Assembly: GCA_018830005.1 (NCBI GenBank)
Contig: JAHJTE010000001.1
Location: 193,332-257,331 of the forward strand
Length of the DNA: 64,000 nt
Direction of reading: 5' to 3'
From: Candidatus Omnitrophota bacterium
Lineage (GTDB): Bacteria; Omnitrophota; Gorgyraeia; JAHJTE01
Shown: piece after piece, positions 1 through 64,000 of the stretch
How positions within the stretch are numbered: position 1 is the stretch's first letter
How the letters are laid out: each line of letters begins with the position of its first letter
The notes under the pieces: model-generated
What the model was told of the DNA's origin: nothing
Seen by the model: only the letters and a program-made list of their open reading frames with translations
Database searches by the model: none
Position numbers and translations under genes: made by a program

Positions 1-238
1 TAAGGTTAACGATAAACTGCGTGAGTTCTTTTCTAATATAGGAATAGACTTGGTTGATTTTAAACTTGAATTTGGTAGATTTAAAGGAAAGATATTATTA
101 GCAGATGAGATTTCACCCGATACCTGTCGACTCTGGGAGAAAGGAACAGGCAGAAAAATGGATAAAGACAGGTTCAGGCGTGACCTGGGGAGAATCGAAG
201 AAACCTACCAGGAAGTGACAAAGCGAATTTTAGCTTGA
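1..238 (+). CDS. purC: SAICAR synthetase (PurC), 3' partial; ORF is open in frame 2 from window start (…[26 protein letters not shown]…)
   Basis: C-terminal PurC signature '[10 protein letters not shown]…[15 protein letters not shown]…[10 protein letters not shown]'; no stop in this frame back to position 2, so the gene continues upstream of the window. Confidence 0.8.
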
Positions 239-385
239 TATATTTACCTCAGATAATCCTATAGTTCTGTGTAATTCCGTAAGGAAATCCTATTTAGATA
301 TTCTGAATCTTTTTTATTCAGCATTGCGCCAACCCTATTTTTAGTAAACATTAAAGATTTGAGAATAGTATAATATGTTAGATAA

Positions 386-415
386 AGCCGCGAAGAAGCG
401 GCTAGATGTTTTAAG
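386..415 (+). terminator. Possible intrinsic terminator/hairpin after purC (stem agccgc/gcggct, loop gaagaa, then T-rich 'gatgtttt')
   Basis: 6-bp GC-rich inverted repeat 386-391/398-403 followed by a T tract 4 nt downstream; the U-run is not immediately adjacent. Confidence 0.25.
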
Positions 416-512
416 TTAATCTGTAAAGAGGCAGATACGCCAAGGATGGCCTCCAGGGAATAGTTTGTATTAGTACAGGTAAAGAAGCTTTTAAATTTGA
501 TTAAGGTAAATA

Positions 513-2741
513 ATGGAGGAATTTAAGATGTCTGAGAGTACAATTGTCATTACAAAAGAGATAATCGAAAAAGAAGGATTATCTTTAGAAGAATACGAGA
601 GGATAAAAGAGTTTATTGGTCGGGAGCCTAATTATACAGAGTTAGGGATGTTTTCGGCAATGTGGAGTGAACATTGTTCCTATAAAAATTCAAGGCCGGT
701 ATTAAAAATTTTTCCCACTAAGGGAAAACAAGTTCTTCAAGGCCCTGGTGAAAATGCAGGGATTGTTGATATCGGCGAGGGCTATGGTGTTGCTTTTAAG
801 ATGGAATCACATAACCATCCTTCTGCTGTTGAGCCTTATGAGGCTTCTGCTACGGGCGGAGGGGGTTGTATGAGAGATATTTTTACCATGGGCGCAAGGC
901 CGGTTGCCTTGTTGGGATCGATAAGATTAGGTGCTTTAGGTGATAAAAAGGTCCAATGGTTATTTAAGGAGATAGGAAGAGGCTTTAGTAGCTATGCTAA
1001 TGTCGTTGAAGTACCGGTTGTTGGAGGAGAAATATATTTCGATCAAAGCTATGAAGGCAACCCCTTAGTTAATGCAATGACAGTCGGCATCCTCAAGCAC
1101 GGTGAAATTACCAGGGCTAAAGCAGCCGGCATAGGTAATATTGTAGCAATGATTGGCGGCGATACTGGTAAAGACGGCGTAGGAGGAGCTGCTTTTGCAT
1201 CTGGAGGGCTGCAGGCCGGCGCTCAAGAGGATACATCTTCAGTTGCTATTGGAGATCCGCAAATGGGCAAAAATTTAAGGGAGGCCTCCTTAGAGCTTAT
1301 TAAATCAGGCATAGTTGTCGGTATGCAGGATATGGGAGCAGCCGGCTTAGTTTGTTCGACCTCGGAGACCGCATCAAAGGGCAATGTTGGAATAGAGATT
1401 GATATTAGTAAGGTTAGGAAGCGCGTTGCTAATATGAATGCCTATGAGATAATGCTTTCTGAAAGCCAGGAAAGAATGTTAGTTATTCTGGAGAAGGATA
1501 AAATAGCCCAGGCCAAGGAGATCTGCGATAAATACTGCGTTCCTCTAGATATTATTGGTTTGGTAAAAGAAGGGGATATGCTAACAGTTAGAGAAGGGGA
1601 TAATGTGGTAGCAGAGGTGCCGGCAAAGGCATTGACGGAGAAAGCGCCCGTTTATATTAGAGAAGAAAAAAAGCCGGATTTTTCTAAGTTTAAATTAGAC
1701 CTCAAAGAGATAAGTCAGCCAAAAGATTATAACCAGGTTTTAATTAAATTATTGAGCTCGCCGACAATAGCAGATAAAAATATAGCTTATAGCAAGAGTG
1801 ATGCGAGTTTATTCTCTAGGGTTATAATAAAGTCGGGCCAGGCAGATGCAGCGGTGATTAAGGTTACCGAAAGAAGAGGCGTTGCTGCCACTACTAACTG
1901 TAATGGGACCTATTGTAGGCTTAATCCTAGATTGGGAGGCCAAATTGCAGTAGCAGAATCAGCTAGGAATTTAGTTTGCGTGGGAGCAAAGCCCTTAGCT
2001 ATTACCGATTGTCTAAATTTCGGTAATCCAACAGATCCTGAAATATTTTGGGGCTTTAGAAAATGCTGCCAAGGAATAGCAGATGCCTGCAAGACTTTAG
2101 ATACTCCGGTGGTAAGCGGTAATGTGAGTTTCTATAATGAAAATCCGAAAGGTACTGTAGATCCTACTCCGGCTATTGGCATGGTCGGGGTTATCGAAGA
2201 TATTAATAAAGTGCAGACCCAAGATTTTAAAGAGGAAGGAGATGTCATTTTATTATTAGGCCAGACAAAAGAGGAAATTGGAGGCTCTGAGTATCTTAAG
2301 GTTATTCATAACTTAAAAAAGGGAGATGCCCCTTCTTTAGATTTAGAAAGAGAGAAGGCACTTTGTGAGGTTGTTCTTACTGCAATAAGGCAAGGGTTAG
2401 TTCAGTCTGCGCACGATTGTTCTGAAGGAGGTTTAGCTATCGCCTTAGCAGAGAGTTGTATAAGCAATCCAGTTAAGAAACTGGGGGCTAGGATTGATTC
2501 AGCCGGTCAAAACATCAGAACAGATGCACTTTTATTTGGAGAGACACAATCGCGTATAATACTAAGTGCAAAGCAGGAGAAGGTCCAAGAAATAATGCAG
2601 ATTGCCAAAGAGCATAAAATTCCAATTTCTATAATTGGCAAGGTGGGTGGCAATAGGCTCTTAATTAACCAATCAATAGATATATCTGTTGATGAGCTAA
2701 ATAAAGCTTGGCGCAATTCAATAGGAAATTACCTTAAATAA
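513..2741 (+). CDS. purL: Phosphoribosylformylglycinamidine synthase subunit PurL (FGAM synthase II); alternative start at 528 (MSEST) has a better SD (GGAGG at 515-519)
   Basis: 742 aa; two AIR-synthase-related domains with PurL motifs 'SAMWSEHCSYK', 'HNHPSAVEPY', 'DTGKDGVGGA'. Confidence 0.9.
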   Translation: MEEFKMSESTIVITKEIIEKEGLSLEEYERIKEFIGREPNYTELGMFSAMWSEHCSYKNSRPVLKIFPTKGKQVLQGPGENAGIVDIGEGYGVAFKMESHNHPSAVEPYEASATGGGGCMRDIFTMGARPVALLGSIRLGALGDKKVQWLFKEIGRGFSSYANVVEVPVVGGEIYFDQSYEGNPLVNAMTVGILKHGEITRAKAAGIGNIVAMIGGDTGKDGVGGAAFASGGLQAGAQEDTSSVAIGDPQMGKNLREASLELIKSGIVVGMQDMGAAGLVCSTSETASKGNVGIEIDISKVRKRVANMNAYEIMLSESQERMLVILEKDKIAQAKEICDKYCVPLDIIGLVKEGDMLTVREGDNVVAEVPAKALTEKAPVYIREEKKPDFSKFKLDLKEISQPKDYNQVLIKLLSSPTIADKNIAYSKSDASLFSRVIIKSGQADAAVIKVTERRGVAATTNCNGTYCRLNPRLGGQIAVAESARNLVCVGAKPLAITDCLNFGNPTDPEIFWGFRKCCQGIADACKTLDTPVVSGNVSFYNENPKGTVDPTPAIGMVGVIEDINKVQTQDFKEEGDVILLLGQTKEEIGGSEYLKVIHNLKKGDAPSLDLEREKALCEVVLTAIRQGLVQSAHDCSEGGLAIALAESCISNPVKKLGARIDSAGQNIRTDALLFGETQSRIILSAKQEKVQEIMQIAKEHKIPISIIGKVGGNRLLINQSIDISVDELNKAWRNSIGNYLK

Positions 2742-2765
2742 TATAAGGTAGAGAGGGGAAGGGTA

Positions 2766-3419
2766 ATGAGCAAGAAAAATTCCAAGAGTGGATTTATCTC
2801 TGAAGATCCTTGGCGAGTATTTCGCATTATGTCTGAGTTTGTGGAGGGGTTTGAGGTTATGTCCCAGATCGGTCCAGCCATGGCTATTTTTGGTTCATCG
2901 CGCACGAAGAGAGGCGATAAATATTACAAGATTGCCGAAAGAATAGCCTATTATTTAGCAAAGAGTGGTTACGCGATTATTACTGGCGGCGGGCCAGGTA
3001 TTATGGAGGCGGCTAATAAAGGTGCCAACATGGCAAAGGGGAAATCCGTCGGCTTTAATATCCATATTCCGAGTGAACAGAAGGCAAACTCCTATGTTAA
3101 AATCTTGCTTGATTTTAGATATTTCTTTGTGCGTAAGGTAATGTTTGCAAAATATGCCAAGGCATTTGTAATCTTGCCCGGGGGTTTTGGCACCTTGGAT
3201 GAATTATTTGAATCAATTACCTTAGTTCAGACAAAACGCATTGAACCCTTCCCCATTATTTTGGTAGGGAGTTCCTATTGGGCAGGACTGCTTGATTGGA
3301 TTAAGGTTTCGGTGTTAAAAAATAGTTGTATTTCTAGAAAAGATTTAGAGATTTTTAGCATTGCCGACAGCCCCAAAGAGGTAGCGCAGATAATAAAGAG
3401 ATTTTATAAGCACGGTTAA
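2766..3419 (+). CDS. LOG family protein (cytokinin riboside 5'-monophosphate phosphoribohydrolase-like / TIGR00730 Rossmann-fold nucleotide-binding protein)
   Basis: LOG motifs 'GGGPGIMEAANKGA' and 'PGGFGTLDELFE'; 217 aa. Confidence 0.8.
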   Translation: MSKKNSKSGFISEDPWRVFRIMSEFVEGFEVMSQIGPAMAIFGSSRTKRGDKYYKIAERIAYYLAKSGYAIITGGGPGIMEAANKGANMAKGKSVGFNIHIPSEQKANSYVKILLDFRYFFVRKVMFAKYAKAFVILPGGFGTLDELFESITLVQTKRIEPFPIILVGSSYWAGLLDWIKVSVLKNSCISRKDLEIFSIADSPKEVAQIIKRFYKHG

Positions 3420-3422
3420 AAT

Positions 3423-4847
3423 ATGCCTTTAGGTATTTATAGCCAAGAGAAGGATTATTATCCGAGAGAGCACTGCGGGCTTTTTGGTATATATGGTGCC
3501 AGAGAAGCAAGCTATTTGACATATTTAGGGTTGTATGCGCTCCAGCACCGGGGTGAGGAGTCAGCAGGAATTGTCAGCTCTGATAAAGGAATAATCTCTA
3601 TATACAAAAATATGGGCTTAGTTAATGAGGTCTTCACTCCTGCGAGGCTAAAGACTCTTAAAGGCAGCATTGCCTTTGGTCATATTCGTTATTCTACCAC
3701 TGGCTCAAGCTCAATAAAGAATGCCCAACCAATAGTGATTGACCATCTGGGCAGCTCTTTATCTATAGGTCATAATGGTAACTTGGTAAATAGTCTAAGC
3801 CTAAAGAAACAGCTAGAGGCGAAAGGCTCAATCTTTAGGACCGCTACTGATTCTGAGATTATCCTGCATCTTATGGCCAGGGCCAAGACTAGAAGCCTGA
3901 AAGGGATGCTGACGTATGCCCTTAGTAAGATTAAAGGAGCCTATTCTCTTATTTTAATGACTAATGATGCCTTAATTGGTGTGCGTGATCCTGGAGGTTT
4001 TAGGCCACTTTCTCTGGGCAAGAAAGGTAAAGGCCTTTGTTTAGCCTCTGAGACATGCGCCTTTGATTTAGTGGGTGCCCAGTTTATAAGAGACATCAGG
4101 CCAGGGGAGGTAGTTATCATTGACCGCAAGGGGCTGCATTCCTTTTTTCCTTTAAAAGTCAGACAGAAACCTTCTTATTGTATATTTGAACATATATATT
4201 TTTCCCGACCAGACTCATTTTTATTCGGGGAGTCGGTTCACGTTGTACGAGGGCGTCTAGGAGAGAATTTGGCAAAAGAACATCCTGTGGATGCAGATAT
4301 TGTGGCCAGTGTTCCTGATTCAGGAAATTCTGCCAGCTTAGGTTTTTCCCATGCCAGCGGCATACCCCTAGAGATGGCCATTATTCGTAATCACTACGTA
4401 GGTCGGACCTTTATCCAGCCACATCAGGAAATTCGCGATTTAAGGGTGAAGCTAAAGTTCAATTTAATAAAAGATATAATTAAGGGAAAGAGGGTGGTAA
4501 TTGTAGATGACTCTATTGTGCGGGGGACAACTTCACGTATCCGTGTCAATAGCCTTAAAGAAGCAGGAGCAAAAGAAGTGCATTTACGTATCTCTTGTCC
4601 GCCCCATAAATTTGCCTGTTTCTATGGTATAGATTTTCCTCGCTCTAGTGAGTTGATTGCCAATAGATTGAATTTACGAGAAAGAGAAAAGTTTTTAGGT
4701 GTGGATAGTTTAAGATATTTAAGTTTAGAAGGTTTACAAGTTTCAGTTGAATCGCCCAGCTGTAATTATTGCTTTGCCTGTTTTACTGGAACTTATCCAG
4801 TTGCCTTTGAGAACAAAGGTAAATATGACCTTGAGCCAAGATGTTAA
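3423..4847 (+). CDS. purF: Amidophosphoribosyltransferase (PurF), [4Fe-4S]-containing type with propeptide
   Basis: Ntn nucleophile 'CGLFGIYG' after a short propeptide; PRTase motif 'VVIVDDSIVRGTT'; C-terminal Cys ligands 'CFYGIDFP…CNYCFACFTG'. Confidence 0.9.
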   Translation: MPLGIYSQEKDYYPREHCGLFGIYGAREASYLTYLGLYALQHRGEESAGIVSSDKGIISIYKNMGLVNEVFTPARLKTLKGSIAFGHIRYSTTGSSSIKNAQPIVIDHLGSSLSIGHNGNLVNSLSLKKQLEAKGSIFRTATDSEIILHLMARAKTRSLKGMLTYALSKIKGAYSLILMTNDALIGVRDPGGFRPLSLGKKGKGLCLASETCAFDLVGAQFIRDIRPGEVVIIDRKGLHSFFPLKVRQKPSYCIFEHIYFSRPDSFLFGESVHVVRGRLGENLAKEHPVDADIVASVPDSGNSASLGFSHASGIPLEMAIIRNHYVGRTFIQPHQEIRDLRVKLKFNLIKDIIKGKRVVIVDDSIVRGTTSRIRVNSLKEAGAKEVHLRISCPPHKFACFYGIDFPRSSELIANRLNLREREKFLGVDSLRYLSLEGLQVSVESPSCNYCFACFTGTYPVAFENKGKYDLEPRC

Positions 4848-4884
4848 TTTAGGTGAGCTATTAATTTAAAAAGAAGAGGTATTT

Positions 4885-5904
4885 ATGATGAAAAAATTAA
4901 CCTATAAAAAAAGTGGCGTGGATACAAAGAAGGCAGCCAAGTTTATTAAAGACATTACCCCGTTGGTTAAACAGACTAAAAGGTTTGGAGTCTTAAAGGA
5001 TATTGGCAGTTTTGGAGGTTTTTTTTCTTTTTTAAAACCTAGTCTTAAGCATCCGGTCTTGGTCTCTTCTAGTGATGGAGTGGGCACCAAGATTAAAATT
5101 GCCATCTTGGCTAATATTCATGATAGCGTAGGCATTGACTTAGTAGCAATGAATGTTAATGATGTCCTTTGTTCAGGAGCCCAGCCTCTGTTTTTTCTTG
5201 ATTATATCTCTTGTTGTCAGATCCAGCCCAAGACTTTTAAGTCAATTATTAAAGGGATTGTTAACGGTTGCAAACAGGCTGACTGTGCTCTTTTAGGCGG
5301 AGAGACAGCCGAGATGCCCGGGATGTATAAAAAAGGCGATTATGACCTGGCGGGTTTCTGCGTAGGGGTGGTAGAAAGGGATAAAATAATTAGGCCAAAT
5401 AAAGTATCCACAGGAGATGTTGTATTAGGCATAGCCTCATCTGGACTTCATTCTAACGGATTTTCCTTAGTACGTAAGATATTTAATAAAGCGCAACTTT
5501 TGTCAAATAAAAGAGAGTTGCTTAAACCAACCCGTATCTATGTGCGGCCAGTATTAAAGTTACTTAAGGAGTTTAACCCTGGTACAGATTTTAAGATCAA
5601 AGGCATTGCCCATATCACCGGAGGCTCATTCTATGATAAGGCTAGCCGCATTGTTCCTAAAGGGAAAACCATTCTTATTAAAAAGGGCTCCTGGCCTATC
5701 CCAAAGATCTTTAAGGCAGTTGCCCAAAAGGGTAAGGTCCAGGAAAAAGAGATGTTTCATACCTTTAATATGGGCATAGGTATGGTTTTAATCCTGGATA
5801 AAAGAATTGCTAGGAAGGCATTAAATAGATTAAGATCTCTAAGGTTTAAAAGCTGGATTATTGGAGAGATTGTTAAGGGTAAGGGAAAGGTCACTATAGC
5901 CTAG
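4885..5904 (+). CDS. purM: Phosphoribosylformylglycinamidine cyclo-ligase (AIR synthetase, PurM)
   Basis: PurM motifs 'YKKSGVDT', 'GGFFSF', 'VSSSDGVGTK', 'HITGGSF'. Confidence 0.9.
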   Translation: MMKKLTYKKSGVDTKKAAKFIKDITPLVKQTKRFGVLKDIGSFGGFFSFLKPSLKHPVLVSSSDGVGTKIKIAILANIHDSVGIDLVAMNVNDVLCSGAQPLFFLDYISCCQIQPKTFKSIIKGIVNGCKQADCALLGGETAEMPGMYKKGDYDLAGFCVGVVERDKIIRPNKVSTGDVVLGIASSGLHSNGFSLVRKIFNKAQLLSNKRELLKPTRIYVRPVLKLLKEFNPGTDFKIKGIAHITGGSFYDKASRIVPKGKTILIKKGSWPIPKIFKAVAQKGKVQEKEMFHTFNMGIGMVLILDKRIARKALNRLRSLRFKSWIIGEIVKGKGKVTIA

Positions 5905-5907
5905 ACA

Positions 5908-7230
5908 ATGAAGATTCTAGTTTTAGGTAGCGGCGGAAGAGAACACACACTGGTTTATAAGATTGGCCAGTCTTCTTTGGTAGATAAGATATTTTGCATT
6001 CCGGGTAATGCTGGAATAGCTCAAGATGGCGCAGAGTGTGTTAATATTTCACTAGATGATCAGCAGGGATTAATTGAATTCGCAAAGCGTGAAGCAGTTG
6101 ATCTTACTGTTGTCGGACCTGAAGTTCCTCTGGCTGAGGGCATTGTAGATGCATTCGAGGCAGCTGGTTTAAAAATTTTTGGCCCGAGAAAACAAGCAGC
6201 TCAATTAGAATCAAGCAAGATATTCGCCAAGAATTTGCTTAGAAAATATAATGTTCCTACAGCTGATTTTAAAATATTCTCTGATCTTAAGCAGGCCCTT
6301 AGCTTCCTGCGCTCTAAGGATTTTCCTCAGGTGATAAAGGCCGATGGCCTAGCTGCTGGTAAAGGGGTGAGGATAGTAAATTCTTACCCTGAGGCTAAAG
6401 TAGCAGTCGAGGATATGATGCAGAAGAAGATCTTTCAGAAAGCAGGAGAAAGAATCCTGGTTGAGGAGTGTTTGATAGGCGATGAGGTTTCGATTATGGT
6501 CTTAACTGATTCTGAAACAATCCTGCCTCTTGTATCGAGTCAGGACCATAAGAGGGTATTTGATAATGATAGCGGCCCAAACACAGGTGGAATGGGCGCA
6601 TATTCTCCTGCAGCAATCGGAGGCGATTTATTTAAACAGATTATAGATTCTATCGTAGTTCCTGTCATCTCTGGTCTTAAAAAACAGGGCATTGTTTATA
6701 AGGGTGTACTTTATGTAGGTATTATGCTTACCTCAGAAGGTCCAAAGGTCTTAGAGTTTAATGTACGTTTTGGTGATCCGGAAACGCAGGTTATATTACC
6801 GCGTCTAAAAACAGATATAGTTAGAGTTTTTCAGGCTGTGGTAGAGGCGAGATTAAAAGATATAGAATTAGATTGGGATGAACGCAGTTGTGTCTGCGTT
6901 GTGTTAGCCTCTGGCGGATATCCTGGTCACTACGAAAAGAACAAGCCAATATCTGGTTTAGGCAATCTGGCTAAAGATAAAGATGTATTTGTTTTTCATG
7001 CTGGGACAAAATTTTATAACGGAGAATTGGTTACCTCAGGAGGCAGGGTATTAGGAATAAGTGCCTTGGGCCCTACTCTAGATGAAGCAATCACTCGTAT
7101 GTATGAGGCAGTATCACAGATTTCATTTAAGGCTATGCATTTTCGAAAGGACATTGCCCAGAGGGCATTGAAGCCGAGTGTTTCTGTGGGTTTTGATCCC
7201 GGGATAGAGTTAAAGAGAAACGTTAAATAG
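5908..7230 (+). CDS. purD: Phosphoribosylamine--glycine ligase (PurD)
   Basis: Starts 'MKILVLGSGGREH'; ATP-grasp region 'IKADGLAAGKGV'; 440 aa. Confidence 0.9.
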   Translation: MKILVLGSGGREHTLVYKIGQSSLVDKIFCIPGNAGIAQDGAECVNISLDDQQGLIEFAKREAVDLTVVGPEVPLAEGIVDAFEAAGLKIFGPRKQAAQLESSKIFAKNLLRKYNVPTADFKIFSDLKQALSFLRSKDFPQVIKADGLAAGKGVRIVNSYPEAKVAVEDMMQKKIFQKAGERILVEECLIGDEVSIMVLTDSETILPLVSSQDHKRVFDNDSGPNTGGMGAYSPAAIGGDLFKQIIDSIVVPVISGLKKQGIVYKGVLYVGIMLTSEGPKVLEFNVRFGDPETQVILPRLKTDIVRVFQAVVEARLKDIELDWDERSCVCVVLASGGYPGHYEKNKPISGLGNLAKDKDVFVFHAGTKFYNGELVTSGGRVLGISALGPTLDEAITRMYEAVSQISFKAMHFRKDIAQRALKPSVSVGFDPGIELKRNVK

Positions 7231-7241
7231 GAGGCTAATAA

Positions 7242-7742
7242 ATGGCAAAAGCAATAGTTAGTATTATTATGGGCAGCTCTTCTGATACACAGGTCTTGAA
7301 AGAAACAGAAATTATCTTGGAAAGATTTTCAGTGCCTTTTGAAAAGAGAGTTCTCTCGGCTCACCGCAGCCCGGAGGATTTAGTGGAATATGTTAAAAAG
7401 GCACAGGATAAAGGCACCAAGATTATTATTGCTGGCGCTGGTGGTGCAGCAGCATTAGCCGGAGTAGTTGCTGCCCATACAGTCTTACCAGTGATCGGCA
7501 TTCCTATGGAGACAAACAGTCTAAAAGGGCTTGATTCGCTTTTGTCTACTGTTCAGATGCCATCCGGCGTTCCTGTAGCAACAATGGCAGTTGGAAAGGC
7601 GGGAGCTAAAAATGCAGCTATCTTGACTTTGCAGATTCTGGCAATAACCGATAAAAAACTCCAGAGGAAATTAGCGGCCTATAAAAAAGAATTGGTTGAT
7701 ACAGTAAGAATTCAGAACAAGAAATTCAAGAATAAAAAATAG
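7242..7742 (+). CDS. purE: (N5-)carboxyaminoimidazole ribonucleotide mutase PurE
   Basis: PurE motifs 'IMGSSSD', 'SAHRSP', 'IAGAGGAAALAGVVAA'; 166 aa; class I vs II not resolvable here. Confidence 0.85.
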   Translation: MAKAIVSIIMGSSSDTQVLKETEIILERFSVPFEKRVLSAHRSPEDLVEYVKKAQDKGTKIIIAGAGGAAALAGVVAAHTVLPVIGIPMETNSLKGLDSLLSTVQMPSGVPVATMAVGKAGAKNAAILTLQILAITDKKLQRKLAAYKKELVDTVRIQNKKFKNKK

Positions 7743-7747
7743 AATAT

Positions 7748-8818
7748 ATGCAGACTAAGATTTTTAAGATGAGTGAGGAGTCTATTGATTATAAGGCATT
7801 GACTGATTGTGTCCAGATTATGGAAAAAGGAGGCATTGTTGCCTTTCCTACGGAAACAGTCTATGGTCTAGGCGTTAATCGCGATAGCAATCAAGCCTTA
7901 AGACGCCTATCTGAGATTAAGAAGCGGTCTTTAAATAAGCAGTTCAGCGTGCATATTGGACCATATCAGCGAATAGAAGATTTTACTTCTGATAATTCAA
8001 GCAGTATTTATAAACTCATCGATAAATTTTGGCCAGGACCCTTGACCTTAATTCTTAAAGCGAAAAGGCGAGGCGAAAAGGTAGGTTTACGTTGTCCTTC
8101 CAATAGAATAGCACAGGAATTAATTAATAGGGCAGTTAATGTGATTGCAGCAACCTCTGCCAATTCATCGGGTGAGGAGCCGGCAGTTGATCCCCGGAGA
8201 GTTTTAGATGAATTTAACGGCAATATTGATGCGTTGATAGATTCAGGTAGAACTGAACTGGCTAAGGAATCTTCTATCGTTGATTTATCAGAGGAAAGCC
8301 CTAAATTATTGAGAATCGCAGCCATAGGAAAAGAGAAAATAGAAAAGGTACTAAATACGAAAGTTGTGCTTTTTGTTTGTACTGGGAATTCATGTCGTTC
8401 TGTTATGGCAGCTGTCTTGTTAAAGGAAAAGCTTAAAAGTGATGCTAAAGATGATATTGAGGTTATTGACGCAGGTATTGCTACATTAGGTGGTATTTCA
8501 GCATCGCAACCTAGTATAGAACTCCTAGCGCGCGTTGGCATTGATGCCTCCAAACATCTTTCTACTCAATTGACGCGCAGAATGATTAGAAAGGCAGATT
8601 TGATTTTTGCTATGGCCAGAATTCATGAAAAGCATATCTTGTCTTTAGCGCCCGAGGCAAAAAATCGCCTGTATCTTTTAAAGGAGTTTGGCCAGGAAAA
8701 AGACGTCTCCAAGACAGATATAGACATAGTTGATCCGATAGGCAGGTCAATGGAGGTTTATGAGGATTGTTTCAATATAATAAAACAATCAATAGAAAGG
8801 GTGAGTGAGCTTATATGA
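7748..8818 (+). CDS. Fusion protein: L-threonylcarbamoyladenylate synthase TsaC/YrdC/YwlC-like domain + low-molecular-weight protein tyrosine (or arginine) phosphatase domain
   Basis: N-terminal YrdC-type motifs 'VAFPTETVYGLG', 'FWPGPLTLIL', 'ATSANSSG'; C-terminal LMW-PTP P-loop 'VLFVCTGNSCRS' (CX5R) and 'DIVDPIG' with catalytic Asp. Confidence 0.8.
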   Translation: MQTKIFKMSEESIDYKALTDCVQIMEKGGIVAFPTETVYGLGVNRDSNQALRRLSEIKKRSLNKQFSVHIGPYQRIEDFTSDNSSSIYKLIDKFWPGPLTLILKAKRRGEKVGLRCPSNRIAQELINRAVNVIAATSANSSGEEPAVDPRRVLDEFNGNIDALIDSGRTELAKESSIVDLSEESPKLLRIAAIGKEKIEKVLNTKVVLFVCTGNSCRSVMAAVLLKEKLKSDAKDDIEVIDAGIATLGGISASQPSIELLARVGIDASKHLSTQLTRRMIRKADLIFAMARIHEKHILSLAPEAKNRLYLLKEFGQEKDVSKTDIDIVDPIGRSMEVYEDCFNIIKQSIERVSELI

Positions 8819-9258
8819 TAAGAATAGCTATTGGTAGTGATCATAGAGGGTATTTTCTAAAAGGCAAGCTTAAGAATTTTTTAAGAAGCAATAAAGTGCC
8901 AGCTATTGATGTTGGTACGCATTCTCCTAAGTCTTGTGATTATCCGCTGTTTGCTAAAAGGGTTGCGCATCTGGTTTCTCAAGCAAGAGTAGATTACGGA
9001 ATTTTAATATGTAAGACTGGAATCGGAAGCGCAATAGCAGCAAATAAAATCAAGAATATACGCGCAGCACTTTGTTATAATATAAAGGCAGCTAGATTTT
9101 CTCGCCAGCACAACAACGCCAATATCTTGGTGTTGGGTTCAGATTTTGTTAGTGAGGATCGTGCTAAAAGGATAGTGCAAGAGTGGTTATCGACTAACTT
9201 CGGCGGCGGCCGGCACGAAAGAAGGTTAAAACAGATTACTAATATTGAGGAAGAATAG
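8815..9258 (+). CDS. rpiB: Ribose-5-phosphate isomerase B (RpiB/LacAB family)
   Basis: '[13 protein letters not shown]…[16 protein letters not shown]'; 147 aa; 4-nt overlap with upstream gene. Confidence 0.85.
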
Positions 9259-9272
9259 AGAGGCTACTTACG

Positions 9273-10523
9273 ATGCAGAATATAAAAAGACATGATCCAG
9301 TATTGTTCAAGTTAATTAAAAAAGAATTAGAACGGCAGAATGCAAATCTGGAATTGATTGCCAGCGAGAATTTTGCTCCGCCTATTATACTTGAGACCCA
9401 GGGAACTTGTCTTACGAATAAATATGCCGAAGGCTATCCGGGGAGGCGCTGGTATGGGGGCTGCGAGGATGTAGATAAGATTGAGGATCTGGCAATTGAG
9501 CGGGCAAAAAAACTTTTCGGTGCAGAACATGTTAATGTCCAGCCGCATTCAGGTTCTTCTGCGAATATGGCTGTTTATTTTAGCGCTTTAGAATTTGGAG
9601 ATACTGTACTTGCACTTGATCTAGCCTGCGGCGGACACCTTACTCACGGGCATGTGCATAACTTTTCCGGACTTTTTTATAATATCGTTACTTATGGTGT
9701 CAACAAAGACTCGGAAATGCTAGATTATGATGAGATACAATCTCTGGCTAAAAGATTTAAGCCAAAGATGATTATTGCAGGTGCCTGTGCCTACCCGCGT
9801 ATAATAGATTTTAAGAAATTTAGAAAAATTGCTGATAGTGTTGGCGCTTATCTATTTGTGGATATGGCTCATATTGCAGGACTGGTTGCAGCAGGCCTGC
9901 ATCCTTCGCCTTTGGCCCATGCTGAATTTGTTACCACGACTACTCATAAAACCTTGCGCGGTCCACGTTCTGGACTTATTATGTGTAAGAAGGAATTTGC
10001 TAAAAGAATCGATTTAATGGTCTTTCCTGGTATTCAGGGCGGACCCCTAATGCATGTCATTGCTGCCAAGGCAGCTGCGCTCAAGCTTGCTTCAACAAAA
10101 AAATTCAGAGATTATCAGCGTCAGACTTTAAATAATGCTAAGGCCCTAGCAGTCTCTTTGGCTGATTTTGGTTTTCGTATTGTTTCAGGCGGGACCGATA
10201 ATCATCTTTTGTTAGTAGATCTATCAAACCGTTCTATTACTGGCCGTGATGCATCAGCAATCTTAGATGAGGCAAATATTACCGTAAATAAAAATCTTAT
10301 ACCTTTTGATAAATTAAGTCCTTTTATCACAAGCGGTATCAGGTTAGGGACTCCTGCTGTTACCTCCAGAGGTATGAAAGAGCACCAGATGAGAAAGATA
10401 AGTGGTTTCATTGATTCTCTTTTGGTGTCTAGGGTTAATAGCGCGGCAATCTCGCATGTTAGGCGAGAGGTTAAAAAAATAACAGATAAATTTCCTCTAT
10501 ATACGGCATTGAGAAAGATATGA
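9273..10523 (+). CDS. glyA: Serine hydroxymethyltransferase
   Basis: SHMT motifs 'LIASENF', '[17 protein letters not shown]', PLP-lysine region '[15 protein letters not shown]'. Confidence 0.95.
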
Positions 10524-10999
10524 AGAAATCAATCTCGCAGCGAAAACGAGCTGATAGGAGACCTAGTTGGGATGAGTATTTTATGGATATTGCTAAACTG
10601 GTCGGAAAACGCTCTACCTGTTTAAGAAGACGCGTGGGCGCTATCATTGTTAAGAACAGAAGGATCTTGGCAACAGGCTACAATGGAACGCCTTGCGGGA
10701 TCAGACACTGTGATGAAGTTGGCTGTATAAGGATTAAATTAAAAGTTCCAAGTGGCCAGCGCCACGAACTCTGTCGTGGTTTGCATGCAGAACAAAATGT
10801 GCTCCTGCAGGCTGCGCTTTACGGTATCAGTGTTGAGAGTGCCTCTCTCTATATTACTAATCAGCCCTGTATTATTTGTGCCAAGATGATAATAAATGCA
10901 GGAATAGAGGAAGTTGTGATTGCTGATGGTTATCCCGATACTATGGCTAAAGAATTTTTGAAAGAAGCAAAGATAAAGATAAGACGATTTAAGAAATGA
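10520..10999 (+). CDS. dCMP deaminase (ComEB/cytidine-deoxycytidylate deaminase family)
   Basis: Zn-binding 'HAEQNVL' and 'PCIICAKMI'; 159 aa; 4-nt overlap with glyA stop. Confidence 0.8.
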
Positions 11000-11448
11000 A
11001 ATGTCCACATTGTGGATATAAGGAAGATAAGGTAGTGGATTCGCGCTCAACCGCAGATACTACTGCTGTGCGCCGTCGCAGAGAATGCCTTAAATGCGCC
11101 AATCGTTTTACAACCTATGAATATATAGAACTGACGCCCCTTTTGGTAATAAAAAAAGACAGCCGCAGGGAGCATTTTGAACGCCAGAAGATTATTAACG
11201 GACTTCTTAAGGCATGCGAGAAGCGGCCGATAGGCATTGAGCAGTTGGAAGAACTTGTTAGCCGCATAGAAAGGACGCTGCGGCGAAAATTTGATAAAGA
11301 GGTCGACTCTAAATATATTGGCGAGCTTGTAATGGAATATTTAGCAAAGACAGATGAAGTGGCATACGTCAGATTTGCTTCTGTGTATCGACAATTCAAG
11401 GATGTAGGTCAATTTATGAAGGAGTTGAAGGTATTTCTTAATAAATAA
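10996..11448 (+). CDS. nrdR: Transcriptional repressor NrdR
   Basis: N-terminal Zn ribbon '[17 protein letters not shown]…CLKC' followed by an ATP-cone; 150 aa. Confidence 0.9.
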
Positions 11449-11469
11449 CTTTTATATGAGGGCAACGAC

Positions 11470-11877
11470 ATGATCGAGATGGAATTAAATAAGATTATCA
11501 TTGATGAAAAAAGGCAGGAACAGGCCATAGTCTTAAAGGAAAAAAACGGAGAAAGGCTCCTGCCGATAATTATTGGATTAAATGAAGCCTCAAGCATTAA
11601 GATAAAGCTTGCGGGAGTCAACACGCCCCGGCCCATGACGCACGATTTGCTCAAAAACATTATTGAACAGCTAGGGGCGAAAGTAGTAAAGGTTGCCATA
11701 GATGCACTCCTTTCTAATACATTCCACGGTAAGATTTTTATAAACACAGAGGATGATAAACAGAAGATTATCGATGCCCGTCCTTCTGATAGTATTGCCT
11801 TGGCTGTTCGCACCAAATCCCCAATTTTTGTGGAGGAAGATGTTTTAAAAAAGGCGCAAGTCTTTAAGGGTATCTAA
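11470..11877 (+). CDS. Bifunctional nuclease (BFN/DUF151) domain protein
   Basis: 135 aa; 'PIIIGLNEASSI…RPMTHDLL…IDARPSDSIALAVR' typical of the bifunctional-nuclease family. Confidence 0.6.
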   Translation: MIEMELNKIIIDEKRQEQAIVLKEKNGERLLPIIIGLNEASSIKIKLAGVNTPRPMTHDLLKNIIEQLGAKVVKVAIDALLSNTFHGKIFINTEDDKQKIIDARPSDSIALAVRTKSPIFVEEDVLKKAQVFKGI

Positions 11878-11890
11878 ATAACCTGCCTCT

Positions 11891-13357
11891 ATGAAACTAC
11901 GTTTATCCGACCTAAAAAAGATAAAATTTCTAAAAGATATCTTACGTTTAGCAGATAATAGCCAGATACCCATCTATTTAGTAGGTGGCTGCCTGCGTGA
12001 CTGCTTATTGTCAAGAAATCGAGAGTACCTAGATTTTGATTTTGCTTTATCAAAAGGCTCTCTAAGGTTTGCCAGGAGAGTCTCTCATAAATTAAATGCA
12101 CCCTTTGTTTTGCTCGATGAGCCGCATGGTGTAGCGCGGGTAGTATTTAAAAATAAAGATTTAATAGCCAATCTTGATTTTTCAGATTTTCGCGCTGCTA
12201 GTATTGAAGATGATTTAGGCCTGCGGGATTTTACGGTCAATGCCTTAGCTATTAAGCTCTCTGATATCTTTTCAAAAAGGATCAAGCTAAAGCAGGCGAT
12301 AATTGACCCTTGCAACGGAGTGAGTGATCTTGCAAGAAAGATGATACGTCATCTGAGCAAGGTAAGTTTCAAAGATGACCCCTTGCGCATGCTGCGTACT
12401 TTTAGCCTTTCTGGCCGCTTAGGTTTTAGGATTAAGGAATCAACAATTGAGTTGATTAAAAAAGAAAATCGTCTAATTGAGAAAATCAGCCCAGAGCGCA
12501 TTCGGGAAGAGTTGTTTAAGATTTTTTCTCATAAACACTCTTCTAATTTTATTATATCCCTGGAGAAAAGCGGACTGCTTGTGAGATTGATTCCTGAGAT
12601 AAAATTAATGCATAGACTCAAAGGCGGTGCTTATCACCACCTTGATGTCTGGAGGCATAGCTTAGAAACCCTAAGACAGCTAGAGAATATAATAGATGTA
12701 TCAATCAAGAAGGCTGATGTTCGCAAATATCTTTATGAGGAGATATCTAGTTTTCATAAACGCTTCACTCTCCTTAAATTTGCCAGTTTAATGCATGATG
12801 TCGGAAAGCCTCAAACCTTTAGCAGTAAAGGTGAAGAGATTCATTTTTATGGACATGAACGTATCGGCGCAAAAATCGCAGAAAGAATCGGTGAGCGTTT
12901 GCGCTTATCTCTAAAAGAAATAAAGATGCTCAAAACATTAATCTATTGGCATCTGCGGCCTGGTTTTATGGCAGATATCCAAGATTTAAGCCGGCGGGCA
13001 TTATTCAGATATTTCCGCGATACTGGTACTGAGGCAGCAAGCGTTGCCTTGCTTTCTTTGGCAGATCAGCGTGCAACCAGAGGCAGGCTAAAGAGAGGTC
13101 CAGATAGAAAAAGTCACGAACAGCTTATAAGACTACTTCTGCGCCACTATTTTAGCAAGGCAAAAAAGAGAAATAAGCCGCCATTTATCAATGGTCATGA
13201 TGTTATACGCAGTCTGCGTTTAAAACCAGGGCCTTTAATTGGCAGGATTTTAAATGAGGTAAATGAGGCTCAGGCAGAAGGTGTATTAAGGAATAAACGC
13301 CAGGCGCTCTTATGGGCGAAGAAATTTTATAAAAAAATAAATAAACTCGAGGCATAA
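11891..13357 (+). CDS. cca: CCA-adding tRNA nucleotidyltransferase / poly(A) polymerase family protein with HD domain
   Basis: PolyA_pol head '[13 protein letters not shown]…DFDF…', 'RDFTVNALA'; HD domain '[12 protein letters not shown]…LMHDVGKP'; 488 aa. Confidence 0.85.
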
Positions 13358-13359
13358 TT

Positions 13360-14121
13360 ATGGATTTTAAATATAAGAATACTACTATAAAGATAGTCAA
13401 GGCCGATATTAGTACGTTAAAGGCAGAAAAAATTGTTAGGTTTGATATAGGTCAGGATGAAGTAAAAATTCGAAAAGATTGTTTTGCTGCATTAGATGCT
13501 GCCAATAAAAGCAAATTGAAGACACTTATATTTGCGCCGTCAAATTATAAGGCAGAAAGACATTGGTTTGAGATTAGCGCAAAGATTATGGCCCAGGAGA
13601 TATTTAAGCACATTAAAGATAGAGATGCTAGTTTAAGAGAAATCACATTTGCACTTAATGATGAGACCTGCTTTGCTTGTTTTAAAGACAACGCCCCAGG
13701 ATATATTAAATACATTACTTATAAACTTTCAAAAGGGCCATTTTCTACTATTGATATTATTATTAAAGTTAAAGGCGGCATTATTTTGATAGAAAGAAGC
13801 AATCCTCCCTTTGGCTGGGCATTGCCAGGTGGATTTCTTGATTATGGAGAGAGTTTAGAGGAGGCAGCAATACGCGAGGCAAAAGAAGAGACAGGTCTGG
13901 ACATATATGATCTGGCTCAGTTCCGCGCCTATTCTGAACCTGATAGAGATCCTCGTTTTCACACAGTTTCGAATGTGTTCACTGCCAAGGCCAAGGGTAA
14001 ACCTTGCGCTTCTTCTGACGCCAAGGCTGTGGGAATATTTGACTATAGCAAGATAAAGAATATGCAACTTGCCTTTGATCACAATAAGATTATATCGGAT
14101 TATTTTAATGCTCATAATTGA
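13360..14121 (+). CDS. Two-domain protein: N-terminal uncharacterised domain (possibly degenerate macro-like) + C-terminal NUDIX hydrolase
   Basis: NUDIX box '[29 protein letters not shown]'; N-terminal ~130 aa without a recognisable motif. Confidence 0.6.
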
Positions 14122-15160
14122 CGGGGATTACTCTGAGGGTGGCGGGCAAATCCTGCGTACTGCAGTTGCACTTTCTATAATTACCAGACAGCCCCTTAAG
14201 GTAATCAATATTAGAAAGCGAAGACCCAAGCCTGGTTTAAGACCTCAGCATTTAGCTGTTCTTAAGGCGTTAGCTGAAATTAGTAAGGCGACTACGAGTG
14301 GTTTTGATATCGGATCGCAAGAGATAGAATTTGAACCAACTTATTTTGCTAGCTTAGATTCTCAACTTGAAATAGACACCCAAACATCAGCTGCTATAGG
14401 TCTAGTATTACAGCCTTTATTGTTGGTAGCTGCTTTTGCAACGTCCGGACTTTTATGTCGTATTTATGGAGGCACATCTGGTTTGGGTGCCATGCCCGTT
14501 GATTATTACAAAGATATAATTTTACCTGTTTTAAGGCATATTGGTTTAAGAGTTGATTTAGAGATTATTCGTTATGGTTTTTATCCTAAAGGCGGTGGGC
14601 AAGTCAGTCTGTTTGTAGATGGCATCAAGAGCAGCAAACCTTTAATCAGAGAAACTCAAGGAAAAATCAAAAATATTAATGGTTTAAGTGTTGCCAGTAA
14701 AGAACTAGCAGACAAGGAGGTAGCTCAGCGACAGGCAAAGGCTGGCGAAGATTATCTTAAGAGAAGTTTTGATTGTCCGATTAAGATAGATTCACTTTAT
14801 GTAGATACTGAGTCTGTTGGTTCGCAGATTAGTCTTTTTGCCCATACTAATAAAGGCGTGCGTTTGGGCGCTGATGCAAGAGGTGAAAAGGGCAAGGCCT
14901 CAGAAAGCGTTGGAAGGGATGCAGCATGCCTCTTGGAAGAAGAGATAGCCAGCGGTGCTGCTGTAGATAGACATCTTGCAGATAACCTTATTCCTTGGCT
15001 TGCGCTTTTAGGCGGCAGACTAAAAATCGCAAGATTGACTAGCCACACAAAAACCAATATCTGGGTTTGTGAGCAATTTTTTGGTAAAATATTTAGGGTA
15101 GAAGAAAATGAGGTGTCAACAGGAGGATGTTATGCGGCCATTAAAAAAGCAAAAGTATAA
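14108..15160 (+). CDS. rtcA: RNA 3'-terminal phosphate cyclase (RtcA); real start at the ATG at 14108 ([19 protein letters not shown]); the track ORF begins at an upstream TTG
   Basis: Canonical N-terminus '[20 protein letters not shown]' and 'LRPQHLAVL'; overlaps the NUDIX gene by 14 nt. Confidence 0.85.
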
Positions 15161-15279
15161 ATTTGATATTAAAAGAATAAGTGCGGAGAATAAAGATGTA
15201 AAGAAGGATAAAGATTTAACGCCGCGTGAGCTTTTTGATGAGATTGTAAGAACAAAATCCAGAAGGAGACATAGGTAAG

Positions 15280-16215
15280 ATGGCTGAAAGGAAAGAACTT
15301 AAAGATATTTTAGAGAATTTCTATCAGCTGCTTTATCAGAGATTTGGTCCGCAGCACTGGTGGCCGGCAAAGACGCCATTTGAGGTTATTGTAGGCGCAA
15401 TCCTAACCCAGAATACTAACTGGGCAAATGTAGAAAAGGCGATTCTTAATTTGAAGAGGGCCAAGCTTATTTTTCCTCGCAAGCTACGTAAGGTCTCGAT
15501 AAAGAGATTAGCAAGATTAATAAGGCCGGCAGGCTACTTTAATATAAAGGCGCGCCGAGTTAAAAATTTTATCAATTTTCTTTTTAGTCGTTACGGAGGT
15601 AGTCTATCGAGGATGTTTAATGTTGATCCCTGGAGTCTGCGGGCAGAGCTCTTGACGGTTCCAGGTATTGGTCCTGAGACTGCAGATTCAATACTTCTTT
15701 ATGCAGGAGATAAACCTGTGTTTGTAATCGATGCCTATACGCGGCGCTTTCTCTCGAGGCATAATATTATTGAGGCAGATGCCACCTATTCGCAGGCACA
15801 GGATATATTCTTGGACAATCTGCAGATAGACGTAAATTTATTTAAAGAATTTCATGCCTTAATTGTTCGTTTGGCCAAGGAGTCTTGTAAGACTAATCCC
15901 CAGTGTCAGGGATGTGCACTGGAGGAGGCGATGAAGGATATAGAATATATCTGTGACTCTTGCGGTAGCGAGCTGAAACATCCGCGCCAGCGCTATAACT
16001 GTAAAATTCAATTGTATGCCTCGCCTAAGGTGGAATTGACCAAAGAAGATTTAAAGAAAGACACCCAGATTGAATTGCGTCGGCTACTTAGGCAGCTTGA
16101 AACTATGGATCCAAAGAGATTAGAGGAACAGGTATTCGTCTCTTATAAGTTAATACTTTGCAAAAAATGCCGCGATATATTCAATGAACGCATAAAACAT
16201 AAAGAGTTTGTCTAA
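15280..16215 (+). CDS. Endonuclease III-like HhH-GPD domain protein with ~100-aa C-terminal Cys4 zinc-ribbon-like extension
   Basis: HhH motif 'LLTVPGIGPETADSILLYA'; [4Fe-4S]-type Cys cluster 'CKTNPQCQGC'; extra 'CDSCGSEL…CKKC' tail. Confidence 0.65.
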   Translation: MAERKELKDILENFYQLLYQRFGPQHWWPAKTPFEVIVGAILTQNTNWANVEKAILNLKRAKLIFPRKLRKVSIKRLARLIRPAGYFNIKARRVKNFINFLFSRYGGSLSRMFNVDPWSLRAELLTVPGIGPETADSILLYAGDKPVFVIDAYTRRFLSRHNIIEADATYSQAQDIFLDNLQIDVNLFKEFHALIVRLAKESCKTNPQCQGCALEEAMKDIEYICDSCGSELKHPRQRYNCKIQLYASPKVELTKEDLKKDTQIELRRLLRQLETMDPKRLEEQVFVSYKLILCKKCRDIFNERIKHKEFV

Positions 16216-16230
16216 CAACTTAGGGTTAAG

Positions 16231-17301
16231 ATGAAGATTGGCATAATTGGTCTACCCCAAACTGGTAAGAAAACCCTCTTTGGTCTTTTGACTGAATCAA
16301 GGCACGATAAAGATGCTGATGTTAAACGGCCGCTTACTGGTATAGCCCGAATAAGAGAGCCTCGCCTTGATTTATTAGTAGACGTTTATAAGCCTAAGAA
16401 GTACCAGCAGGCCAGGATTGAGGTTGCACTCCTGGAGACGATTGAGAAAGATTCAATATCGAGTGGAAAAATCTTTAAGGATATTTTTGATATGGACGCC
16501 ATCTGTCATGTTGTAAGGGCGTTTGGCGATGATACCATATATCATGTAAACGGCGAAGTCAATCCTGAGCGCGATATCAAGACAATCAACGACGAGCTGA
16601 TTATGCACGATTCGATTTTTATTGAAAAGCGCTTAGAAAGGATTGAGAATGATAAGACCAAGAGCAATAGTGACATTTTGGCCAAAGAGAAAATCCTGCT
16701 TTTAAAATTAAAAGAGCATCTTGAGAAGGAATTGCCGCTTCGATTGTTTAAGCTAGAGCAAGAAGAGAAGAAGATCTTAACAAGTTATCCTTTGTTGAGT
16801 TTTAAAGAAGTGGTTACACTGCTTAATATTAACGAAAATGATTTGAAGGATGAGACCCTGCTTAAAAAACTACAAAATAAGTTTGCCTCTGATAAACAAT
16901 TGTTTATGCAGGCCTGTTTAAAGATCGAAGCAGAGATAGCCTCATTGGATTCAGATCAAGAAAGATCAGAGTTCCTTAGAGACTTAGGGATTGGTGAATC
17001 TGCGCTTGAGTGTTTAAGCCGCATATCTATACAGGCATTAGGCCTTATATCTTTTTTTACGGTGGTTTCCTCTGAAGTTAGGCAGTGGACTATTAAAGCA
17101 GGCTCCAATATTCTAGATGCAGCCGGAGCAATACATAAAGATATGCAACGCGGTTTTATCAGAGCCGAGATTATTAAATTTGCCGATTTAAAGCAATTGG
17201 GAAGTGAGGAGGCAGTTAAGGCTGCTGGAAAATTCTGCCTAAAGGGTAAGGATTATATAGTTGAAGACGGTGATATTATAAAAGTGAGATTCAGTGTTTA
17301 A
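16231..17301 (+). CDS. ychF: Redox-regulated ATPase YchF (Obg-family GTPase)
   Basis: P-loop 'GIIGLPQTGKKTLF'; C-terminal TGS-like 'EDGDIIKVRF'. Confidence 0.85.
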   Translation: MKIGIIGLPQTGKKTLFGLLTESRHDKDADVKRPLTGIARIREPRLDLLVDVYKPKKYQQARIEVALLETIEKDSISSGKIFKDIFDMDAICHVVRAFGDDTIYHVNGEVNPERDIKTINDELIMHDSIFIEKRLERIENDKTKSNSDILAKEKILLLKLKEHLEKELPLRLFKLEQEEKKILTSYPLLSFKEVVTLLNINENDLKDETLLKKLQNKFASDKQLFMQACLKIEAEIASLDSDQERSEFLRDLGIGESALECLSRISIQALGLISFFTVVSSEVRQWTIKAGSNILDAAGAIHKDMQRGFIRAEIIKFADLKQLGSEEAVKAAGKFCLKGKDYIVEDGDIIKVRFSV

Positions 17302-17303
17302 TT

Positions 17304-18263
17304 ATGATGTTAGTTAATCTTTTATTTCTATTAATCGGTTTGTTTTTACTGTTTAAAGGCGGGGAGCTCTTTGTTGATTCTAGTGTAGGCATATCCCGTA
17401 TTCTAAAGATGCCAAGACTCATTATCGGGGCAACAATTGTAAGCATTGCTACAACACTACCTGAGCTGACAGTATCCGCTCTTTCATCTTTTAAAGGGGA
17501 GCCTGGTCTTGCTATTGGCAACGCTGTTGGCTCCTGTATTGCCAATATTGGTCTGATTATTGGCCTTGTCTGCCTAGTAAAAGGTGCTCTTATTTTTAGG
17601 AAAGACGAAGTTATCTTTCCTTTGCGCGCCATGCTTTTAACTTCATCTATTATTTTTATCTTAACCCTGCCGTTAAAAATTCATCGAGTCTCTGGTTTTG
17701 TTCTTATTGCCTTTGCCATTGTCTTTCTTATTCTTAATATAAAAAAGCGTGCATCCGCCAATCAAGCTAAAGATCTTAGATTTTCTGATAGGAAAGAATC
17801 ACTGTCTCGATGTATTATTTTTTTCATAATTGGCATCTTGTTAATATTATTGGGAAGCCGCTTTCTTGTTTCTTCAGCAGTAGCCATTGCATATTTTTTT
17901 GGTATATCTCCTACTGTGATAGGCCTGACAATAGCTGCAGTGGGGACATCATTGCCAGAGCTTGTTACTGCCTTTGTCTCTGTCAGGAAGAATGAGACGG
18001 ATTTGTCTTTAGGTAATATTATCGGCGCAAATGTCTTGAATATGACTCTTGTTATTGGAGGGGCTGCCTGTATTAATCCCCTATATTTGAGCCGTTTTAC
18101 GCAAATTTACTCAATACCAGTAATGCTATTGATTAGTTCTGTTCTTGCGTTTTTTATTTTAAGGCGAAAGCAATTAACGCATAAAGAGGGTAAGATTATT
18201 CTTACTTTGTATGTTATATATATTTTTGGTTTAATTCTTGCTACATTGGCCGGGATCAGATAG
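17304..18263 (+). CDS. Na+/Ca2+ exchanger family membrane protein (CaCA/YrbG-like)
   Basis: Two alpha-repeats 'GATIVSIATTLPEL' and 'GLTIAAVGTSLPEL'; polytopic hydrophobic profile. Confidence 0.8.
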   Translation: MMLVNLLFLLIGLFLLFKGGELFVDSSVGISRILKMPRLIIGATIVSIATTLPELTVSALSSFKGEPGLAIGNAVGSCIANIGLIIGLVCLVKGALIFRKDEVIFPLRAMLLTSSIIFILTLPLKIHRVSGFVLIAFAIVFLILNIKKRASANQAKDLRFSDRKESLSRCIIFFIIGILLILLGSRFLVSSAVAIAYFFGISPTVIGLTIAAVGTSLPELVTAFVSVRKNETDLSLGNIIGANVLNMTLVIGGAACINPLYLSRFTQIYSIPVMLLISSVLAFFILRRKQLTHKEGKIILTLYVIYIFGLILATLAGIR

Positions 18264-18372
18264 GCCCTAGGAATACTTGATTATAAGTTAATAAAGGTAT
18301 AGAATAAAAGAAGCCATAATTTAGCGATCAGGAATTGTAAACTAAATTATCTGTTTATTAAAGGAGGATAAA

Positions 18373-19419
18373 ATGGATTCAATAATGGGATTTTTTCTTA
18401 ATATCTTTTCGCCTCAGATTTTCTGGCCTATTATTGGCGTTATTAGTATTGGCTTTATACTTGTAGTTGCCTTTTCAATTATTGGAGAGGGCAAGAGCAA
18501 AAAGAAAGATGAAGATATGACTAAGAGGCTAGAGTTGTTTGAAAAGGATATAACTGAGAAGGATGCTGAAACTAAAAATTTAAAAGATAAATACAAGGCT
18601 AAAGAAGGAGATTATTGTCGGCAGTTAACAAAATTGGAAGAGCAGATTAGTGAAAATGAAGCCAACAGGGCAAAGATTAATAGCCTGGAAGCTGAATTGA
18701 AGCAAAAAGATGCATCATCACAGAAAGATAGGGCGCTGCAAGAAGGTTTCGACAAGAAAACTAAAGAGGCTCAATTAGAAATAGAGAAGGCGAAGAAGGA
18801 AGCCACTTTAAAGCTTGAGATGTATAATGGTCTCAAAAGCCAGTATGACGAGTTAGAAACCCAGATGACGGCTAAGGTAAAGGAGTTAGAGGAAGCAATA
18901 GCGAAAAAAAATAGTTTTCAGGAAGAGGTTGCGAAACTAAAGAGTAAATTAAGCGAACAAGCTAAGGTTATTGAGCAGCATAAGAAAGAGCAGGCCCAAG
19001 TAAAAAAAGAAGTCAAGCCAGAAGCAGTACAGCCTGCGCCTAGTGAGAGTAAACAGCCTGCGAAGCAGGGTGAGGGCGTTTCAGTATCAGATGCCTTAAA
19101 GAAATCAGAGCCTGTTCCTAAGCAGGAGGAAAAGGAAAAGAAAGAGCAGGCCCAAGTAAAAAAAGAAGTCAAGCCAGAAGCAGTACAGCCTGCGCCTAGT
19201 GAGAGTAAGCAGCCTGAGGGTGCTTCAGTCTCTGATGCTTTAAAGAAGTCAAGGCCTGCTCCTAAAACTGAGGCGAAAGTAAGACTGGCCCAGGTCATGC
19301 AGGAGGCAGCAAAGGTTGCCATAAAAAGAGATGATAAGCTAAAGCAGGAAAAATCCAAAACGGAAGAAGAAAACAAGGCCAAAGAGCAAGAGAAAGATAA
19401 TAATCCCACCGGTCCTTAA
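18373..19419 (+). CDS. Membrane-anchored coiled-coil protein with internal tandem repeat (hypothetical)
   Basis: N-terminal TM 'FWPIIGVISIGFILVVAFSII' then K/E-rich heptad-like sequence; repeated block 'KKEQAQVKKEVKPEAVQPAPSESKQP…SVSDALKKS'. Confidence 0.5.
   Translation: MDSIMGFFLNIFSPQIFWPIIGVISIGFILVVAFSIIGEGKSKKKDEDMTKRLELFEKDITEKDAETKNLKDKYKAKEGDYCRQLTKLEEQISENEANRAKINSLEAELKQKDASSQKDRALQEGFDKKTKEAQLEIEKAKKEATLKLEMYNGLKSQYDELETQMTAKVKELEEAIAKKNSFQEEVAKLKSKLSEQAKVIEQHKKEQAQVKKEVKPEAVQPAPSESKQPAKQGEGVSVSDALKKSEPVPKQEEKEKKEQAQVKKEVKPEAVQPAPSESKQPEGASVSDALKKSRPAPKTEAKVRLAQVMQEAAKVAIKRDDKLKQEKSKTEEENKAKEQEKDNNPTGP
18983..19290 (+). repeat. Imperfect ~155-bp tandem duplication inside the coiled-coil CDS (71-bp perfect cores at 18983-19053 and 19138-19208)
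   Basis: Identical DNA 'aagaaagagcaggcccaagtaaaaaaagaagtcaagccagaagcagtacagcctgcgcctagtgagagtaa' occurs twice. Confidence 0.8.
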
Positions 19420-19452
19420 GGATCTAGGCAGTAAAATTTCTTTTATTTTTTT

Positions 19453-20178
19453 ATGCGTTTATATGGTAAGAATTCTATATTGGAGCGCTTAAAGAGTGCC
19501 CCCCAGACAATAAATAAGATTTATATAAAGAAAGGTCTTAATCTAGAGGCAATCGTAAAACTTGCGCGCGATAAGGAAATTGCCTTTATCCATATGCCGG
19601 ATAAGAAATTCTTTAATTTCACTAGCGGCATTCATTGTCAGGGAGTAGTGGCGGAGGTTGATAAGTTTGCCTATAACTTTTTGGAAGATTTCCTTAATCG
19701 TCCCAAGCAAGAACTGCTTTCACTTGTTTTCTTAGATAATGTATGTGATCCTCAGAATCTTGGTGGTATCTTGCGAACGCTGGCTTGTTTTGGAGGATTT
19801 GCTTTAGTCATACCTAGGCACAAGAGCGCTGCTGTTAATGATACTGTTTTGAAGGTTGCCTGCGGAGGAGAAAGCTTTGTACCTGTAGCACAAGTTTCTA
19901 ATCTTTCAGTTGCCATTGAGCTTGTAAAAAAAAGTGGTTATTGGGTTGCGGGTGCTGTAACTGAAGCAGGCAAGGATTTGTTAGATATGGAGTTGCCGTT
20001 TCCACTGGCAATAGTTATCGGTTCAGAAGGAAAAGGCATTCGTCCAGGTGTAGCTAATCATATTGATTTAGGCCTTACTCTTCCCATGCCTGGTACGCGG
20101 CTGTCTTTTAATGTAGCAACGGCCACAGCCATTTTTTGCTATGAAATCTTCAGGCAAAAGAGTAAAGGGAAAAGATAG
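19453..20178 (+). CDS. TrmH/SpoU-family RNA 2'-O-methyltransferase (RlmB-like 23S rRNA Gm methyltransferase)
   Basis: SPOUT motifs 'LVFLDNVCDPQNLGGILRT', 'AIVIGSEGKGIR', 'LPMPG…SFNVATATAI'. Confidence 0.8.
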   Translation: MRLYGKNSILERLKSAPQTINKIYIKKGLNLEAIVKLARDKEIAFIHMPDKKFFNFTSGIHCQGVVAEVDKFAYNFLEDFLNRPKQELLSLVFLDNVCDPQNLGGILRTLACFGGFALVIPRHKSAAVNDTVLKVACGGESFVPVAQVSNLSVAIELVKKSGYWVAGAVTEAGKDLLDMELPFPLAIVIGSEGKGIRPGVANHIDLGLTLPMPGTRLSFNVATATAIFCYEIFRQKSKGKR

Positions 20179-20200
20179 ATTTAGCAAAAGGAGGGTTGCC

Positions 20201-20437
20201 ATGTCTGCAAAAGGAATGGTTCTAGTAAAACTTGCTCCGGGAGAAGAGAAGCAGGCGATCGAAGGGATAAGAAAGGTGCCCGGCGTTAATGACGTTACTG
20301 GAGTTTTTGGGGCCTGGGATGCAGTTTGCCATGTTGAAGGTGTGGATTTAAAGACTCTGGCTTCAGTAGTGGTAGAGAGGATTCGCGGTCTGCGGGGAGT
20401 CGTCGAGACTGAGACGCTTATTGAAGTGAAATTGTAG
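20201..20437 (+). CDS. Stand-alone Lrp/AsnC ligand-binding (RAM) domain protein; start at ATG 20201 with SD 'AAAGGAGGG'
   Basis: 'VLVKLAPGEEKQAIEGIRKVPGVNDVTGVFGAWDAVCHVEGVDLKTLASVV' matches the Lrp C-terminal regulatory domain; no HTH. Confidence 0.6.
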   Translation: MSAKGMVLVKLAPGEEKQAIEGIRKVPGVNDVTGVFGAWDAVCHVEGVDLKTLASVVVERIRGLRGVVETETLIEVKL

Positions 20438-20493
20438 TATAGATACGAGATTATTAGTTTTGCCTCTTGGTTTTGGTAAGTTAAGGATAGACT

Positions 20494-21507
20494 ATGAATA
20501 TTTTGATAGGTGTAGGATTTTTTGTTGTCGTTTTAGCAATCGCTGTATTTTTAATGATAAAAAATACAAATACGATGAATACTCGCCTTGATTCAATAAT
20601 GAGCGGGGTGAATAAACAGTTGAATTCTTTGACATCACAGCTTAATGAACGTATTAAGGAAGTCAGTCATACAATTTCAGATACACATCGGACTGTGGGT
20701 GATCGGCTTGACAGTGCAACAGAGATTTTTGGTAATGTCAGGGAATCTTTAGGTAAACTGGAAGAGACGAATAAACAGATATATGAGATAGGTCGCGACA
20801 TAAGTAGTCTGGAGCATCTATTGCGCGCCCCTAAATTTAGAGGTGAATTGGGCGAGACCATGCTCGGGAATATCTTATCTCAGGTGTTGCCCAAAGAGCA
20901 TTATAAGCTCCAGCATACATTTGATTCAGGTGAGACCGTAGATGCTGCTATTTTTATTGGAGATAATATCCTAAGTATTGATGCAAAATTCCCATATGAG
21001 AATTTTAAGCGCATGCACAATGCTGAAAACGAAAATGAGAAGAAGCAATTTATGCGCTTCTTCATCAGAGATGTAAAGAACAGAATAACCGAGATATCTT
21101 CCAAGTATATACTCCCTGATGAGAAGACATTTGATTTTGGCCTGATGTATGTTCCTGCTGAGTCACTCTTTTCTGAGATTACACGCGATTCTACAATCAG
21201 CAATTTTGCTAAAGCAAAAAAAGTAATACCTGTCTCGCCGAATACCTTTTACGCATATCTGCAGGCAATATGTCATGGTCTAAAAGGACTAACCATCCAG
21301 CGCAATATCGTAAAGATTATGAGAGAATTAGGCAAGGTAACTGGCGAATTCTCTAAGTTTAAAGGAGAATTTTCTGTACTAGGCGGCCATATTCGCAATG
21401 CCAAACAGAAATTCGACGATGCCCAGTTACGCTTGGATAGATTCGGCGATAAATTAATTAGTACGCATAATATTAAGGCCATAAAAGATGAAGCAGACGG
21501 GGCCTAA
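20494..21507 (+). CDS. rmuC: DNA recombination protein RmuC
   Basis: N-terminal TM, long coiled-coil, conserved C-terminal 'GLMYVPAESLF…PNTFYAYLQA'. Confidence 0.75.
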   Translation: MNILIGVGFFVVVLAIAVFLMIKNTNTMNTRLDSIMSGVNKQLNSLTSQLNERIKEVSHTISDTHRTVGDRLDSATEIFGNVRESLGKLEETNKQIYEIGRDISSLEHLLRAPKFRGELGETMLGNILSQVLPKEHYKLQHTFDSGETVDAAIFIGDNILSIDAKFPYENFKRMHNAENENEKKQFMRFFIRDVKNRITEISSKYILPDEKTFDFGLMYVPAESLFSEITRDSTISNFAKAKKVIPVSPNTFYAYLQAICHGLKGLTIQRNIVKIMRELGKVTGEFSKFKGEFSVLGGHIRNAKQKFDDAQLRLDRFGDKLISTHNIKAIKDEADGA

Positions 21508-22246
21508 TTTTTCCTCCAGAGATAAGATTTTAGAAGAAATAGATGGCGGATATCAATTTAGATGCTTTAAAGACAACGGCGTTATTGGTTTATTTACGGC
21601 CGAGAGAAAAGACTATAGATTCTCAAAGCAAGCTATCTTGAATCGCCAGAGCCTGCTTGAAAAATTAAATTTAGATTCTTCAAGAGTAGTCCATTTTGAG
21701 CAAGAGCATTCTTCTGATGTAGTTTGTGTTGATGATTTCAGGTTGAGGCAAACAAGCGGGCATAGACTAGTATGCGCTGATGGCCTGATCAGTAGTCTAA
21801 AGAATTTAGCTTTAGCTGTTTTTATCGCAGATTGTCTGGCAGTTTATTTTTTGGATCCTCGCAAGAGAGTAATAGGTTTAGCGCACGCAGGTTGGCGGGG
21901 AACCCTGCAGGAGATTTGCAAAAATCTGATTCAGCTTTTATCTGTTCGCTTCCAATCCGCCAGTAAGGATTTAATCGTTACCTTTAGTCCTGCAATTCGC
22001 AGTTGTTGTTATGAGGTAGGTCCTGAGGTAGCTAAATTCTTTAAAGATAGCGTCAGAGAGAAAAATGATAAATCGTTTTTGGACTTGGCGGCTGAAAATA
22101 AAAGGCAGATTATAGAGGCTGGGGTGCAACCAGAAAACATCATTGATTCTGAAATATGCACTTGCTGTAAAGGGAAAGAGTTTTTTTCTTATAGGAAGGA
22201 AGGTAAAAAAGCAGGGCGGATGATGGCCCTGATGCTACTAGTTTAA
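21488..22246 (+). CDS. YfiH/PgeF/LACC1 family (purine nucleoside phosphorylase / polyphenol-oxidase-like) protein
   Basis: His/Cys metal site 'ADCLAVYF…GLAHAGWRGT' and 'CTCC'; 252 aa. Confidence 0.7.
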   Translation: MKQTGPNFSSRDKILEEIDGGYQFRCFKDNGVIGLFTAERKDYRFSKQAILNRQSLLEKLNLDSSRVVHFEQEHSSDVVCVDDFRLRQTSGHRLVCADGLISSLKNLALAVFIADCLAVYFLDPRKRVIGLAHAGWRGTLQEICKNLIQLLSVRFQSASKDLIVTFSPAIRSCCYEVGPEVAKFFKDSVREKNDKSFLDLAAENKRQIIEAGVQPENIIDSEICTCCKGKEFFSYRKEGKKAGRMMALMLLV

Positions 22247-22268
22247 GATGTAGATAAGAGGTGGATAA

Positions 22269-22742
22269 ATGTCTAAGGCATTGATAATTTATTATTCCCG
22301 TTCTGGTAATACGGCTAAGATGGCCCAAGAGATTGCAGCAGGAATAAAAGAAGAAGGGATTGAGGTAGATATAAAAAAGATTAACGAGGTAAAGCCAGAA
22401 ATGCTTTTTGATTATGATGCGATAATTATAGGTTCGCCGACTTACTATGGTTCTATGGCAGCACAGATAAAGAGCCTACTGGATGAAACTGTTAGATTTC
22501 ATGGCAAGCTCGATGCTAAGATAGGAGCAGCATTTTCCTCTGCAGCTAACATTGGTGGTGGCAACGAAACTACAATCCTGGATATATTACATGCCATGCT
22601 CATACACGGGATGATTATTCAAGGTGATCCTTCTGGTGATCACTATGGAACAGTTGCAATTAATAAGCCTGATAGCCGCAGTCAAAAGGGGTGTTTGCGT
22701 CAGGGAAAACGTATAGCAGGACTGATTAAACGTCTTAAATAG
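22269..22742 (+). CDS. Flavodoxin-like fold NAD(P)H-dependent FMN oxidoreductase (WrbA-like, short)
   Basis: 'ALIIYYSRSGNTAKMA' FMN-binding start, 'IIIGSPTYYGSMAAQ'. Confidence 0.7.
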   Translation: MSKALIIYYSRSGNTAKMAQEIAAGIKEEGIEVDIKKINEVKPEMLFDYDAIIIGSPTYYGSMAAQIKSLLDETVRFHGKLDAKIGAAFSSAANIGGGNETTILDILHAMLIHGMIIQGDPSGDHYGTVAINKPDSRSQKGCLRQGKRIAGLIKRLK

Positions 22743-22768
22743 TGTTAGCTAAAATAAAGGATGAGACA

Positions 22769-23095
22769 ATGAGTAAATACAGCCTTATTTTCGTAACAGT
22801 GCCAGACAAAAGGCATGCTAAAAAGATAGCTCGCGCCCTGCTTAAGGAAAGACTTGCTGCCTGCGTAAACATTATAAACAGCTTGGAATCTTTCTTCTGG
22901 TGGCAGGGTAAGATTGATAGGGCTTCTGAATCACTTTTGATTATCAAAACTAAGAAACAATTATTTTCGAAGATCTCTAAACTGGTAACTAAGTTACACC
23001 CTTATGATACACCGGAAGTAATTTCTCTTTCTCTAGAGAAGATTATTCCACGTTACCGTCGGTGGCTAGATGCAAGTATCTCTAAATCCTCTTAG
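22769..23095 (+). CDS. cutA: Divalent-cation tolerance protein CutA; start at MSKYS, ATG 22769, after a GGA SD
   Basis: 'LIFVTVPDKRHAKKIARALLKERLAACVNII…SFFWWQGKI' CutA1 signature. Confidence 0.8.
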   Translation: MSKYSLIFVTVPDKRHAKKIARALLKERLAACVNIINSLESFFWWQGKIDRASESLLIIKTKKQLFSKISKLVTKLHPYDTPEVISLSLEKIIPRYRRWLDASISKSS

Positions 23096-23753
23096 TTTCA
23101 TAACCGTATTTTTTTATGGGGTGCTAGTAAGTTTTTCTCCCTGTATTTATCCTTTTATCCCTATTACCCTTTCCTATATCGGAGCAAAAGGCTCTTCTTC
23201 TAAGATAAGAGGTTTTTACCTTAGTCTGGTCTATGCGATTGGGTTGGCCTTTGCCTTTTCTGTTTTAGGCACTCTAGCAGCATTGAGCGGAAAGGTCTTT
23301 GGCACCTTTACTCAAAGTGCCTATTTTTATTTACTTATTGCTAATATCTATATATTATTAGGACTAAGCCTACTTGGAGTTATAAATTTTCCCTCTAAGA
23401 ATATTGCCTTCTTTGGCAATATGGCCAATAAACTATCTGCAGCCAGAGGTCTGATTGGGATATTTCTGTTAGGCCTACTTTCAGGTGTAGTTGTTAGTCC
23501 TTGTGCTGTAGCATTTCTGGGAGCGATTCTCGCGTCTATAGCAAAAGAAAGGAGTATTTTTTTAGGAATTAGTTTGCTTTCTTGTTTTGCCCTGGGCATG
23601 AGTTCTTTATTGATCCTTGCCGGCACCTTTGGTAGTATCCTGTATTCCTTACCTAAGTCCGGCCTCTGGAATGAAAGATTGAAAAAAGCAGGCGGTCTTA
23701 TATTAATAGTCGGGGGAGAATATTTTTTAATAACTGCCGGCTTCTTACTATGA
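23070..23753 (+). CDS. ccdA: Cytochrome c-type biogenesis / thiol-disulfide transporter CcdA (DsbD beta-domain family)
   Basis: TM protein with paired Cys motifs 'SFSPCIYPFIP' and 'VVVSPCAVAFLG'. Confidence 0.8.
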   Translation: MQVSLNPLSFITVFFYGVLVSFSPCIYPFIPITLSYIGAKGSSSKIRGFYLSLVYAIGLAFAFSVLGTLAALSGKVFGTFTQSAYFYLLIANIYILLGLSLLGVINFPSKNIAFFGNMANKLSAARGLIGIFLLGLLSGVVVSPCAVAFLGAILASIAKERSIFLGISLLSCFALGMSSLLILAGTFGSILYSLPKSGLWNERLKKAGGLILIVGGEYFLITAGFLL

Positions 23754-24217
23754 AGGAGATAAATAAACCTATAATGAAAAAAGCCCAAATCTTATTTTTT
23801 GTTATTTTTTTCCTGTCTCTACCCTTAATTAAAATAGGTTATGCAGATACAGTTGCTGCACCTGATTTCACATTAGGAGATATGAATGGTCAAGATTTTA
23901 CTCTTTCTGATTTTAAAGGTAAACAGAAGGTGCTTCTTTTCTTCTGGGCAACATGGTGTTTTCATTGTCGCCAGGCCTTAAAAGAAATAAATCAGAAAAA
24001 ATCAGATTATAAGATAGTAACTATCAATATCGGCGAACCTAAAGACAGGGTTAAGGAATTTCTTGCGAAAAACAACTATGATGTTTACACATTGCTTGAT
24101 GAGAAGAATAAAGTGGCCTTTTCTTATTTTATCTTTGCAGTACCGACCTTTGTTTTAATTGATAAAGATCTTACAATCGAGTATATGGATCATGTCTTTC
24201 CACCCGATTTAGATTAG
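23750..24217 (+). CDS. Thioredoxin-like TlpA/ResA family thiol:disulfide oxidoreductase, secreted
   Basis: Signal peptide 'MKKAQILFFVIFFLSLPLIKIGYA'; CxxC 'WATWCFHCRQ'; ATGA overlap with ccdA stop. Confidence 0.8.
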   Translation: MKEINKPIMKKAQILFFVIFFLSLPLIKIGYADTVAAPDFTLGDMNGQDFTLSDFKGKQKVLLFFWATWCFHCRQALKEINQKKSDYKIVTINIGEPKDRVKEFLAKNNYDVYTLLDEKNKVAFSYFIFAVPTFVLIDKDLTIEYMDHVFPPDLD

Positions 24218-24244
24218 GGCTAGGTTCATAATTTATTAGCGCAA

Positions 24245-25297
24245 ATGAAAAAAGCCAAGTTAGATTTTTATCCTAAGTGTTCAGCTTCTGCTATTGGAAG
24301 TCTTCCCTTTATCAGCCCCCAAGAGGCAGTCGAGGCTGTGTTTGGCGCTGGTCTTGAGATTCCTTTTTGGCCTCAATTGCCAAAAAGAGACTTCCGAGAA
24401 GGTATGCTATTTCAATTTATCGAGAATTTAAGTTTTTTGAATATAAAAGATAAATCAATCGTACTTAGTGATGGTTATAACCGCAACCTGGAGCATGTTT
24501 TTGAAGCGATAATAAAGAAAGACTTAGATTTTTTTTCTATTAGTAATGAGTATGCAGCAGGCTTAGTTGAGTTTCTAGATTATCTAAAAAAGAAAAATCC
24601 GGATGTTGAATTTATCAAGGGTCAGATCACCGGTCCATTTACCCTTGCCTCGCAGATTAAGGCCCCAGATGGCAACAGCCTGCTTTTTGATGCACAACTC
24701 TTGGATGCCGTAGTTTCAGGGCTGGCAATGAAGGCAGCCTGGCAGATAAGGGAATTTAAGCGGCTGAAAAGACGTGGCATCATTTTTATTGATGAGCCCT
24801 ATCTTGCCTGTTTTGGTTCAGGTTTTACTCCTGTTAACCGCAAGGATGTGGTTGAAATTATAAACCGTCTTATCCAGACCATAGAAGAGCCAGAGTGTCT
24901 AATCGGCTTGCACTGTTGCTCTAATACAGACTGGTCACTTCTATTAGAGACAGATATTGATATTATAAGTTTTGATGCCTTTTCTTATTTTGAGCGCTTT
25001 AGTCTTTATCCTAGAGAGCTAAAAGACTTCTTAGGAAAGGGCGGCGCAATTGCCTGGGGTATTGTTCCGACATCGGAATTTAACTCTAATATTAGCAGCG
25101 AGGATCTAGTTGCTAAATTCGAAGAAGGCCTGACTAGTTTAGAAGCTAAGGGATTGGATAAGAAGGAGCTTATCAACAGCTCACTTATTACTCCCAGTTG
25201 CGGTATGGGTTCATTATCTGGCGGAGATTGCGAGTTAATATTGAAGCTACTTTGTCAAACCTCAAGGCGTCTGAAGGAGAGATTTTCTCTTTCTTAA
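24245..25297 (+). CDS. URO-D/MetE-fold protein (cobalamin-independent methionine synthase-like / methyltransferase MtaA-like)
   Basis: 350 aa; 'IIFIDEPYLA', 'GLHCCSNTDW' putative Zn-ligand region, terminal 'SCGMG'; family assignment tentative. Confidence 0.4.
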   Translation: MKKAKLDFYPKCSASAIGSLPFISPQEAVEAVFGAGLEIPFWPQLPKRDFREGMLFQFIENLSFLNIKDKSIVLSDGYNRNLEHVFEAIIKKDLDFFSISNEYAAGLVEFLDYLKKKNPDVEFIKGQITGPFTLASQIKAPDGNSLLFDAQLLDAVVSGLAMKAAWQIREFKRLKRRGIIFIDEPYLACFGSGFTPVNRKDVVEIINRLIQTIEEPECLIGLHCCSNTDWSLLLETDIDIISFDAFSYFERFSLYPRELKDFLGKGGAIAWGIVPTSEFNSNISSEDLVAKFEEGLTSLEAKGLDKKELINSSLITPSCGMGSLSGGDCELILKLLCQTSRRLKERFSLS

Positions 25298-25399
25298 TCA
25301 GCCTTGATGCCTTCCTATTCTGGACTAAATCGTTCTAAATTAATTAATGTTTACCTCTAAGTTGGTCGTCAAAATGGCAAAAAATAGCATAGAAAGTAA

Positions 25400-26407
25400 A
25401 TGAGAAGAGAAGAACAGCAGTTAAGGCAAGAGATCATCAAAATAGGCAAAAGGCTGTATGATTTGCGTCTGGTGGTAGCTAAGGGCGGTAACTTAAGCGC
25501 AAGCCTGGGTAGTGATTTAATTTTAATAACCGCAAGCGGCTGCTGTCTAGGCCAACTTAAAGAAAAGGATATTTTGAAGGTTAACCTTACTCAGGCTCGA
25601 AGTATCGAGGATAAGGCCTTGACTACAGAATTTTCTTTGCATAGTTTAATTTATAAAAATTTTAAATTTAAAACAGTAATCCATTGTCATCCACCTTTAA
25701 TTAATGCCTATTATTCAGTTAATGATAGCTTAGAGAATATAACCTTTGAGAGTAAATTGTTTTTAGGTAAAGTGCCTCAAGTCAAACAGGCTACGCCTAA
25801 TATAAGCCAGCCTCAAGATGTAATTGAGGTATTAAGGCTTAGCAATATCGTGGTTATTAAAAATCACGGAGTTGTTTGTATGCATGAGAGTTTTGATGAG
25901 GCATTTTATCTGATTGAAGAATTAGAAGAGGCTGTGAGAACAGCCGCAGTTGCTAGACTTTTTAAAAAAGAGAATTTGAATCTTCTCAACCAGCAGCTTA
26001 AACAGACATTATCACCCCCTAAGTCAAAATCTAGGTATGATATGTTTACTAGAGAGCACATAGAGGCAATCCTAGATCTAGTAAAGAATGACGAATTTAT
26101 CTTAAAGAAAGGTAAGGAGCTGGATTTGACCTTAGGGCTTGCTATGAAGGTTGAAGGAGAAGATGAAGTCTATAAATTTCATTTTGAACAGGGCAAGGTC
26201 AAGGGCCTAGAGTTTGATGATAATACACCTTTTGTAATCTCAGCACCACAAGAGGTCTGGAGATTGATATTTCAAGGCCAACTCGATCCCTTTGTTGCAA
26301 TTACGCAAGGCAAGATGAGGTTAAAGGGTGGCTTAGGCAGGCTTTCGCGCTGGTATGAACCTTTGAGTCGTCTGTTTGAATTATTTAAAGCGATAAGCCT
26401 TAAATAA
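25400..26407 (+). CDS. Class II aldolase/adducin-domain protein fused to C-terminal SCP2 sterol-carrier-like domain
   Basis: Aldolase_II N-term 'GGNLSASLGSDLILITASG', Zn-His 'HCHPP', C-terminal 'FVAITQGKMRLKGGLGRLSRW' SCP2-like. Confidence 0.6.
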   Translation: MRREEQQLRQEIIKIGKRLYDLRLVVAKGGNLSASLGSDLILITASGCCLGQLKEKDILKVNLTQARSIEDKALTTEFSLHSLIYKNFKFKTVIHCHPPLINAYYSVNDSLENITFESKLFLGKVPQVKQATPNISQPQDVIEVLRLSNIVVIKNHGVVCMHESFDEAFYLIEELEEAVRTAAVARLFKKENLNLLNQQLKQTLSPPKSKSRYDMFTREHIEAILDLVKNDEFILKKGKELDLTLGLAMKVEGEDEVYKFHFEQGKVKGLEFDDNTPFVISAPQEVWRLIFQGQLDPFVAITQGKMRLKGGLGRLSRWYEPLSRLFELFKAISLK

Positions 26408-26418
26408 TAGTTTTTTTC

Positions 26419-26447
26419 TTGACAAAAGAGGCAGGCACCCCTATATT
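26419..26447 (+). promoter_or_regulatory. Near-consensus sigma70-type promoter: TTGACA (26419-26424) - 17 nt - TATATT (26442-26447), upstream of the por operon
   Basis: Hexamers and spacing read directly from the sequence; about 60 nt upstream of porG start. Confidence 0.5.
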
Positions 26448-26508
26448 AATAACATTGTGCTAAGTTTAGTGCCCGTCTGATTTTTATCTTAACCCATAGA
26501 GAGATATA

Positions 26509-27054
26509 ATGAAAGAAATACGTATTCATGCCCGTGCCGGCCAAGGTGCAATAACTACTGCCACAATCCTAGGTCATGCCTATTTTGCTGAAGGCAAATT
26601 TCCCTATGCATTTCCTCATTTTGGTGCTGCAAGGATGGGGGCGCCGATGAATGCCTTTGTGCGCGTAGATGAAAAGAAGGTACGCTTGCGCTCTCAGGTT
26701 TATGAGCCAGACTTTTTAATTATTGCAGATGCTACTTTAATGCGCGGATTTAATTGTTTTACAGGATTTAAGCCCGGCGGTATAGCCGTCATTAATGAGC
26801 AAGAAAAATACGAGATTAAAGAGATAAAGGATGATCAGAAGGTCTTCTTTGTGCCGGCAAACAATATTGCCAGGGAGACTATAGGAAGGCCTATTGTCAA
26901 TACTACACTTTTAGGAGCCTTTGCTGCTGCCTCGGGTGAATTTAAATTAGAGTCTTTAATTGAAGCAATAAATAAACGTTTTAGCGACAAGTTAGCCGAA
27001 GTAAATATTGCTGCTGCCAAAAAAGGTTTTGAATACATAAAGAACAATTCCTGA
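26509..27054 (+). CDS. porG: Pyruvate (2-oxoacid):ferredoxin oxidoreductase gamma subunit
   Basis: 'IRIHARAGQGAITTATILGHA'; 181 aa; first gene of a four-gene G-D-A-B arrangement. Confidence 0.85.
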   Translation: MKEIRIHARAGQGAITTATILGHAYFAEGKFPYAFPHFGAARMGAPMNAFVRVDEKKVRLRSQVYEPDFLIIADATLMRGFNCFTGFKPGGIAVINEQEKYEIKEIKDDQKVFFVPANNIARETIGRPIVNTTLLGAFAAASGEFKLESLIEAINKRFSDKLAEVNIAAAKKGFEYIKNNS

Positions 27055-27083
27055 ATTGCAACTACTATTTTAGGTAAGGAGAA

Positions 27084-27350
27084 TTGATGTTTGGTCCAAG
27101 AGTAAGTAAAGCTGGCTCAGGCCTAAGGCATAAGACAGGTGCTTGGCGCACAGAAAAAAAACCGAAATTTCTCAAAAAAAATTGTATTGCCTGCAGGATG
27201 TGTGTGATGATTTGTCCTGAAGGCTGTATTACAGGTAAGGAAAAGAATACTTTTATTTGTGATTATAATTATTGCAAGGGTTGCGGAAACTGCGTAGCAA
27301 TCTGTCCTAAGAAAGACATTATTATGGTTAAGGAGGCGGAGAAACTCTGA
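27084..27350 (+). CDS. porD: 2-oxoacid:ferredoxin oxidoreductase delta subunit (2x[4Fe-4S] ferredoxin)
   Basis: 'CIACRMCVMICPEGC' and 'CKGCGNCVAICP'. Confidence 0.85.
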   Translation: MMFGPRVSKAGSGLRHKTGAWRTEKKPKFLKKNCIACRMCVMICPEGCITGKEKNTFICDYNYCKGCGNCVAICPKKDIIMVKEAEKL

Positions 27351-28531
27351 TGAGGCAGTTCCTGGAGGGTTCACAGGCAGTCGCTGAAAGCGTAAAATTG
27401 TGCAGACCAGGTGTTATATCTGCATATCCGATTACACCCCAGACACATATTGTCGAAGGCTTAGCGCAGATGGTTGCTGACGGAGATTTAAAAGCCCAAT
27501 TTATTAATGTCGAGAGCGAACATTCAGCGGCTAGTTTAGTTTTAGGTGCCAGCGCTACAGGTGCACGAGCCTTTACTGCGACTAGCTCTCAAGGTCTGCT
27601 TTTGATGGCTGAGGTATTGTTTAACATTGCTGGTATGCGTCTACCTTTAGTATTGACTTGTGCTAACCGTTCAGTGTCTGCGCCTATAAATATTTGGAAT
27701 GACCACCAGGATGCAGTAACTGTGCGTGACAGCGGTTGGATTCAGTTCTGGGCAGAGGATATACAGGATGTTATAGATCTACATATCCAGGCATACCGAT
27801 TGAGTGAGGATAGCCGCGTTTATTTGCCAGTTATGGTGAATATGGATGGTTACATTTTAACCCATGGCCTTGAGGTTGCAGATCTACCCAGCCAGAAAGA
27901 TGTGGATAAATTCCTGCCCGCTTATAATCCGTCCTATAAATTAGATGTAGAGAATCCTATGACCTTAGGATTTTTGGCTACTCCTGATTATTATATGGAG
28001 ACACGTTTTGCCATTGCTAAAACACTCTCAGATACCTTAGAGATAATCCCGGAAATTGCCAAAGGATTTAAGAAGGTATTTGGCAGAGAAAGCGGTGGAT
28101 TACTGCAGGCCTACAGATGTGAAGATGCTGAGGTAGTTCTTGTGGCCAAGGGTTCACTAATAGGCACGATTAAAGATACTGTTGATGATTTAAGAGCCGA
28201 AGGTAAAAAAGTAGGCGTCCTAAAACTGATTACCTACCGGCCTTTTCCAGCTAAGGCTATTTGTGATTGCCTGGCTAAAATTCCCAATATAGGCGTAGTT
28301 GAAAAATCTATTTCTCTGGGAGCAACCGGGCCATTGTATGCAGATATAACCTCAGTTCTTCCTAAAGAAACCAAACGCAATATTGGCGGTTTTGTTATTG
28401 GATTGGGTGGTAGAGATATTAAAAAGCGCGATATACGAGAGATTTTCGATAGATTAATCGAAAGTCCAAATCCCTGTCAGTTTATCGGCATAAAGGGAGA
28501 TTTACTAAAGGAAGATTCTAAGAATGAGTAA
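27350..28531 (+). CDS. porA: 2-oxoacid:ferredoxin oxidoreductase alpha subunit
   Basis: 393 aa; 'EGSQAVAESVKLCRPGVISAYPITPQT'; ATGA overlap with porD. Confidence 0.85.
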   Translation: MRQFLEGSQAVAESVKLCRPGVISAYPITPQTHIVEGLAQMVADGDLKAQFINVESEHSAASLVLGASATGARAFTATSSQGLLLMAEVLFNIAGMRLPLVLTCANRSVSAPINIWNDHQDAVTVRDSGWIQFWAEDIQDVIDLHIQAYRLSEDSRVYLPVMVNMDGYILTHGLEVADLPSQKDVDKFLPAYNPSYKLDVENPMTLGFLATPDYYMETRFAIAKTLSDTLEIIPEIAKGFKKVFGRESGGLLQAYRCEDAEVVLVAKGSLIGTIKDTVDDLRAEGKKVGVLKLITYRPFPAKAICDCLAKIPNIGVVEKSISLGATGPLYADITSVLPKETKRNIGGFVIGLGGRDIKKRDIREIFDRLIESPNPCQFIGIKGDLLKEDSKNE

Positions 28532-29396
28532 AGCCTTATTTACTTCAGGACATTCTGCTTGTGCTGGATGCGGCCAGGCAATAGCAGCGCGTTTAGTTGT
28601 TGAGGCCACAGGTGAGAATACTATTATTGCTAATAATACAGGATGTCTGGAAGTATTCTCCACTGCTTATCCCCAGAGCTGCTGGAATGTTCCTTGGATA
28701 CATTCTCTATTCGAGAATGCTGCTGCAGTCTCCAGCGGCATTGAGGCAGCATTAATATATTTAGGCAAAAAAGAAGGCACGACTGTAATCAGCCAGGCCG
28801 GAGACGGAGGAACAGCAGATATCGGCCTGCAGGCACTTTCAGGTATGTGGGAGAGAGGCCATGATATCTTAAGTATCTGCTATGACAATGAGGCCTACAT
28901 GAACACCGGTATACAACGCAGTGGCCTGACACCATTTGATAGTAATACTACAACCAGCCCTCCAGGTAAAGAGTCCTTTGGCAATCCTAAACCAAAAAAG
29001 AACGTCTTAGAAATTGCTGTTGCTCATGGAATTCCTTATGTCGCTACTGCCTCTATAGGATACCCTGCAGATTTGACTCGTAAGATTAAGAAGGCAAAAA
29101 CTATAACTGGACCTAAATATATTCAGATTCATGTGCCTTGTCCTTTAGGTTGGCGTCATGAGCCAGGCGCGACATATGAAATCGCAAAACTTGCAGTTGA
29201 AACTGGCCTTTATCCTTTGGTTGAATTTGAGAATGGAAAATTGACTGGTAAAAAAAGGCTTACTGCCCCAAAGCCAGTAGAAGAATATATGAAGCTACAA
29301 GGCAGGTTTAAACATATATTAAAGTCTACTGATGAAACAGCCAAGGTTCAGGCAATTGCTAATGCCAATATCGAAAGATATCAATTAAAAGATTAG
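28524..29396 (+). CDS. porB: 2-oxoacid:ferredoxin oxidoreductase beta subunit (TPP-binding)
   Basis: 'CAGCG', TPP motif 'GDGGTADIG'. Confidence 0.85.
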   Translation: MSKALFTSGHSACAGCGQAIAARLVVEATGENTIIANNTGCLEVFSTAYPQSCWNVPWIHSLFENAAAVSSGIEAALIYLGKKEGTTVISQAGDGGTADIGLQALSGMWERGHDILSICYDNEAYMNTGIQRSGLTPFDSNTTTSPPGKESFGNPKPKKNVLEIAVAHGIPYVATASIGYPADLTRKIKKAKTITGPKYIQIHVPCPLGWRHEPGATYEIAKLAVETGLYPLVEFENGKLTGKKRLTAPKPVEEYMKLQGRFKHILKSTDETAKVQAIANANIERYQLKD

Positions 29397-29437
29397 TCTC
29401 TTCCCGCCTATAAAACTTTTAACAAGGAGAACTTTTT

Positions 29438-30511
29438 ATGCAGGATTTAAGTTTTTTTAATATTGAAATTTCGCCCTGGATACTTGCTCCTGTTATCTAT
29501 TTTATCTGGGTCAGCTTGCTACTTATTCTTAAGAAGATAGCTTATGCTAGAATGCAGCAGTTAGCAGGCAGGACAGCTTCGGAGCTGGATGATGTATTTT
29601 TAAATGCACTCGATTTTCCGCTCCTGCTTTTGATATTTGTAAGTGGTGCAGTTATTGTGGAGAAGGTTGCGCCGCTTGCCTTAGAGCAAGAATTAACGCA
29701 AGGCTTTGTGATTGCATTTAAGGCCACAACCGTAGTTGCCATTGTCTTGTTTCTGGATAGACTTCTTAGAAATCTTATCCAGGCATATTCTTCAAAAATA
29801 AACATCTTGAAGACTTCCGGGGGTGTAGCCCAGACATTTGTCAGGATTATTGTTTTAGCGCTGGGCCTATTGATATTATTGGACAGCTTCGGTGTATCTA
29901 TTACGCCTGTATTAGCTTCTCTAGGCATAGGTTCTTTGGCAGTAGCCTTGGCCTTACAGCCTACTTTAGAAAACTTCTTTTCGGGAATTCAAATCGTTAT
30001 TGATAAATCTATTAAGGTAGGTCAGTTCATTAAACTTGACTCCGGAGAAGAAGGCTATGTGCAAAAAATCGGCTGGCGCTCTACTTGGGTGAGGATGCTT
30101 CCGAATAATATAGTGGTTATGCCGAATAAAACTCTAGTTAATTCCAAGATAGTTAATTATTATTACCCTGATCAGGAAATGGCTGTCCTAGTTCAAGTTG
30201 GCGTTCATTATGAATCAGATCTAAAGCACGTAGAAAAGGTAACGATGGAAGTTGGTGAGGAGATAATGAAGAAGGTCAAAGGCGGAGTGCCTGAGTTTAA
30301 ACCATTCATCAGATATCACACATTTAATGATTTTAGCATAGATTTTACGGTTATATTGCGCTGCAAAGAATTTGTAGATAATTATCTTATAAAGCATGAA
30401 TTCATAAAAAGGCTTCACGAACGCTACGCAAAAGAAGGTATAAATATACCTTATCCCATACGTGCAATCAATTACTCACAAGAGAAGGCACAGGGTCCTA
30501 TCAAGAAATAA
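29438..30511 (+). CDS. Small-conductance mechanosensitive channel (MscS family)
   Basis: N-terminal TM helices; conserved 'IVVMPNKTLVNSKIVNY' beta-domain. Confidence 0.8.
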   Translation: MQDLSFFNIEISPWILAPVIYFIWVSLLLILKKIAYARMQQLAGRTASELDDVFLNALDFPLLLLIFVSGAVIVEKVAPLALEQELTQGFVIAFKATTVVAIVLFLDRLLRNLIQAYSSKINILKTSGGVAQTFVRIIVLALGLLILLDSFGVSITPVLASLGIGSLAVALALQPTLENFFSGIQIVIDKSIKVGQFIKLDSGEEGYVQKIGWRSTWVRMLPNNIVVMPNKTLVNSKIVNYYYPDQEMAVLVQVGVHYESDLKHVEKVTMEVGEEIMKKVKGGVPEFKPFIRYHTFNDFSIDFTVILRCKEFVDNYLIKHEFIKRLHERYAKEGINIPYPIRAINYSQEKAQGPIKK

Positions 30512-30544
30512 TCACCTATATCCCTTAGAGCCAAGGTTATTGCC

Positions 30545-31564
30545 ATGTTTAAGAATATTCTCATAATTGGGCACTCCAATATTGGTGACGTCTGTTATAA
30601 TTTAACAGTGATTGCGCCATTGGAATCGGCATTCCCTGCGGCACGCATCAGTTTTCTGACTTCTTCTCGGGCAAGAGAGTTAGTTGAAAATTATCCCGGA
30701 ATAGACAGGATTATTACTTTTGATAAACATACAGAGGATAAAGGTATAATTGGACGCCTGCGTTTAATAAAGATATTAAGAGGTGAGAGATTTGATCTTG
30801 CAGTTGTTCTTAAAAAGAGTCTTTTCTTTGTTTTTGCCCGCATTCCTTGCGTCTGGAGGCTGAAGAGAGAAGATGTTTATGATTCTTCAGGTGAGCGGTT
30901 GCATATAGTTTTAGGATATCTCAATCTTTTGCGTTCTCACGGCGTTTCAGTTAAAGATAAACCCGAATTTAATTTTAAATTTAGAAAGCAAGAATTAGAT
31001 TTTGCCGATTCCTTTTTTAAAAAGAACGGAATAGGCAATACAGATACGCTGATAACAATATCACCTCTTTCAAATTGGTCTTTGAAATGTTGGCCCATCC
31101 AGAAGTGGAAGGAACTGATGAAAGCCTTGAGCAGTTTTAATAGAGTGAAAGTACTCATATTAGGTAAGGAGACTGATGATCCTTTCAGTAAAAAGGCAGC
31201 TAGAGAGATATCCGGCTTGGCTATTTCAGCTATTAATCAATGCAGTTTAAAGATGAGCATGGCACTTATAAGAATGAGCAAATTATTTATTTCTTCTGAT
31301 TCGAGCTTACTTCATATTGCAAGTTGTATGAAGATTCCCTCTATCGGTGTTTATGGCCCTACTGCTACAGGTAGCTATTATCCTTTTTTTCATTCTCAGG
31401 AAGTAATAATCGCAAAAAGCCTGCCACCCTGTGCGCCTTGTCTTTCTACTAAAAGATTTGCTCAATGCAGGGCCAAGGATGCCCAGGCGCCGTGTATGCA
31501 GGCAATCAGTGTTGTTGAAGTATTAGAGACGGCCTTAGAAAAGCTTAACCTGCAAAAGTCTTGA
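30545..31564 (+). CDS. Glycosyltransferase family 9 (heptosyltransferase-like)
   Basis: 'ILIIGHSNIGDVCYNLTVIAPL' and C-terminal 'SSDSSLLHIAS' GT9 signatures. Confidence 0.75.
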   Translation: MFKNILIIGHSNIGDVCYNLTVIAPLESAFPAARISFLTSSRARELVENYPGIDRIITFDKHTEDKGIIGRLRLIKILRGERFDLAVVLKKSLFFVFARIPCVWRLKREDVYDSSGERLHIVLGYLNLLRSHGVSVKDKPEFNFKFRKQELDFADSFFKKNGIGNTDTLITISPLSNWSLKCWPIQKWKELMKALSSFNRVKVLILGKETDDPFSKKAAREISGLAISAINQCSLKMSMALIRMSKLFISSDSSLLHIASCMKIPSIGVYGPTATGSYYPFFHSQEVIIAKSLPPCAPCLSTKRFAQCRAKDAQAPCMQAISVVEVLETALEKLNLQKS

Positions 31565-31638
31565 CAGTTTAAGGCTCTCTGATAGAATATCTTCTATTAT
31601 TTTTTTAAGTCCTTACGGACAAAAGAATGGGGGGTTAA

Positions 31639-31821
31639 ATGAAGATTGTTGTTGATGCTGAGACTTGTGTAGGTTGTGGCCTGTGCGAACAAAGTTGTCC
31701 GGATGTTTTTAAGATGGGAGATGATAATATTGCTCAGGTATTAAGGCATGAATGTTCAAGTTGCGATTTGAAAGAAGTTGCAAGTCAATGTCCGGTTGAA
31801 GCAATTAAGGTCGAGGATTAA
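31639..31821 (+). CDS. Small [4Fe-4S] ferredoxin
   Basis: 'CVGCGLCEQSCP' and distal 'CP'; 60 aa. Confidence 0.8.
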   Translation: MKIVVDAETCVGCGLCEQSCPDVFKMGDDNIAQVLRHECSSCDLKEVASQCPVEAIKVED

Positions 31822-31859
31822 GTCTTTAATACCTTAGGAGGGGATTGTTTTAACTGTTA

Positions 31860-33335
31860 TTATTGTTGGATAAGCTTTTTAGAAGAGCTAAGATTAGTTT
31901 TAAGCTTAGCTCTTTGTTTTAATTCCTGCAAGAAATTATAAAAAGATTCTTGTTCTTTTTGCGCTATTAATCTATCGTGATATTCTTCCTTTTTAAATTT
32001 TTTCTCATCTGCACCTTTAAACTCAACTAATCTTATTACATAGCTTGCCTTGGGGCTGCTTGCAATGGCTAACCTTTTGGGACTATCGGCCAAAGAAAAA
32101 GCAGCCTTTGAAAATTCATCCGAAATACCTATGTTTTCCAGATAGCCTCCGTGTTTAAAAAATGGCGTCTGGAGCAAATCAAGATCAAGATCATTAATAA
32201 GCCGTTTAAATTCTAGCTTGGGATTTTCTTCTAATTTCTTCTCTAGGAGATCTTTAATTTCATAGGCCTTTTTTAGCGCGAGTTCTTTGCTCTGCCTTAT
32301 TTTAAGGACATCCATAACCTTATCTTTTGCCTCTTGGAACTCAGGCAGATAGGGTTCTTTTATTTCGATTAATTCTGCTATATAGTAGCCTTGAGTTGTT
32401 TCGATGACCTCACTAATTTCTCCAGGTTTAAGACTAGAGATGGCATTAAGGAATTCCAGCGACCAACCAATATCTGGTATTGGTTGGTCAATACTGAATA
32501 GCCCAGTCTTATTATAAGACAGTGAATGTTCTTTACTTAGAGAGAGAAGATCGCTTTCTTTGGTTTGCTCTAATATTGAAAGCATGAGTTCACGTTTTTG
32601 TGTTTTCTTCTCTTGATTTTCTTCTTGATCAATAGTGATTCCGATATATTCGATGTTGATTTGAGACTGGGTGTAAAAATCGCCTTTATTTGTTTTAAAA
32701 TAATTATTTGCCTCTGAATCACTAATATTTATTCCTTTCTTGAAGGCCTCATTATTAAACGTGACGTAGGCCACCTTAATTTCTTCATTCTCTTTTTTAA
32801 ATTCACGCATTAAATCTGCATCATTTACAGTTACTTTTTTTGTCTTTTCTTTGAGTAATCCTTCGATTTCTAGAGACTCTCGAATATGGCGTTCAAAATC
32901 AGATGTCTTAATACGCAGGCCATAGAGTAGGACCTGTTGATATATCTCATTATTGAATTTTCCGTCTTTTTGAAAAAAGGGATATTCGGAAATTGTCTTT
33001 ACTATATCTTCGTTTGAGACCTTTATTTTTTCCTTGCGGACCTCATGCAGTAATATTAGTCTTTCCCAGGTGCGCTCTTGCAGATTAAGCATTGGTTCAA
33101 CCTGGGAGAAATTATCGCCAAAACGTATAAGCGCCTGAGTGCGCACAGCAATAAAGGCCTCGCGAAAATCATCAACAGAGATTTTCCTGCCGAAAATCTC
33201 ACCTGCGTGAGAAGGGTTCATCTTATCACGAATGAGCGAGCCTGAACCCCAGAGCACGAAGGCCGGTACGATAATTACTGCCAGAAAAAGAAATATTTTC
33301 TTTGCAGTTTTTTTATGTCTTAATTGTTTTAACAT
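31860..33335 (-). CDS. Periplasmic chaperone / peptidyl-prolyl isomerase PpiD-like (SurA N-domain + parvulin)
   Basis: N-terminal TM 'IFLFLAVIIVPAFVLWGS', SurA_N-like region, parvulin-like 'ISEVIETTQGYYIAEL'. Confidence 0.65.
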   Translation of the reverse strand: MLKQLRHKKTAKKIFLFLAVIIVPAFVLWGSGSLIRDKMNPSHAGEIFGRKISVDDFREAFIAVRTQALIRFGDNFSQVEPMLNLQERTWERLILLHEVRKEKIKVSNEDIVKTISEYPFFQKDGKFNNEIYQQVLLYGLRIKTSDFERHIRESLEIEGLLKEKTKKVTVNDADLMREFKKENEEIKVAYVTFNNEAFKKGINISDSEANNYFKTNKGDFYTQSQINIEYIGITIDQEENQEKKTQKRELMLSILEQTKESDLLSLSKEHSLSYNKTGLFSIDQPIPDIGWSLEFLNAISSLKPGEISEVIETTQGYYIAELIEIKEPYLPEFQEAKDKVMDVLKIRQSKELALKKAYEIKDLLEKKLEENPKLEFKRLINDLDLDLLQTPFFKHGGYLENIGISDEFSKAAFSLADSPKRLAIASSPKASYVIRLVEFKGADEKKFKKEEYHDRLIAQKEQESFYNFLQELKQRAKLKTNLSSSKKLIQQ

Positions 33336-33402
33336 AATTTAATCCTTCCCTCAATTAATCTCAAGAGCTAATCTTAACTAATCTTCATTTTTAAGTCAAG
33401 CT

Positions 33403-34737
33403 CTAATTGGCTCGCGGGCAAGATAATCTTTTTATTATTTTAAACTTATCTTTTAATGCAGGAGATTTATAATGATAATATGTGGAAAAGATATCCGGGT
33501 ATTTAATGATAAGCCCTTTCATATCTTTTGTATTTATTAGAAGAGGGCTTGAATCCGGGATTGCGGCCTCAGAAAATCTCAATATTTTTTTATAATAATT
33601 ATAAATCTGTGTATTCGGTAATGGGCATAAGAGGTAAAGTTGCAATTTTATTTTCATAGATTGCAGGTAGGCTATATACGTAATAGTATCCAGGAAATCA
33701 TTTTTGCTTTCAAAAGGGAATCCGTAAATAAAACTTGTACGTACTTCTTTAAAGTATTTTTTTGAAAGTAGTAAAATTCTTGTTGCCTCTTCTATTGTGA
33801 ATCTTTTTTTGATCTTTTTAAGTATAACATTTGAGCCAGATTCAATTCCGTAAGCAATTGCGCCGAAGTTATTCCTGGATAGATCTTTTATTATTTTTTC
33901 ACTCATAAAGTTGATTCTTCCATAGCAGCGGAATTCTATTTTCCTTTTGAATCTCATCTGCCCAGAAAAACTCAAAAAATCATATAGCCTTGATTTATCT
34001 GATAAGAATGTGTCATCTCGAAGATATAATATCTTCGGGCAATTTTTCTGTTTGGATAGATATAAAATTTCGTCTTTAACTATGTTTAGGTTACGTTTTT
34101 CATGTTGCTTAAAATATTCTGGGATACAACAGAAACTACATCTAAAAGGACATCCCTGCCCAGTTAATATCATAATTTTCTTATAAGATTTAAGATTTAT
34201 ATTTTTGTATGCCTCAATAAAGCTATCAGACATAATGTGAGAATGCGTCCTTTTTGGGGTAAATATGACAGAGGGGCCTAATCTAAAGCCGATTCCTTTT
34301 ACTGATAAGTAATTTTTGTTGTGTTTAATTACTTTTAATAATTCCGGTAAGGTTTCTGTACCATCGCCAATAACGATAATATCTATGCAAGGGAAATTAT
34401 CTAGTATTTTTCCTGCCACTAGGCTTGGCCCAATGCCACCTAATATTATTATTTTTTCAGGGGTCTCTTTTTTTATAATCTGGACAATCTCTATAACATA
34501 AGGCAACATATACGAAAAACAGCTTATAGCGATAATATCCGCCGCATTTTTAAAAAAAGAAGCCATATCTTTCAGTGTGTGTTTTTTTCTTGGTTTAAAG
34601 AGTTGGTAATCGCGGAAGTCAACAGTAAAATTATTCTTTGAAAGGGATGCTATCAAGGAAAGACAGCCTAAGGGAAGACTGAGGTGTGCATCTATGCCGT
34701 CAATAAAATTTATTAATGTGATATCTTTATTACTCAT
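33403..34737 (-). CDS. B12-binding-domain radical SAM protein
   Basis: N-terminal cobalamin-binding-like Rossmann region; rSAM cluster 'GCPFRCSFC'. Confidence 0.7.
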   Translation of the reverse strand: MSNKDITLINFIDGIDAHLSLPLGCLSLIASLSKNNFTVDFRDYQLFKPRKKHTLKDMASFFKNAADIIAISCFSYMLPYVIEIVQIIKKETPEKIIILGGIGPSLVAGKILDNFPCIDIIVIGDGTETLPELLKVIKHNKNYLSVKGIGFRLGPSVIFTPKRTHSHIMSDSFIEAYKNINLKSYKKIMILTGQGCPFRCSFCCIPEYFKQHEKRNLNIVKDEILYLSKQKNCPKILYLRDDTFLSDKSRLYDFLSFSGQMRFKRKIEFRCYGRINFMSEKIIKDLSRNNFGAIAYGIESGSNVILKKIKKRFTIEEATRILLLSKKYFKEVRTSFIYGFPFESKNDFLDTITYIAYLQSMKIKLQLYLLCPLPNTQIYNYYKKILRFSEAAIPDSSPLLINTKDMKGLIIKYPDIFSTYYHYKSPALKDKFKIIKRLSCPRAN

Positions 34738-34953
34738 ATAATACCTATAATTTTAGCATAAGATCTTGCAATTAAAAGATAATTGTTGAAAGATAATAAT
34801 CGTTATAACCTATTTTAATTACTACAGTTGCGCTCCCTAGATTATATCTGAGCGCCTGCCTTGATTCAAAAAGAGCTGATTAAAAAATTATTTAATATAT
34901 TTATAAATGCGTTATAATATTGATGTTAATTAAGTTTTATCCCTTATCAATTT

Positions 34954-36234
34954 ATGAAACTATTACCTAAAGAAAATAAACTGTCCCTAATAGCTATTTA
35001 TTCTATTCTTTTTTTCCTGGCAGTCGGCTCTCTTTTTTATGGGTTTTTCGGACACAGGCTCATTGAAGCGATGTATAAGGGCGAGTCGATTGAATTCTTG
35101 AATAAAATCATTGTAGGTCAGGCCAGGCGGCCATTAGAGCATTATTTAAGGACAGCTAATCGGCTCTTCTTTTATTTTTTCTCTTTGTCAGCTTTGCTTA
35201 TAGTATTTATTATGCTTTTTACCTTTGTTGTTAATTATCTAAAAGCACGCAGAAATAAGTTCCTAGCTGATATTTCGCTTGTTTGTCTTACGCTGCTTTT
35301 TCTATTTCTAACCTTAGAGGTTATAGTTAGGACATATTATTTTTTCCAGGGAGAACATAAATTTTATATGTTGGTGGAATCCTTTTATGATTCGAAACTT
35401 GGCTGGAAAGGCAAGCAGATCTTCGGAGATCCAGAAAGCGAAAAATATAAAATCTTTTTTATTGGGGATTCTTTTACCCATGGCTGTGTGCTTAGTGAAG
35501 AACATATGTATTATACAGTCCTTGCAGATAGTCTGGATGCTGAAATATTTGCCTATGGCGCAGGCGGATATGGTACTCTCCAGGAATACCTTATACTCGA
35601 TAAATTCTTCGATGAGATTAAGCCTGATTTAGTTATGCTCCAGGTCTGTGATAATGATTTTGTTAATAATTCCTGGGAACTTGAAAGCAGGAGTTTTTAT
35701 AACAACCATCTCATGATGCGACCTTATTTAAGAGAGGGAAAAATCGAGTATCGCTTTCCCAGGTCCCTGGGAAATATTAGGGTATTCCTTTGCCTTCATT
35801 CAAATCTTTTTTATCTATCATTCAACAGGATAGATAGAATTCTTGCAATTCTGGCCAAAAAAGGCTTACTGCATAGCGTTGAGGAAGATATCAGTAAAAA
35901 AGAATTGGATTTTGTTCCTTTTAAAAGAGCAGTCTTTACTACTAACAGCATAATAGCAAAGATGAAACAGAGAGTTGGTAATACTCCAATAGTTGCCTTT
36001 TCTGTTGATAATAGGCAACCTTATTTTAAACACTTTAGGAGAATCTTTAAGAAAAATAATATTGAATTTATTGAGGCTGTGCCGAAGTTAATAGGAGAAA
36101 GTGAGGAAAAGGGTCTTGGCTTAAGGCTAGAAGAGCCCAGTCCTTTTGCCGGACATTTTAACGGACTCGGCAATAGAATTTGCGCAGAGACCTTGATAAA
36201 GGCAATGGGAGACCTTGGGCTTATACGCAAGTAA
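34954..36234 (+). CDS. Polytopic membrane protein with SGNH/GDSL-hydrolase-like domain (AlgX/AlgJ- or acyltransferase-associated-like)
   Basis: Three N-terminal TM helices; 'IFFIGDSFTHG' GDS(L)-type block. Confidence 0.45.
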   Translation: MKLLPKENKLSLIAIYSILFFLAVGSLFYGFFGHRLIEAMYKGESIEFLNKIIVGQARRPLEHYLRTANRLFFYFFSLSALLIVFIMLFTFVVNYLKARRNKFLADISLVCLTLLFLFLTLEVIVRTYYFFQGEHKFYMLVESFYDSKLGWKGKQIFGDPESEKYKIFFIGDSFTHGCVLSEEHMYYTVLADSLDAEIFAYGAGGYGTLQEYLILDKFFDEIKPDLVMLQVCDNDFVNNSWELESRSFYNNHLMMRPYLREGKIEYRFPRSLGNIRVFLCLHSNLFYLSFNRIDRILAILAKKGLLHSVEEDISKKELDFVPFKRAVFTTNSIIAKMKQRVGNTPIVAFSVDNRQPYFKHFRRIFKKNNIEFIEAVPKLIGESEEKGLGLRLEEPSPFAGHFNGLGNRICAETLIKAMGDLGLIRK

Positions 36235-36279
36235 GGCATTAGAAAATGCTCAATATTATTTAGTTGTCTCCTCAAAAAA

Positions 36280-36288
36280 TGGTATAAT
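36280..36288 (+). promoter_or_regulatory. Extended -10 element TGgTATAAT ~85 nt upstream of the first rSAM gene of the island
   Basis: 'tggtataat' at 36280-36288 in an AT-rich 140-nt intergenic gap. Confidence 0.35.
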
Positions 36289-36373
36289 AGAATCGAAAGC
36301 TTAAAATATCAATTTTAAAGAGTTGTTTTCTCCCCTGATAAAAAAATATAATTTATAGACACCTAGACCAAAC

Positions 36374-37456
36374 GTGAAGCCTCATCTCATAAAGACCAAA
36401 GAAAAAGACAATTATATCCAGCAGCTTGAAGCAAAGCTCCTACCCCGCGGCCGTCCGCTTGCCGGGCAGATTGATGTTACATACCGCTGTAATCTAGCCT
36501 GCCAACATTGTTTTATTGTCCCTGAAGAAAACACTGAGGAACTTAAATTTAGCCAAATAATATCTATTATAGATCAGCTCTATGAGGCAGGCTGCCTTTT
36601 TCTTTACTTTAGCGGAGGAGAACCTTTTTTAAGAGAAGATTTTTTGGATATCTATACTTATGCCAGAAACAAAGGCTTTTTAGTCAGCATATTCACAAAC
36701 GGTACTCTTATAAGCGAGGAGATTCTAGATTACTTAGTTAAACTTCCTCCCTATTCTATCGAGATTACATTAAACGGAATAACCCAAGATGTGTATGAAC
36801 AAATAACCCAAGTTAAAGGTTCTTTTTCAAAAGTGATGAAGGCAATAGAGTTGATTAAAGATAAGAATCTGCCTCTTGTTCTTAAATGTAATGGCATGAA
36901 GATAAATTACGATCAGATTTTGAAGATAGAAGAGTTCTCACAAGATTTATTAGGCAAAAAATACTTCCGCTGTAACCTTTCACTTGATCCTGCAATGGAT
37001 GGTTCAAAGAGGCCGTGTGCTCTTAGGCTTAGTCCTGAAGAGACATTAAATATAGTGCATTCTGATGAGGATATGTTTTCACTCTGCCGAGAAGAATTCC
37101 TGCATCACAAAGATAATTCACGCTTAAAAGATGGCTATCTATTTCCTTGCGGCTTGAGTTATTTTAATATTGACGCTTACGGTAAGATGAGACTTTGTTT
37201 ATTTATCAGAGAGGCCTACAGCGACTTGAAGAAAGAAAAATTCTTAAGAGGCTTTGCAAGAATTTATGAAAATCTTTCCGGACTTAAATTCAAGACTAAC
37301 AGCAAATGTCGAAATTGCAATATAAGTTATCTCTGTCGGCAGTGTCCGGGCAGGGCCTTAGCAGAGAATGTTGATATGGAGGCTCCGGTTGAGTTTTTCT
37401 GCGAACTTGCGCATAAAGAGGCGCAGAGGATGGAAGAGGTTTTAGTTAAAAAGTAA
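36374..37456 (+). CDS. Radical SAM/SPASM-domain peptide-modifying enzyme #1 (GTG start)
   Basis: rSAM 'CNLACQHC' (CX3CX2C); 'FSGGEP'; C-terminal SPASM-like 'CGLSYFNIDAYGKMRLC…CRNCNISYLCRQCP'. Confidence 0.8.
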   Translation: MKPHLIKTKEKDNYIQQLEAKLLPRGRPLAGQIDVTYRCNLACQHCFIVPEENTEELKFSQIISIIDQLYEAGCLFLYFSGGEPFLREDFLDIYTYARNKGFLVSIFTNGTLISEEILDYLVKLPPYSIEITLNGITQDVYEQITQVKGSFSKVMKAIELIKDKNLPLVLKCNGMKINYDQILKIEEFSQDLLGKKYFRCNLSLDPAMDGSKRPCALRLSPEETLNIVHSDEDMFSLCREEFLHHKDNSRLKDGYLFPCGLSYFNIDAYGKMRLCLFIREAYSDLKKEKFLRGFARIYENLSGLKFKTNSKCRNCNISYLCRQCPGRALAENVDMEAPVEFFCELAHKEAQRMEEVLVKK

Positions 37457-37479
37457 AAAATTTAAAGGGAGGTGAACAA

Positions 37480-38007
37480 ATGCTTAAGTTAGATGAAGTT
37501 TATGTAAAAGAGCAAGATTCCTGGGTAAGCAGACATATTTTGGATGAGGTAGTGATTATGCCTTTATGTAGAAGCGCTGATGACATGCAGTATATCTATT
37601 CAATTTCCAATGAGACTGGTTCAAGGATTTGGCAGCTTCTGGATGGTGATAATTCGACCTGGGATATCCAGGAGACAATAAAGTCAGAGTATCAAGGTCA
37701 GTTCGAGGTAATAGAGCGAGAAGTGTTGGGATTCTTGAAAGATCTTTCTGAGGCAGGGCTTATTCGCAAGGCCAGAATTAAACCGAAAACCGAAAACCTA
37801 AACCCGAAACCCGAGATAAAAAAGAAACCCTACAAGAGCCCAGAGATTGCCAAGGTAAAGTTACAGCCTGAGCAGGCAGTCTTAAGTTGCTGTACAATCA
37901 ACGGCGGTTATAAAGGAACCACTGTAAATAGATGCGCTGGTCTATGTCCAATTGATGCTTCATGCAACGCATTATCGGATCAATCCCGTGATGCGCTTGC
38001 CACTTAA
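37480..38007 (+). CDS. PqqD/RRE-like domain protein with Lys/Pro-rich linker and Cys-rich C-terminal tail
   Basis: N-terminal PqqD-like 'ISNETGSRIWQLLDGDNSTWDIQETI…EVLGFLKDLSEAGLI'; tail 'AVLSCCTINGGYKGTTVNRCAGLCPIDASCNAL' (5 Cys in 30 aa); SD 'AAAGGGAGGTG'. Confidence 0.65.
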   Translation: MLKLDEVYVKEQDSWVSRHILDEVVIMPLCRSADDMQYIYSISNETGSRIWQLLDGDNSTWDIQETIKSEYQGQFEVIEREVLGFLKDLSEAGLIRKARIKPKTENLNPKPEIKKKPYKSPEIAKVKLQPEQAVLSCCTINGGYKGTTVNRCAGLCPIDASCNALSDQSRDALAT

Positions 38008-38175
38008 ATAGTGCAACTTGATTATACATGTCTATCCGCTGTAGGTACAGATCAATACAGATTAATCCGCCTAGATCAATAAAGAGCTCTTACATCGCCT
38101 TCCTCATCCTAGCATCTATCTGTCGTTGATATAGAATGAGGTTACGGCAGATAGAGACTAATCAGTGAAAGAAAC

Positions 38176-39285
38176 ATGATAAACCAAGGTGATTACGATA
38201 AATTTCAAGCAAGATTAATCAAGAAGGCAAGGAACAAGGCCTTTCCTCTTAAGGCAATGTTTGAACTTACCTATAGGTGTAACCTTAAATGCCGACACTG
38301 CTATGTGTGCGATGGCGAGAATAGAAAAGAATTACAAACCCAGGAGGTCTTTTCTATTCTTGATCAGTTGGCAGAGGCAGGATGTCTAAATTTAGGTTTT
38401 ACAGGAGGAGAGCCTTTCCTGCGAAAGGATATATTTGATATTTTAAGATATGCTAAGAATAAGGGATTTAATACCGTACTTTTGACCAATGCGACTTTGA
38501 TTGAAGAAGCTGATGCAGACAGGTTAAAAGAGTTGGGTCTAAATAAGATTGATGTATCTTTTCATACTAGGAAGCAAGAGGTTTTTGATTGGTTTACTCA
38601 AAGGCCTGGTACATATAAAAGAGTCTCAGAGGCAGTCAGGCTCTTAAGAAAAAAAGGCATTGATGTTTTTCTTAAAACGACTGCAATGACTATAAATAAG
38701 GATGAGATTTTAGCCTTGAGGCATCTTGCAGTAGAGAAATTTGGCGCACATTTTCGCTGGAGTTCGATAATAACTCCAGACCTAGAGGCTAATAAGGAGA
38801 ATTTGAGGTTTCGTTTAACAGCAGAGGATGTTAATTGTCTAGAGAAGCAGATTAGAGATGATAGTGTAATAGAATTTGAAAAACTAGACACCTTGGAAAA
38901 AATAAATAGAAAGTCAGCGAAAAGGCAAAGGCCTATTAGAAAGATAAATCATAACCAGCTGTTTCATTGTGGTGCAGGCAAAACAGAGGTTGTAATAGAC
39001 CCCTATGGCCAGATGAGATTATGTCTGGATATACCATTCCCAAAATACGATATTTTAAAGAGTAATTTCTCCCAAAGCTGGAAGATGTTAACTGATTTTG
39101 TAAGAGATACAGCTGGCGGGTCTAGTTATCAATGTCAAGACTGTGAACTTATTCAATATTGTAAGTCTTGTCCTGCGTATGCATGGCTTGAGTGCGGTGA
39201 CATCAGTGCTTGCCCGCCATATTTTAGAGAGCTGGCGCGTCTGGCAAAGATGGAATCCGAAACAGAGGATATAAAGATTGCATGA
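38176..39285 (+). CDS. Radical SAM/SPASM-domain enzyme #2
   Basis: 'CNLKCRHC'; 'FTGGEP'; SPASM-like 'CGAGKTEVVIDPYGQMRLC…CQDCELIQYCKSCP'. Confidence 0.8.
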   Translation: MINQGDYDKFQARLIKKARNKAFPLKAMFELTYRCNLKCRHCYVCDGENRKELQTQEVFSILDQLAEAGCLNLGFTGGEPFLRKDIFDILRYAKNKGFNTVLLTNATLIEEADADRLKELGLNKIDVSFHTRKQEVFDWFTQRPGTYKRVSEAVRLLRKKGIDVFLKTTAMTINKDEILALRHLAVEKFGAHFRWSSIITPDLEANKENLRFRLTAEDVNCLEKQIRDDSVIEFEKLDTLEKINRKSAKRQRPIRKINHNQLFHCGAGKTEVVIDPYGQMRLCLDIPFPKYDILKSNFSQSWKMLTDFVRDTAGGSSYQCQDCELIQYCKSCPAYAWLECGDISACPPYFRELARLAKMESETEDIKIA

Positions 39286-40193
39286 GGAAAGAACTTAGAT
39301 TAGAAATTGCCGGGATTGGATTTTTATTTCGTTATAATAATTGTCAGATTAAAGAAGGCAGATATAGTCCAGCATACCTTGAGGATTTTATTAAACCGGG
39401 TAATAATAGTGATTTCATTATTGATCTTGACGTGGGATCTCTTCCTGCAATTCCTAGGGGGAGGCTGTTGTTTGAATCAAAGGAGAATTGGCGTTCCTTT
39501 GCGCATAACGGAAGTTTCCTAATCGAGACTTACTATGGTAAGTCAGAGATAACCAGGGTTTGTGTAATAAATAAAGATCTAAGTAAGGCAAAGGTATATA
39601 TCTCACCCTGGACAGACGAATTTGATAAAAAGAAAAGACTTAAAAACAATCCTCCCAAGAACTGGTCACTGGAGACATTTTTTTCTGTTTTAGGCCAGCT
39701 TATTTTAATCAACCTATTACATAAATATCAGGGGCTTCTTTTGCATGCCTGTGGTGTAGTTGTTGATGGTGCGGGATTAGTTTTTCCCGGGATATCAGGC
39801 GCAGGCAAGACGACTCTGACAAGGTTATGGCAGAAGAGGGGTGGCCTTGGCCTATTAAGCGATGATCGGGTAATTATTCGAAAGATAAATAAAGAATATT
39901 TTGTTTCTGGAAGCCCTTGGCCAGGCGAGGCCAGGATTGCCTCTGGTAAATCAGCGCCGCTTAGTAAAATCCTGTTTCTTTCCAAGGCCAATCAAAATAA
40001 ACTCAAAGCCCTAGGAAAAAGAGAAAGTCTATATCTGCTTATGAGGCAGTGTTTTCCTCCTATATGGGATAGACAGGCGATTGATTTTTTTCTTAAGTTT
40101 TGCGCAAGTCTAGTCGAAGATGTCCCCTGTTTTTCATTTGGTTTTGTTCCGGATGAAAGCGCGCTAGATTTTATTTTAAAAAACCACTCATGA
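39282..40193 (+). CDS. HPr kinase C-terminal-domain-like (HprK-related) P-loop protein #1
   Basis: 'LLLHACGVVVDGAGLVFPGISGAGKTTL' and 'LLSDDRVII' resemble HprK/P catalytic core; ATGA overlap with upstream rSAM. Confidence 0.65.
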   Translation: MRKELRLEIAGIGFLFRYNNCQIKEGRYSPAYLEDFIKPGNNSDFIIDLDVGSLPAIPRGRLLFESKENWRSFAHNGSFLIETYYGKSEITRVCVINKDLSKAKVYISPWTDEFDKKKRLKNNPPKNWSLETFFSVLGQLILINLLHKYQGLLLHACGVVVDGAGLVFPGISGAGKTTLTRLWQKRGGLGLLSDDRVIIRKINKEYFVSGSPWPGEARIASGKSAPLSKILFLSKANQNKLKALGKRESLYLLMRQCFPPIWDRQAIDFFLKFCASLVEDVPCFSFGFVPDESALDFILKNHS

Positions 40194-41293
40194 TTAAAGA
40201 GTTAAGATTTAGGAAAGAATTTACAGAAAGGCTGGAGCGAAAGCGCGATAAGATGGATTTTCCCCGCAATGTAATTTTTGAGATTACACATCAATGCAAT
40301 CTGCGTTGTCGGCATTGCTATGTAGTGCCAGATTCCAGAAAAAAAGAATTAACGACTTCGCAGGTTAAATCAGTTTTTAAGCAATTAGTTGATGTAGGTT
40401 GTCTTCATCTGACCTTAACTGGTGGTGAGCCTTTAGTGCGGCCGGATATCATTTCCTTGATTGACTATGCCCGCAGGCTAGGGCTTTTTATCCATCTTTT
40501 TACCAATGCCACCCTTATAAATCTTGAGATTGCTGATAAATTAGGAGAGCTTAGCCTTACATCCTTAGAGATATCTTTTCACAGTCTTAAGCCTAAACGT
40601 TTTGATTCCTTTACTAGAGTGGAAGGTTCTTTTGATTCGGTGATGAAGGCAATCAGGCTTGTTAAAGAGAGAAAAGAAAGCATTGCCTTAAAGATAAACA
40701 TAACCAAGGCAAACCTTGATGAGATTGATGATTTCAAAGAGTTTGCGAATGATTTAGACGCGGTCATTGAATGGGGAACTATTCTTAGACCAAGGAATGA
40801 TGGTTCACAGGATAATCTATCTTTACGTCTTGAGCCAGAAGAGGCATTAAAGCTAGGCTATATGCTTGGTCTTGAATCTATTCTTGATGAGCCAATACAT
40901 AATAATAAAGAATGTCATCCTCCAGAAAATAAACTCACCAAGCCAAATAGAAATAGGATAGAGAGCGAGTTATTTCGTTGTGGGATCGGCAGTGAAGGTT
41001 TAGTTATTGACCCCTACGGAGAATTAAAGCCTTGTCTTGTGCTTGGCCTTTTAGGCTATTCTATTTTTGATAGCAGTCTAAAGCAGGCATGGATAAATTT
41101 AAGAGCTGATTTGAATTCAATGAAACCGACAGCTGATTATAAATGTCTTGATTGTAATCTAGGGCATTATTGTTCATCTTGTCCAGCAAGAGCGAAACTT
41201 GAATGTAATGATATGAACTCATGTCCTGATTATTATCGTCGGCTGGCAGAATTAAGGTGTCAAAATAATGGCTATAAGAATTCAAGAATATAA
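40190..41293 (+). CDS. Radical SAM/SPASM-domain enzyme #3
   Basis: 'CNLRCRHC'; 'LTGGEP'; 'CGIGSEGLVIDPYGELKPC…CLDCNLGHYCSSCP'. Confidence 0.8.
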   Translation: MIKELRFRKEFTERLERKRDKMDFPRNVIFEITHQCNLRCRHCYVVPDSRKKELTTSQVKSVFKQLVDVGCLHLTLTGGEPLVRPDIISLIDYARRLGLFIHLFTNATLINLEIADKLGELSLTSLEISFHSLKPKRFDSFTRVEGSFDSVMKAIRLVKERKESIALKINITKANLDEIDDFKEFANDLDAVIEWGTILRPRNDGSQDNLSLRLEPEEALKLGYMLGLESILDEPIHNNKECHPPENKLTKPNRNRIESELFRCGIGSEGLVIDPYGELKPCLVLGLLGYSIFDSSLKQAWINLRADLNSMKPTADYKCLDCNLGHYCSSCPARAKLECNDMNSCPDYYRRLAELRCQNNGYKNSRI

Positions 41294-42389
41294 GGACTTT
41301 AGCTTGAGGCTTCATGATAAAGGTTCAAGAAAGCCGATTCTGGGACAATTTGAGCTCACCCATAACTGCAATCTTGCTTGTCAGCATTGTTATGTTGTAA
41401 ATGAACCCCAAAGGCAGGAACTTTCTTACAGTGAGCTTTGCCGTATCTTTGATGAAGTTTATGAACAAGGATGTTTCTGGCTCTGTTTTACTGGAGGCGA
41501 GCCCCTGTTGCGGAAAGATTTTCTTGATATTTACTCATATGCCTACAAAAAAGGATTTCTTATTAGTATCTTTACTAATGCGACACTTTTTAATGAGAAT
41601 ATAGCAGGACACCTTAAGGATTTTCCGCCCTTTTGCATTGAGGTAACCTTGAATGGCATTACTAAAAAAACATACGAATTAATTAGCCAAAGGCCGGGTT
41701 CTTTTGAGCTAGCAATGCGCGGCATTGAACTTATCCGAAAGTTTAAGCTCCCCTTAAAGTTAAAATGCCAGATAATGACTTTAAATATAGATGAGATCGA
41801 TTTGATGCGTAAATTTTATGATAAGATGAACATGGCTTTTCTTTGCAGTCTGATAATTAACCCACGCTTAGACGGTTCGACTCAGACCACTTCTTTGCGT
41901 TTGCCGATTGAGAAAATATTGGAACTTAGAAGGCAAAAAGAAGGACTAGCTGAATGTAGTGATTCTTCAAGGGATATCTTAGGTATGTTGATGCTTCCAG
42001 ATAAGAAAGAAGACATTTTTTTAGAGGAAGATTCATCATTTGACGGGGATAATGAATTAAACCTTGCCTCTGATGCGCTGTTTCGTTGTCCAGGAGGAAC
42101 ATGGGCATTCTATGTTAATCCTTATGGTGAACTTTGTTTTTGTAATTCGCTAAGAGAGCCAGCGTGGGATTTGCGCAAGAATTCATTCAAGCAAGGTTTT
42201 TATGAATTTTTTCCAAAGATTCGCTCAGAGAAGTTTAAAACCGATTCTAAATGCCGAGATTGCGATATCAAGTCAGACTGCCTTAGTTGTCCGGCAAGGG
42301 CTTATTTAGAGACAGGTGATAGAGAGGCCCCTTTGCCCTATTATTGTGAGTTGGCTCAAAAAAACAGGAAGAAAGAAATCAGGACTTAA
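41268..42389 (+). CDS. Radical SAM/SPASM-domain enzyme #4
   Basis: 'CNLACQHC'; 'FTGGEP'; 'CPGGTWAFYVNPYGELCFC…CRDCDIKSDCLSCP'. Confidence 0.8.
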   Translation: MAIRIQEYKDFSLRLHDKGSRKPILGQFELTHNCNLACQHCYVVNEPQRQELSYSELCRIFDEVYEQGCFWLCFTGGEPLLRKDFLDIYSYAYKKGFLISIFTNATLFNENIAGHLKDFPPFCIEVTLNGITKKTYELISQRPGSFELAMRGIELIRKFKLPLKLKCQIMTLNIDEIDLMRKFYDKMNMAFLCSLIINPRLDGSTQTTSLRLPIEKILELRRQKEGLAECSDSSRDILGMLMLPDKKEDIFLEEDSSFDGDNELNLASDALFRCPGGTWAFYVNPYGELCFCNSLREPAWDLRKNSFKQGFYEFFPKIRSEKFKTDSKCRDCDIKSDCLSCPARAYLETGDREAPLPYYCELAQKNRKKEIRT

Positions 42390-42398
42390 ATTGTAATT

Positions 42399-44009
42399 AT
42401 GAATAGTAGGCGTTTACGTGTCGGCATAATATCACGAAAGAATTTAGGTTCATTAAACAGCCTAAGCTGTAGGGTGCTTTTTAAAAACGCCTTAAAGATC
42501 GTTGAGAGTAGATTCAATGCGTGCTGTTGCTTCCTGAATAGCTCTACTAACTCAAACAAGAAGGAGATAGCACTTAAGAAGCTTACCTCTTCTTGCGATG
42601 TGATTTTGGAATTAGCTCCAGGGCAAATGTTTGATATAAAGGCCAAATCAATACCTAGAGTCTTTTTTGCACTTGGTTTTATGTCAAATCCTTTCAATCT
42701 CATGGCTAGCTTTAACAGAAAACTCATGACAGCCAATTCCGTTCTTTTCTCATGCAAAGCGGATTTGGAAATGTTTAATAAAATATTTGGCAAGACAGGA
42801 CGCAGTATGGGCTATATTGTGCCTTTCCCTCTAGAAGTTAATGAATTCAAACCACAAAGTGAGCTTGAAAATAAACGCATGCGAGAAAGATTTGGTATTG
42901 GAGGAGATGTCTTTCTTATCTTGTATGCGGGAAGAATTAACGTGCAGAAGAATATACACACATTACTTAAGATATTTAGAGAGGCCATTAAGAGATTTCC
43001 GCAAACAAGACTTTGTATAGCCGGCGAAGAAGACAGGGGTGGCTTTGAAGAGTTTGGTATTAGTAATAATGGATATACCGGCTATATTAGGAGGAAATGC
43101 CTTGAATACGGGATTGCCGATAAAGTAATATTTACTGGAAAATTAAAAAGAGAAGACCTTATATCTTTATATTCAAGTGCTGATGTTTTCATGAATTGTA
43201 CTATCAGCCAGTATGAAAATTTTGGCTATTCCCAGGTTGAGGCTATGGCCTGCGGCACGCCGGTTATTTGTTCGCATTGGGGTGGATTGAAAGATACAGT
43301 TATTCATGGTAAGTGCGGTTATCATATGCCAACCATACTTAGCAATAACGGCGTAAAGGTTGACTGGCAAAGTGGCTTAAGGCAGTTGATAGGTCTCTTA
43401 GAAGATAAGGATAGACTCAAAGAAATGTCAAGACAGGCAAGAGAACACGCAAAGCTAAACTTCTCTTTCGATAGATTTGCTAAGATGTTAGAATTCGTAC
43501 TTTTAGATACAATGAAGCGCAATAATAAGAATAAAAAACACCACTATTTGCTAAAGATTAAAAAAGAAAATCCTCATTTTATGAATTTATTCATGGAGTA
43601 TCTGTATGTAAACCGTAAAAATTACAAGAAGGGGCCGGTCTGTGTGAATAGCCCCAAAAGCCTCTTCTTTAGGCGAAATTATAGTCACTATAAATCTTTT
43701 ATAAAAGCCTACAGTTCTCTATCTGGTTCTGAAATGCTTAAAAGAAATGGCTCCATACCCTACTTTCTACAGGATGTCAGACTTATGTATAAAGGGCAGC
43801 GCCTTTATATCCAAGATCCTCTCTGGCCAGCAAGATACAGATTAGAGGATTGGCAATTTAGAATTGCCTCAGTTATTGATGGCAATAGAAGCCTGGAGGA
43901 TATTAATTCTAATTTTATACACAGGGGTTTTAAAAAAAGGAGAGATTCGCTTAAGAGGTTCTATAAGCATCTTGCTGAAGAGGGCGTAGTATCATTTCTT
44001 AGTAATTAG
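42399..44009 (+). CDS. GT4-family (GT-B) glycosyltransferase with C-terminal PqqD/RRE-like domain
   Basis: GT4 C-domain 'FLILYAGRINVQKNIHTLL…CIAGEED…NFGYSQVEAMACGTPVICSHWGGL'; C-terminal ~70 aa 'RIASVIDGNRSLEDINSNF…SLKRFYKHLAEEGVVSFL' resembles PqqD. Confidence 0.6.
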   Translation: MNSRRLRVGIISRKNLGSLNSLSCRVLFKNALKIVESRFNACCCFLNSSTNSNKKEIALKKLTSSCDVILELAPGQMFDIKAKSIPRVFFALGFMSNPFNLMASFNRKLMTANSVLFSCKADLEMFNKIFGKTGRSMGYIVPFPLEVNEFKPQSELENKRMRERFGIGGDVFLILYAGRINVQKNIHTLLKIFREAIKRFPQTRLCIAGEEDRGGFEEFGISNNGYTGYIRRKCLEYGIADKVIFTGKLKREDLISLYSSADVFMNCTISQYENFGYSQVEAMACGTPVICSHWGGLKDTVIHGKCGYHMPTILSNNGVKVDWQSGLRQLIGLLEDKDRLKEMSRQAREHAKLNFSFDRFAKMLEFVLLDTMKRNNKNKKHHYLLKIKKENPHFMNLFMEYLYVNRKNYKKGPVCVNSPKSLFFRRNYSHYKSFIKAYSSLSGSEMLKRNGSIPYFLQDVRLMYKGQRLYIQDPLWPARYRLEDWQFRIASVIDGNRSLEDINSNFIHRGFKKRRDSLKRFYKHLAEEGVVSFLSN

Positions 44010-44033
44010 TTTAAGAGCATTTGAAAGAAATAT

Positions 44034-45113
44034 ATGAGCAGAAAAACTTATTTTGATTTACTTTACAGACTAAAGGATAATATCTTTCCTTTAAGGGCAC
44101 AGATAGCATTAACCTATAGGTGTAACTTAAACTGCGTTCATTGTTTCGAGAATAAGGACAGTCGAGATGAGTTAACCCTTTCAGAAATAAAAGATATATT
44201 AAATCAGCTAAAAGATCTGGGTTGTTTGCGGCTAAATTTTACAGGAGGAGAGTTATTTTTAAGAAAAGATGTATTAGAGATTTTCGAGCTTGCGCGCAGG
44301 ATGAATTTTGACTTTAGCCTAATAACTAACGCTACGCTCCTAACAGAAGGCCTAGTCAGGAATATTAAAAAATTTAATCCTTCAACGATACAGATTAGTC
44401 TCTATGGGGCAACTAAGAAGGTCTATGAATCTATTAGCAATGTTTCTGGCTCTTTTAAGAAAACATTAGATGCAATTTCACTTTTAAAGGTGCATAATCT
44501 AAAATTAAGAATAGCTACAGTTGTAATGCGCCAGAATTTTCACGAAATAAAAATTATAAGACAGATGGCCAGAATTAATAAATGGAATTTGATAACAGAT
44601 TATTGCATATCGCCAGGATATAATGGTTCAAGAGTTCCTTTAAAATGCAGAATGACTCAAAATCAGCTTAAGAAAGCTGTTACTGAACTTAAGTCAGAAG
44701 GCAGGTATTTAAAAAAAATGAACACTATCTCTAAAGAAAGGCTTTTCTGTCTTTTATCTTTTTGTCAGCATGAGTGTTATATTTCAGCACAGGCAGATGT
44801 GTTTCCATCATGTACTTTAAGAATGAAACTAGGCAGCCTAAGAGAAAAATCCTTTGAAGAAATCTGGAGAGATTCCCAAGTTGCCAAGACCTTAAGGGGC
44901 TTGAAAAAAGAGGAGTTATATTGTCTGCGTTGTAGGCTTTTTTTCTACTGTTGTTTTGACAAAGGCATGGCCTGGTTGGAGCATGGAGATTTTAGGCTTC
45001 CAGCAAAAGAGATATGCAGGGTAATGAAGGCAGGAATAAGGAGAGATGGTAAGCTCTTGCCGCCAGGATTAGTGTCAAAGGTTAAATTCCCGTCCACTAT
45101 TTCGTTTTCTTAG
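44034..45113 (+). CDS. Radical SAM/SPASM-domain enzyme #5 (divergent C-terminus)
   Basis: 'CNLNCVHC'; 'FTGGEL'; Cys-rich C-term 'CLLSFCQHECY…FPSC…CLRCRLFFYCCF'. Confidence 0.75.
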   Translation: MSRKTYFDLLYRLKDNIFPLRAQIALTYRCNLNCVHCFENKDSRDELTLSEIKDILNQLKDLGCLRLNFTGGELFLRKDVLEIFELARRMNFDFSLITNATLLTEGLVRNIKKFNPSTIQISLYGATKKVYESISNVSGSFKKTLDAISLLKVHNLKLRIATVVMRQNFHEIKIIRQMARINKWNLITDYCISPGYNGSRVPLKCRMTQNQLKKAVTELKSEGRYLKKMNTISKERLFCLLSFCQHECYISAQADVFPSCTLRMKLGSLREKSFEEIWRDSQVAKTLRGLKKEELYCLRCRLFFYCCFDKGMAWLEHGDFRLPAKEICRVMKAGIRRDGKLLPPGLVSKVKFPSTISFS

Positions 45114-45155
45114 CAAAACGAAACAGGACTATTGGGGGAGATTAAAGGGGGTGTA

Positions 45156-45290
45156 ATGATGAGAAAGGATTCCAAAAAAATTTCAAAGACAAGAAATGCT
45201 AAGGACAAATATGAGAAGCCAAAACTTTTCAAATACAGAATGGTAGATGTTGCCAGTGCTTTAGTAGCTGGACAGATAGAACCTTTATGA
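45156..45290 (+). CDS. Unannotated small ORF, 44 aa: MMRKDSKKISKTRNAKDKYEKPKLFKYRMVDVASALVAGQIEPL; candidate precursor peptide
   Basis: Not in the six-frame track (<60 aa). Strong SD 'AAAGGGGG' at 45145-45152; tandem ATGs at 45156 and 45159; lies in the 284-nt gap between rSAM #5 and the stand-alone PqqD gene; Lys-rich N-terminal half, hydrophobic small-residue C-terminal half. Confidence 0.45.
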   Translation: MMRKDSKKISKTRNAKDKYEKPKLFKYRMVDVASALVAGQIEPL

Positions 45291-45408
45291 ATAGAGCAGA
45301 TGTTTGCTTGATATCCTATGGCTTGAATTAGTTTTTCTAATGGGTAGATTATATATTTACTGAAGGAAAAATCTATCTGTTAACTAATAAATAAACTTGG
45401 AGGTAGAT

Positions 45409-45699
45409 ATGGCCTTAAGGGAAGGATGCAATCGTTTTAAAATCCAGAAGGATAAAATTGCCCACCGCTTAATTAATAATGAAGTGGTAATTTTGCATTT
45501 AGAGCGTGGTCTTTATTTCAGTCTTAATAAAACCGCTACTTTTATCTGGAAACTTATAGAGCAAGGCAGGGATTTAGGCCAGATGTCAGAGGCGTTCGCT
45601 AAAAGGTTTGAATGCAAAGAGGCAGAGGCAATAAAGGATGTCAATGTCTTAATAGGCGATTTAGAAAAAGAAGGACTCATAGATAAGATTAAGAAATAA
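45409..45699 (+). CDS. Stand-alone PqqD-family (RRE) protein; start at ATG 45409 with GGAGG at 45399-45403 (track ORF starts at an upstream TTG)
   Basis: 96 aa; 'INNEVVILHLERGLYFSLNKTATFIWKLIEQGRDLGQM…KDVNVLIGDLEKEGLI' typical PqqD. Confidence 0.75.
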   Translation: MALREGCNRFKIQKDKIAHRLINNEVVILHLERGLYFSLNKTATFIWKLIEQGRDLGQMSEAFAKRFECKEAEAIKDVNVLIGDLEKEGLIDKIKK

Positions 45700-45776
45700 T
45701 GAACTGTTTTGAGATTATTGAAAAATATTAAATTAAAAAACACGCAAACCAAAGTATTAAAGCTCAACTTCAGCCT

Positions 45777-46982
45777 ATGAATATTGCTATTATTGCTCAT
45801 TCCTATTTGCCTGATGTTGGTGGTAGCCAGGAAACAATCAGGGGATTAGCTAAAGAATTTTCAAAGCAAGCTCATGAAGTAATTATTTTGGTACTTACTC
45901 CTGGCCCAGGCGGAGAATTCAAGAATGCAACAGAAAACCATTTTTTTAGATTTAAGGCATTCGAGGTTATTGAGGGGATAGATGTTCATAGACTACGCGT
46001 TCCTTTTCTAGGAGTTCCCCGCATAGGAATAAAAGGACTGATTGACACCTTAAGACTCCTTGTTTTTTTACCGGGTGTATTAATAAAATCAGCCAAGATA
46101 ATAAAAGACAATAAGATTCAGATAATTAATGTCCATTATGCAGGCATAAATGCATTTTGTACTTGGCTGCTTTCCTACCCACTCTCCTTAAAATACATAG
46201 TTACATTGCAGGGTTTTAATGTGCAGGTACTCCCATTTTTAAAAGGTTTGAGAGGATTTATTATTCGTTTTGTTTTTAAGTCTATATTGCAGCGCGCCAG
46301 TTTTGTTACTGCCTGTTCTGAGTATCTACTTAATGATGCAAAAGAAAGAGTCCCCCAGATAAGAAATAAGTCTTGTGTTATCCCCAATGGCATAGATTTG
46401 GATGAGTTTAAGCATAACGGCCGAAGTTTAATAGATTATCCCTACATCCTTTGCCTGGGAAGACTGCATGCACCCTTTAAAGGTTTTGATATTGCCCTGC
46501 TTGCACTCAAGGATATCCTAGATTCAGGCCTTGATATAAATCTGGTTCTAGCCGGAGACGGGCCAGATAGCGCTGAATATAAAAAACTTGCAGAATCTTT
46601 AAGCATAGAGAAAAATGTGCATTTCTTTGGTCTGGCCAACCGCGTAGAGGCAGTATATTTTATTAAAAACTGCCAATTCTTTGTGATGCCTTCACGCGTT
46701 GAACCTCTAGGTATTGTAAACTTAGAGGCCATGGCCTGTTCTAAGGCAGTCATTGCCTCAAGAGTAGGCGGTATACCAGAGGTAGTTGAGCACGGTGTAA
46801 ATGGGTTATTAGTTGAGCCTGCGGATGTCAAGGTGCTTGCTAGAGCCATAAAAAGATTATTAGTTGATAAGGACTTAAGAGTTAAACTCGGCAGAAACGG
46901 CAGGCGCATGCTAGAGGCTGGAGAATTTTCTTGGCAGAGGCTATCTCGTAGATACCTAAAACTGTATAGAGAATTTTTATAA
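45777..46982 (+). CDS. GT4-family glycosyltransferase (paralog a)
   Basis: 'YLPDVGGSQE'; 'LGRLHAPFKGFDIALLAL…LVLAGDGP', 'FVMPSRVEPLGIVNLEAMACSKAVIASRVGGIPEVV'. Confidence 0.8.
   Translation: MNIAIIAHSYLPDVGGSQETIRGLAKEFSKQAHEVIILVLTPGPGGEFKNATENHFFRFKAFEVIEGIDVHRLRVPFLGVPRIGIKGLIDTLRLLVFLPGVLIKSAKIIKDNKIQIINVHYAGINAFCTWLLSYPLSLKYIVTLQGFNVQVLPFLKGLRGFIIRFVFKSILQRASFVTACSEYLLNDAKERVPQIRNKSCVIPNGIDLDEFKHNGRSLIDYPYILCLGRLHAPFKGFDIALLALKDILDSGLDINLVLAGDGPDSAEYKKLAESLSIEKNVHFFGLANRVEAVYFIKNCQFFVMPSRVEPLGIVNLEAMACSKAVIASRVGGIPEVVEHGVNGLLVEPADVKVLARAIKRLLVDKDLRVKLGRNGRRMLEAGEFSWQRLSRRYLKLYREFL
46268..46793 (+). repeat. Copy A of duplicated GT4 segments, >98% DNA identity with 48599-49124 at a constant 2331-bp offset; identical blocks 46268-46566 and 46668-46793 separated by diverged sequence
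   Basis: Direct comparison of both copies; only about 3 mismatches in the 299-bp block. Confidence 0.85.
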
Positions 46983-46985
46983 ATA

Positions 46986-48122
46986 ATGCAGAATAATTCC
47001 TTCGACTTTAATTTAGCTTCAAAGATAAAGAACAAAGAGGCAGGCATAAGAGATATACGCAATAGGAATGGAATATGTGAAGGCTTGCCTGCGGTTTTAA
47101 CCATCGTTGATACTACAAGATGTAATTTAGACTGCATAATGTGTGTAAGAAATAAAGGCTACTTACAAACTGCTTTAAGGTCTTTTAAGCGCTATAGTCG
47201 GCGTAGAGATGAGACTGTCATGAATTTTAATCTGTTTAAAAAAATAGCCAGCGAGATGTTTCCTCATATTAGCCGAGTTTGCTTAAGCGTAGCAGGGGAG
47301 CCTTTTATTAATCCAAATTTTCCTAGACAGCTAGAGCTAATTGAATCCTATAAGGTTTGGCTAGACCTCTTTACTAACGCTACTCTCATACCCAAGGATG
47401 AGCTTTTGAGGAGATTAGTTAATAGGCTATCGCGCATGGTAGTTTCTATTGATGGCGCCAGCAAGAAGACTTACGAGAGCATAAGAAAAGGAGCTAGATT
47501 CCAGGAGGTTATAGATAATATTAAGCGTCTTAATACAGAAAGAATGAAGATAGATAAAGAAATAAGGCCTAAGCTCGTCTTCTGGTTTGTATTGATGAGA
47601 AGGAATATCGAGGAATTGCCAGAATATGTGCGCTTAGCCCATAGCCTGGGGGCAGACGGGATAGGTGCGGCGCATGTTACTATATTCAAGAAAAGCTTAG
47701 AGAAAGAATCGTTGGTTTATCACAAACAGTTAGCCAACCGCTATTTAAAACAGGCAAGAGATTTAATTGACAAATTGGGCCTGGAGACTTTTGATTTTCC
47801 TCCTTTGTTTTCGCAGGTTCCTGTTTCGCAAGATAAAGTTGATACTCCAATGCCTAATTCGCCGTGCAAATTTCTCTGGAGAGAGGCGGTCATTGAATTA
47901 AATGGAGATGTTTATCCTTGTTGTGCTCCCGAGAAAACCGGTTTACTGATGGGAAATGTCAGCAAGCAATCTTTCAGAGAAATCTGGAGTGGTAAGCGCT
48001 ATCAGATATTAAGGGCAAGTTTTGAGGATGGCTATTTATATCCACCTTGCAAGAATTGTTATCAACGATTAAAAGATCGTACCTCAGATAACAGCGGTAT
48101 CTATTTTTTCGAAAACGTATAG
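46986..48122 (+). CDS. Radical SAM/SPASM-domain enzyme #6
   Basis: 'CNLDCIMC'; 'VAGEPF'; C-term 'CKFLWREAVIELNGDVYPCCAP…CKNCYQRL'. Confidence 0.75.
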   Translation: MQNNSFDFNLASKIKNKEAGIRDIRNRNGICEGLPAVLTIVDTTRCNLDCIMCVRNKGYLQTALRSFKRYSRRRDETVMNFNLFKKIASEMFPHISRVCLSVAGEPFINPNFPRQLELIESYKVWLDLFTNATLIPKDELLRRLVNRLSRMVVSIDGASKKTYESIRKGARFQEVIDNIKRLNTERMKIDKEIRPKLVFWFVLMRRNIEELPEYVRLAHSLGADGIGAAHVTIFKKSLEKESLVYHKQLANRYLKQARDLIDKLGLETFDFPPLFSQVPVSQDKVDTPMPNSPCKFLWREAVIELNGDVYPCCAPEKTGLLMGNVSKQSFREIWSGKRYQILRASFEDGYLYPPCKNCYQRLKDRTSDNSGIYFFENV

Positions 48123-48143
48123 TTAGGCCTTAAGAAAGTAATT

Positions 48144-49325
48144 ATGAATATAACAATTTTTCCTCATGCCTATTTGCCTAGCGTAGGGGGCGTAGAAGAG
48201 GTAGTCAGAAATCTAGCCAGAGAATTTAAGGCAAAAGGCCATCGTGTAGGACTAATAGTATTTGTTCCACTTAGAAGATTCAGGGCACGTGAGATTATTG
48301 AAGGAATAGAAGTTAGAAGATTCTATGTTCCCTTTGTAATATTGCCCTATAGAGTGAGCTGGCGAGCTTTTCTTGATGTAGTTGAAATGCTTGTTTGTTT
48401 GCCTCTTGCCCTGGTTAGAATAGCGCGCATACTCAAAGAAAATAATAGCCAAATAATACACATACATTATATTGGCGTAAATGCATTTTATATTTGGTTG
48501 CTTTCCTATTTTCTCTCCTTAAAATACATCGTAAGTTTGCACGGCTTTAATTTACAAGTAATACCTTTCCTGAAAGGCGCAAGCAGAGCTGTTCTTAATT
48601 TTGTTTTTAAGTCTATATTGCAGCGCGCCAGTTTTGTTACTGCCTGTTCTGAGTATCTACTTGATGATGCAAAAGAAAGAGTCCCCCAGATAAGAAATAA
48701 GTCTTGTGTTATCCCCAATGGCATAGATTTGGATGAGTTTAAGCATAACGGCCGCAGTTTAATAGATTATCCCTACATCCTTTGCCTGGGAAGACTGCAT
48801 GCACCCTTTAAAGGTTTTGATATTGCCCTGCTTGCACTCAAGGATATACTAGATTCAGGCCTTGATATAAATCTGGTTCTAGCCGGAGACGGGCCAGCCC
48901 GCACTTCTTATGAGAGATTGATAAGATTATTAAAGATAGAGAAAAATGTGCATTTATTTGGTTTGGCAAATAGAAAAGATGCAGTAAATTTAATCAGAAA
49001 CTGCCAATTCTTTGTGATGCCTTCACGCGTTGAACCTCTAGGTATTGTAAACTTAGAGGCCATGGCCTGTTCTAAGGCAGTCATTGCTTCCAGAGTAGGC
49101 GGTATACCAGAGGTAGTTGAGCATGGCCTAACCGGATTATTAGTTGAGTCATGCAGCGAGAAAGCACTGGCTGCAGCGATAAAGCGACTTATGGAAGATA
49201 AGAATTTAAGAATCAGACTTGGCAGAAACGGCAGGCTTAAGGCTGAGCAACGTGGATTTTCTTGGGAGTTTATAGCCGATAAACATCTGGAGATATCAAA
49301 AGGATTTTTGAATTATGAAGATTGA
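48144..49325 (+). CDS. GT4-family glycosyltransferase (paralog b; divergent N-terminal half, near-identical C-terminal half to paralog a)
   Basis: 'YLPSVGGVEEVV'; C-terminal half identical at protein level over 'FKSILQRASFVTACSEYLL…GIDLDEFKHNGRSLIDYPYILCLGRLHAPFKGFDIALLALKDILDSGLDINLVLAGDGP'. Confidence 0.8.
   Translation: MNITIFPHAYLPSVGGVEEVVRNLAREFKAKGHRVGLIVFVPLRRFRAREIIEGIEVRRFYVPFVILPYRVSWRAFLDVVEMLVCLPLALVRIARILKENNSQIIHIHYIGVNAFYIWLLSYFLSLKYIVSLHGFNLQVIPFLKGASRAVLNFVFKSILQRASFVTACSEYLLDDAKERVPQIRNKSCVIPNGIDLDEFKHNGRSLIDYPYILCLGRLHAPFKGFDIALLALKDILDSGLDINLVLAGDGPARTSYERLIRLLKIEKNVHLFGLANRKDAVNLIRNCQFFVMPSRVEPLGIVNLEAMACSKAVIASRVGGIPEVVEHGLTGLLVESCSEKALAAAIKRLMEDKNLRIRLGRNGRLKAEQRGFSWEFIADKHLEISKGFLNYED
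48599..49124 (+). repeat. Copy B of duplicated GT4 segments (see 46268-46793)
   Basis: Same as copy A; tandem duplication unit of 2331 bp comprising GT4 + rSAM. Confidence 0.85.
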
Positions 49326-50427
49326 CCCCTTTGATTATACAATAGGCTTAAAGATAAAAAATATAGAGGCGGCCTTAAGGGATAGGGAATTTCAAAATAG
49401 CACCTGTGAATCTTTCCCTGCATCTTTAACCATTGCAGATACTACAAGATGTAATCTAGACTGTATAATGTGTCATCACCATTTGGCCAAGACATATACA
49501 AAGTCTGCAAGCAATATTAATATGGATTTTAATCTATTTTCGAAGATTGCCAAAGAGACATTTCCCCATATTAACCTTGTTAGTTTAAGTGTATCTGGAG
49601 AACCTTTCATTAATCCAAATTTTTCTAAAGAGTTAGAGTTAATCGCTTTCCACAAGGTTAAGTTAGGTATTATTACTAACGCCACACTCATGCCAAAAGG
49701 CGATAGCCTAAGGAGACTTGTTAATAATCTCTCTAGTATAATTGTTTCTATTGATGCTGCTAGCAAGAAAACTTACGAGGCTATAAGAAAAGGCGCTAGA
49801 TTCCAACAGGTTATCGATAACGTCAAGCGGCTTAATAGGGCAAGACTAAAATTCAGTAAAAGTTTTAGACCCAAGCTTATCTTCTGGCTAGTTTTGATGA
49901 GGAAAAATATTGAAGAGTTATCAGAATATGTGCGCTTAGCTCATGCTCTTAAGGCAGACGGGATAGGACTGGTCCACATGTCAATACATCATGAGAAATT
50001 AAAAAAAGAATCATTGATTTACCACAAGCGATTGACGAATCGCTGCTTAAAGGCAGCAAGAAAGCTAATAGATAGTTTTGGCATTGAAGTCTATAATATT
50101 GCACCTTTGTTTTCTTTTGGTAGGACACCCATTAAAAAGAGCTATTATACTTTAAACAAGAGACCTTGTAAATTTCCTTGGCGGGAGGCATTTATTGAAG
50201 TAAATGGTGATGTTTATCCTTGTTGTGCTCCGGACAAAAGTGGTTTATTGATGGGTAATGTTAGAGAGCAGACGTTTAGACAGATTTGGAATGGCAGGCG
50301 CTATCGATTATTGCGAACCAGCTTTAAAAACGGCAATCTATTTGCTCCTTGCAAGAACTGTTACCAAAGATTAAAAGATTATACCTCAGATATCAGCGGT
50401 ATCTATTTCCCGCCGCCTATTGCATGA
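49315..50427 (+). CDS. Radical SAM/SPASM-domain enzyme #7 (paralog of #6, ~55-60% aa identity)
   Basis: Same 'TTRCNLDCIMC' block; 'VSGEPF'; 'CKFPWREAFIEVNGDVYPCCAP…CKNCYQRL'. Confidence 0.75.
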   Translation: MKIDPFDYTIGLKIKNIEAALRDREFQNSTCESFPASLTIADTTRCNLDCIMCHHHLAKTYTKSASNINMDFNLFSKIAKETFPHINLVSLSVSGEPFINPNFSKELELIAFHKVKLGIITNATLMPKGDSLRRLVNNLSSIIVSIDAASKKTYEAIRKGARFQQVIDNVKRLNRARLKFSKSFRPKLIFWLVLMRKNIEELSEYVRLAHALKADGIGLVHMSIHHEKLKKESLIYHKRLTNRCLKAARKLIDSFGIEVYNIAPLFSFGRTPIKKSYYTLNKRPCKFPWREAFIEVNGDVYPCCAPDKSGLLMGNVREQTFRQIWNGRRYRLLRTSFKNGNLFAPCKNCYQRLKDYTSDISGIYFPPPIA

Positions 50428-52205
50428 AAATGTCAGAACAAATCCACAAAGAACAAGTCGCTAAAGACCTCCTTTATGAATCTATAAAAGATGGCAGGAA
50501 GCGATCTCTAAAGGTAATAGGTAGTTGTATGCATCCAGTGATACAGCCAGGGGATGAAGTATTTTTTGGAAAAAGAGAGAAGTTTAGATTCGGTGATTTA
50601 GTGGTTTACAGGCAAAGTCAGGGCTTTATTGTCCATAGGTTTATTAGAAAGGCAAAGGTTAATAACAAACTAGTTTTTATATTAAAGGCAGATAATCCCT
50701 CTGAACTTGAGGAATTCATCGGGCAGGATGAGATTATCGGCGTAGTTACTAAACTGAGACGTAACGGCAGGATTTTAATTATTGATACATTTGCAGGCAG
50801 ACTTACGAGTTTATTTTATTTCTGTCTGGCTAATTTAAATCTTGCTCAAAGTAGGCTAAAACAAAGGCATGAGCTCTTAGCTATTAAGGCACTGCCTGCT
50901 AGATTAAAGAGTATAATTTCTACTAAAGTCTTCAACCTAAAAGACGTTTTTGCCTTTGGGATAGTAGAGACTGAGCAAGATTCATTTTTGAAAGAAAGGA
51001 AGACATTAAAACTAGTCGCTAAAGATTCGCTTTGTAAGGATGAGGAAACGCAATTAATAGATTTATTGAAAAATGGCCTTGATTGGCAATACGTCCTAGA
51101 GAGAATTAAATGGAATTTTATCATACCTTTTTATATTCAAAAGCTAAAGAGTTTCGGCTGGGAGGAAGATTTATATAGAAGGAATCACTGTTTAGATTTA
51201 GAGAATATCCATAGACTTCAGCTTATACAGGATACAAAAACTAGGCTTATTCTAGACGGGGTATTAGGGGAATTTAATAAACATGGTATTAAGGTGCTCG
51301 TACTTAAAGGAGCTCATTTAGGAATAGAGGTTTATGAGGACAGTTCCCAGCGCTGGATGGGAGATATTGATTTAATCTTGAGAATAGAAGATTGGTCTAA
51401 GGCATGCAAGATCTTAAATGATTTGGGTTTTGTGCTTGATTGGTTTTGTAAAGACTATAATATTTGGAGCATAAGATATCTAGATAATCATATTGACTTT
51501 CGCAAGCAAGGTATAAAATTAGAATTAAAAACAGGCATTTGGGCCATAGATTTTCCTTATTTCAATTATAGTCTTTGGCAAGATGCCAGATTAAAGAGGA
51601 TAGGAAAAGCAGATATATATTTTCCTTCCTATGAGGATACTCTTCTGATAGCCTGCGTTAATCTCGTTCGCCATAATTTCTCAGGATTAATCTGGTTCCT
51701 GGACACAAAAAAGATCGTTGATAAATTTAAAGACTCATTAGATTGGGATGTATTTTTAGATAAAGTCTCTAGATACGATTTAGGAACCGCAGTTTATTAC
51801 GGACTTTATTTAACTGATAAGTTATTTTCTTTAACATTACCCCCTGATTTGTTAGCTAAATTTAAGCCGCCTAGATTGGTGGATAAATTATTCAATTTCT
51901 TCTGGGATAGGAAAGCGATATTACTTGAAAAGGAAGGCCTTGTATTTAAGAACAAGGTGCCTTTTGAGTGCGCTTTTGTTTTATTCTGCGGCAAGTTTAG
52001 TTTTAGGCCTGAAAAATTTGTAAGATATGTAGTATATTTATTAAAGCTGATTTTTCCTCCCCAAGACTTTATCAGAGATAAATACAAGATTAAAGTCAAT
52101 CTAGTTAGCCTATCAAGATGTTATTTAGTTAGATTGTTTAGTTTTTTATCTACGTTGTTTAGTTTGCTCTTTGACTTATTTGCGGATAAAGACAGGCGAG
52201 CCTAA
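50424..52205 (+). CDS. Two-domain protein: N-terminal S24/S26 (LexA/signal-peptidase-like) Ser-Lys peptidase domain + C-terminal nucleotidyltransferase-family domain (PF14907-like); start at ATG 50424 (ATGA overlap with rSAM #7 stop)
   Basis: 'VIGSCMHPVIQPGDEVFF…GDLVVYRQSQGFIVHRFIRK' resembles the S26/S24 Ser…Lys fold; C-term 'LKGAHLGIEVYEDSSQRWMGDIDLILRIEDW' typical of the uncharacterised NTase family. Confidence 0.55.
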   Translation: MKMSEQIHKEQVAKDLLYESIKDGRKRSLKVIGSCMHPVIQPGDEVFFGKREKFRFGDLVVYRQSQGFIVHRFIRKAKVNNKLVFILKADNPSELEEFIGQDEIIGVVTKLRRNGRILIIDTFAGRLTSLFYFCLANLNLAQSRLKQRHELLAIKALPARLKSIISTKVFNLKDVFAFGIVETEQDSFLKERKTLKLVAKDSLCKDEETQLIDLLKNGLDWQYVLERIKWNFIIPFYIQKLKSFGWEEDLYRRNHCLDLENIHRLQLIQDTKTRLILDGVLGEFNKHGIKVLVLKGAHLGIEVYEDSSQRWMGDIDLILRIEDWSKACKILNDLGFVLDWFCKDYNIWSIRYLDNHIDFRKQGIKLELKTGIWAIDFPYFNYSLWQDARLKRIGKADIYFPSYEDTLLIACVNLVRHNFSGLIWFLDTKKIVDKFKDSLDWDVFLDKVSRYDLGTAVYYGLYLTDKLFSLTLPPDLLAKFKPPRLVDKLFNFFWDRKAILLEKEGLVFKNKVPFECAFVLFCGKFSFRPEKFVRYVVYLLKLIFPPQDFIRDKYKIKVNLVSLSRCYLVRLFSFLSTLFSLLFDLFADKDRRA

Positions 52206-52206
52206 T

Positions 52207-53127
52207 TTATAGCAATTTGCCTAGAAGCCTGGGGATTTCTCTAATCTGATCTAGGCTATAAGAAAGGGCATAGGATCTTGCCTGGTAGGCGAGTCGACAG
52301 AGATTCTGTATTTGGTGTTGGCGGATAATTATGTTTTTTTCCTCAGGAAGACTATTTACCTTATCATAGGCTAAAATAGTAAAACTTTCTTTTGTCTTCA
52401 ACTTTTTTAATTCAGGCGGCCGCAGGGGATTGTCAGATTGACAAATGAATAGTATTACGCCTAAGCATGCGCGTTCAGCCGGCTTAGCCGGGAAATACTC
52501 TTGTGCATAAAAAGAGGTAGCAATTTTTCTTCCTTCATTTAATGTAAGGAATTTTAGAGATTGTTTATCTAATTTCATTTTAAGAGGAAAGGAGAGTATT
52601 CTATCTTCGTGCAGGATAGCAAATTCATCTGAAAGAAAATTATAACCTTTATCTATAAGGGCTGCGGCTAAGGTGCTTTTGCCCATACCGGGACCGCCAC
52701 AGATAAGCAGGGCCTTATTCTTTTTAGATACTACTGCCGAATGTATTAAGGATATATTGTGATATGCCAATATTCGCCGTAAGGGCGAGATTATTGTTAA
52801 GTGCAGCAGGTTTTCTATTGTTAAACTGGAGGGGTAGAGCAGCTTGGCGTTGATTTTATTCTCTTTGGGATTGGCCTCAAGCGATATATTTTTTATCCAA
52901 CAATCAAGAGAAAAGTTCTCATCTTTTAGGCCAGCAACGTCAGAACGCCCATTTTTAAACGCCTTATTTTTAACAGAGAGATTTAGATCAATTTCTATAT
53001 ATTTGTTATAACTGCGGAATTTTGGAAATTTCAGTTCTTCGCAAAAGGCGTTAAACAGAGATTGGCAGTCAGACTTAAAATTTAATTTGATGTTATGTAG
53101 ATATATATTTTTTGAATAGGTTTGCAT
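52207..53127 (-). CDS. HprK-related P-loop kinase-like protein #2
   Basis: 'IHSAVVSKKNKALLICGGPGMGKSTLAAALIDKGYNFLSDEFAIL' parallels HprK/P C-domain; 306 aa. Confidence 0.6.
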   Translation of the reverse strand: MQTYSKNIYLHNIKLNFKSDCQSLFNAFCEELKFPKFRSYNKYIEIDLNLSVKNKAFKNGRSDVAGLKDENFSLDCWIKNISLEANPKENKINAKLLYPSSLTIENLLHLTIISPLRRILAYHNISLIHSAVVSKKNKALLICGGPGMGKSTLAAALIDKGYNFLSDEFAILHEDRILSFPLKMKLDKQSLKFLTLNEGRKIATSFYAQEYFPAKPAERACLGVILFICQSDNPLRPPELKKLKTKESFTILAYDKVNSLPEEKNIIIRQHQIQNLCRLAYQARSYALSYSLDQIREIPRLLGKLL

Positions 53128-53434
53128 AGCTTAAATTGGTAATTAATTTTAACTTTTTTAATTGCCGCAAGAGTGTTAAGTAATCAGCCCCTGCCTTTTT
53201 GTAGCTTGTTTTGTGTTTTTTCATTAGGCATTTTATAATTTTTTCCGGAGATTTTTTTAATAGAAGGCCTTCTAGTATATCAAGGGAGGATTTTGTAGTA
53301 AAATTAAGTGATTTTAGGATGTCGGCGAAAGAATATTTGCTTTCATCTATGACTACAAAGACAAATTCATTGCATAGTTTTGCCCAGACAATTTTTTCAT
53401 GTTTTAGCTCGTATCTCTTTTTTAGCTCGTCCAT
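53093..53434 (-). CDS. PqqD-family (RRE) protein
   Basis: 113 aa; 'IVWAKLCNEFVFVVIDESKYSFADILKSLNFTTKSSLDILEGLLLK…' PqqD-like; overlaps downstream kinase gene by 35 nt. Confidence 0.6.
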   Translation of the reverse strand: MDELKKRYELKHEKIVWAKLCNEFVFVVIDESKYSFADILKSLNFTTKSSLDILEGLLLKKSPEKIIKCLMKKHKTSYKKAGADYLTLLRQLKKLKLITNLSYANLFKKYIST

Positions 53435-53513
53435 TTTTACACCCCTGTTGATAGCTAAATATTAACACAGTCAAAACCATAGGTCAATTGTTTAAGAAAT
53501 TTAGCAAAAGATT

Positions 53514-55286
53514 ATGTTTGATTCAGGCATAAACCAAGACAGGCTTAAATTAAAAGATGTAAAAGAAGGATTTAGGTTTTTTCTTCGTTTCAATAAATAT
53601 ATATTACGTTACTGGAAGATACAGCTGCCCATTCTGATTATAGGAAATGCAACAATGATGCTGGGTCTTGTTAATCCTTATATCGGGAAATTGATATTGG
53701 ATAAGGGCATCCTCGCCAGAAATTTTAATGTATTTATTCTCTTTACCATTATCTCTGTAACGATCTTTTTCATTTCTATTCTTTCAAACATTGCCTATGA
53801 TTATTTGAAAAATTATGCACTGGTTAATATTTCTATTGATCTTAATCGGGATGTATTTAGGAGGCTAAAAAAATATTCCTTGAGCCAATTGCAGATGAGC
53901 TCAACCGGTGTGCGTATCTTTCGTATAGTCAATGATATCGGCAATGCCTCCGAGGTTATCAATGTTACACTTGTACACATTATAAATTCAATTATTAAGA
54001 TGATTTTTATAACCGCTATCATAATATTTATTAACCCTCTTTTTTTGTTGATTATTATTGTTTATCAGTTTTTGGTTATTATCAGGATGAGATTTTTTGT
54101 TAAGTCTTTTGAGGAATTGAAAAAGATGAAGTTAAAAGCCGTTGAGAGGCTTTTTCATAGTCTTAATAATTTCTTCTCACATCTTTATCTTAGTAAGACC
54201 TTCGGCACCATGGGTAGGGAGATAGGAAGGTATATGCATAGCTTCTTTGAGCATATAAGGTTGCACATGAGAGGCGTACGTTTGGGGGCGATTGCTGGAT
54301 TTATATCCAGCATTTCTGATAAATTCTTCTTTGGGGCCTTAGCTTTTTACGGAGCATATCTTGTGATAAAGGGCGAGATAACCTTGGGCACAATGGGTGC
54401 GATGCTTGCCTATATTAGTCAGGGAGTAGGGGCATATACAGAGCTTACTAGTTTGTGCGAAAAACTGGTGTTTAACAAGATTTCTTTAGAGAGGGTAGCA
54501 AAGGTATTGGATGAACCACTTCCTGAAAATCTTCCTCAGAGAGGTGGAGTTAGGCCGCAAGATTTAAGGAGGATTGAATTTAGGCAGGTGAGTTTTGGAT
54601 ATCAAGCCAATAAAGAAATAATAAAAGGTTTAAATTTTAGTATCGAGGCTGGGTCTCATATTGGCCTGGTTGGCCATTCTGGTTGCGGCAAGACAACGCT
54701 GCTTAGCCTTATTTTAGGGCTTTATCCTGTTGAGAACGGTAAGATATTATTGGCTGATAGCCAGCTAGAGGCAATAGATTCTGCCTATCTTCTTTACAAT
54801 ATTGGCATAGTTTTGCAGGAGCCGTTTCTTTTTGATGACACTATCGCTTATAATATTTCCTATGCCTTAAATGAGGCTAGAGATAAAGATATTATTGAAG
54901 CAGCGAGGCTTTCTGATATCTATAGTTTCGTTAATTCTCTGCCTAAAAAATTTGATACAACTGTGGGAGAGAATGCCTACAGGCTTTCTCAAGGCCAAAA
55001 GCAGCGGATTGCTATCGCGCGTGCATTAATAAAAAGGCCGCAAATTTTAATTTTAGATGAAGCGATGTCTTCTCTTGATTCAGAAACAGAAAGCAAGATA
55101 ATCGCTAATATAAAAAACAAATTTTCCGATTCTACGATTATCTTGGTATCGCATAGATTGTCAGCTGTAAAGACAATGGATACAATTTATTATTTTAAAG
55201 GGCCGCATATTATGCACATAGGCTCGCATGATAAATTACTTGATGAGCTCTCTGATTATAGAGAATTCTTTAGAGAACAGATTTAA
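53514..55286 (+). CDS. ABC transporter, fused permease/ATPase exporter (no C39 peptidase domain)
   Basis: 6-TM N-domain; Walker A 'GHSGCGKTTL', signature 'LSQGQKQRIAIARAL', Walker B 'ILILDEA'. Confidence 0.85.
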   Translation: MFDSGINQDRLKLKDVKEGFRFFLRFNKYILRYWKIQLPILIIGNATMMLGLVNPYIGKLILDKGILARNFNVFILFTIISVTIFFISILSNIAYDYLKNYALVNISIDLNRDVFRRLKKYSLSQLQMSSTGVRIFRIVNDIGNASEVINVTLVHIINSIIKMIFITAIIIFINPLFLLIIIVYQFLVIIRMRFFVKSFEELKKMKLKAVERLFHSLNNFFSHLYLSKTFGTMGREIGRYMHSFFEHIRLHMRGVRLGAIAGFISSISDKFFFGALAFYGAYLVIKGEITLGTMGAMLAYISQGVGAYTELTSLCEKLVFNKISLERVAKVLDEPLPENLPQRGGVRPQDLRRIEFRQVSFGYQANKEIIKGLNFSIEAGSHIGLVGHSGCGKTTLLSLILGLYPVENGKILLADSQLEAIDSAYLLYNIGIVLQEPFLFDDTIAYNISYALNEARDKDIIEAARLSDIYSFVNSLPKKFDTTVGENAYRLSQGQKQRIAIARALIKRPQILILDEAMSSLDSETESKIIANIKNKFSDSTIILVSHRLSAVKTMDTIYYFKGPHIMHIGSHDKLLDELSDYREFFREQI

Positions 55287-55304
55287 AAAGGTAGTTTTAA
55301 GATT

Positions 55305-56102
55305 ATGAAAATACGCTTATACATCGGATTATTACTTTTGAAAATTACCGAAACGTTCAATCTCATGGGCAGGATATTTAAAAATATTTTACTAGTAGTT
55401 CTCCTGCCTCAGGATCTAAGCAGCCTTAATAAATTAGCTTATAATAATAAGGGTAATCTAAATGCGCTCTCAAGTTTGGCAACGCGAGGGCTAAATGAAG
55501 GAGAGAAGGAATTAATTTCTAAATATTGTCTTAAGCCGGGTAAGTTTCTAGTCTTAGGCTGCGGTGCAGGCAGGGAAACTTATGCATTGGCAAAGATGGG
55601 TTTTGTTGTTACGGGTATTGATTTCGTAGAGACCTTGTTAGGAAAGGCAAGAGCTGTAGCAGAAGAAGAACAGTTGAGGATAGAATACATTAATAAAGAT
55701 ATTCTTTTATGGGCCGAGGAAGAGAGAAAAGAAAAATACGATTATATCCTTGTTTCAAATAATGTCTATCTGCAGATTCCTTCAAAAAAAATACGGATTA
55801 ATTTTCTTAATAGGGCGCTTAATAAATTATCTGATGATGGCCTTTTTATTGTAATTAATAACTGCATATCTGATCTTAAATACTCTAAAATTCAGTTTAA
55901 ATTAAAAAGGCTCTTGGCAAGAATCATGTTCGCAAATGTCGGAATAGAAGCAGGCGACTGGATACCAATTCGTCAATTCTTTCACCGGCCGCAAAATAAG
56001 AATGAATTTTTAACTGAATTTCAAGATAGCGAAGCCTTAATCTATGAGGTTAGAGAAGATAAGAATCTTATTTCGGTTTTGCTAAAACATTCAAATGGAT
56101 AA
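55305..56102 (+). CDS. Class I SAM-dependent methyltransferase
   Basis: Motif I 'FLVLGCGAGRETYAL', motif II 'YDYILVSNNV'. Confidence 0.7.
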   Translation: MKIRLYIGLLLLKITETFNLMGRIFKNILLVVLLPQDLSSLNKLAYNNKGNLNALSSLATRGLNEGEKELISKYCLKPGKFLVLGCGAGRETYALAKMGFVVTGIDFVETLLGKARAVAEEEQLRIEYINKDILLWAEEERKEKYDYILVSNNVYLQIPSKKIRINFLNRALNKLSDDGLFIVINNCISDLKYSKIQFKLKRLLARIMFANVGIEAGDWIPIRQFFHRPQNKNEFLTEFQDSEALIYEVREDKNLISVLLKHSNG

Positions 56103-58347
56103 GAAGTTAAAAGAAGACATTGAAGTTAATGAGAGAGGGCTAGAGGTCCCTTGTCAGGATAGCAAGCTTTCACAACTATGCTGTGAGTATTCTGATTTAC
56201 TGCCCTGTTGTAATGCCCTTATCCCAAGGGGAAAACGTTTTAGGGACCGGGCTAAAATATTATGGGGTAAGGTGAGTTTTCTAGACCTTTTTGAACTAAA
56301 GAAGGAACTTCTAAAAACAGATTATTTTAAATTTAAAACAACAAGTTGGTGCATGTTTCCAGTCTTAAAAAAAGGCGATACGTTAAAGATTGAATCTTGT
56401 AGTTTGAATGATTTAAAAATAGGTGAAATACCAGTTTATCGTAGAAATAATAGATTATATTCACATCGAATTGTGGATAAGCATATTCTAGAAGGAAAGG
56501 AGCGGATAATAACAAGACCAGATACAGCTAAGGTCAGGAAGGGCCTCTTGCAAGAAGAGCTAGAAGAGGAGGATTTATTAGGCAAAGTAAGGGAAGTAGA
56601 AAGAGACAAAAAGAGATTTCCTCTAGAAAAAAGGGAAGCTAATTTTTGGGAGAAATTCTTATACACCAGACATAAACTCTCCTTGGCTTTATTGAAATTA
56701 TTGTCTCGTGTTTCTATGAAAACTTTAACATGCATTCAATCTCTTTGGATTTATAGATGGTTAGGAAAAAAGCTAATTAAAAGATTGGAACCCAATATAG
56801 ATTTCCAACTCGCCACACCCTCAAGGCACAAGTTAGAAATATATGAATATACACCATTAGAAAAAAGAGATAATTTTCGACCAAGAGAATATAAAAATTT
56901 TCATATTATTATGAAATCAAAAGATACGCCTATAGGATGCATTACATTCTTGAACAGAGATAAGAATTGTCCATATACAGGTTTTTGGTTAGCTGAGCTG
57001 TGGATCAGGCTTAGATATAGAGGGCTGGGCCTGGAGTCGTTTTTAGTCAACAGAGCGCAAGATTTTTTAAGAGAACGCGACCTAGAGCACATTTCTTATC
57101 CAAGGCCTCCTGTTGTGCTAAAGCGTTCTTTTTTGAGGGCTCCGCTTTATTTTAACAGCCAGGAGTTATTGATTGTTTTATCCAAGGATAAAACAGATGA
57201 AGATCTGACTAAGAGGGCACTTAGCCTTATCAGGGCCGGAATTGATTGGGATGTATTTTACAAGTTAGTTATAGCCAGTGGCAAACCCGCGGCTATAATG
57301 AAACATATAAAGTTTTTAAGTGGTCTTGAGGCGGTTGGTCATTCTGCAATTGACAGATTAAAGGGAGCCTTCTTTGATACGATTGACTCTACTACACGAA
57401 ATCACAGGCAGTTATTGGATATACTCAAGGAGTTCTCAAAAGCAAAAATTAGCGTTATTCCTTTAAAAGGTACATATTTATCCCAAAGACTCTACGGAGA
57501 TATCTCACTGCGAGGAAAGAATCTAGATATTGATTTGTTGATAAAAGAGCAGGATATAGAGAGGGCAACGGCTTTATTGAAAGGATTAGGCTATAAAGAA
57601 AGACCAGAAGAAGAAATTAGCATCTGGCGTTGGCAGAAGACATTCTCTAAAGAAGGTTTTGCCTTTCTAGAGTTACAGTGGGATATTACAATGATGCTTA
57701 GAGACAGCCAGAGGATAGAAGGGTTATGGCAAAGCGCTGATAATGTCAAGATTCATTTAGAAGGAGTAGACTTGAATATTTGTCAATGGGACAATGAAGC
57801 GCTCCTTCTTTATCTTTGCGTAACTTTAATTAATAGTAGTGGTTATAGAGATTTAAGATATTTCTTTGATATTTTTCAATTGCTAGAGAACACAAGCACA
57901 TCTTTTGACTGGGGTGCTTTTATTAAAAAGGCTAGAAGATACAAGATTAATAATTCTGTATTTGCCAGCTTGCTAAAAGCAAATGAAATCCTGAATGCAA
58001 AAGTTCCCAAGCCTGTGTTAGAGGAGTTAAAGCCGTCTTTCTTAAAAGGAATATTAATACGTATTTTCTTAAGCCGGAGTGTGATATTTACTGATAATCT
58101 AAGAAGAAGGTTTATGGATAATTTTTTAAGTTATATCTTTTTTGAGCTGCTTGAGGCAAATTCAGCTAGAGATTACCTAAGGATCGTAAAAAGAGTAATG
58201 TTTCCGCCTCGGGAGCTTCTAGAGATTCGCTTTGATAATCCAGCTTCGGCAAGAATTAGTATTTCCTCAAATTGGCAATATTCTCTCTGCGTCCTAAAGA
58301 GGCTTTGTAAGTCTTTCAGTCTCATAGGGAGAATTCTTGTAAGATAA
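56095..58347 (+). CDS. Three-domain protein: Cys-rich N-terminal segment + S24/S26-like peptidase + GNAT-like acetyltransferase + nucleotidyltransferase-family (PF14907-like) domain
   Basis: 'PCQDSKLSQLCCEYSDLLPCCNAL'; 'TTSWCMFPVLKKGDTLKI…YSHRIVDK' (S26-like); 'RLRYRGLGLESFLVNRA' (GNAT motif A-like); C-terminal 'GKNLDIDLLIKEQD' NTase-like; 8-nt overlap with MTase gene. Confidence 0.5.
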   Translation: MDKKLKEDIEVNERGLEVPCQDSKLSQLCCEYSDLLPCCNALIPRGKRFRDRAKILWGKVSFLDLFELKKELLKTDYFKFKTTSWCMFPVLKKGDTLKIESCSLNDLKIGEIPVYRRNNRLYSHRIVDKHILEGKERIITRPDTAKVRKGLLQEELEEEDLLGKVREVERDKKRFPLEKREANFWEKFLYTRHKLSLALLKLLSRVSMKTLTCIQSLWIYRWLGKKLIKRLEPNIDFQLATPSRHKLEIYEYTPLEKRDNFRPREYKNFHIIMKSKDTPIGCITFLNRDKNCPYTGFWLAELWIRLRYRGLGLESFLVNRAQDFLRERDLEHISYPRPPVVLKRSFLRAPLYFNSQELLIVLSKDKTDEDLTKRALSLIRAGIDWDVFYKLVIASGKPAAIMKHIKFLSGLEAVGHSAIDRLKGAFFDTIDSTTRNHRQLLDILKEFSKAKISVIPLKGTYLSQRLYGDISLRGKNLDIDLLIKEQDIERATALLKGLGYKERPEEEISIWRWQKTFSKEGFAFLELQWDITMMLRDSQRIEGLWQSADNVKIHLEGVDLNICQWDNEALLLYLCVTLINSSGYRDLRYFFDIFQLLENTSTSFDWGAFIKKARRYKINNSVFASLLKANEILNAKVPKPVLEELKPSFLKGILIRIFLSRSVIFTDNLRRRFMDNFLSYIFFELLEANSARDYLRIVKRVMFPPRELLEIRFDNPASARISISSNWQYSLCVLKRLCKSFSLIGRILVR

Positions 58348-58471
58348 AAAGCCCAGCCCTCAAGACAGCTCTAAGATAAAAATGCTTTAATCTTCCTTGT
58401 TTTTAAGCAATGGGAGTTGTCAATAACCTATTATCTTGCCAAAGTTTGCGACAGAAAAACCTTGACACTTC

Positions 58472-58500
58472 TTGATAGCTAGATTAAACTTAAATATAAT
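58472..58500 (+). promoter_or_regulatory. sigma70-type promoter TTGATA (58472-58477) - 17 nt - TATAAT (58495-58500) upstream of the ExeA-like gene
   Basis: Consensus hexamers with 17-nt spacer; about 50 nt upstream of ATG 58550. Confidence 0.5.
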
Positions 58501-58549
58501 AGTGTAAGTATATTCAGGCCATTGAATATAAGTGAGGCTAGGAGCGCTA

Positions 58550-59395
58550 ATGTATACAGAATATTGGTCAATTAAAGACAAGCCGTTTGAAAATACTCCT
58601 GACCCGCGTTTTATCTACTATTCCTCTAAACACGAAGAGGCATTAAGCCGTATGCTTTATTGCATTAGAGAGAAGAAGGGTGCGGGTATGCTTACAGGAG
58701 ATTATGGCTCAGGTAAAACTCTTCTTTCTCGAGTTTTACTTAAAGAGTTGAAGACGGAAAGATATACCGATGTATTAATTTTTAATCCAGTCCTAAGCCC
58801 TATTGAATTTTTGAAAGAGATAGCCTATCAGTTGGGCCAGGATTCTGTTCCGGATAATAAGGTGGATATTATTCACGTTCTAAACGGTCTTCTTTATGAA
58901 AATTACACTAAGGGTAAAGATACAATAATTTTGATTGATGAGGCACAGACAATTGTAAGTGATGAGGTGTTTGAGGAATTACGTCTTATATTGAATTTTC
59001 AGCTTAATAACGCCTTTTTATTGACGCTGATTCTTATTGGACAGCCAGAGTTGGTTAAAAAGATAAATAAGATACCCCAACTAAGTCAACGCATAGCAAT
59101 AAGGTATTTTCTCTCTAGTCTTGAGGAAACAGAGACATATGAATATATAAAGCATAGGTTAAACGTTGTCGGAAGAGAAAAGAATATATTTGACGAGTCT
59201 GCCTTAAGGTTAATTTTTAGGGTCTCACGCGGGATACCGCGGGTCGTCAATAATATCTGTGATATGTCGTTGTTGGTTGGTTTTGGCGCAAAGAAAGAAT
59301 TGATTGATGAGGTAGTTGTGCGCGAAGTCATCAGAGATATGGAGGATGGCCACAGTAAAGAGGCAAACCCCACTCCTTTACATCGATTGTATTAG
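58550..59395 (+). CDS. ExeA-like AAA ATPase (general secretion pathway protein A / PEP-CTERM-locus-type ATPase); start at MYTEYW with SD TAGGAG
   Basis: 'FIYYSSKHEEALSRMLYCIREKKGAGMLTGDYGSGKTLL', Walker B 'ILIDEAQ'. Confidence 0.75.
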   Translation: MYTEYWSIKDKPFENTPDPRFIYYSSKHEEALSRMLYCIREKKGAGMLTGDYGSGKTLLSRVLLKELKTERYTDVLIFNPVLSPIEFLKEIAYQLGQDSVPDNKVDIIHVLNGLLYENYTKGKDTIILIDEAQTIVSDEVFEELRLILNFQLNNAFLLTLILIGQPELVKKINKIPQLSQRIAIRYFLSSLEETETYEYIKHRLNVVGREKNIFDESALRLIFRVSRGIPRVVNNICDMSLLVGFGAKKELIDEVVVREVIRDMEDGHSKEANPTPLHRLY

Positions 59396-59427
59396 AACAT
59401 TAGCTAACCCAGGATAAGACGAAGCTT

Positions 59428-60564
59428 ATGATTAGAATAGCAGATATACTCGGAAATTCTTCGGAAGAAGATAAGCCAAGAAAAGAGAAACAAGAACAAG
59501 GAAAACAAAAAGACGCAACTCCACCTCCAAATGTTGAACTTATTAAAGGCAAATCCCAAACCCCGCCTTTTCCGTCTAAACCATACTCCCCTTTAAAACA
59601 GGAACAAGAAGAACCTTCCCTAATAGAGCTATCTAAGTCAATGCTGGATAAAGTGAAGTTAGAAGGCCTCGAGGAATCCAGAGGTCTATATAATAAATTA
59701 GCTACTTCTCTAAAGGGCGTATGTGACACTTTGGCTTCTGGAGGAGATATTGATTTAACTACAGCTAATGATAACTTGAGTGCACTTATTGATCAGCTTG
59801 CCCTAGGCAATGAAGAATTCAAGACTTTAACTAATTCGCCTTACGAAGGTGAATATTTGTATGCTCATATGGTTAACGTTAGTATACTTTCTATCTTAAT
59901 AGGTGTGCAGGCAGGTTTTAACAAATCCCGATTATTAGAGTTATCTTCGGGTGCGCTTTTACATGATGTAGGTTTAATTAAATTCCGAGAGATAATTAAT
60001 GCTCCGCGAAAATTGACAAAGGAAGAATACGAACAGATTAAACAACACACTATTCTTGGGGCCGAGATTTTGAAAGACTGCAAAGGCATCTCTAAAGGGA
60101 TCCTCTCTATTATATCAGGCCACCATGAGCGCTTGGACGGGTCAGGTTATCCTAAGAGACTTAAGGCCCAGGATATCGAAGATAATGCTCAGATTGTAGC
60201 CCTTGTTAATGCCTATGAATCTTTAACCCATAAGCGGCCTTTTAGGGATAGGATTTTAAATAGCAAGGCTATGCGTCTAATGGTTGAGCAAAAGAAAACG
60301 TTCAGATCTGACTTTCTAAAATTATTTATTGAAGCGATTTCCATTTATCCTTTGAATTGCTGGGTAAGGTTAAGCTCGGATGAAATAGCTAAAGTTGTTG
60401 GTATCAATAGGGCCTTCCTCTTAAAACCCAAGGTAGAAATTTTCTTTGATAAGAAGAATAAGAGGCTGGATTCGACAAAGATTATTGATTTGAGTAAACA
60501 GCCTAACATCTATGTTAAAGAAGAGATCCCGCAAGAGGCTGTTGAATTTAAGTTAGAGGATTAG
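59428..60564 (+). CDS. HD-GYP domain protein (putative c-di-GMP phosphodiesterase) with low-complexity N-terminus
   Basis: 'LLHDVGLIKF' HD motif and 'GHHERLDGSGYP' GYP motif. Confidence 0.8.
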   Translation: MIRIADILGNSSEEDKPRKEKQEQGKQKDATPPPNVELIKGKSQTPPFPSKPYSPLKQEQEEPSLIELSKSMLDKVKLEGLEESRGLYNKLATSLKGVCDTLASGGDIDLTTANDNLSALIDQLALGNEEFKTLTNSPYEGEYLYAHMVNVSILSILIGVQAGFNKSRLLELSSGALLHDVGLIKFREIINAPRKLTKEEYEQIKQHTILGAEILKDCKGISKGILSIISGHHERLDGSGYPKRLKAQDIEDNAQIVALVNAYESLTHKRPFRDRILNSKAMRLMVEQKKTFRSDFLKLFIEAISIYPLNCWVRLSSDEIAKVVGINRAFLLKPKVEIFFDKKNKRLDSTKIIDLSKQPNIYVKEEIPQEAVEFKLED

Positions 60565-60566
60565 TT

Positions 60567-61613
60567 ATGTATAAAATATTTACAGTTTCAATCCTTATTT
60601 TGGGAGTGAGTTTATTTATTGGTTGTGCCGGATTCAACGATCAGTTAAGGCAATCTAGCCTTGGGGACTTGCCTGATATTGATATATCAGAAGAGATATC
60701 GAATAATTTTGAATACACTATAGGAGATTTCGATGTTTTACAAATTAAAGTCTGGCAAGGCATAACCAAGCCCAAGAGAAAAACGAATAAGCAGGCTTTG
60801 GGCGATAGCGAATATCTGATAGCTAAAGGTGATACGCTTAATATCTATGTATGGCAGTGGGCAGAACTTTACCGGGATGTTATCGTACGTCCTGATGGCA
60901 GGATTTCTTTTCCTTTGGTTGGGGATATAATTGTTGAAGGTATAACCTTAACCGAGCTTGACGAGATAATTACTGAGCTGCTTAAAGAATATATTAGATA
61001 TCCTGAGGTTTCTATTATGATTATTGGTTTTGGTCAGAGCAGTTTTGGCACAAAGAATATATTCGAAGATATTCCGGGAGAGGTAATCGTGCGGCCTGAT
61101 GGCAGGATTTCTTTTCCTTTTGTAGGCGAGGTTATGGCCAGAGGCATGACCTTACGTGAATTGGACGATAGACTTACACAAGAGTTAAGTACTTTTATAG
61201 ATTCTCCTGAAGTCTATGTTAATTTGTCGGGGATTGGAGGCAAGAGAGTCATTGTCTTAGGCGAAGTAACTAATCCTGGCGTATTTAAACCAAAGGACAA
61301 TGCAAGACTTCTTGATGTTATTGCTATGGCAGAAGGATATACCGATGATGCTGCTTTAAATAGCGTTATCTTAATCAGGGGCGGGTTAGATAAACCTCAA
61401 GCAAAGAGGATCAATTTAGTTAATATTATCAAGAAGGGTAATTTAAAAGATAATATCTATATCCAGGCAGAGGATATTATTTATATACCAAAGACCTTTA
61501 TTTCTGATCTTAATTATGCCCTTGAGCAACTCATAGGTCCATTGGTGAGTTCGGGATCAGCAGTTACTAGTATTAAGACAATTAGAGGACGAACAACGCC
61601 TGATGTGAATTAA
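60567..61613 (+). CDS. Polysaccharide export lipoprotein (Wza/Poly_export + SLBB family) with internally duplicated export domain
   Basis: Lipobox 'LFIGCAG'; two copies of 'V(I)VRPDGRISFP(L/F)VG(D/E)…G(I/M)TL(T/R)ELD'; DNA repeat 60885-60926 vs 61089-61130. Confidence 0.8.
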   Translation: MYKIFTVSILILGVSLFIGCAGFNDQLRQSSLGDLPDIDISEEISNNFEYTIGDFDVLQIKVWQGITKPKRKTNKQALGDSEYLIAKGDTLNIYVWQWAELYRDVIVRPDGRISFPLVGDIIVEGITLTELDEIITELLKEYIRYPEVSIMIIGFGQSSFGTKNIFEDIPGEVIVRPDGRISFPFVGEVMARGMTLRELDDRLTQELSTFIDSPEVYVNLSGIGGKRVIVLGEVTNPGVFKPKDNARLLDVIAMAEGYTDDAALNSVILIRGGLDKPQAKRINLVNIIKKGNLKDNIYIQAEDIIYIPKTFISDLNYALEQLIGPLVSSGSAVTSIKTIRGRTTPDVN

Positions 61614-61624
61614 GTTAAAAGTTT

Positions 61625-63541
61625 ATGCCTACATACGAATTAAATTTTAGAGATTATTTACGCATTTTACATAAAAGATACTGGATAATCTTAGTCTCTG
61701 TTATTGTTTCCACTCTAGTAGTAATAATAAAATCCGGTAAGCAAATACCTTTTTACCGTGCAGAGGCTACGGTGCGTATCGAAGAACGCAAGACCCTTGT
61801 AGGTACAATACTTGATAGGCCATTTTATTATGGCAGTCGTACAGATTATTTATCTTCTGAGATGAGGGTTATTAAGAGCCGGACAGTTGCCGAAGAGGTA
61901 GCTAGACGCCTGGGAAAGATTAAGGAAGATATGAGCAAGGAGCAAGTTGATGCAGTTGTATCAAGAATACAAGGCGGAATTTCAGTAGAACAAGTTTCCG
62001 AAGGGGATATGGAGACTGACCTGGCTAAGATTGTAGTAATAACAGCTGATGCAAAATTATCAGCGCAGATTGCCAATAAAACCGCTGAAGTTTATCAAGA
62101 GGAAAATCTCAAGCAAAAAAACAAAGAGATACGCCAAAGCAAGGAATTTGTGGAAAAGCAACTTGCTACAATCGAGGAAAAGTTAAGGGCGTCTGAAGAT
62201 GCACTTGCGAGGTTTAAACAAGAGGAACCGGCAAGCGAGATGGGGATGGATTTATCTCAAAGATTGACTACTTTGCAAGTGGAACTTACTGATCTTTTGA
62301 CCAGAGCTACTGAGAAACACCCAAACGTATTAAGATATAAAGAGGAGATTGAACGTATTCAGCAGCAGATGAAGAATTTGCCAGAAGGTGAAATTGAATT
62401 TTTACGTTTAAGGCGCGACGTAGAAGTTAATGATCAAATCTATAGAATGCTTCGGGACAGAGTTGAAGAAGCGAGGATTACAGAGGCAGGAAAGGTTTCA
62501 GATGTTACTGTAGTCAGCCTTGCAGGAGGAATGGGTTATGAGGTCGGGCCTGATAAAAAAAGGAACATATTAGTTGGTTTTATGTTGGGTGCCGTAATCG
62601 GACTTGTTTTAATGTTTACTATGGAAAATCTCGATACCTCCATTTCTACTATTGAAGATGTAGAATCCTACATAAAGTTACGTGTATTAGGGGTTATACC
62701 TTCTTTGAAAACAGAAAGAGACAGAAAACAGGAGGACAAAAATCGAGGCAAATTAAATGAGAGATCTTCTAATGTTTTTACAATATGTGATAATACTTCC
62801 TCTCCTTTTACTGAGGCATTTAGAATACTAAGGACGAATTTAAAAGTAGAAGAAAGTAAAAAACGGACAATCTTGGTTACTTCCACTGGACCACGCGAGG
62901 GAAAAACTACTGTTTTGATAGGGCTAGGCTTAGTTCTGTCACAGGTAGGTTTAAGGACGCTATTAATAGATACTGATTTAAGAAGGCCTGCTGTTTCGAA
63001 AGTCTTTGGCATAGAACGAGAACCAGGGATAAATGAGCTATTGGTTGGTACATCCAAAGGCATAGATAGTGTTGCCAAAAATTTTACGGACCTTCTGATT
63101 GGGGGATTGGGTTTTGATTATATTAGACATCAGCCAGGCCTGGAGAACCTTAATATTCTTACCAGCGGCTCTTTGACTAGCAATTCCTCTGAGCTTATAA
63201 GTTCGCCTAAGATGGAACGGTTAATTGGAGAATTCAAGGAAAGATACGATGTTGTTATTTTTGATTCTCCGCCAGCTTTATCAGTGACAGATGCTTCTAT
63301 TCTTTCCCGATACGTGGATGGAGTGGTTGTTGTTTATGAGATGGGCAGAACTAGCCGTGATGCATTACTGCGTACTAAAATTCAACTTGAATCTGTAGGA
63401 GCAAAAATTTTGGGCGTTGTCTTAAATCATACCCGACCGCAAACAGAATTTCAGACTAGTTATTACCCTTATTATCAGTCTTACAAGTATAAATATTATT
63501 ATACAGACAAGGAAAAACAAGAAAAGACCAAAGAAGGATGA
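61625..63541 (+). CDS. Fused chain-length determinant (Wzz-like) / tyrosine autokinase (Wzc/BY-kinase) with C-terminal tyrosine cluster
   Basis: TM 'YWIILVSVIVSTLVVII', coiled-coil periplasmic region, second TM, P-loop 'VTSTGPREGKTT', 'LLIDTDLRRP', 'VVIFDSPPA', Tyr tail 'YYPYYQSYKYKYYYT'. Confidence 0.8.
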   Translation: MPTYELNFRDYLRILHKRYWIILVSVIVSTLVVIIKSGKQIPFYRAEATVRIEERKTLVGTILDRPFYYGSRTDYLSSEMRVIKSRTVAEEVARRLGKIKEDMSKEQVDAVVSRIQGGISVEQVSEGDMETDLAKIVVITADAKLSAQIANKTAEVYQEENLKQKNKEIRQSKEFVEKQLATIEEKLRASEDALARFKQEEPASEMGMDLSQRLTTLQVELTDLLTRATEKHPNVLRYKEEIERIQQQMKNLPEGEIEFLRLRRDVEVNDQIYRMLRDRVEEARITEAGKVSDVTVVSLAGGMGYEVGPDKKRNILVGFMLGAVIGLVLMFTMENLDTSISTIEDVESYIKLRVLGVIPSLKTERDRKQEDKNRGKLNERSSNVFTICDNTSSPFTEAFRILRTNLKVEESKKRTILVTSTGPREGKTTVLIGLGLVLSQVGLRTLLIDTDLRRPAVSKVFGIEREPGINELLVGTSKGIDSVAKNFTDLLIGGLGFDYIRHQPGLENLNILTSGSLTSNSSELISSPKMERLIGEFKERYDVVIFDSPPALSVTDASILSRYVDGVVVVYEMGRTSRDALLRTKIQLESVGAKILGVVLNHTRPQTEFQTSYYPYYQSYKYKYYYTDKEKQEKTKEG

Positions 63542-63637
63542 TTTTATAGCTTACTAATAGAACAGATTGAAGGTATAAGAGTTTCGCTAATTAAAAAGAA
63601 GAGGGGATATAACCCTCTTTATTTTTAGGTTGTTCAA

Positions 63638-64000
63638 ATGATGCCGAAGGGTCTTGGTCAGGTCAATGTCACCGTATTAATTATCCTCGCCGTAGTCATC
63701 TTTTTATTCTTCTCCCTCTTTAATTCCTTTTTAGGTTTTAGTCCAGAGAATATGCTTCTATGGGTTTTAGTAATAGCCGTGTTACTCGTAACCCTTGTCA
63801 ATATCAATATCAGTTTGATAATCTTGATATTTTCTATGCTTCTTTCTCCAGAATTTGTTTTAGGCGAGCTAGGCGTAGCACGTCGTATCGTTATTCGTGT
63901 TGATGATATATTGTTATTGGTAGTTTGTTTTACTTGGTTAGTAAAGATGGCGATGAACAAACAACTAGGTCTATTAAAATTTACACCACTTCAAGTGCCT
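63638..64000 (+). CDS. Polytopic membrane protein, 5' partial (runs off window end); possibly O-antigen-ligase/exosortase-type EPS locus component
   Basis: ATG at 63638 after the Wzc stop; 121 codons of highly hydrophobic sequence 'VLIILAVVIFLFFSLF…LLWVLVIAVLLVTLV…' open to the window end; the reverse-strand ORF 63658-63960 is therefore probably spurious. Confidence 0.45.
   Translation, partial: MMPKGLGQVNVTVLIILAVVIFLFFSLFNSFLGFSPENMLLWVLVIAVLLVTLVNINISLIILIFSMLLSPEFVLGELGVARRIVIRVDDILLLVVCFTWLVKMAMNKQLGLLKFTPLQVP

Follow-up and report, generated by a model that had tools for sequence, protein, structure and literature searches.

The 64-kb window, meaning the whole stretch of Omnitrophota DNA analysed here, harbors two consecutive gene pairs, each encoding a family-4 glycosyltransferase (GT4) and a radical SAM (rSAM)/SPASM protein (Table 1). 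The tandem duplication of this pair proposed in the first-pass annotation was confirmed by the open reading frames, Pfam matches and pairwise alignment. Both GT4 proteins matched Glyco_transf_4 and Glycos_transf_1 above the Pfam cutoffs, and both rSAM proteins matched PF04055 and PF13186 above theirs, with the CNLDCIMC (CX3CX2C) motif and the SPASM cysteines conserved in the alignment of the rSAM copies. Comparison of the rSAM proteins with solved structures gave only weak SPASM-region matches to BtrN and anSME, which do not indicate a substrate. GT4-A and GT4-B share 69% amino acid identity overall, 52% over the N-terminal 163 residues and 50% in the C-terminal tail. The divergence to 50-60% identity suggested earlier therefore holds for the GT4 N-terminal halves, whereas the rSAM pair, at 61.5%, lies slightly above that range. 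A third GT4 and rSAM pair at 42399-45113 belongs to different subfamilies, and only 20-25-nt matches at chance level were found between it and the A/B units.

Table 1. Coordinates (window numbering) of the duplicated units, the near-identical blocks and the adjoining cassette genes.
Feature	Coordinates	Strand	Description
Candidate RiPP precursor peptide	45159..45290	+	43 aa; called gene; leader motif Y-x-K-P-x-L-x-K-Y
Discrete PqqD-type RiPP recognition element	45409..45699	+	PF05402, 63.7 bits
GT4-A	45777..46982	+	401 aa; ORF; Pfam Glyco_transf_4 61.5 bits, Glycos_transf_1 149.7 bits; likely recipient of block 1 conversion
Conversion block 1, GT4-A copy	46268..46566	+	aa 164-263; 299 nt, 3 mismatches to GT4-B copy
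Diverged inter-block patch	46567..46666	+	aa 264-297; GT4-B counterpart 48898-48997
Conversion block 2, GT4-A copy	46667..46792	+	aa 298-339; 126 nt, 2 mismatches to GT4-B copy
rSAM/SPASM-A, partner of GT4-A	46986..48122	+	378 aa; Pfam Radical_SAM + SPASM
GT4-B, paralog of GT4-A	48144..49325	+	393 aa; Pfam GT4 domains; probable block 1 donor
Conversion block 1, GT4-B copy	48599..48897	+	from pairwise comparison
Conversion block 2, GT4-B copy	48998..49123	+	from pairwise comparison
rSAM/SPASM-B, paralog of rSAM-A	49315..50427	+	370 aa; Pfam Radical_SAM + SPASM
Signal-peptidase-I/S24-like + NTP_transf_5 nucleotidyltransferase fusion	50424..52205	+	directly after the duplicated units

On the basis of domain content, the duplicated genes appear to be part of an LPP-like RiPP cassette adjoining polysaccharide-export genes. 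The candidate precursor carries the short leader motif YxxPx[V/L] as YEKPKL, which is conserved in 5 loci, and the nearest NCBIfam models of the recognition element are lasso-type PqqD chaperones, matched below cutoffs. The cassette also showed NTP_transf_5 matches of 137.7 and 134 bits and an exporter with ABC_membrane and ABC_tran domains, for which MsbA models were among the top matches. The peptidase domain fused to the NTP transferase matched Peptidase_S24 at 27 bits (cutoff 23.3), and matches to TIGR02228 (sigpep_I_arch) reached 38 and 30 bits, below the 51.85 cutoff. For an HprK-like kinase, only partial, sub-threshold matches to TIGR04352 (61 bits, cutoff 200) and Hpr_kinase_C (22 bits, cutoff 33.3) were seen, alongside precomputed PF27840 ScmC matches. 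A lasso peptide gene cluster is not supported, as neither a macrolactam synthetase (Asn-synthetase-like C) nor a B2 transglutaminase-like peptidase domain was found in the ORFs scanned (34954-58347).

The discrete recognition element, the NTP transferase and the MsbA-like exporter resemble those of the LPP clusters described in Bacillota (PMC13381572). However, the Omnitrophota cassette differs from these clusters in that its peptidase domain forms one fused protein with the NTP transferase, seven rSAM/SPASM and three GT4 genes are added, and the extended leader motif YxxPxVLxHQxIxFETxxS is absent from the candidate precursor. An LPP-like peptide cassette was not reported from Omnitrophota in that study, and the cassette is probably a more interesting object for follow-up than the gene conversion described below.

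The two GT4 genes are interrupted in their divergence by two blocks, both initially described as more than 98% identical. Block 1 is 99.0% identical between the copies, and block 2, first placed at 46668-46793 and 48999-49124, contains 3 mismatches in 126 nt at that position (97.6%) and reaches 98.4% in its best-fitting position one nucleotide upstream. Nucleotide identity in the flanks around the blocks is 50-80%, and the 100-nt patch between them is ~70% identical at the nucleotide and 53% at the amino acid level. The longest exact run shared by the copies within the blocks is 92 nt. An offset of exactly 2331 nt between the units is true for 46044-46975 but not elsewhere, being 2367 at the GT4 5' end on account of indels, including a 13-residue insertion in A, and 2329 and then 2302 in the rSAM genes. 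Neither block has a third copy within the window, hence no third-copy donor is present there.

Segment-wise analysis of silent sites separated the blocks sharply from their surroundings. Between A and B, dS drops to 0.044 in block 1 and to 0.107 in block 2 (where dN is 0), compared with saturated values of 1.37 in the N-terminal segment, 1.32 in the segment preceding block 1 and 1.40 in the C-terminal segment. Third-position mismatches number 2 in 100 and 2 in 42 within the blocks versus 36 in 74 and 30 in 61 in the flanks. When mismatch positions were shuffled 20,000 times over the 932-nt ungapped alignment, an exact run of at least 92 nt, or a window of at least 299 nt with no more than 3 mismatches, was never obtained, and shuffling restricted to third codon positions likewise gave 0 of 20,000. 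The segment upstream of block 1 (46104-46265), 73-82% identical, was considered as a possible older conversion and rejected, its dS of 1.32 indicating a conserved protein segment.

To place the blocks on the protein, an AlphaFold model of GT4-A (pLDDT 83.7) was examined. Foldseek matched the model to MshA, BshA and PglA with TM-scores of ~0.8, and the best sequence match among solved structures was Bacillus anthracis BshA (E = 8e-27). Taken with the Pfam matches and the EX7E motif (E309 and E317 invariant in the GT4 alignment), the predicted two-Rossmann fold identifies GT4-A as a retaining GT-B family-4 glycosyltransferase. The likeness to MshA, BshA and PglA consists of the GT-B fold, the EX7E motif and the conserved Arg/Lys seen in the alignment, whereas sequence identity to GT4-A/B is only 20-25%, and all NCBIfam matches fall far below cutoffs. 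On the model, block 1 is predicted to cover the last N-domain beta-alpha-beta, the linker and C-domain beta1-alpha1-beta2, and block 2 C-domain beta4, the EX7E helix and beta5. The claim that the blocks are confined to the donor-binding half is thus only roughly correct, as block 1 is placed by the model as beginning ~40 residues inside the N-terminal domain, and divergence persists in two stretches of the C-terminal region, namely aa 264-297 in the C-domain and aa 340-401, comprising its last strand and the C-terminal helices.

Orthologues of both units were identified through exact-protein look-ups in a related metagenome (GCA_044344285.1, NCBI), in which contig L003 encodes GT4-A' and rSAM-A' and contig L004 encodes GT4-B' and rSAM-B'. 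The ends of these contigs overlap by 14 nt; although the two are not joined in this bulk metagenome, this overlap and the synteny suggest that they derive from the same genome. Scans of genome and metagenome contigs with the GT4 alignment returned, among the matches listed, generic GT4 proteins of at most 39% identity and no orthologues. All seven other related loci recovered contain a single GT4 and rSAM unit or a lone GT4.

Neighbor-joining trees with bootstrap were built for individual GT4 segments. The N-terminal segment grouped by orthology, with (A,A') and (B,B') each at 100%. Block 1 grouped (A,B) at 100% and (A,B,B') at 85%, and block 2 grouped (A,B) at 100% and (A',B') at 99%. The inter-block patch placed B with B' (69%), and the C-terminal segment joined (A',B') at 100%. 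The rSAM tree united all four paralogs in one clade, separate from three single-copy outgroups (100%); within it, (rB,rB') received 100% and (rA,rA') 86%. Because both paralogs have separate orthologues in the related organism, the duplication is old and predates the split from this relative. The relative also carries a homogenised tract of its own, placed differently from the blocks of the window: the A'-B' dS is 0.43 in block 2 and 0.39 in the C-terminal segment versus 1.0-2.0 elsewhere, and a window of 76 third positions contains only 9 mismatches, a value not reached in any of 300 permutations.

Homogenised silent sites, together with trees whose grouping changes from orthologous to within-genome precisely where the blocks lie, bear out the gene conversion offered in the first-pass annotation, and we consider recurrent ectopic conversion between the GT4 paralogs after an old tandem duplication very probable. 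The other possibility named there, a recent duplication after which strong diversifying selection drove the acceptor domains and the rSAM partners apart and left the blocks as residual identity, is in keeping with the low N-terminal amino acid identity and with an A-B nucleotide distance in this part similar to the distance to single-copy homologues. However, diversifying selection raises dN and not dS, the flanking dS is saturated at 1.3-1.4, A pairs with A' and B with B' at 100% bootstrap, and dN/dS in the N-terminal halves is ~0.2 within orthologous pairs, indicating that each half is under purifying selection; this explanation is thereby refuted and retains almost no credence. Purifying selection at the nucleotide level, imposed by an embedded RNA, a promoter or an overlapping gene, could be suspected from a 231-aa antisense ORF (46442-47137) overlapping GT4-A, but no antisense ORF of at least 80 aa is listed in the matching part of GT4-B. 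Silent sites of block 1 have also diverged between orthologues (A-A' dS 2.5, B-B' dS 0.8), and A' and B' are not homogenised there, which leaves such selection a negligible prospect.

An origin of the blocks during assembly, by collapse, bubble merging or mis-joining of more diverged paralogs, must also be weighed, since every assembly compared appears to be short-read and two agreeing assemblies may share source data. The window lies on a MEGAHIT-style short-read contig (k141_343398, 552 kb in ENA), and there are signs of difficulty at the repeat. A Logan contig (run SRR6514730) ends inside block 2, exactly k-1 = 30 nt into a shared run. A contig of a close strain (L174, GCA_043815545.1) follows copy A for its first 141 nt and copy B thereafter, switching inside block 2, which indicates that assemblers are able to cross between the copies; in the MAG behind this contig, GT4-A and GT4-B are present only as partial proteins at contig ends. 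On the other hand, contigs that break at the repeat argue for its presence in the reads, and all four proteins are identical in an NCBI Omnitrophica MAG (MBU2540522-25), on a distinct contig of 848 kb. The contig name implies k = 141, and as the longest shared run is shorter than this, every 141-mer has a copy-specific base; as a copy-specific difference occurs at least once per 92 nt, phasing is also within reach of 150-nt reads. The phasing is moreover that of the orthologues, with the A N-terminus joined to an A-type patch and the B N-terminus to a B-type patch and tail, and in a separate metagenome the phenomenon recurs over another tract. Additionally, bubble merging would be unable to raise ~70% identity to 99% over 299 nt. 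An assembly artefact is accordingly judged unlikely from these comparisons, with very little probability left for merged or mis-joined paralogs as the source of the blocks.

Within gene conversion, the direction is well supported for one of the two blocks. In block 1, A and B lie at a distance of 0.20 from B' and 0.29 from A' (A'-B' 0.32), and 53 informative sites are B'-like versus 26 A'-like, so B was most likely the donor of block 1 and A its recipient, on the basis of one orthologue pair and 85% bootstrap. Informative sites in block 2 are divided 4 versus 4 and favor neither direction. A variant of the conversion history, to be weighed only given that conversion is correct, assumes one long tract (46268-46792) whose central 100 nt were restored or replaced by a second event, in place of two short tracts. 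The inter-block dS of 0.55, lower than in the outer flanks, would fit this variant, as would L174 if the joining of its A-type inter-block sequence to a B-type tail were genuine and reflected another tract. However, the patch spans only 33 codons, making the dS difference weak, and it tracks orthology, both in the tree and in A-type and B-type residues that match A' and B'; a single long tract is therefore improbable.

In the favored history, the GT4 and rSAM/SPASM unit was duplicated in tandem before this bacterium and the related uncultured organism split, and the units then diverged to silent-site saturation. Thereafter the GT4 genes have very probably traded sequence again and again through non-reciprocal homologous recombination between direct repeats 2.3 kb apart; the latest events in this genome homogenised the 299 and 126 nt of the blocks, and the related lineage independently homogenised block 2 and ~120 nt downstream. 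Short exact matches where the gene is best conserved may seed RecA pairing, and each conversion event may ease the next. Selection or sequence divergence would keep the acceptor-side N-terminal domain, the surface patch at aa 264-297, the C-terminal tail and the rSAM proteins distinct. It is reasonable to suppose that the paralogs use the same sugar donor on different acceptors. Whether the tract boundaries reflect selection beyond local homology, such that recurrent conversion in independent lineages keeps the catalytic and donor-binding core identical, is doubtful. If so, both GT4 enzymes would use one sugar donor, selection would remove conversions that reach the acceptor-side N-terminal domain, the surface patch at aa 264-297 or the rSAM partners, and the A/B junction in L174 would represent recombinants still segregating in the population. 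The outcome would be a modular form of concerted evolution, acting on half of an enzyme within an LPP-like RiPP cassette.

Classic examples of conversion between bacterial paralogs are tufA/tufB and the rRNA operons. Concerted evolution and ectopic gene conversion between bacterial paralogs have been surveyed (PMC6053082), and the GT4 genes share with those cases the greater closeness of within-genome paralogs than of orthologues over part of the gene, homogenised silent sites and recurrence in independent lineages. They differ in that conversion is partial and probably leaves the proteins functionally distinct, given their diverged N-terminal halves, and in that accessory tailoring enzymes of an uncultured phylum are involved and not dosage-sensitive core genes. 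A second parallel is GRINS, gene conversion in assembly-line polyketide synthases associated with repeats of intense nucleotide skew (PMC8256042), where sharp-edged near-identical segments likewise lie within diverged repeated enzymatic units of one cluster. The present case concerns separate GT4 genes and not PKS modules, and computed GC and AT skews are unremarkable in and around the blocks, with no GRINS-like skew (block 1 GC skew about -0.03 to 0.1, inside the regional range). As bacterial gene conversion the locus is clear-cut but unremarkable, adding one more instance of a process already known. It offers a clean natural example of how partial conversion keeps part of two tailoring enzymes identical while the remainder specialises, with bearing on how biosynthetic clusters diversify. 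Finally, domain-level trees and identity values of these GT4 paralogs will mislead unless the converted tracts are masked, and short-read assemblies break or cross over at the A/B repeats.

The tandem units A and B, each composed of a GT4 glycosyltransferase gene and a radical-SAM/SPASM (rSAM) gene, form four co-directional ORFs spanning 4.7 kb. When aligned globally, units A and B showed 50-80% nucleotide identity nearly throughout, with the exception of two islands within the GT4 genes. Upon base-by-base comparison, these islands showed 3 mismatches in 299 nt (block 1) and 2 mismatches in 126 nt (block 2), confirming the near-identical blocks described in the first-pass annotation. The 100 nt between the blocks were ~70% identical, and no further copy of either block was found in the 64-kb window. 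The spacing of exactly 2331 nt that had been reported for the units holds only across 46044-46975, as the offset is 2367 nt at the 5' end of the GT4 genes and 2329 and then 2302 nt in the rSAM genes. Likewise, the amino acid identity of 50-60% proposed for the N-terminal halves and the rSAM partners fits the N-terminal 163 residues of the GT4 proteins (52%) and is slightly exceeded by the rSAM pair, which is 61.5% identical. Overall, the GT4 proteins share 69% identity, with 50% in the C-terminal tail.

Coordinates of the tandem units, the homogenized tracts and the surrounding features (window positions unless a locus is named; aa, GT4-A residues)
Feature	Coordinates	Strand	Description
GT4-A	45777-46982	+	ORF; Pfam Glyco_transf_4 and Glycos_transf_1
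rSAM/SPASM-A	46986-48122	+	ORF; Pfam Radical_SAM and SPASM
GT4-B	48144-49325	+	ORF; Pfam Glyco_transf_4 and Glycos_transf_1
rSAM/SPASM-B	49315-50427	+	ORF; Pfam Radical_SAM and SPASM
Block 1	46268-46566 (A); 48599-48897 (B)		aa 164-263; last N-domain beta-alpha-beta, NGID linker, C-beta1-alpha1-beta2; includes invariant R229 and K235
Diverged inter-block patch			aa 264-297; C-alpha2, C-beta3, C-alpha3
Block 2	46667-46792 (A); 48998-49123 (B)		aa 298-339; C-beta4, EX7E helix (E309, E317), C-beta5
Diverged tail			aa 340-401
A'/B' tract	46670-46910 (window equivalent)		88-97% identity; GT4 genes at L003 5832-7058 and L004 37-1218
GT4-A insertion	45903-45941		aa 43-55
SPASM-region island	47874-47934; 50176-50236		A-B identity 82-85%, A'-B' 88-95%
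Antisense ORF	46442-47137	-	231 aa; overlaps GT4-A
Small ORF ahead of PqqD gene	45159-45290; L003 5244-5399; L168 ~3104-3241; L165 8273-8389; L169 2297-2443		43 aa in the window
Cassette	36374-58347		seven rSAM/SPASM, three GT4, two PqqD-like and two HprK-like genes, two signal-peptidase-I/S24-like + NTP_transf_5 fusions, MsbA-like ABC exporter, methyltransferase
Upstream cassette half	36374-42389		four rSAM genes
PqqD-like protein	37480-38007		175 aa
HprK-like protein	39282-40193		precomputed ScmC (PF27840) match
Fusion paralog	50424-52205		signal-peptidase-like + NTP_transf_5
Fusion paralog	56095-58347		signal-peptidase-like + NTP_transf_5, with GNAT domain
Wza and Wzc export genes	60567-63541		after the cassette
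Tandem internal repeat	18982-19121; 19138-19265		within ORF 18373-19419

Nei-Gojobori estimates of dS between A and B were 1.37 in the N-terminal segment and 1.32 in the pre-block segment, compared to 0.044 in block 1, 0.55 in the inter-block patch, 0.107 in block 2 and 1.40 in the C-terminal segment. Chance was rejected as the cause of the blocks since shuffling of the mismatch positions reproduced the pattern in none of 20,000 trials, whether all sites or only third codon positions were considered.

Among the closest database homologs of GT4-A, an A-like protein carrying A's insertion (P0001) and a B-like protein with B's N-terminus and C-terminal tail (P0003) both came from the NCBI metagenome GCA_044344285.1. 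The contig of the first ortholog, A', terminates in its rSAM gene (L003), the contig of the second, B', begins 36 nt ahead of its GT4 gene (L004), and the contig ends share a 14-nt overlap that recreates the tandem layout. Segment-wise neighbor-joining trees were bootstrapped with three single-copy outgroups. The N-terminal segment paired A with A' and B with B' (100% each), while block 1 grouped A with B (100%) and then with B' (85%). Block 2 yielded the pairs A,B (100%) and A',B' (99%), and the C-terminal segment joined A' with B' (100%). These groupings indicate that the duplication predates the divergence of the two organisms, with homogenization of the blocks following later; the orthologs reveal gene conversion directly. 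Protein-level purifying selection was rejected as the cause of the blocks, as it could not erase silent differences. When orthologs are compared, the block segments diverge freely at silent sites, with block 1 dS values of 2.5 (A-A') and 0.8 (B-B'). Comparison with relatives, proposed in the first-pass annotation for dating the duplication, thus favored gene conversion over its other suggestion, a recent duplication with diversifying selection. The latter is refuted by the age of the duplication and by a dN/dS of ~0.2 in the N-terminal halves within orthologous pairs, a ratio showing that both GT4 copies are maintained under constraint.

The A'/B' pair harbors its own homogenized tract, which comprises block 2 and ~120 nt downstream and does not include block 1. 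The dS between A' and B' was 0.43 and 0.39 in this tract versus 1.0-2.0 elsewhere, and a 76-site window of third positions contained 9 mismatches, a value reached in none of 300 permutations. The different placement of the tract in the relative indicates that the conversion process is recurrent. B most likely served as the donor of block 1, judging from the shared A/B sequence, which is closer to B' (distance 0.20) than to A' (0.29; A'-B' paralog distance 0.32) and carries 53 B'-like and 26 A'-like informative sites. In block 2, the informative sites were evenly divided between the two directions (4 vs 4). The rSAM paralogs also show a short island of raised identity in their SPASM regions, which could be a micro-conversion or simply a conserved Cys-rich motif.

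The AlphaFold model of GT4-A (pLDDT 83.7) adopts a GT-B fold and matched MshA, BshA and PglA at TM ~0.8, with modeled N-domain strands up to residue 201 and C-domain strands from 223 to 346. In this model, the N-terminal domain includes ~40 residues of block 1, and a large share of the C-terminal part is not homogenized, so the proposed confinement of conversion to the donor-binding half is only approximately correct. The converted segments are those most conserved relative to the outgroups (distances of 0.26-0.39, compared to 0.35-0.48 elsewhere), which fits homology-seeded recombination. GT4-A and A' have a common 13-residue insertion in the N-terminal domain, modeled with low confidence (pLDDT < 50) and missing in B, B' and all single-copy homologs. 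The antisense ORF overlapping GT4-A is probably spurious, as the equivalent stretch of GT4-B has no listed ORF of at least 80 aa on the opposite strand.

Four observations argue against the near-identical blocks being an assembly artifact. The window originates from ENA ERZ27247117 (contig k141_343398, 552 kb), and identical versions of the four proteins of the tandem units, with consecutive accessions (MBU2540522-25), are encoded on an 848-kb contig of an NCBI Candidatus Omnitrophica MAG. The longest exact run in the blocks is 92 nt, so that a copy-specific base always lies within 141-mers and 150-nt reads. Six SNPs distinguish the copies, at 46332, 46424, 46517, 46757, 46760 and 46793 in A and at +2331 nt from these in B. 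Additionally, N-terminus, patch and tail are phased as in the orthologs, and the separate metagenome shows like homogenization in another tract. However, a contig from a closely related strain (L174, GCA_043815545.1) opens with 141 nt that match copy A exactly (46616-46756; equivalent to 48947-49087 in B) and then follows copy B, to which it is identical from nt 52. The switch falls in a 90-nt shared run of block 2 (51 + 90 = 141), and the junction is either a k = 141 graph artifact or a genuine haplotype that arose by recombination or deletion. In the MAG of that strain, the GT4-A and GT4-B proteins are only partial and at contig ends, and a Logan contig (SRR6514730) begins 30 nt (k-1, k = 31) into a shared 32-nt run. 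Such contig breaks at the repeat show that the reads do contain it.

The rSAM tree recovered the four paralogs as a monophyletic group relative to the outgroups (100%), with support of 100% for the B-B' pair and 86% for the A-A' pair. Seven other related loci (L165, from an Omnitrophota MAG, and L166 to L171) carry one GT4 + rSAM/SPASM unit each in the same cassette, and L172 has one GT4 gene without an rSAM partner. On the basis of this monophyly and the single units at the other recovered loci, the duplication is specific to the clade of the window organism and its L003/L004 relative. Gene conversion has been established both for paralogs in bacteria (PMC6053082) and inside biosynthetic clusters, as in GRINS (PMC8256042), which carry a nucleotide skew, unlike the GT4 blocks. 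The GT4 tracts are a new, well-supported example of this known process; useful twists are that it recurred independently in two lineages and that a recombinant may be segregating.

The large surrounding cassette (~36.4-58.3 kb) may merit study in its own right. The small ORF preceding the PqqD gene, likely a RiPP precursor, combines a basic N-terminus with a Y-x-K-P-x-L-x-K-[Y/F] motif kept in five loci and a variable tail of 12-25 residues. Its leader resembles the lasso and linear polyphosphorylated peptide (LPP) motif YxxPx[L/V] bound by RiPP recognition elements. The gene set and motif resemble those of the recently described LPP clusters (PMC13381572), and the GT4 + rSAM units thus probably serve as accessory modules for tailoring in an LPP-like pathway. 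The cassette differs from those clusters in its occurrence in Omnitrophota, in the fusion of the signal-peptidase-like domain to NTP_transf_5 and in the added rSAM/SPASM and GT4 genes. Paeninodin-type lasso peptides are known to be tailored by nucleotidyltransferases and HprK-like kinases (PMC9266682); neither a lasso cyclase nor a B2 peptidase was found in the cassette. The rSAM partner showed only weak SPASM-region matches to BtrN and anSME. The upstream cassette half recalls the SynChlorMet cassette, with all NCBIfam scores far under the cutoffs. Outside the cassette, an ORF without a Pfam match contains a tandem internal repeat of ~130-140 nt with 84% identity.

Follow-up and report, generated by a model that had tools for sequence, protein, structure and literature searches.

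In the lasso peptides a homologue of HPr kinase, PsmK, phosphorylates the C-terminal Ser of the precursor, and the uncharacterised nucleotidyltransferase PsmN, whose DxD is essential and whose activity in vitro is unproven, is required for the addition of a hexose on that phosphate; fusions of a nucleotidyltransferase to the lasso leader protease B2 have also been described in Firmicutes (PMC8498205, PMC6993621). With these precedents for the tailoring of a C-terminal Ser and for the fusion, the view of an earlier note on the present locus that nucleotidylation would be unconventional for RiPPs is not supported. To our knowledge, the SynChlorMet (SCM) cassette as described contains neither a peptidase-nucleotidyltransferase nor an identified precursor.

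The window analysed here is a stretch of 64,000 nucleotides from a Candidatus Omnitrophota bacterium; positions are those of the window, and features lie on the forward strand unless the reverse strand is given. Analyses of the open reading frames together with Pfam, NCBIfam and Foldseek searches confirmed that it carries two proteins, as claimed before, with a clan SF peptidase at the N-terminus and a PF14907 nucleotidyltransferase at the C-terminus. ORF A (50424..52205, 593 aa) consists of a SEC11-like peptidase domain, a long linker helix, the nucleotidyltransferase and a conserved helical C-terminal extension, and ORF B (56095..58347, 750 aa) of a Cys-rich head, a SEC11-like peptidase domain, a truncated GNAT and the nucleotidyltransferase. 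Judged from their sequences the two are paralogs, the nucleotidyltransferases being 25% identical (E 6e-17) and the peptidase cores 27% identical (E 1e-4); the pLDDT of the AlphaFold (AF2) models was 88.4 for ORF A and 78.6 for ORF B. The ATG of ORF A shares bases with the TGA of a radical SAM/SPASM gene (ATGA at 50424-50427), and the ATG of ORF B lies 8 nt within the 3' end of a methyltransferase gene (stop codon 56100-56102); both overlaps are as previously described and give ground for the claimed translational coupling. ORF A had 21 full-length homologs, and every named member of the fusion family belongs to Omnitrophota. The peptidase-nucleotidyltransferase also occurs split, reordered, or joined to a methyltransferase, a GNAT or a polysaccharide-export protein.

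The peptidase domain covers aa 1-122 of ORF A (50424..50789), where it was defined by a profile match to Ser56, His96-Arg97 and Asp116 of SEC11A, and aa 65-175 of ORF B (56287..56619), where it was defined by TIGR02228, alignments and Foldseek. The Pfam model Peptidase_S24 matched ORF A (26.6 bits, cut-off 23.3, aa 11-108) and gave no match on ORF B, and the NCBIfam model TIGR02228 for archaeal-type signal peptidase I matched both N-termini (38 bits, E 1.4e-9 for ORF A; 30.3 bits, E 3.2e-7 for ORF B) with scores lower than its cut-off of 51.85. A profile built from 21 N-terminal domains matched human SEC11A (E 1.5e-12) and SEC11C (E 4.2e-12), SEC11 being the top sequence-profile match in PDB, and was many orders of magnitude weaker against LexA (E 0.007). 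Foldseek searches with the ORF A domain model returned LexA, UmuD, SEC11 and SipA, the LexA C-domains being closest, and those with the ORF B model returned SEC11C (7p2q), SipA and LexA. Its S26B sequence pattern assigns the domain to the ER/archaeal SEC11/SipW type. It has no membrane anchor at the N-terminus; this argues against a secretory signal peptidase, and the domain should be cytoplasmic or at most tail-anchored.

In SEC11A the catalytic set is Ser56-His96-Asp122, and Asp116 is salt-bridged to Arg97 (bioRxiv 10.1101/2020.11.11.378711). Alignment revealed that the nucleophile, the residue preceding Met in the x-M-x-P box, corresponds to a putative catalytic Cys35 in ORF A (50526-50528, TGT) and to Cys86 in ORF B (56350-56352, TGC). 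The conserved columns His71-Arg72 (50634-50639) and Asp90 (50691-50693) of ORF A align with His96-Arg97 and Asp116 of SEC11A, and their counterparts in ORF B are His124-Arg125 (56464-56469) and Asp143 (56521-56523); Glu96 of ORF A (50709-50711) is a further putative catalytic residue, and the codons of all these ORF A residues were checked. Among 99 aligned domains the nucleophile column held Ser in 74 and Cys in 20, His and Arg were found in all 99 and Asp in 98, and a second acidic residue at +6 from the box-E Asp was present in 81. The neighbour-joining tree indicated at least eight independent switches between Ser and Cys, the only two residues accepted there, and such switching is how a working nucleophile behaves. 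The Ser-Lys dyad proposed in the earlier note was rejected, because no Lys is conserved and invariant His-Arg and Asp are found instead: the marked Ser and Lys are present and are not the conserved residues, the Ser lying off the aligned nucleophile position and Lys76 being kept in just 40 of the 99 domains. The unusual part that remains is the protease fold employed and the alternation of Ser and Cys.

These data bear on three other readings of the N-terminal domain. That it acts as a LexA/UmuD-like self-cleaving switch, releasing or activating the nucleotidyltransferase, would agree with the Pfam assignment to Peptidase_S24 and with the rank of the LexA C-domains in Foldseek, but is extremely unlikely given the far better profile match to SEC11, a general base that is His and not the Lys of S24, an N-terminal helix without a conserved Ala-Gly-type self-cleavage site, and the occurrence of split and reversed-order versions. 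We also regard as very doubtful that the domain is a non-proteolytic peptide-binding module which docks the precursor for the nucleotidyltransferase, as SipA of Streptococcus pyogenes would suggest; this homologue of signal peptidases turned up in the structural comparison, the family-model scores are low and the module of locus L020 does without the domain, but binding alone would hardly call for exactly a Ser/Cys-only nucleophile position and the His, Arg and Asp seen in 98-99 of 99 domains. The S26-family protein TraF cyclises the conjugative pilin, and by this parallel the domain might be a transpeptidase or cyclase in which the Ser/Cys acyl-enzyme is resolved by an amine, either the peptide N-terminus or another acceptor. 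The repeated change from Ser to Cys (20 of 94, at least eight switches), which would give a thioester intermediate favouring transfer reactions, and the full conservation of the catalytic centre are consistent with it, but Ser is retained in most members and no acceptor or cyclisation signature was identified, and we consider it quite improbable.

The PF14907 core was found at aa 219-468 of ORF A (51078..51827; NTP_transf_5, 137.8 bits, E 5.9e-40), with Lys295-Gly296 and an Asp314-x-Asp316 metal site in invariant columns (51363-51371), and at aa 383-634 of ORF B (57241..57996; 134 bits), with Lys458-Gly459 and Asp478-x-Asp480. The K-G...D-x-D motif was at least 90% conserved among 73 fusion proteins. 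Foldseek placed the C-domain of ORF A nearest to LnuA (4fo1) and ANT(2'')-Ia (5kqj, 5cfu, 5cfs and 4xje), and that of ORF B likewise. These antibiotic O-nucleotidyltransferases are the nearest solved folds (TM-score on target 0.6-0.7) and have the Pol-beta-type metal site in common with the C-domain, but sequence identity is only 13-18%, PF14907 proteins have about 250 extra helical residues, and nothing points to an antibiotic substrate for them. PF14907 genes of Bacteroidales had an HprK-like neighbour at 7 of 8 loci.

ORF B carries two further segments which had been noticed before. The Cys-rich head (aa 1-63, 56095..56283) is present, with Cys20, 29, 30, 38 and 39 and a pattern PC.D..L..LC.EY.D..PCC common to ORF B, P0023 and P0024, and is modelled as disordered, without a confident fold (pLDDT 31-44). 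The GNAT-like insert (aa 235-333, 56797..57093) is likewise present and makes up about half a GNAT fold only. It carries the acetyl-CoA loop motif R-Y-R-G-L-G-L, matches Acetyltransf_1 of Pfam (26.2 bits, cut-off 20.7) over aa 261-333 and profile positions 24-96 of 116, and runs collinear with the complete GNAT domain in P0100; Foldseek matched it to RimI (7n1l) and Hpa2 over 76-100 columns of targets of 140-160 residues, and the model is without beta5-alpha4-beta6. The domain families named at first (clan SF peptidase, PF14907 and GNAT-like insert) all proved right.

Directly upstream of ORF A lies the radical SAM/SPASM enzyme (49315..50427), which is kept in this position at A-type genes. 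Downstream, on the reverse strand, are an HPr-kinase-related, ScmC-like P-loop protein (52207..53127) and, paired with it, a small PqqD-like protein (53093..53434; PqqD 15 bits, sub-threshold, with orthologs also weak). The former, a putative peptide kinase, matched TIGR04352 HprK_rel_A (61 bits), far under the cut-off of 200 bits, and Hpr_kinase_C (22 bits), under the cut-off of 33.3 bits; its orthologs match PF27840 ScmC, and L001-L007 and L019 keep the gene in this place. These are followed by an ABC exporter (53514..55286; ABC_membrane and ABC_tran of Pfam) and by the SAM-dependent methyltransferase (55305..56102) that overlaps the start of ORF B. The exporter has no C39 peptidase domain, its alignments to ABC models that include a peptidase beginning at model positions 127-194. 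None of the cluster ORFs that were scanned carried a further peptidase domain. Fusions of Rosetta-stone type join the peptidase-nucleotidyltransferase to a methyltransferase (P0036, P0042, P0048 and P0162) and to a GNAT. Further upstream are a PqqD-family peptide chaperone, or RiPP recognition element (45397..45699; PqqD 63.7 bits), and, within a radical SAM cassette, a second HPr-kinase-related, ScmC-like P-loop protein (39282..40193), whose orthologs adjoin peptidase-nucleotidyltransferase genes in L016 and L018.

The gene order radical SAM, A, HprK-like, PqqD-like, ABC, B was kept in L001-L007 and L019, and L018 showed a minimal module of PqqD, radical SAM, precursor, ScmC-like, peptidase-nucleotidyltransferase and ABC genes. 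Searches starting from the precursors returned to the same module, including L021 with separate nucleotidyltransferase and S24-like genes. Intact radical SAM genes were present at all loci except L016. In L020, reached in the same way, the module is complete, nucleotidyltransferase included, save for the peptidase domain, and proteolysis by this domain is therefore not obligatory for the system.

Just upstream of the PqqD gene, a candidate precursor of 52 aa (45132..45290) carries the leader motif KYEKPxLxKY, which recurs in small ORFs of like placement in L003, L004 and L007/L019; it had no NCBIfam match, and the C-terminal residue of this precursor, the nearest to ORF A, is not Ser. An unannotated family of Cys-rich precursors gave 136 matches; its leader of 24 residues hardly varies, and 115 of 120 members end in Ser and 4 of 120 in Thr. 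Its member in the window (37480..38007) is fused to PqqD (44.7 bits) and ends in Thr; its tail, ...PEIAKVKLQPEQAVLSCC...DALAT, aligns with the stand-alone precursors L018:8912-9082 and L003:1141-1362. Before the invariant Cys, V was found at -3 in 117 of 119 members and a small residue at -1 in 86 of 119, a sequence pattern that fits the signal-peptidase rule; the proposed site is weakly supported, as just 72% of the members have the small residue at -1. The conserved synteny and these precursors back the processing or tailoring role in a peptide-modification system that had been suggested.

The module adjoins Wza/Wzc polysaccharide-export genes: in the window and in the nine loci with enough flank, Poly_export, a GNVR/Wzc-type kinase and often Wzy_C and a flippase lie beside it, and one representative joins the peptidase-nucleotidyltransferase to a Poly_export/SLBB protein. 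This constant association and the fusion leave room for a polysaccharide-related target. The module could then serve an exopolysaccharide: a phospho- or nucleotide-activated group would be put on the glycan or on a lipid-linked intermediate by the nucleotidyltransferase, sugars would be modified by the methyltransferase and GNAT, and the peptidase would process a protein of the export machinery; ANT(2'') and LnuA do use small sugar-like molecules. We regard this reading as unlikely, since the module includes PqqD chaperones, the precursor family and, outside L016, intact radical SAM genes, for none of which a part in decorating glycans is known, since a kinase and nucleotidyltransferase pair finds its nearest functional precedent in peptide tailoring, and since the single fused representative could be an artefact of gene calling or assembly.

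From what is observed, namely the domain identities, the conservation of catalytic-type residues, the gene neighbourhood and the precursors with their features, we infer every catalytic step and substrate of ORF A and ORF B. There is, in our estimate, about an even chance that both are cytoplasmic bifunctional leader peptidases and tailoring enzymes of a ribosomal-peptide modification system within a polysaccharide-export locus. PqqD-like chaperones would present the precursors, and the N-domain, a SEC11/SipW-type (S26B-like) peptidase with a Cys/Ser-His(-acidic) centre (Cys35-His71 in A, Cys86-His124 in B), would remove the conserved leader, plausibly cutting after V-L-[S/A/T] ahead of the first invariant Cys in the Cys-rich precursors; Asp90 and Asp143 would be structural partners of the adjacent invariant Arg. 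By analogy with PsmK/PsmN, the adjacent HPr-kinase-like protein may phosphorylate a Ser or Thr residue, the nearly invariant Ser at the C-terminus being the likeliest target. The C-domain, predicted to be an active Pol-beta-type nucleotidyltransferase from its Lys-Gly...Asp-x-Asp motif, might then attach a nucleotide-activated group, which in the case of PsmN is a hexose. Further tailoring would fall to the methyltransferase and the partial GNAT of ORF B, and export of the product to the ABC protein.

Compared with known systems, the peptidase domain has the fold of the ER/archaeal-type signal peptidase I (MEROPS S26B: SEC11A/C, yeast Sec11, archaeal SPase and Bacillus SipW) and the boxes x-M-x-P (nucleophile just ahead of Met), G-D, H-R and the box-E D with an acidic residue at +6. 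Unlike S26B it is without an N-terminal signal-anchor, scores under the TIGR02228 cut-off, has Cys as nucleophile in both window proteins, as do 20 of 94 relatives, and is fused to a nucleotidyltransferase; S26B cuts a Sec signal peptide, whereas the presumed substrate here is a RiPP-type leader. SodX, the nickel superoxide dismutase maturation protease (S26, TIGR02754), is also a small soluble S26-type peptidase that cuts an N-terminal leader off a cytoplasmic substrate, but its context and domain architecture are unrelated to those of ORF A, on which TIGR02754 gave a weak match (17.9 bits, E 0.0032; cut-off 63.25).

The SCM cassette (ScmC, the PqqD-like ScmD and the radical SAM/SPASM proteins ScmE and ScmF) resembles the window in clustering a ScmC-like P-loop protein, a PqqD-like protein and several PqqE-like radical SAM enzymes, but all matches to SCM equivalogs were far under the cut-offs (24-89 bits versus 100-400). 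As here, the PsmK/PsmN and PadeK lasso systems (pseudomycoidin and paeninodin) bring together an HPr-kinase-related protein, a PqqD-type chaperone and an ABC exporter; precursors with C-terminal Ser and a fusion of leader protease and nucleotidyltransferase occur both there and in modules of the window type, and PsmN and the window nucleotidyltransferases are ANT(2'')-like with DxD. Neither the lasso cyclase (Asn-synthase-like) nor the transglutaminase-like B2 protease was found in the window cluster; unlike in the lasso systems, the protease fold is S26B-like and the precursors are Cys-rich and stand alongside radical SAM enzymes and GT4 glycosyltransferases. The C-terminal Ser of these Cys-rich precursors echoes that of the lasso peptides, which is phosphorylated and then hexosylated via PsmN.

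Sequence analyses indicated that ORF A (50424-52205, plus strand) and ORF B (56095-58347, plus strand) are both intact and encode distant paralogs of 593 aa and 750 aa, respectively. The nucleotidyltransferase (NTase) profile PF14907 (NTP_transf_5) matched both proteins at full length, with 137.8 bits in A (profile positions 3-248 of 249) and 134 bits in B (3-249 of 249) against a gathering threshold of 31.2 bits, and the family assignment proposed in the earlier note therefore stands. At the N-terminus, Pfam detected Peptidase_S24 (PF00717) in A with 26.6 bits, above the gathering threshold of 23.3, and gave no match to this profile at E 0.1 or better in B, so that this part of the expected profile set was recovered for one paralog only. 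The NCBIfam model of archaeal-type signal peptidase I, TIGR02228, matched both N-termini (A, 38 bits, E 1.4e-9; B, 30.3 bits, E 3.2e-7), in each case below its cut-off of 51.85 bits. Since these matches are carried by intact ORFs, the peptidase-like plus NTase architecture described earlier is real and far beyond chance. The predicted overlaps with the upstream genes were also confirmed: the stop codon of a radical SAM (rSAM)/SPASM gene overlaps the ATG of A in an ATGA at 50424-50427, and the ATG of B lies 8 nt inside the end of a methyltransferase gene. Proteins of the A/B type are named 'nucleotidyltransferase family protein' or 'GNAT family N-acetyltransferase' in public databases.

The AlphaFold model of A, computed from a 73-sequence alignment, was confident (pLDDT 88.4), and Foldseek comparison of its C-terminal domain with the PDB returned LnuA, ANT(2'')-Ia, TM1012 and TglT. 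Both A and B showed the Pol-beta-type fold with a Gly-containing loop and a D-x-D metal site. The motif Lys-Gly...Asp-x-Asp was located at K295-G296 and D314-x-D316 in A and at K458-G459 and D478-x-D480 in B, and was conserved at at least 90% in 73 fusion proteins; judged by these residues, the PF14907 domain of both proteins looks active as a nucleotidyltransferase. In A the linker helix is lengthened by about 34 residues (A residues 147-180, window 50862-50963). This insertion was modelled with low confidence and is shared with the 96%-identical relative P0001 alone.

In the model of B (pLDDT 78.6), a head (aa 1-63) is followed by the peptidase domain (65-175), which leads through two long helices to a GNAT-like region (235-327) and then the NTase. 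The GNAT-like domain claimed earlier for this paralog was retained as a motif and a profile match: the insert contains GNAT motif A as R-Y-R-G-L-G-L (R/Q-x-x-G-x-G/A) and matched Acetyltransf_1 (PF00583) with 26.2 bits against a cut-off of 20.7, over profile positions 24-96 of 116 only. A complete GNAT fold was rejected. Residues 235-327 form a beta-sheet and one helix that matched the GNATs RimI and Hpa2 in Foldseek, the aligned part of the GNAT-type matches being only 76-100 columns against target lengths of 140-160 residues, and the beta5-alpha4-beta6 half is missing from the model. B is collinear with the homologous protein P0100, which has a full GNAT (61 bits), minus the second half of that domain; the insert is therefore a genuine but truncated GNAT-like element of doubtful activity. 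The head of B (window 56095-56283) is rich in Cys (Cys20, 29, 30, 38, 39), with a pattern, PC.D..L..LC.EY.D..PCC, that recurs in P0023 and P0024, relatives which contain a GNAT. The head is predicted to be disordered (pLDDT 31-44) and might serve as a metal site or as an appendage of peptide character.

For the peptidase domain, 21 full-length homologs of A and 8 of B were gathered, together with second copies from related loci, and 21 N-terminal domains spanning both lineages were aligned. The only invariant columns were Met36, Pro38, His71, Arg72, Asp90 and Gly106 (A numbering), and Ser or Cys preceded the Met in all 21. As a single-sequence query, A gave no match against PDB sequences. The profile of the N-terminal domain, searched against solved structures, gave as best matches human SEC11A, SEC11C and a second SEC11A construct (E 1.5e-12 to 6e-12), while bacterial signal peptidase I and LexA scored only E 0.002-0.1. 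In the profile alignment the Ser/Cys column corresponds to SEC11A Ser56, His71-Arg72 to His96-Arg97 and Asp90 to Asp116. The catalytic triad assigned in the SEC11A structure is Ser56-His96-Asp122, with Asp116 as the salt-bridge partner of Arg97 (bioRxiv 10.1101/2020.11.11.378711).

Counts over 99 peptidase domain instances gave Ser at position 35 in 74 and Cys in 20, five sequences apparently beginning at the Met through mis-called starts. His71 and Arg72 were each present in 99/99 and Asp90 in 98/99, and an acidic residue at +6 (position 96; Glu96 in A) in 81/99 (D71/E10); this residue has the spacing of SEC11A Asp122, yet the HMM alignment places Asp122 in an insertion. The fusion representatives P0054, P0074, P0094 and P0121 begin exactly at the conserved Met, and their start codons are probably mis-called, hiding the Ser/Cys residue. 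In the window the nucleophile position is Cys35 (TGT) in A and Cys86 (TGC) in B, where the equivalents of His71-Arg72 are His124-Arg125. The Cys is kept in the 96-98% identical counterparts of A and B from an independent MAG, and the Ser/Cys character switches at least 8 times on a neighbour-joining tree. The Ser-Lys dyad advanced in the earlier note did not survive these comparisons: the nucleophile column is Cys in both proteins, the proposed catalytic Lys76 occurs in only 40/99 domains, and the base position is held by the invariant His, as in S26B, and not by the Lys of S26A/S24. By its profile matches, the peptidase domain of A and B is thus SEC11-like rather than LexA-like, with Cys in the window copies. 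Since only the two classical protease nucleophiles are tolerated beside the invariant His-Arg/Asp, the Cys/Ser-His/Arg/Asp set argues for a working catalytic centre.

Both models showed the clan SF fold (S24/S26, the mainly-beta LexA/signal-peptidase core) in Foldseek, their N-terminal domains matching the LexA C-domain, UmuD', lambda repressor, SEC11A/C, SipA and SpsB. A non-catalytic docking role as in SipA and a self-cleavage role as in LexA are both disfavoured by the residue conservation and the SEC11-type profile match. A hydrophobic N-terminal anchor is absent from A and B, and the model of A has a polar N-terminal helix; the domain is therefore not a conventional secretory signal peptidase. 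A possible C-terminal membrane helix was seen in A only (aa 568-586, Kyte-Doolittle 1.77), B being without any.

A profile search of 1.84 billion representatives returned 42,657 matches at E <= 0.001 and 728 at E <= 1e-30, most of them being PF14907 alone. The peptidase domain was present in 94 of the 174 proteins collected, which included the architectures methyltransferase-peptidase-NTase, peptidase-methyltransferase-NTase, peptidase-GNAT-NTase, NTase-peptidase in reversed order, peptidase-NTase-Poly_export and NTase tandems; in one locus (L021) an S24-like peptidase is encoded next to the NTase by a gene of its own. The methyltransferase whose gene overlaps B is thus a fusion partner elsewhere. 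All fusion members that carry a source name, cluster look-ups included, are from Candidatus Omnitrophota. A contig scan with one alignment profile yielded only 3 Omnitrophota loci and 8 NTase-only loci of Bacteroidales, so the taxonomic breadth of the fusion is poorly defined.

The two paralogs belong to a module in which A is followed by an HPr-kinase homologue (52207-53127) and a PqqD-like gene (53093-53434), both on the minus strand, an ABC exporter (53514-55286) and B. The order rSAM/SPASM, A, HPr-kinase-like, PqqD-like, ABC exporter, B, with the same two genes on the minus strand, was kept in seven loci (L001-L005, L007 and L019), and was covered in part in L006, which is too short to reach B. 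A smaller module of a more distant member (L018) consists of PqqD, rSAM, a 56-aa ORF, a ScmC-like gene, peptidase-NTase and an ABC-2 transporter, and L016 carries a module of this type without an intact rSAM gene, the rSAM being broken into 37-aa and 293-aa pieces. The HPr-kinase-like proteins are very divergent, with intact P-loops and weak matches to HprK_rel_A/B, ScmC and Hpr_kinase_C. In Bacteroidales loci from rumen MAGs (L008-L015; match positions 8001-8600 and about 9300 or 13200), an HprK-like P-loop gene lies 1-5 kb from a PF14907-only gene in 7/8 cases, so that the pairing of kinase and NTase reaches far outside Omnitrophota. Pfam and NCBIfam showed no C39 peptidase domain in the ABC exporter, and leader removal by the exporter was rejected on this ground; no further peptidase domain turned up in the cluster ORFs scanned at 33.4-58.3 kb, a set in which paralogs represent GT4 45777-46982 and rSAM 46986-48122.

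These last two genes form the first copy of a tandemly duplicated GT4 plus rSAM/SPASM pair, the second being 48144-49325 and 49315-50427. The two GT4 proteins are identical over long stretches, e.g. QRASFVTACSEYLL.DAKERVPQIRNKSCVIPNGIDLDEFKHNGRSLIDYPYILCLGRLHAPFKGFDIALLALKDILDSGLDINLVLAGDGP, which suggests recent duplication or gene conversion, and in L003 the GT4 and the rSAM/SPASM enzyme are fused in a single 775-aa protein. At its C-terminus the GT4 at 42399-44009 is extended by about 150 residues, with the end ...RIASVIDGNRSLEDINSNFIHRGFKKRRDSLKRFYKHLAEEGVVSFLSN; by eye the extension resembles a PqqD/RRE-type peptide-binding domain, which would suggest a glycosyltransferase directed at peptides. 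Among NCBIfam models, this GT4 best matched TIGR04157 (104 bits, below cut-off), a model associated with a Bacteroidetes peptide system. The upstream genes at 18-31 kb (PFOR, RmuC, MscS and others) were set aside as housekeeping genes outside the system.

Directly 3' of the module, 58532-63541 is a conserved polysaccharide export block of an AAA_22 ATPase, an HD-GYP-type protein, a Wza-like Poly_export/SLBB protein and a GNVR/Wzc-type chain-length regulator-kinase. AAA_22 ATPase, HD-GYP, Poly_export and GNVR/Wzc-type kinase genes were the usual downstream genes wherever the contig was long enough; in L002 and L005 the GNVR gene directly follows the module, in L004 further rSAM, ScmC-like and ABC genes follow B, and the L018 module is flanked by Poly_export and Wzc/Wzy genes. 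The AAA_22 ATPase matched the XrtA/PEP-CTERM-associated ATPase model weakly (230 bits, cut-off 324.5), and no exosortase was seen in the examined parts of the window. One 889-aa gene call in L016 (10001-12670, P0093) joins peptidase, PF14907 and a Wza-like Poly_export/SLBB domain, and either the fusion is genuine and ties the module to polysaccharide export, or neighbouring genes were merged in calling. A polysaccharide-directed role of the module is kept alive by its constant linkage to Wza/Wzc/Wzy genes and by one peptidase-NTase fusion to Poly_export, but leaves the PqqD chaperones and the precursors unexplained.

Two families of candidate precursor peptides were recognised. The first, a large and unannotated Cys-rich family with 136 database matches, has an almost invariant leader (approximately M-x-x-K-P-K-F-K-P-E-I-T-R-V-K-L-N-P-E-Q-A-V-L-x-C-x-C-Y) and a core of some 55 hypervariable residues that include 3-6 Cys. 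Its members include window 37480-38007 (tail from about 37800), L018:8912-9082, L003:1141-1362 and proteins P0175-P0294, and none of three members scanned had an NCBIfam match. Of 120 members, 115 terminate in Ser and 4 in Thr; the window copy, fused in frame to the C-terminus of a PqqD at 37480-38007 with no internal Met, ends in Thr. When two of these precursors encoded on long contigs were taken as starting points, the neighbouring genes again comprised PqqD, rSAMs, ScmC-like, ABC exporter and PF14907. Ahead of the first invariant Cys lies V-L-[S/A/T], with Val in 117/119 members and the small residue in 86/119, and a cut after it would fit the -3/-1 rule of signal peptidases, as an argument of compatibility only. 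The second family has the leader KYEKPxLxKY, which appears to resemble the YxxPxL leader motif of PqqD-dependent RiPPs, and a short variable tail without terminal Ser (window 45132-45290; L003:5947-6096; L004:4394-4534; L019:347-481). The ORF always lies directly upstream of a PqqD gene (window 45397-45699) and GT4/rSAM-SPASM pairs, a position kept in L007/L019 as in L003 and L004.

Since the parts of the module match the tailoring set of lasso peptides except for the cyclase and the B2 leader protease, leader removal with kinase/NTase tailoring is proposed. The SEC11-like domain would be the leader peptidase of the precursors, a role suggested by gene context and residue conservation; the HPr-kinase-like protein would phosphorylate the C-terminal Ser/Thr, which the PF14907 domain would then decorate, and the methyltransferase and the GNAT remnant of B would serve as extra tailoring modules. 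All catalytic steps are inferred. The precursor-led loci L021, with its separate S24-like peptidase, and L020 both adjoin Poly_export; L020 lacks a peptidase domain, which counts against the proposal, as do the absence of a terminal Ser from the precursor nearest A, the strong divergence of the kinase-like proteins and the incomplete biochemistry of PsmN. A Cys/Ser-His centre might also act as a transpeptidase or cyclase. A bolder reading, which we consider very improbable as a whole, unites peptide and polysaccharide in one product, a ribosomal-peptide-anchored exopolysaccharide: the near-invariant C-terminal Ser of an rSAM-modified peptide would be phosphorylated, the PF14907 enzyme would add the first sugar to that phosphate by analogy with PsmN/pseudomycoidin, the many GT4s and Wzy/Wzx/Wza/Wzc would extend and export the peptide-primed phosphoglycan, and the Cys/Ser-His SEC11-like domain would be the leader peptidase or a transpeptidase coupling peptide and glycan. 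If true, this would be a bacterial surface polymer of a kind not described so far.

The domain families are already known and kinase/NTase tailoring of RiPPs has precedent. In the literature searched we found no description of a cytoplasmic SEC11-type peptidase fused to PF14907, of its Ser/Cys alternation, of a precursor family with near-invariant C-terminal Ser or of the systematic embedding of such a module in polysaccharide-export loci, and nothing relevant on PF14907/NTP_transf_5 or HPr-rel-A/TIGR04352, on HPr kinase with PEP-CTERM and exopolysaccharide, on S24/S26 leader peptidases in RiPPs or on Omnitrophota RiPPs. Should the leader-peptidase proposal hold, a new fold, a cytoplasmic SEC11-type relative with natural Ser/Cys interchange at the nucleophile, would join the short list of RiPP leader peptidases, and kinase plus NTase tailoring of a C-terminal Ser would reach beyond lasso peptides. 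For the 42,657 PF14907 matches, partnership with HPr-kinase-like peptide kinases would become a general role open to testing, and attention would turn to a precursor family, large and unannotated, and to a conserved module for peptide modification linked with polysaccharide export. Nucleophile exchange in clan SF could be studied directly on the Ser-to-Cys series that nature provides in a Ser-His-Asp signal-peptidase scaffold. Omnitrophota are, to our knowledge, a phylum without cultured representatives, and their surface chemistry may matter for a host-attached lifestyle.

Compared with the S26B signal peptidases (SEC11/SipW/archaeal), A and B share the box D His-Arg, have Cys in place of the box B Ser and lack the N-terminal anchor of these enzymes, which present a trans-side catalytic domain to Sec signal peptides. 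The SynChlorMet system (ScmC/D/E/F, TIGR04248-TIGR04251) gave best scores of 20-89 bits against cut-offs of 100-400, and PF27840 ScmC matches on orthologs were weak or faint only; true membership was rejected on these scores. [quoted passage not shown] Neither an Asn-synthase-like lasso cyclase nor B2 was found among the cluster ORFs scanned at 33.4-58.3 kb, and an Asn_synthase gene adjoins one distant relative only (L017), so that a lasso-peptide cluster was rejected. As in the lasso pade/psm type, the HPr-kinase homologue, NTase, PqqD (B1) and ABC exporter occur together here and the precursors share the terminal Ser, Thr in the window copy, while the protease fused to the NTase is of another fold.

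Follow-up and report, generated by a model that had tools for sequence, protein, structure and literature searches.

A candidate peptide-tailoring cassette with an HprK-like kinase, a PqqD-like protein and a peptidase-nucleotidyltransferase fusion in an Omnitrophota rSAM/SPASM island

Analyzed here is a 64,000-nucleotide stretch of DNA, referred to as the window, in which positions 50424 to 53434 encode a PqqD-like protein, an HprK-like kinase, and a nucleotidyltransferase. We somewhat favor the explanation that this cassette is a leader-dependent, RiPP-like peptide-tailoring module providing for phosphorylation, decoration, leader trimming, and export. Part of that explanation is an evolutionary relationship both to the K/B1/N accessory genes of lasso peptide clusters and to the HPr-rel-A triad, which was defined computationally. 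What the analysis shows is which genes are present, that their catalytic motifs are intact, which folds they encode, and that their synteny is conserved; the functional steps are inferred. Counting against peptide tailoring, neither the kinase nor the PqqD-like protein reaches the cut-off of any curated family.

The PqqD-like gene (53093-53434, minus strand) and the HprK-like gene (52207-53127, minus strand) share 35 nt in the list of open reading frames (53093-53127), and the pair converges on the 3' end of the NTP_transf_5 gene (50424-52205, plus strand), with the two opposing stop codons lying one nucleotide apart (taa-t-tta). Both the overlap and the convergence had been described in the initial annotation and were borne out, whereas its term "divergently arranged" was imprecise in that the pair is divergent only from the ABC exporter gene at 53514. 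The nucleotidyltransferase reading frame probably begins with the ATG at 50424, which forms an ATGA overlap with the stop of the upstream rSAM gene. As had also been recognized, the cassette lies inside a SPASM island, with seven rSAM/SPASM genes (at 36374, 38176, 40190, 41268, 44034, 46986, and 49315) and one B12-rSAM gene (33403) around it. GT4 genes are likewise present in the island. Directly adjoining it downstream (58532-63541) are genes for a TIGR03015-like ATPase, an HD-GYP protein, Wza, and Wzc.

The kinase, a P-loop protein of 306 aa belonging to the ScmC/HprK_rel_A superfamily, contains LICGGPGMGKSTLAAALIDKG, and its start is backed by ortholog N-termini of the form M..YSK.IYLHNIK. 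His 129, Gly 149, Lys 150, Thr 152, Ser 166, and Asp 167 are invariant in the ortholog alignment. The spacing of H129-G144-G147-G149-K150-S151-D167-E168 is identical to that of H148-G163-G166-G168-K169-S170-D186-D187 in BsfK, residues whose importance was demonstrated by mutagenesis (PMC10368454). When the AF2 model (pLDDT 84.5) was submitted to Foldseek, PEPCK (E 4e-9) and HprK/P 3tqf (E 3e-6) were retrieved, and the modeled fold is of the PEPCK/HprK type. That neither this kinase nor the second HprK-like protein of the window is a bona fide HprK/P was upheld by scores against TIGR00679 of 23.6 and 19.2 bits, respectively (cut-off 240), and by the lack of an Hpr_kinase_N domain in either protein; for the cassette kinase the assignment to HprK/P was rejected on these grounds. 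With HprK/P (TIGR00679, PF07475 plus PF02603) it shares the P-loop, the His and Asp core, and the PEPCK-like fold, but it has neither the N-terminal domain nor an HPr partner and occurs in another genomic context.

The nucleotidyltransferase gene encodes a fusion protein of 593 aa (PF14907, 137.8 bits; PF00717, 26.6 bits; TIGR02228, 38 bits). The initial annotation was correct with respect to the NTP_transf_5 domain (residues 219-468, with K295-G296 and D314-x-D316) but overlooked an N-terminal Sec11/S26B-type signal-peptidase-like domain (residues ~25-120), characterized by the nucleophile Cys 35, His 71-Arg 72, and Asp 90. A profile of this N-terminal domain aligned with human SEC11A (7p2p) at an E-value of 1e-10, with the SGSMEP, HR, and GDN boxes in register. 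Across 23 sequences, Ser serves as the nucleophile in 11 and Cys in 12, with no other residue found at that position, and the HR, D, and KG..DxD motifs are invariant. That Ser and Cys alternate here while His and Asp never vary speaks for a functional peptidase nucleophile. Foldseek searches with the AF2 model (pLDDT 80) returned LexA, SipA, and SEC11C for the N-terminal part, and ANT(2'')-Ia, LnuA, and TM1012 for the nucleotidyltransferase part. The closest peptidases are the Sec11/archaeal-type signal peptidase I enzymes (MEROPS S26B; TIGR02228) and soluble S26 proteases of the maturation type, among them the Ni-SOD protease (TIGR02754), with which the SMxP, HR, and (G/A)DN boxes and the LexA/SPase fold are held in common. 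In contrast to the S26B enzymes, the domain scores below the TIGR02228 cut-off of 51.85 bits, is fused to a nucleotidyltransferase, carries Cys as the nucleophile in the window and about half of the homologs, and lacks a membrane anchor. The fusion protein has no N-terminal transmembrane segment.

The 113-aa reading frame at 53093-53434, preceded by an AGGGG ribosome-binding site before its ATG, is a divergent PqqD/RRE by profile comparison. Its own PF05402 score is sub-threshold (15.1 versus 23.4 bits, E 0.029), and the earlier PqqD call therefore stands by way of its orthologs, all six of which match PF05402 (best E 9.7e-11), and of profiles. Its C-terminal 62 aa aligned to a PqqD profile in hhalign with a probability of 95.8%, and the best PDB matches of the ortholog profile, which identify its closest solved relatives, were the lasso B1 proteins TbiB1 (5v1u, E 0.007) and TfuB1 (6jx3, E 0.009).

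The source organism is an uncultured Omnitrophota bacterium. Gene order and orientation recur in six further Omnitrophota loci derived from different samples (L001, L003, L004, L008, L009, and L010), with identities of 41-54% for the kinase and 30-51% for the PqqD-like protein. The triad and the ABC exporter are thus conserved in seven loci including the window, save for the PqqD-like gene, which is absent from L004 only, a point against the tailoring module. Because the arrangement recurs in six other loci, the linkage of the HprK-like gene to PqqD-like and nucleotidyltransferase genes is conserved beyond chance, in support of the initial reading.

In the mechanism that we propose, the small PqqD-like protein would bind the leader of a ribosomal precursor, for which the 44-aa reading frame at 45156-45290 is the best candidate, and would hand it to the HprK-like kinase. 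With NTP/Mg2+, the kinase would transfer a phosphate to a Ser/Thr hydroxyl in the core, and the NTP_transf_5 domain may then attach a hexose or another nucleotide-activated group to that phosphate in a PsmN-like manner. The Sec11-type peptidase domain fused to it, which has no membrane anchor and combines a Ser or Cys nucleophile with His and Asp, would cut off the leader, and the adjacent ABC half-transporter would export the product. The remaining modifications would be added by the rSAM/SPASM and GT4 enzymes of the island.

The candidate precursor (plus strand, ribosome-binding site AAGGGGG) has a conserved leader with KYEKPKLFKY, which contains the lasso leader motif YxxPxL (PMC10368454), followed by a variable C-terminal core. 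Homologous small reading frames occupy the same position in L001, L003, L004, L009, and L010, with Y-x-K-P-x-L-x-K-Y invariant and the cores variable. In six loci these reading frames adjoin a lasso-B1-like RRE. In the window this RRE (45397-45699, plus strand; PF05402, 63.7 bits; lasso_PqqD NF033530, 42.9 bits, under the 70-bit cut-off) lies directly 3' of the candidate. Weighing against the proposal, the candidate is 7 kb from the triad and next to an RRE other than the triad's own. Likewise unfavorable, no conserved Ser/Thr position was found across the candidate cores, and an SPase-type A-x-A at the lasso-type cleavage distance occurs in the window peptide only (VASA/L).

The initial annotation likened the cassette to the HPr-rel-A system (TIGR04352, TIGR04353, and PF14907). 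Such a triad does exist as described, canonical examples having been verified in L005 and L006. In L005 the kinase passes TIGR04352 (322 bits, cut-off 200) and is preceded by a small reading frame best matched by TIGR04353 ("HPr-rel-A system PqqD family peptide chaperone") and followed by an NTP_transf_5 gene. The window has the same three components, with the small PqqD-like gene directly upstream of and overlapping the kinase gene. However, its kinase reaches only 61 bits against TIGR04352 (HprK_rel_A equivalog), in a match limited to residues 123-182, and its PqqD-like reading frame gave no match to TIGR04353. In addition, the pair and the nucleotidyltransferase gene face in opposite directions, the nucleotidyltransferase bears the extra S26B-like domain, and an rSAM/SPASM-GT4 island surrounds the cassette. 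In light of the kinase score we refer to it as HPr-rel-A-like rather than as a member.

Nor is this kind of system wholly of unknown function, as had been stated, since related lasso accessory enzymes have been characterized: the kinases PadeK, PsmK, and BsfK, the RRE B1, and the nucleotidyltransferases PsmN and BsfN (PMC8498205, PMC6993621, PMC10368454). PsmK phosphorylates the C-terminal Ser, and PsmN places one or two hexoses on that phosphate (PMC6993621). BsfK phosphorylates its lasso precursor, and does so far more strongly with the RRE BsfB1 (PMC10368454), an experimental precedent that supports, by analogy, phosphorylation of a PqqD-delivered peptide. The window resembles these systems in its HPr-kinase-like motif and spacing (compared through the published residues), in the B1 relatives of its RRE, in its ABC half-transporter partner, and in the YxxPxL leader. 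PsmN models on ANT(2'') (PMC6993621), and the window nucleotidyltransferase gave the same structural neighbors, a likeness of structure. Fusions of the nucleotidyltransferase to the B2 leader peptidase in some lasso clusters (PMC8498205) provide a parallel to the fusion observed here. Unlike lasso clusters, neither the window island nor the six related loci contained a lasso cyclase (Asn-synthetase homolog) or a B2 transglutaminase-type protease. The fused peptidase belongs to the S26B type, rSAM/SPASM and GT4 enzymes make up the main maturases, and the candidate cores appear to lack the N-terminal Gly and Asp/Glu pattern.

A glycan-type, non-peptide substrate is allowed by the EPS-export genes that always abut the island and by the fusions of more distant HprK-like relatives to GT2 glycosyltransferases. 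Were the island part of an EPS locus, the kinase would act on a sugar, a lipid-linked glycan, or a PEP-CTERM-type protein, the nucleotidyltransferase would add a phospho-linked group, and the PqqD-like protein would be merely an adaptor. The ATPase, HD-GYP, Wza, and Wzc genes downstream in the window, and likewise in L003, L008, and L009, agree with such a role, as do the GT4 genes and the canonical triad of L005, which adjoins a PEP-CTERM-domain protein and polysaccharide-synthesis genes. PqqD/RRE domains are, however, known to bind peptide leaders (PMC7470986). Three PqqD-like genes, two families of small reading frames with conserved leaders and variable cores, and many SPASM maturases point to peptide substrates, and a peptidase domain has no obvious role with glycans. 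We consider glycoconjugate assembly rather unlikely; the two readings are also compatible, as the product could be an EPS-tied peptide.

It is quite improbable that the HprK-like domains, the S26-like domains, or both serve only as non-catalytic scaffolds organizing a maturase complex. Low scores throughout the curated kinase and peptidase models, and Cys in the window peptidase domains where S26 enzymes have Ser, would fit pseudoenzymes, but full catalytic motifs are kept across the 41-54%-identical orthologs, and the nucleophile position is restricted to Ser or Cys in all 23 sequences. A regulatory kinase/phosphorylase like HprK/P, targeting a signaling protein and controlling island expression, would account for the separate transcription of the pair from the other strand: in seven of seven loci the pair runs counter to the unidirectional island, with its own promoter-like region, and its kinase shares a superfamily with HprK/P. 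Such a role is nevertheless highly improbable given the TIGR00679 score and missing N-terminal domain. Moreover, the annotated reading frames included no HPr-like gene, and the constant partnership with an RRE and a nucleotidyltransferase, together with a 400-aa PqqD-HprK-like fusion protein (P0007), is unlike HprK/P.

The region between the divergent PqqD-like and ABC exporter genes spans 79 bp (53435-53513), with sigma-70-like sites on the minus strand (53487-53459, TTGACC-17-TAATAT with a TG) and the plus strand (53436-53463). Since site counts do not exceed shuffled expectation, these are only suggestive of promoters on both strands. The exporter (53514-55286, plus strand; PF00664 and PF00005), whose position is kept in all related loci, is a TMD-NBD half-transporter without a peptidase domain; its best NCBIfam matches were HlyB/MsbA/NHLM-type exporters, every one below cut-off. 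It is followed on the plus strand by a SAM-dependent methyltransferase gene (55305-56102; Methyltransf_25/31 matches), a homolog of which occurs in L003 and is missing from some other loci. Next lies a gene (56095-58347, plus strand) for a second S26-like protein with GNAT and NTP_transf_5 domains (750 aa; PF14907, 134 bits; PF00583, 26 bits; TIGR02228, 30 bits), which displays a Cys-rich N-terminus and a Cys nucleophile in SWCMFP. A second NTP_transf_5 gene also follows the ABC gene in L001, L003, L008, L009, and L010.

The second HprK-like gene reported initially (39282-40193, plus strand) is real and has rSAM/SPASM genes on either side. Its 303-aa, ScmC-like product scores 35 bits against TIGR04355, 29 bits against TIGR04352, and 19.5 bits against PF07475, and contains His 155 followed by GAGKT and SDD. 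Its ortholog in L001 matches ScmC (TIGR04249, 34.5 bits; PF27840), and PF27840 "ScmC" is also carried by P0001, a 96%-identical twin of the cassette kinase. The combination of an HprK-like ScmC-family protein, a PqqD-like protein, and paired rSAM/SPASM enzymes recalls SynChlorMet (ScmC, PqqD-like ScmD, and rSAM/SPASM ScmE/ScmF; TIGR04248-04251; PF27840), most strongly at 36374-42389 with the second HprK-like gene. Unlike SynChlorMet, the window island is much larger, contains GT4 and nucleotidyltransferase genes, and falls far below the equivalog cut-offs for ScmC (23.8 versus 125), ScmD (20.4 versus 100), and ScmE (74-89 versus 400). Within that segment, the gene at 37480-38007 (plus strand) encodes a PqqD domain (PF05402, 44.7 bits, residues 44-95) with a tail of ~80 aa ending in a Cys-rich peptide. 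The tail, which includes KVKLQPEQAVLSCCTINGG, is homologous to a standalone 65-aa reading frame in L009 (165-362), which includes IRLNPEQALTICFCYNTG, and is a candidate for a second precursor family.

The ORF map places the genes of the cassette exactly where the initial annotation had put them, with the strands, the PqqD-like/kinase overlap, and the second HprK-like gene (HprK-like 2, 39282-40193) all as claimed. On the minus strand, a 113-residue PqqD-like ORF (53434 to 53093) overlaps by 35 nt the gene for a 306-residue HprK-like protein containing LICGGPGMGKSTLAAALIDKG (HprK-like 1, 53127 to 52207). The nucleotidyltransferase fusion gene lies on the plus strand (50424-52205), with one base separating its stop from that of the kinase. 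Its most likely start, the ATG at 50424, overlaps the stop of the preceding radical-SAM gene as ATGA. The minus-strand pair had been described as divergently arranged, which is correct with respect to the ABC exporter gene starting at 53514 but not with respect to the nucleotidyltransferase gene, with which it is convergent. The 79-bp gap between the PqqD-like and ABC genes contains promoter-like hexamers on either strand, the count of which is not significant.

The surrounding island spans 33.4-58.3 kb of the window. Besides seven rSAM/SPASM genes and a B12-rSAM gene, it carries genes for three GT4 glycosyltransferases, three PqqD-like proteins, two NTP_transf_5 proteins, a methyltransferase, and a single ABC exporter. 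Housekeeping genes, including those for purine synthesis and SHMT, lie upstream. Directly downstream (58532-63541) are EPS-export genes encoding a TIGR03015-like, XrtA/PEP-CTERM-type ATPase (230 bits versus a cut-off of 324), an HD-GYP protein, Wza, and a Wzc-like chain-length/tyrosine kinase. Such genes also directly follow the island in the related Omnitrophota loci L003 (1-3465), L008 (10243-14286), and L009 (15666-19653).

HprK-like 1 is most similar among NCBIfam models to TIGR04352 (HprK-related kinase A), with a score of 61.2 bits confined to residues 123-182. The cut-off is 200 bits; for comparison, the kinases of the canonical HPr-rel-A loci L005 and L006 score 322 and 194 bits, respectively. 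A Candidatus Omnitrophota MAG provides a database twin at 96% identity, which is assigned to PF27840 "ScmC," a newer Pfam family. A bona fide HprK/P identity was rejected: HprK-like 1 and 2 reach 23.6 and 19.2 bits against TIGR00679 (true HprK/P, cut-off 240 bits) and 22 and 19.5 bits against PF07475 (cut-off 33.3 bits), and neither matches the N-terminal HprK domain (Hpr_kinase_N). In an alignment of HprK-like 1 with six orthologues, two canonical HprK_rel_A proteins, and HprK-like 2, the residues His 129, Gly 149, Lys 150, Thr 152, Ser 166, and Asp 167 are invariant. The best solved structures for the kinase profile are the HPr kinases 3tqf and 1ko7, aligned on precisely these residues. The AlphaFold model (pLDDT 84.5) resembles PEP carboxykinases (E = 4e-9, TM ∼0.6 over both domains) and HprK/P (3tqf, E = 3e-6). 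The motif validated by mutation in the lasso-peptide kinase BsfK is H148-G163-G166-G168-K169-S170-D186-D187 (PMC10368454). HprK-like 1 displays H129-G144-G147-G149-K150-S151-D167-E168 with identical spacing, such that the lasso-kinase motif H-x14-G-x2-G-x-G-K-S-x15-D-D is present with the final aspartate replaced by glutamate.

The PqqD-like ORF on its own stays below the PqqD family threshold. It scores 15.1 bits against PF05402 (E = 0.029; gathering score 23.4), its sole NCBIfam match is to NF033530, lasso_PqqD (E = 0.0095), and TIGR04353 (PqqD_rel_X, cut-off 35 bits) gives no match at E ≤ 0.01. A homologue search with the ORF alone returned just its 95% twin. PF05402 is matched, however, by all six orthologues (best E = 9.7e-11), a three-sequence profile aligns with the PqqD profile at 95.8% probability in hhalign, and the top PDB matches of a six-sequence orthologue profile are the lasso RRE proteins TbiB1 and TfuB1. 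A chance ORF was rejected since the gene is kept in six loci.

The fusion protein encoded at 50424-52205 is unambiguously an NTP_transf_5 protein (PF14907, 137.8 bits versus a gathering score of 31.2). Its N-terminal domain, overlooked in the initial annotation, is signal-peptidase-like, scoring 26.6 bits against Peptidase_S24 and 38 bits against TIGR02228, the archaeal-type (S26B) signal peptidase I model, under the cut-off of 51.85. Whereas a single-sequence PDB search with this domain gave no match, a seven-sequence profile found human SEC11A (7p2p, E = 1e-10), with the SGSMEP, HR, and GDN catalytic boxes aligned. The nucleophile position is a serine in 11 of 23 homologues and a cysteine in the other 12; the His-Arg pair, the aspartate, and the nucleotidyltransferase KG...DxD (DIDL) motif are invariant in all 23. 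Both paralogues in the window have cysteine, namely Cys 35 of the fusion (50526-50528) and the cysteine of the SWCMFP motif in the product of 56095-58347. The domain shares its catalytic boxes with S26B signal peptidase I but differs in its Cys nucleophile, its sub-cut-off score, and the absence from the fusion of an N-terminal transmembrane segment or membrane anchor. In the AlphaFold model (pLDDT 80), the structural neighbours are LexA, SipA, and SEC11C for the N-terminal domain and ANT(2'')-Ia, LnuA, and TM1012 for the nucleotidyltransferase domain, the latter being those published for the lasso nucleotidyltransferase PsmN (PMC6993621). Likeness to PadeK, PsmK, BsfK, and PsmN was judged on the published motif and published structural neighbours. 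A literature search on PF14907, NTP_transf_5, and HPr-rel-A yielded a single, unrelated mention in a phosphonate cluster.

The second paralogue, at 56095-58347 (+), has 750 residues and unites S26-like, GNAT acetyltransferase, and NTP_transf_5 domains with an N-terminus rich in cysteine (…EVPCQDSKLSQLCCEYSDLLPCC…). Its counterparts in other loci are ∼565-578 residues long and give no GNAT match.

The kinase has few close homologues. A word-indexed search of 5.8 billion proteins yielded six, and exhaustive HMMER searching returned 8 cluster representatives below 1e-30 and 10,376 below 1e-3. Scanning 185k GTDB species genomes with the kinase clade alignment gave one locus, in the L003 MAG, and a JGI metagenome scan likewise gave one, the same as L002. 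The linkage of the kinase with the PqqD-like and nucleotidyltransferase genes proposed initially is conserved in L001, L003, L004, L008, L009, and L010. The shared order is an rSAM/SPASM gene and the (S26)-NTP_transf_5 gene, the oppositely oriented HprK-like and PqqD-like genes, and then a forward ABC gene and a second forward NTP_transf_5 gene, usually followed by EPS-export genes. Identities to the window proteins are 41-54% for the kinase and 30-51% for the PqqD-like protein; the small ORF is missing only in L004, which retains the other PqqD gene of the island. The convergent stops are 1-11 nt apart in every locus (window 52203-52209; L001 10936/10938; L003 10909/10921; L004 3871/3877; L008 5286/5294; L009 10653/10663; L010 11653/11664), and thus there is no space for terminators between the pair and the nucleotidyltransferase gene.

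As in HPr-rel-A systems, a PqqD-like gene immediately precedes and overlaps the kinase gene, and a PF14907 gene abuts the kinase stop. In L005 a small ORF (TIGR04353, 30.5 bits) overlaps the 322-bit kinase gene and is followed by NTP_transf_5, and in L006 the triad consists of NTP_transf_5, a PqqD gene, and the 194-bit kinase. The genes of both triads are co-directional, unlike the inverted pair of the window-type loci. The three components and their adjacency therefore agree with the HPr-rel-A match put forward initially, but the kinase and its small partner miss the TIGR04352 and TIGR04353 cut-offs, so that "-like" is the correct suffix. With the SynChlorMet models, HprK-like 1 scores 23.8 bits against ScmC (cut-off 125) and HprK-like 2 gives no match, and window proteins reach 20-25 bits for ScmD (cut-off 100) and 50-89 bits for ScmE and ScmF (cut-offs 400 and 400). 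A complete lasso cluster was rejected: the ORFs annotated between 33.4 and 58.3 kb include neither a lasso cyclase (Asn-synthetase homologue) nor a B2 protease, and neither appears in the Pfam lists of the six related loci. In some lasso clusters the nucleotidyltransferase N is fused to the B2 leader peptidase (PMC8498205), and the fusion in the window is an independent parallel with a non-homologous peptidase. Because the proteins fail the TIGR04352, TIGR04353, Scm, TIGR00679, and TIGR02228 thresholds, and because the defining lasso cyclase is absent, the cassette is filed as HPr-rel-A-like and ScmC-family with no equivalog membership. By analogy it is related to, and would work like, the HPr-rel-A triad and the lasso K/B1/N set. 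Given that related lasso enzymes are already characterised, the label "unknown function" originally attached to such systems does not wholly apply.

Candidate substrates lie within the island. A 44-residue ORF with a good ribosome-binding site (45156-45290, +) is positioned directly upstream of the strongest PqqD gene (45397-45699). Homologous small ORFs occupy the same place in five further loci, six in all (L001 16809-16949; L003 16529-16645; L004 8327-8521; L009 4953-5096; L010 ∼5982-6122). They share an invariant Y-x-K-P-x-L-x-K-Y leader (YEKPxLxKY), and their C-terminal cores vary. Lasso precursors carry YxxPxL as their leader motif (PMC10368454). The small ORFs are candidates for RiPP precursors, and no lasso cyclase lies near them. 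The window peptide has an SPase-type A-x-A site 12 residues past the leucine of YxxPxL (VASA|L); a site at this lasso-type distance is not consistent in the other five, and the match in the window is regarded as either coincidental or weak evidence. A second, Cys-rich family forms the ∼80-residue C-terminal tail of the PqqD protein at 37480-38007 (+) (…KLQPEQAVLSCCTINGG…CAGLCPIDASC…) and also stands alone as a 65-residue ORF in L009 (165-362). The former resembles an RRE-precursor fusion that would serve the adjacent rSAM/SPASM and ScmC-like genes. A natural fusion of an N-terminal PqqD domain to an HprK-like protein occurs in the homologue P0007. The genes just upstream of the canonical triads, at L005 492-1229 and L006 7448-7654, encode proteins bearing a twin-arginine-like motif, RRxF(L/F); these may be substrates or may have nothing to do with the triads.

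The observations cover gene identities, motifs, folds, and synteny; the best-supported reading of them, we infer, is a leader-dependent peptide-tailoring module. The RRE would present the precursor to the kinase, which would phosphorylate a Ser/Thr residue, for which BsfK with BsfB1 (PMC10368454), PadeK, and PsmK provide precedents. The nucleotidyltransferase would decorate the phosphate, much as PsmN adds one or two hexoses to it (PMC6993621). The fused Sec11-type domain would remove the leader, and the ABC transporter would export the product. By these analogies, the initial interpretation that the HprK-like proteins phosphorylate a PqqD-delivered peptide is supported. The chief alternative is that the cassette takes part in assembling EPS or glycoconjugates. 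It draws on the Wza/Wzc genes that constantly adjoin the island, the PEP-CTERM setting of L005, and the fusion of distant HprK-like relatives (P0067, P0131, P0149, P0167) to GT2 glycosyltransferases. Both readings could be true if a peptide product is tied to EPS. Less likely are a regulatory, HprK/P-like function for the kinase, and the possibility that the kinase, the peptidase, or both, with their conserved residues, are pseudoenzymes.

A more tentative proposal, which we regard as possible but on balance doubtful, is that the 25-kb island represents an undescribed RiPP class with a lasso-type leader, B1-like RREs, and no cyclase. The multiple rSAM/SPASM enzymes would cross-link or modify the peptide, the GT4s, which some loci encode as fusions to rSAM/SPASM, would glycosylate it, and the HprK-like kinase and NTP_transf_5 protein would add the phospho-decoration. 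The leader would be cut by a Sec11-type domain that is cytosolic, has serine or cysteine interchangeably as its nucleophile, and is joined to the nucleotidyltransferase. In function, the product would be tied to the EPS-export machinery encoded next to the island. If this is true, the peptidase domain would add a new type to the RiPP leader peptidases.

The HPr-rel-A triad has thus far been a computational orphan. On the basis of motif, fold, RRE relatives, and leader motif, the locus ties it to characterised lasso kinase, B1, and nucleotidyltransferase enzymes, and this link gives the orphan concrete, testable chemistry, namely RRE-guided phosphorylation followed by phosphate-linked decoration. 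It also places a lasso-type leader, RRE, kinase, and nucleotidyltransferase, reused with no cyclase, outside lasso biosynthesis, in a conserved radical-SAM/GT4 island beside EPS export in an uncultured phylum. The Ser/Cys-toggling Sec11-type peptidase-nucleotidyltransferase fusion would be an independent second case beside lasso B2-N. This suggests that cutting off the leader and decorating the phosphate are mechanistically linked steps.

The glycosyltransferases show several further features. The last ∼100 residues of the GT4 at 42399-44009 (+) form a conserved C-terminal extension that appears RRE-like by eye (W…IDGNRSLEDI…EEGVV); profile comparison with hhalign gives only 12-16% probability. 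A GT4 and rSAM/SPASM pair is duplicated in tandem (45777-48122 and 48144-50427), the copies displaying 74-83% nucleotide identity across long stretches at a spacing of ∼2.3 kb. In L009 and L010, a single protein of ∼775 residues consists of a GT4 fused to rSAM/SPASM.
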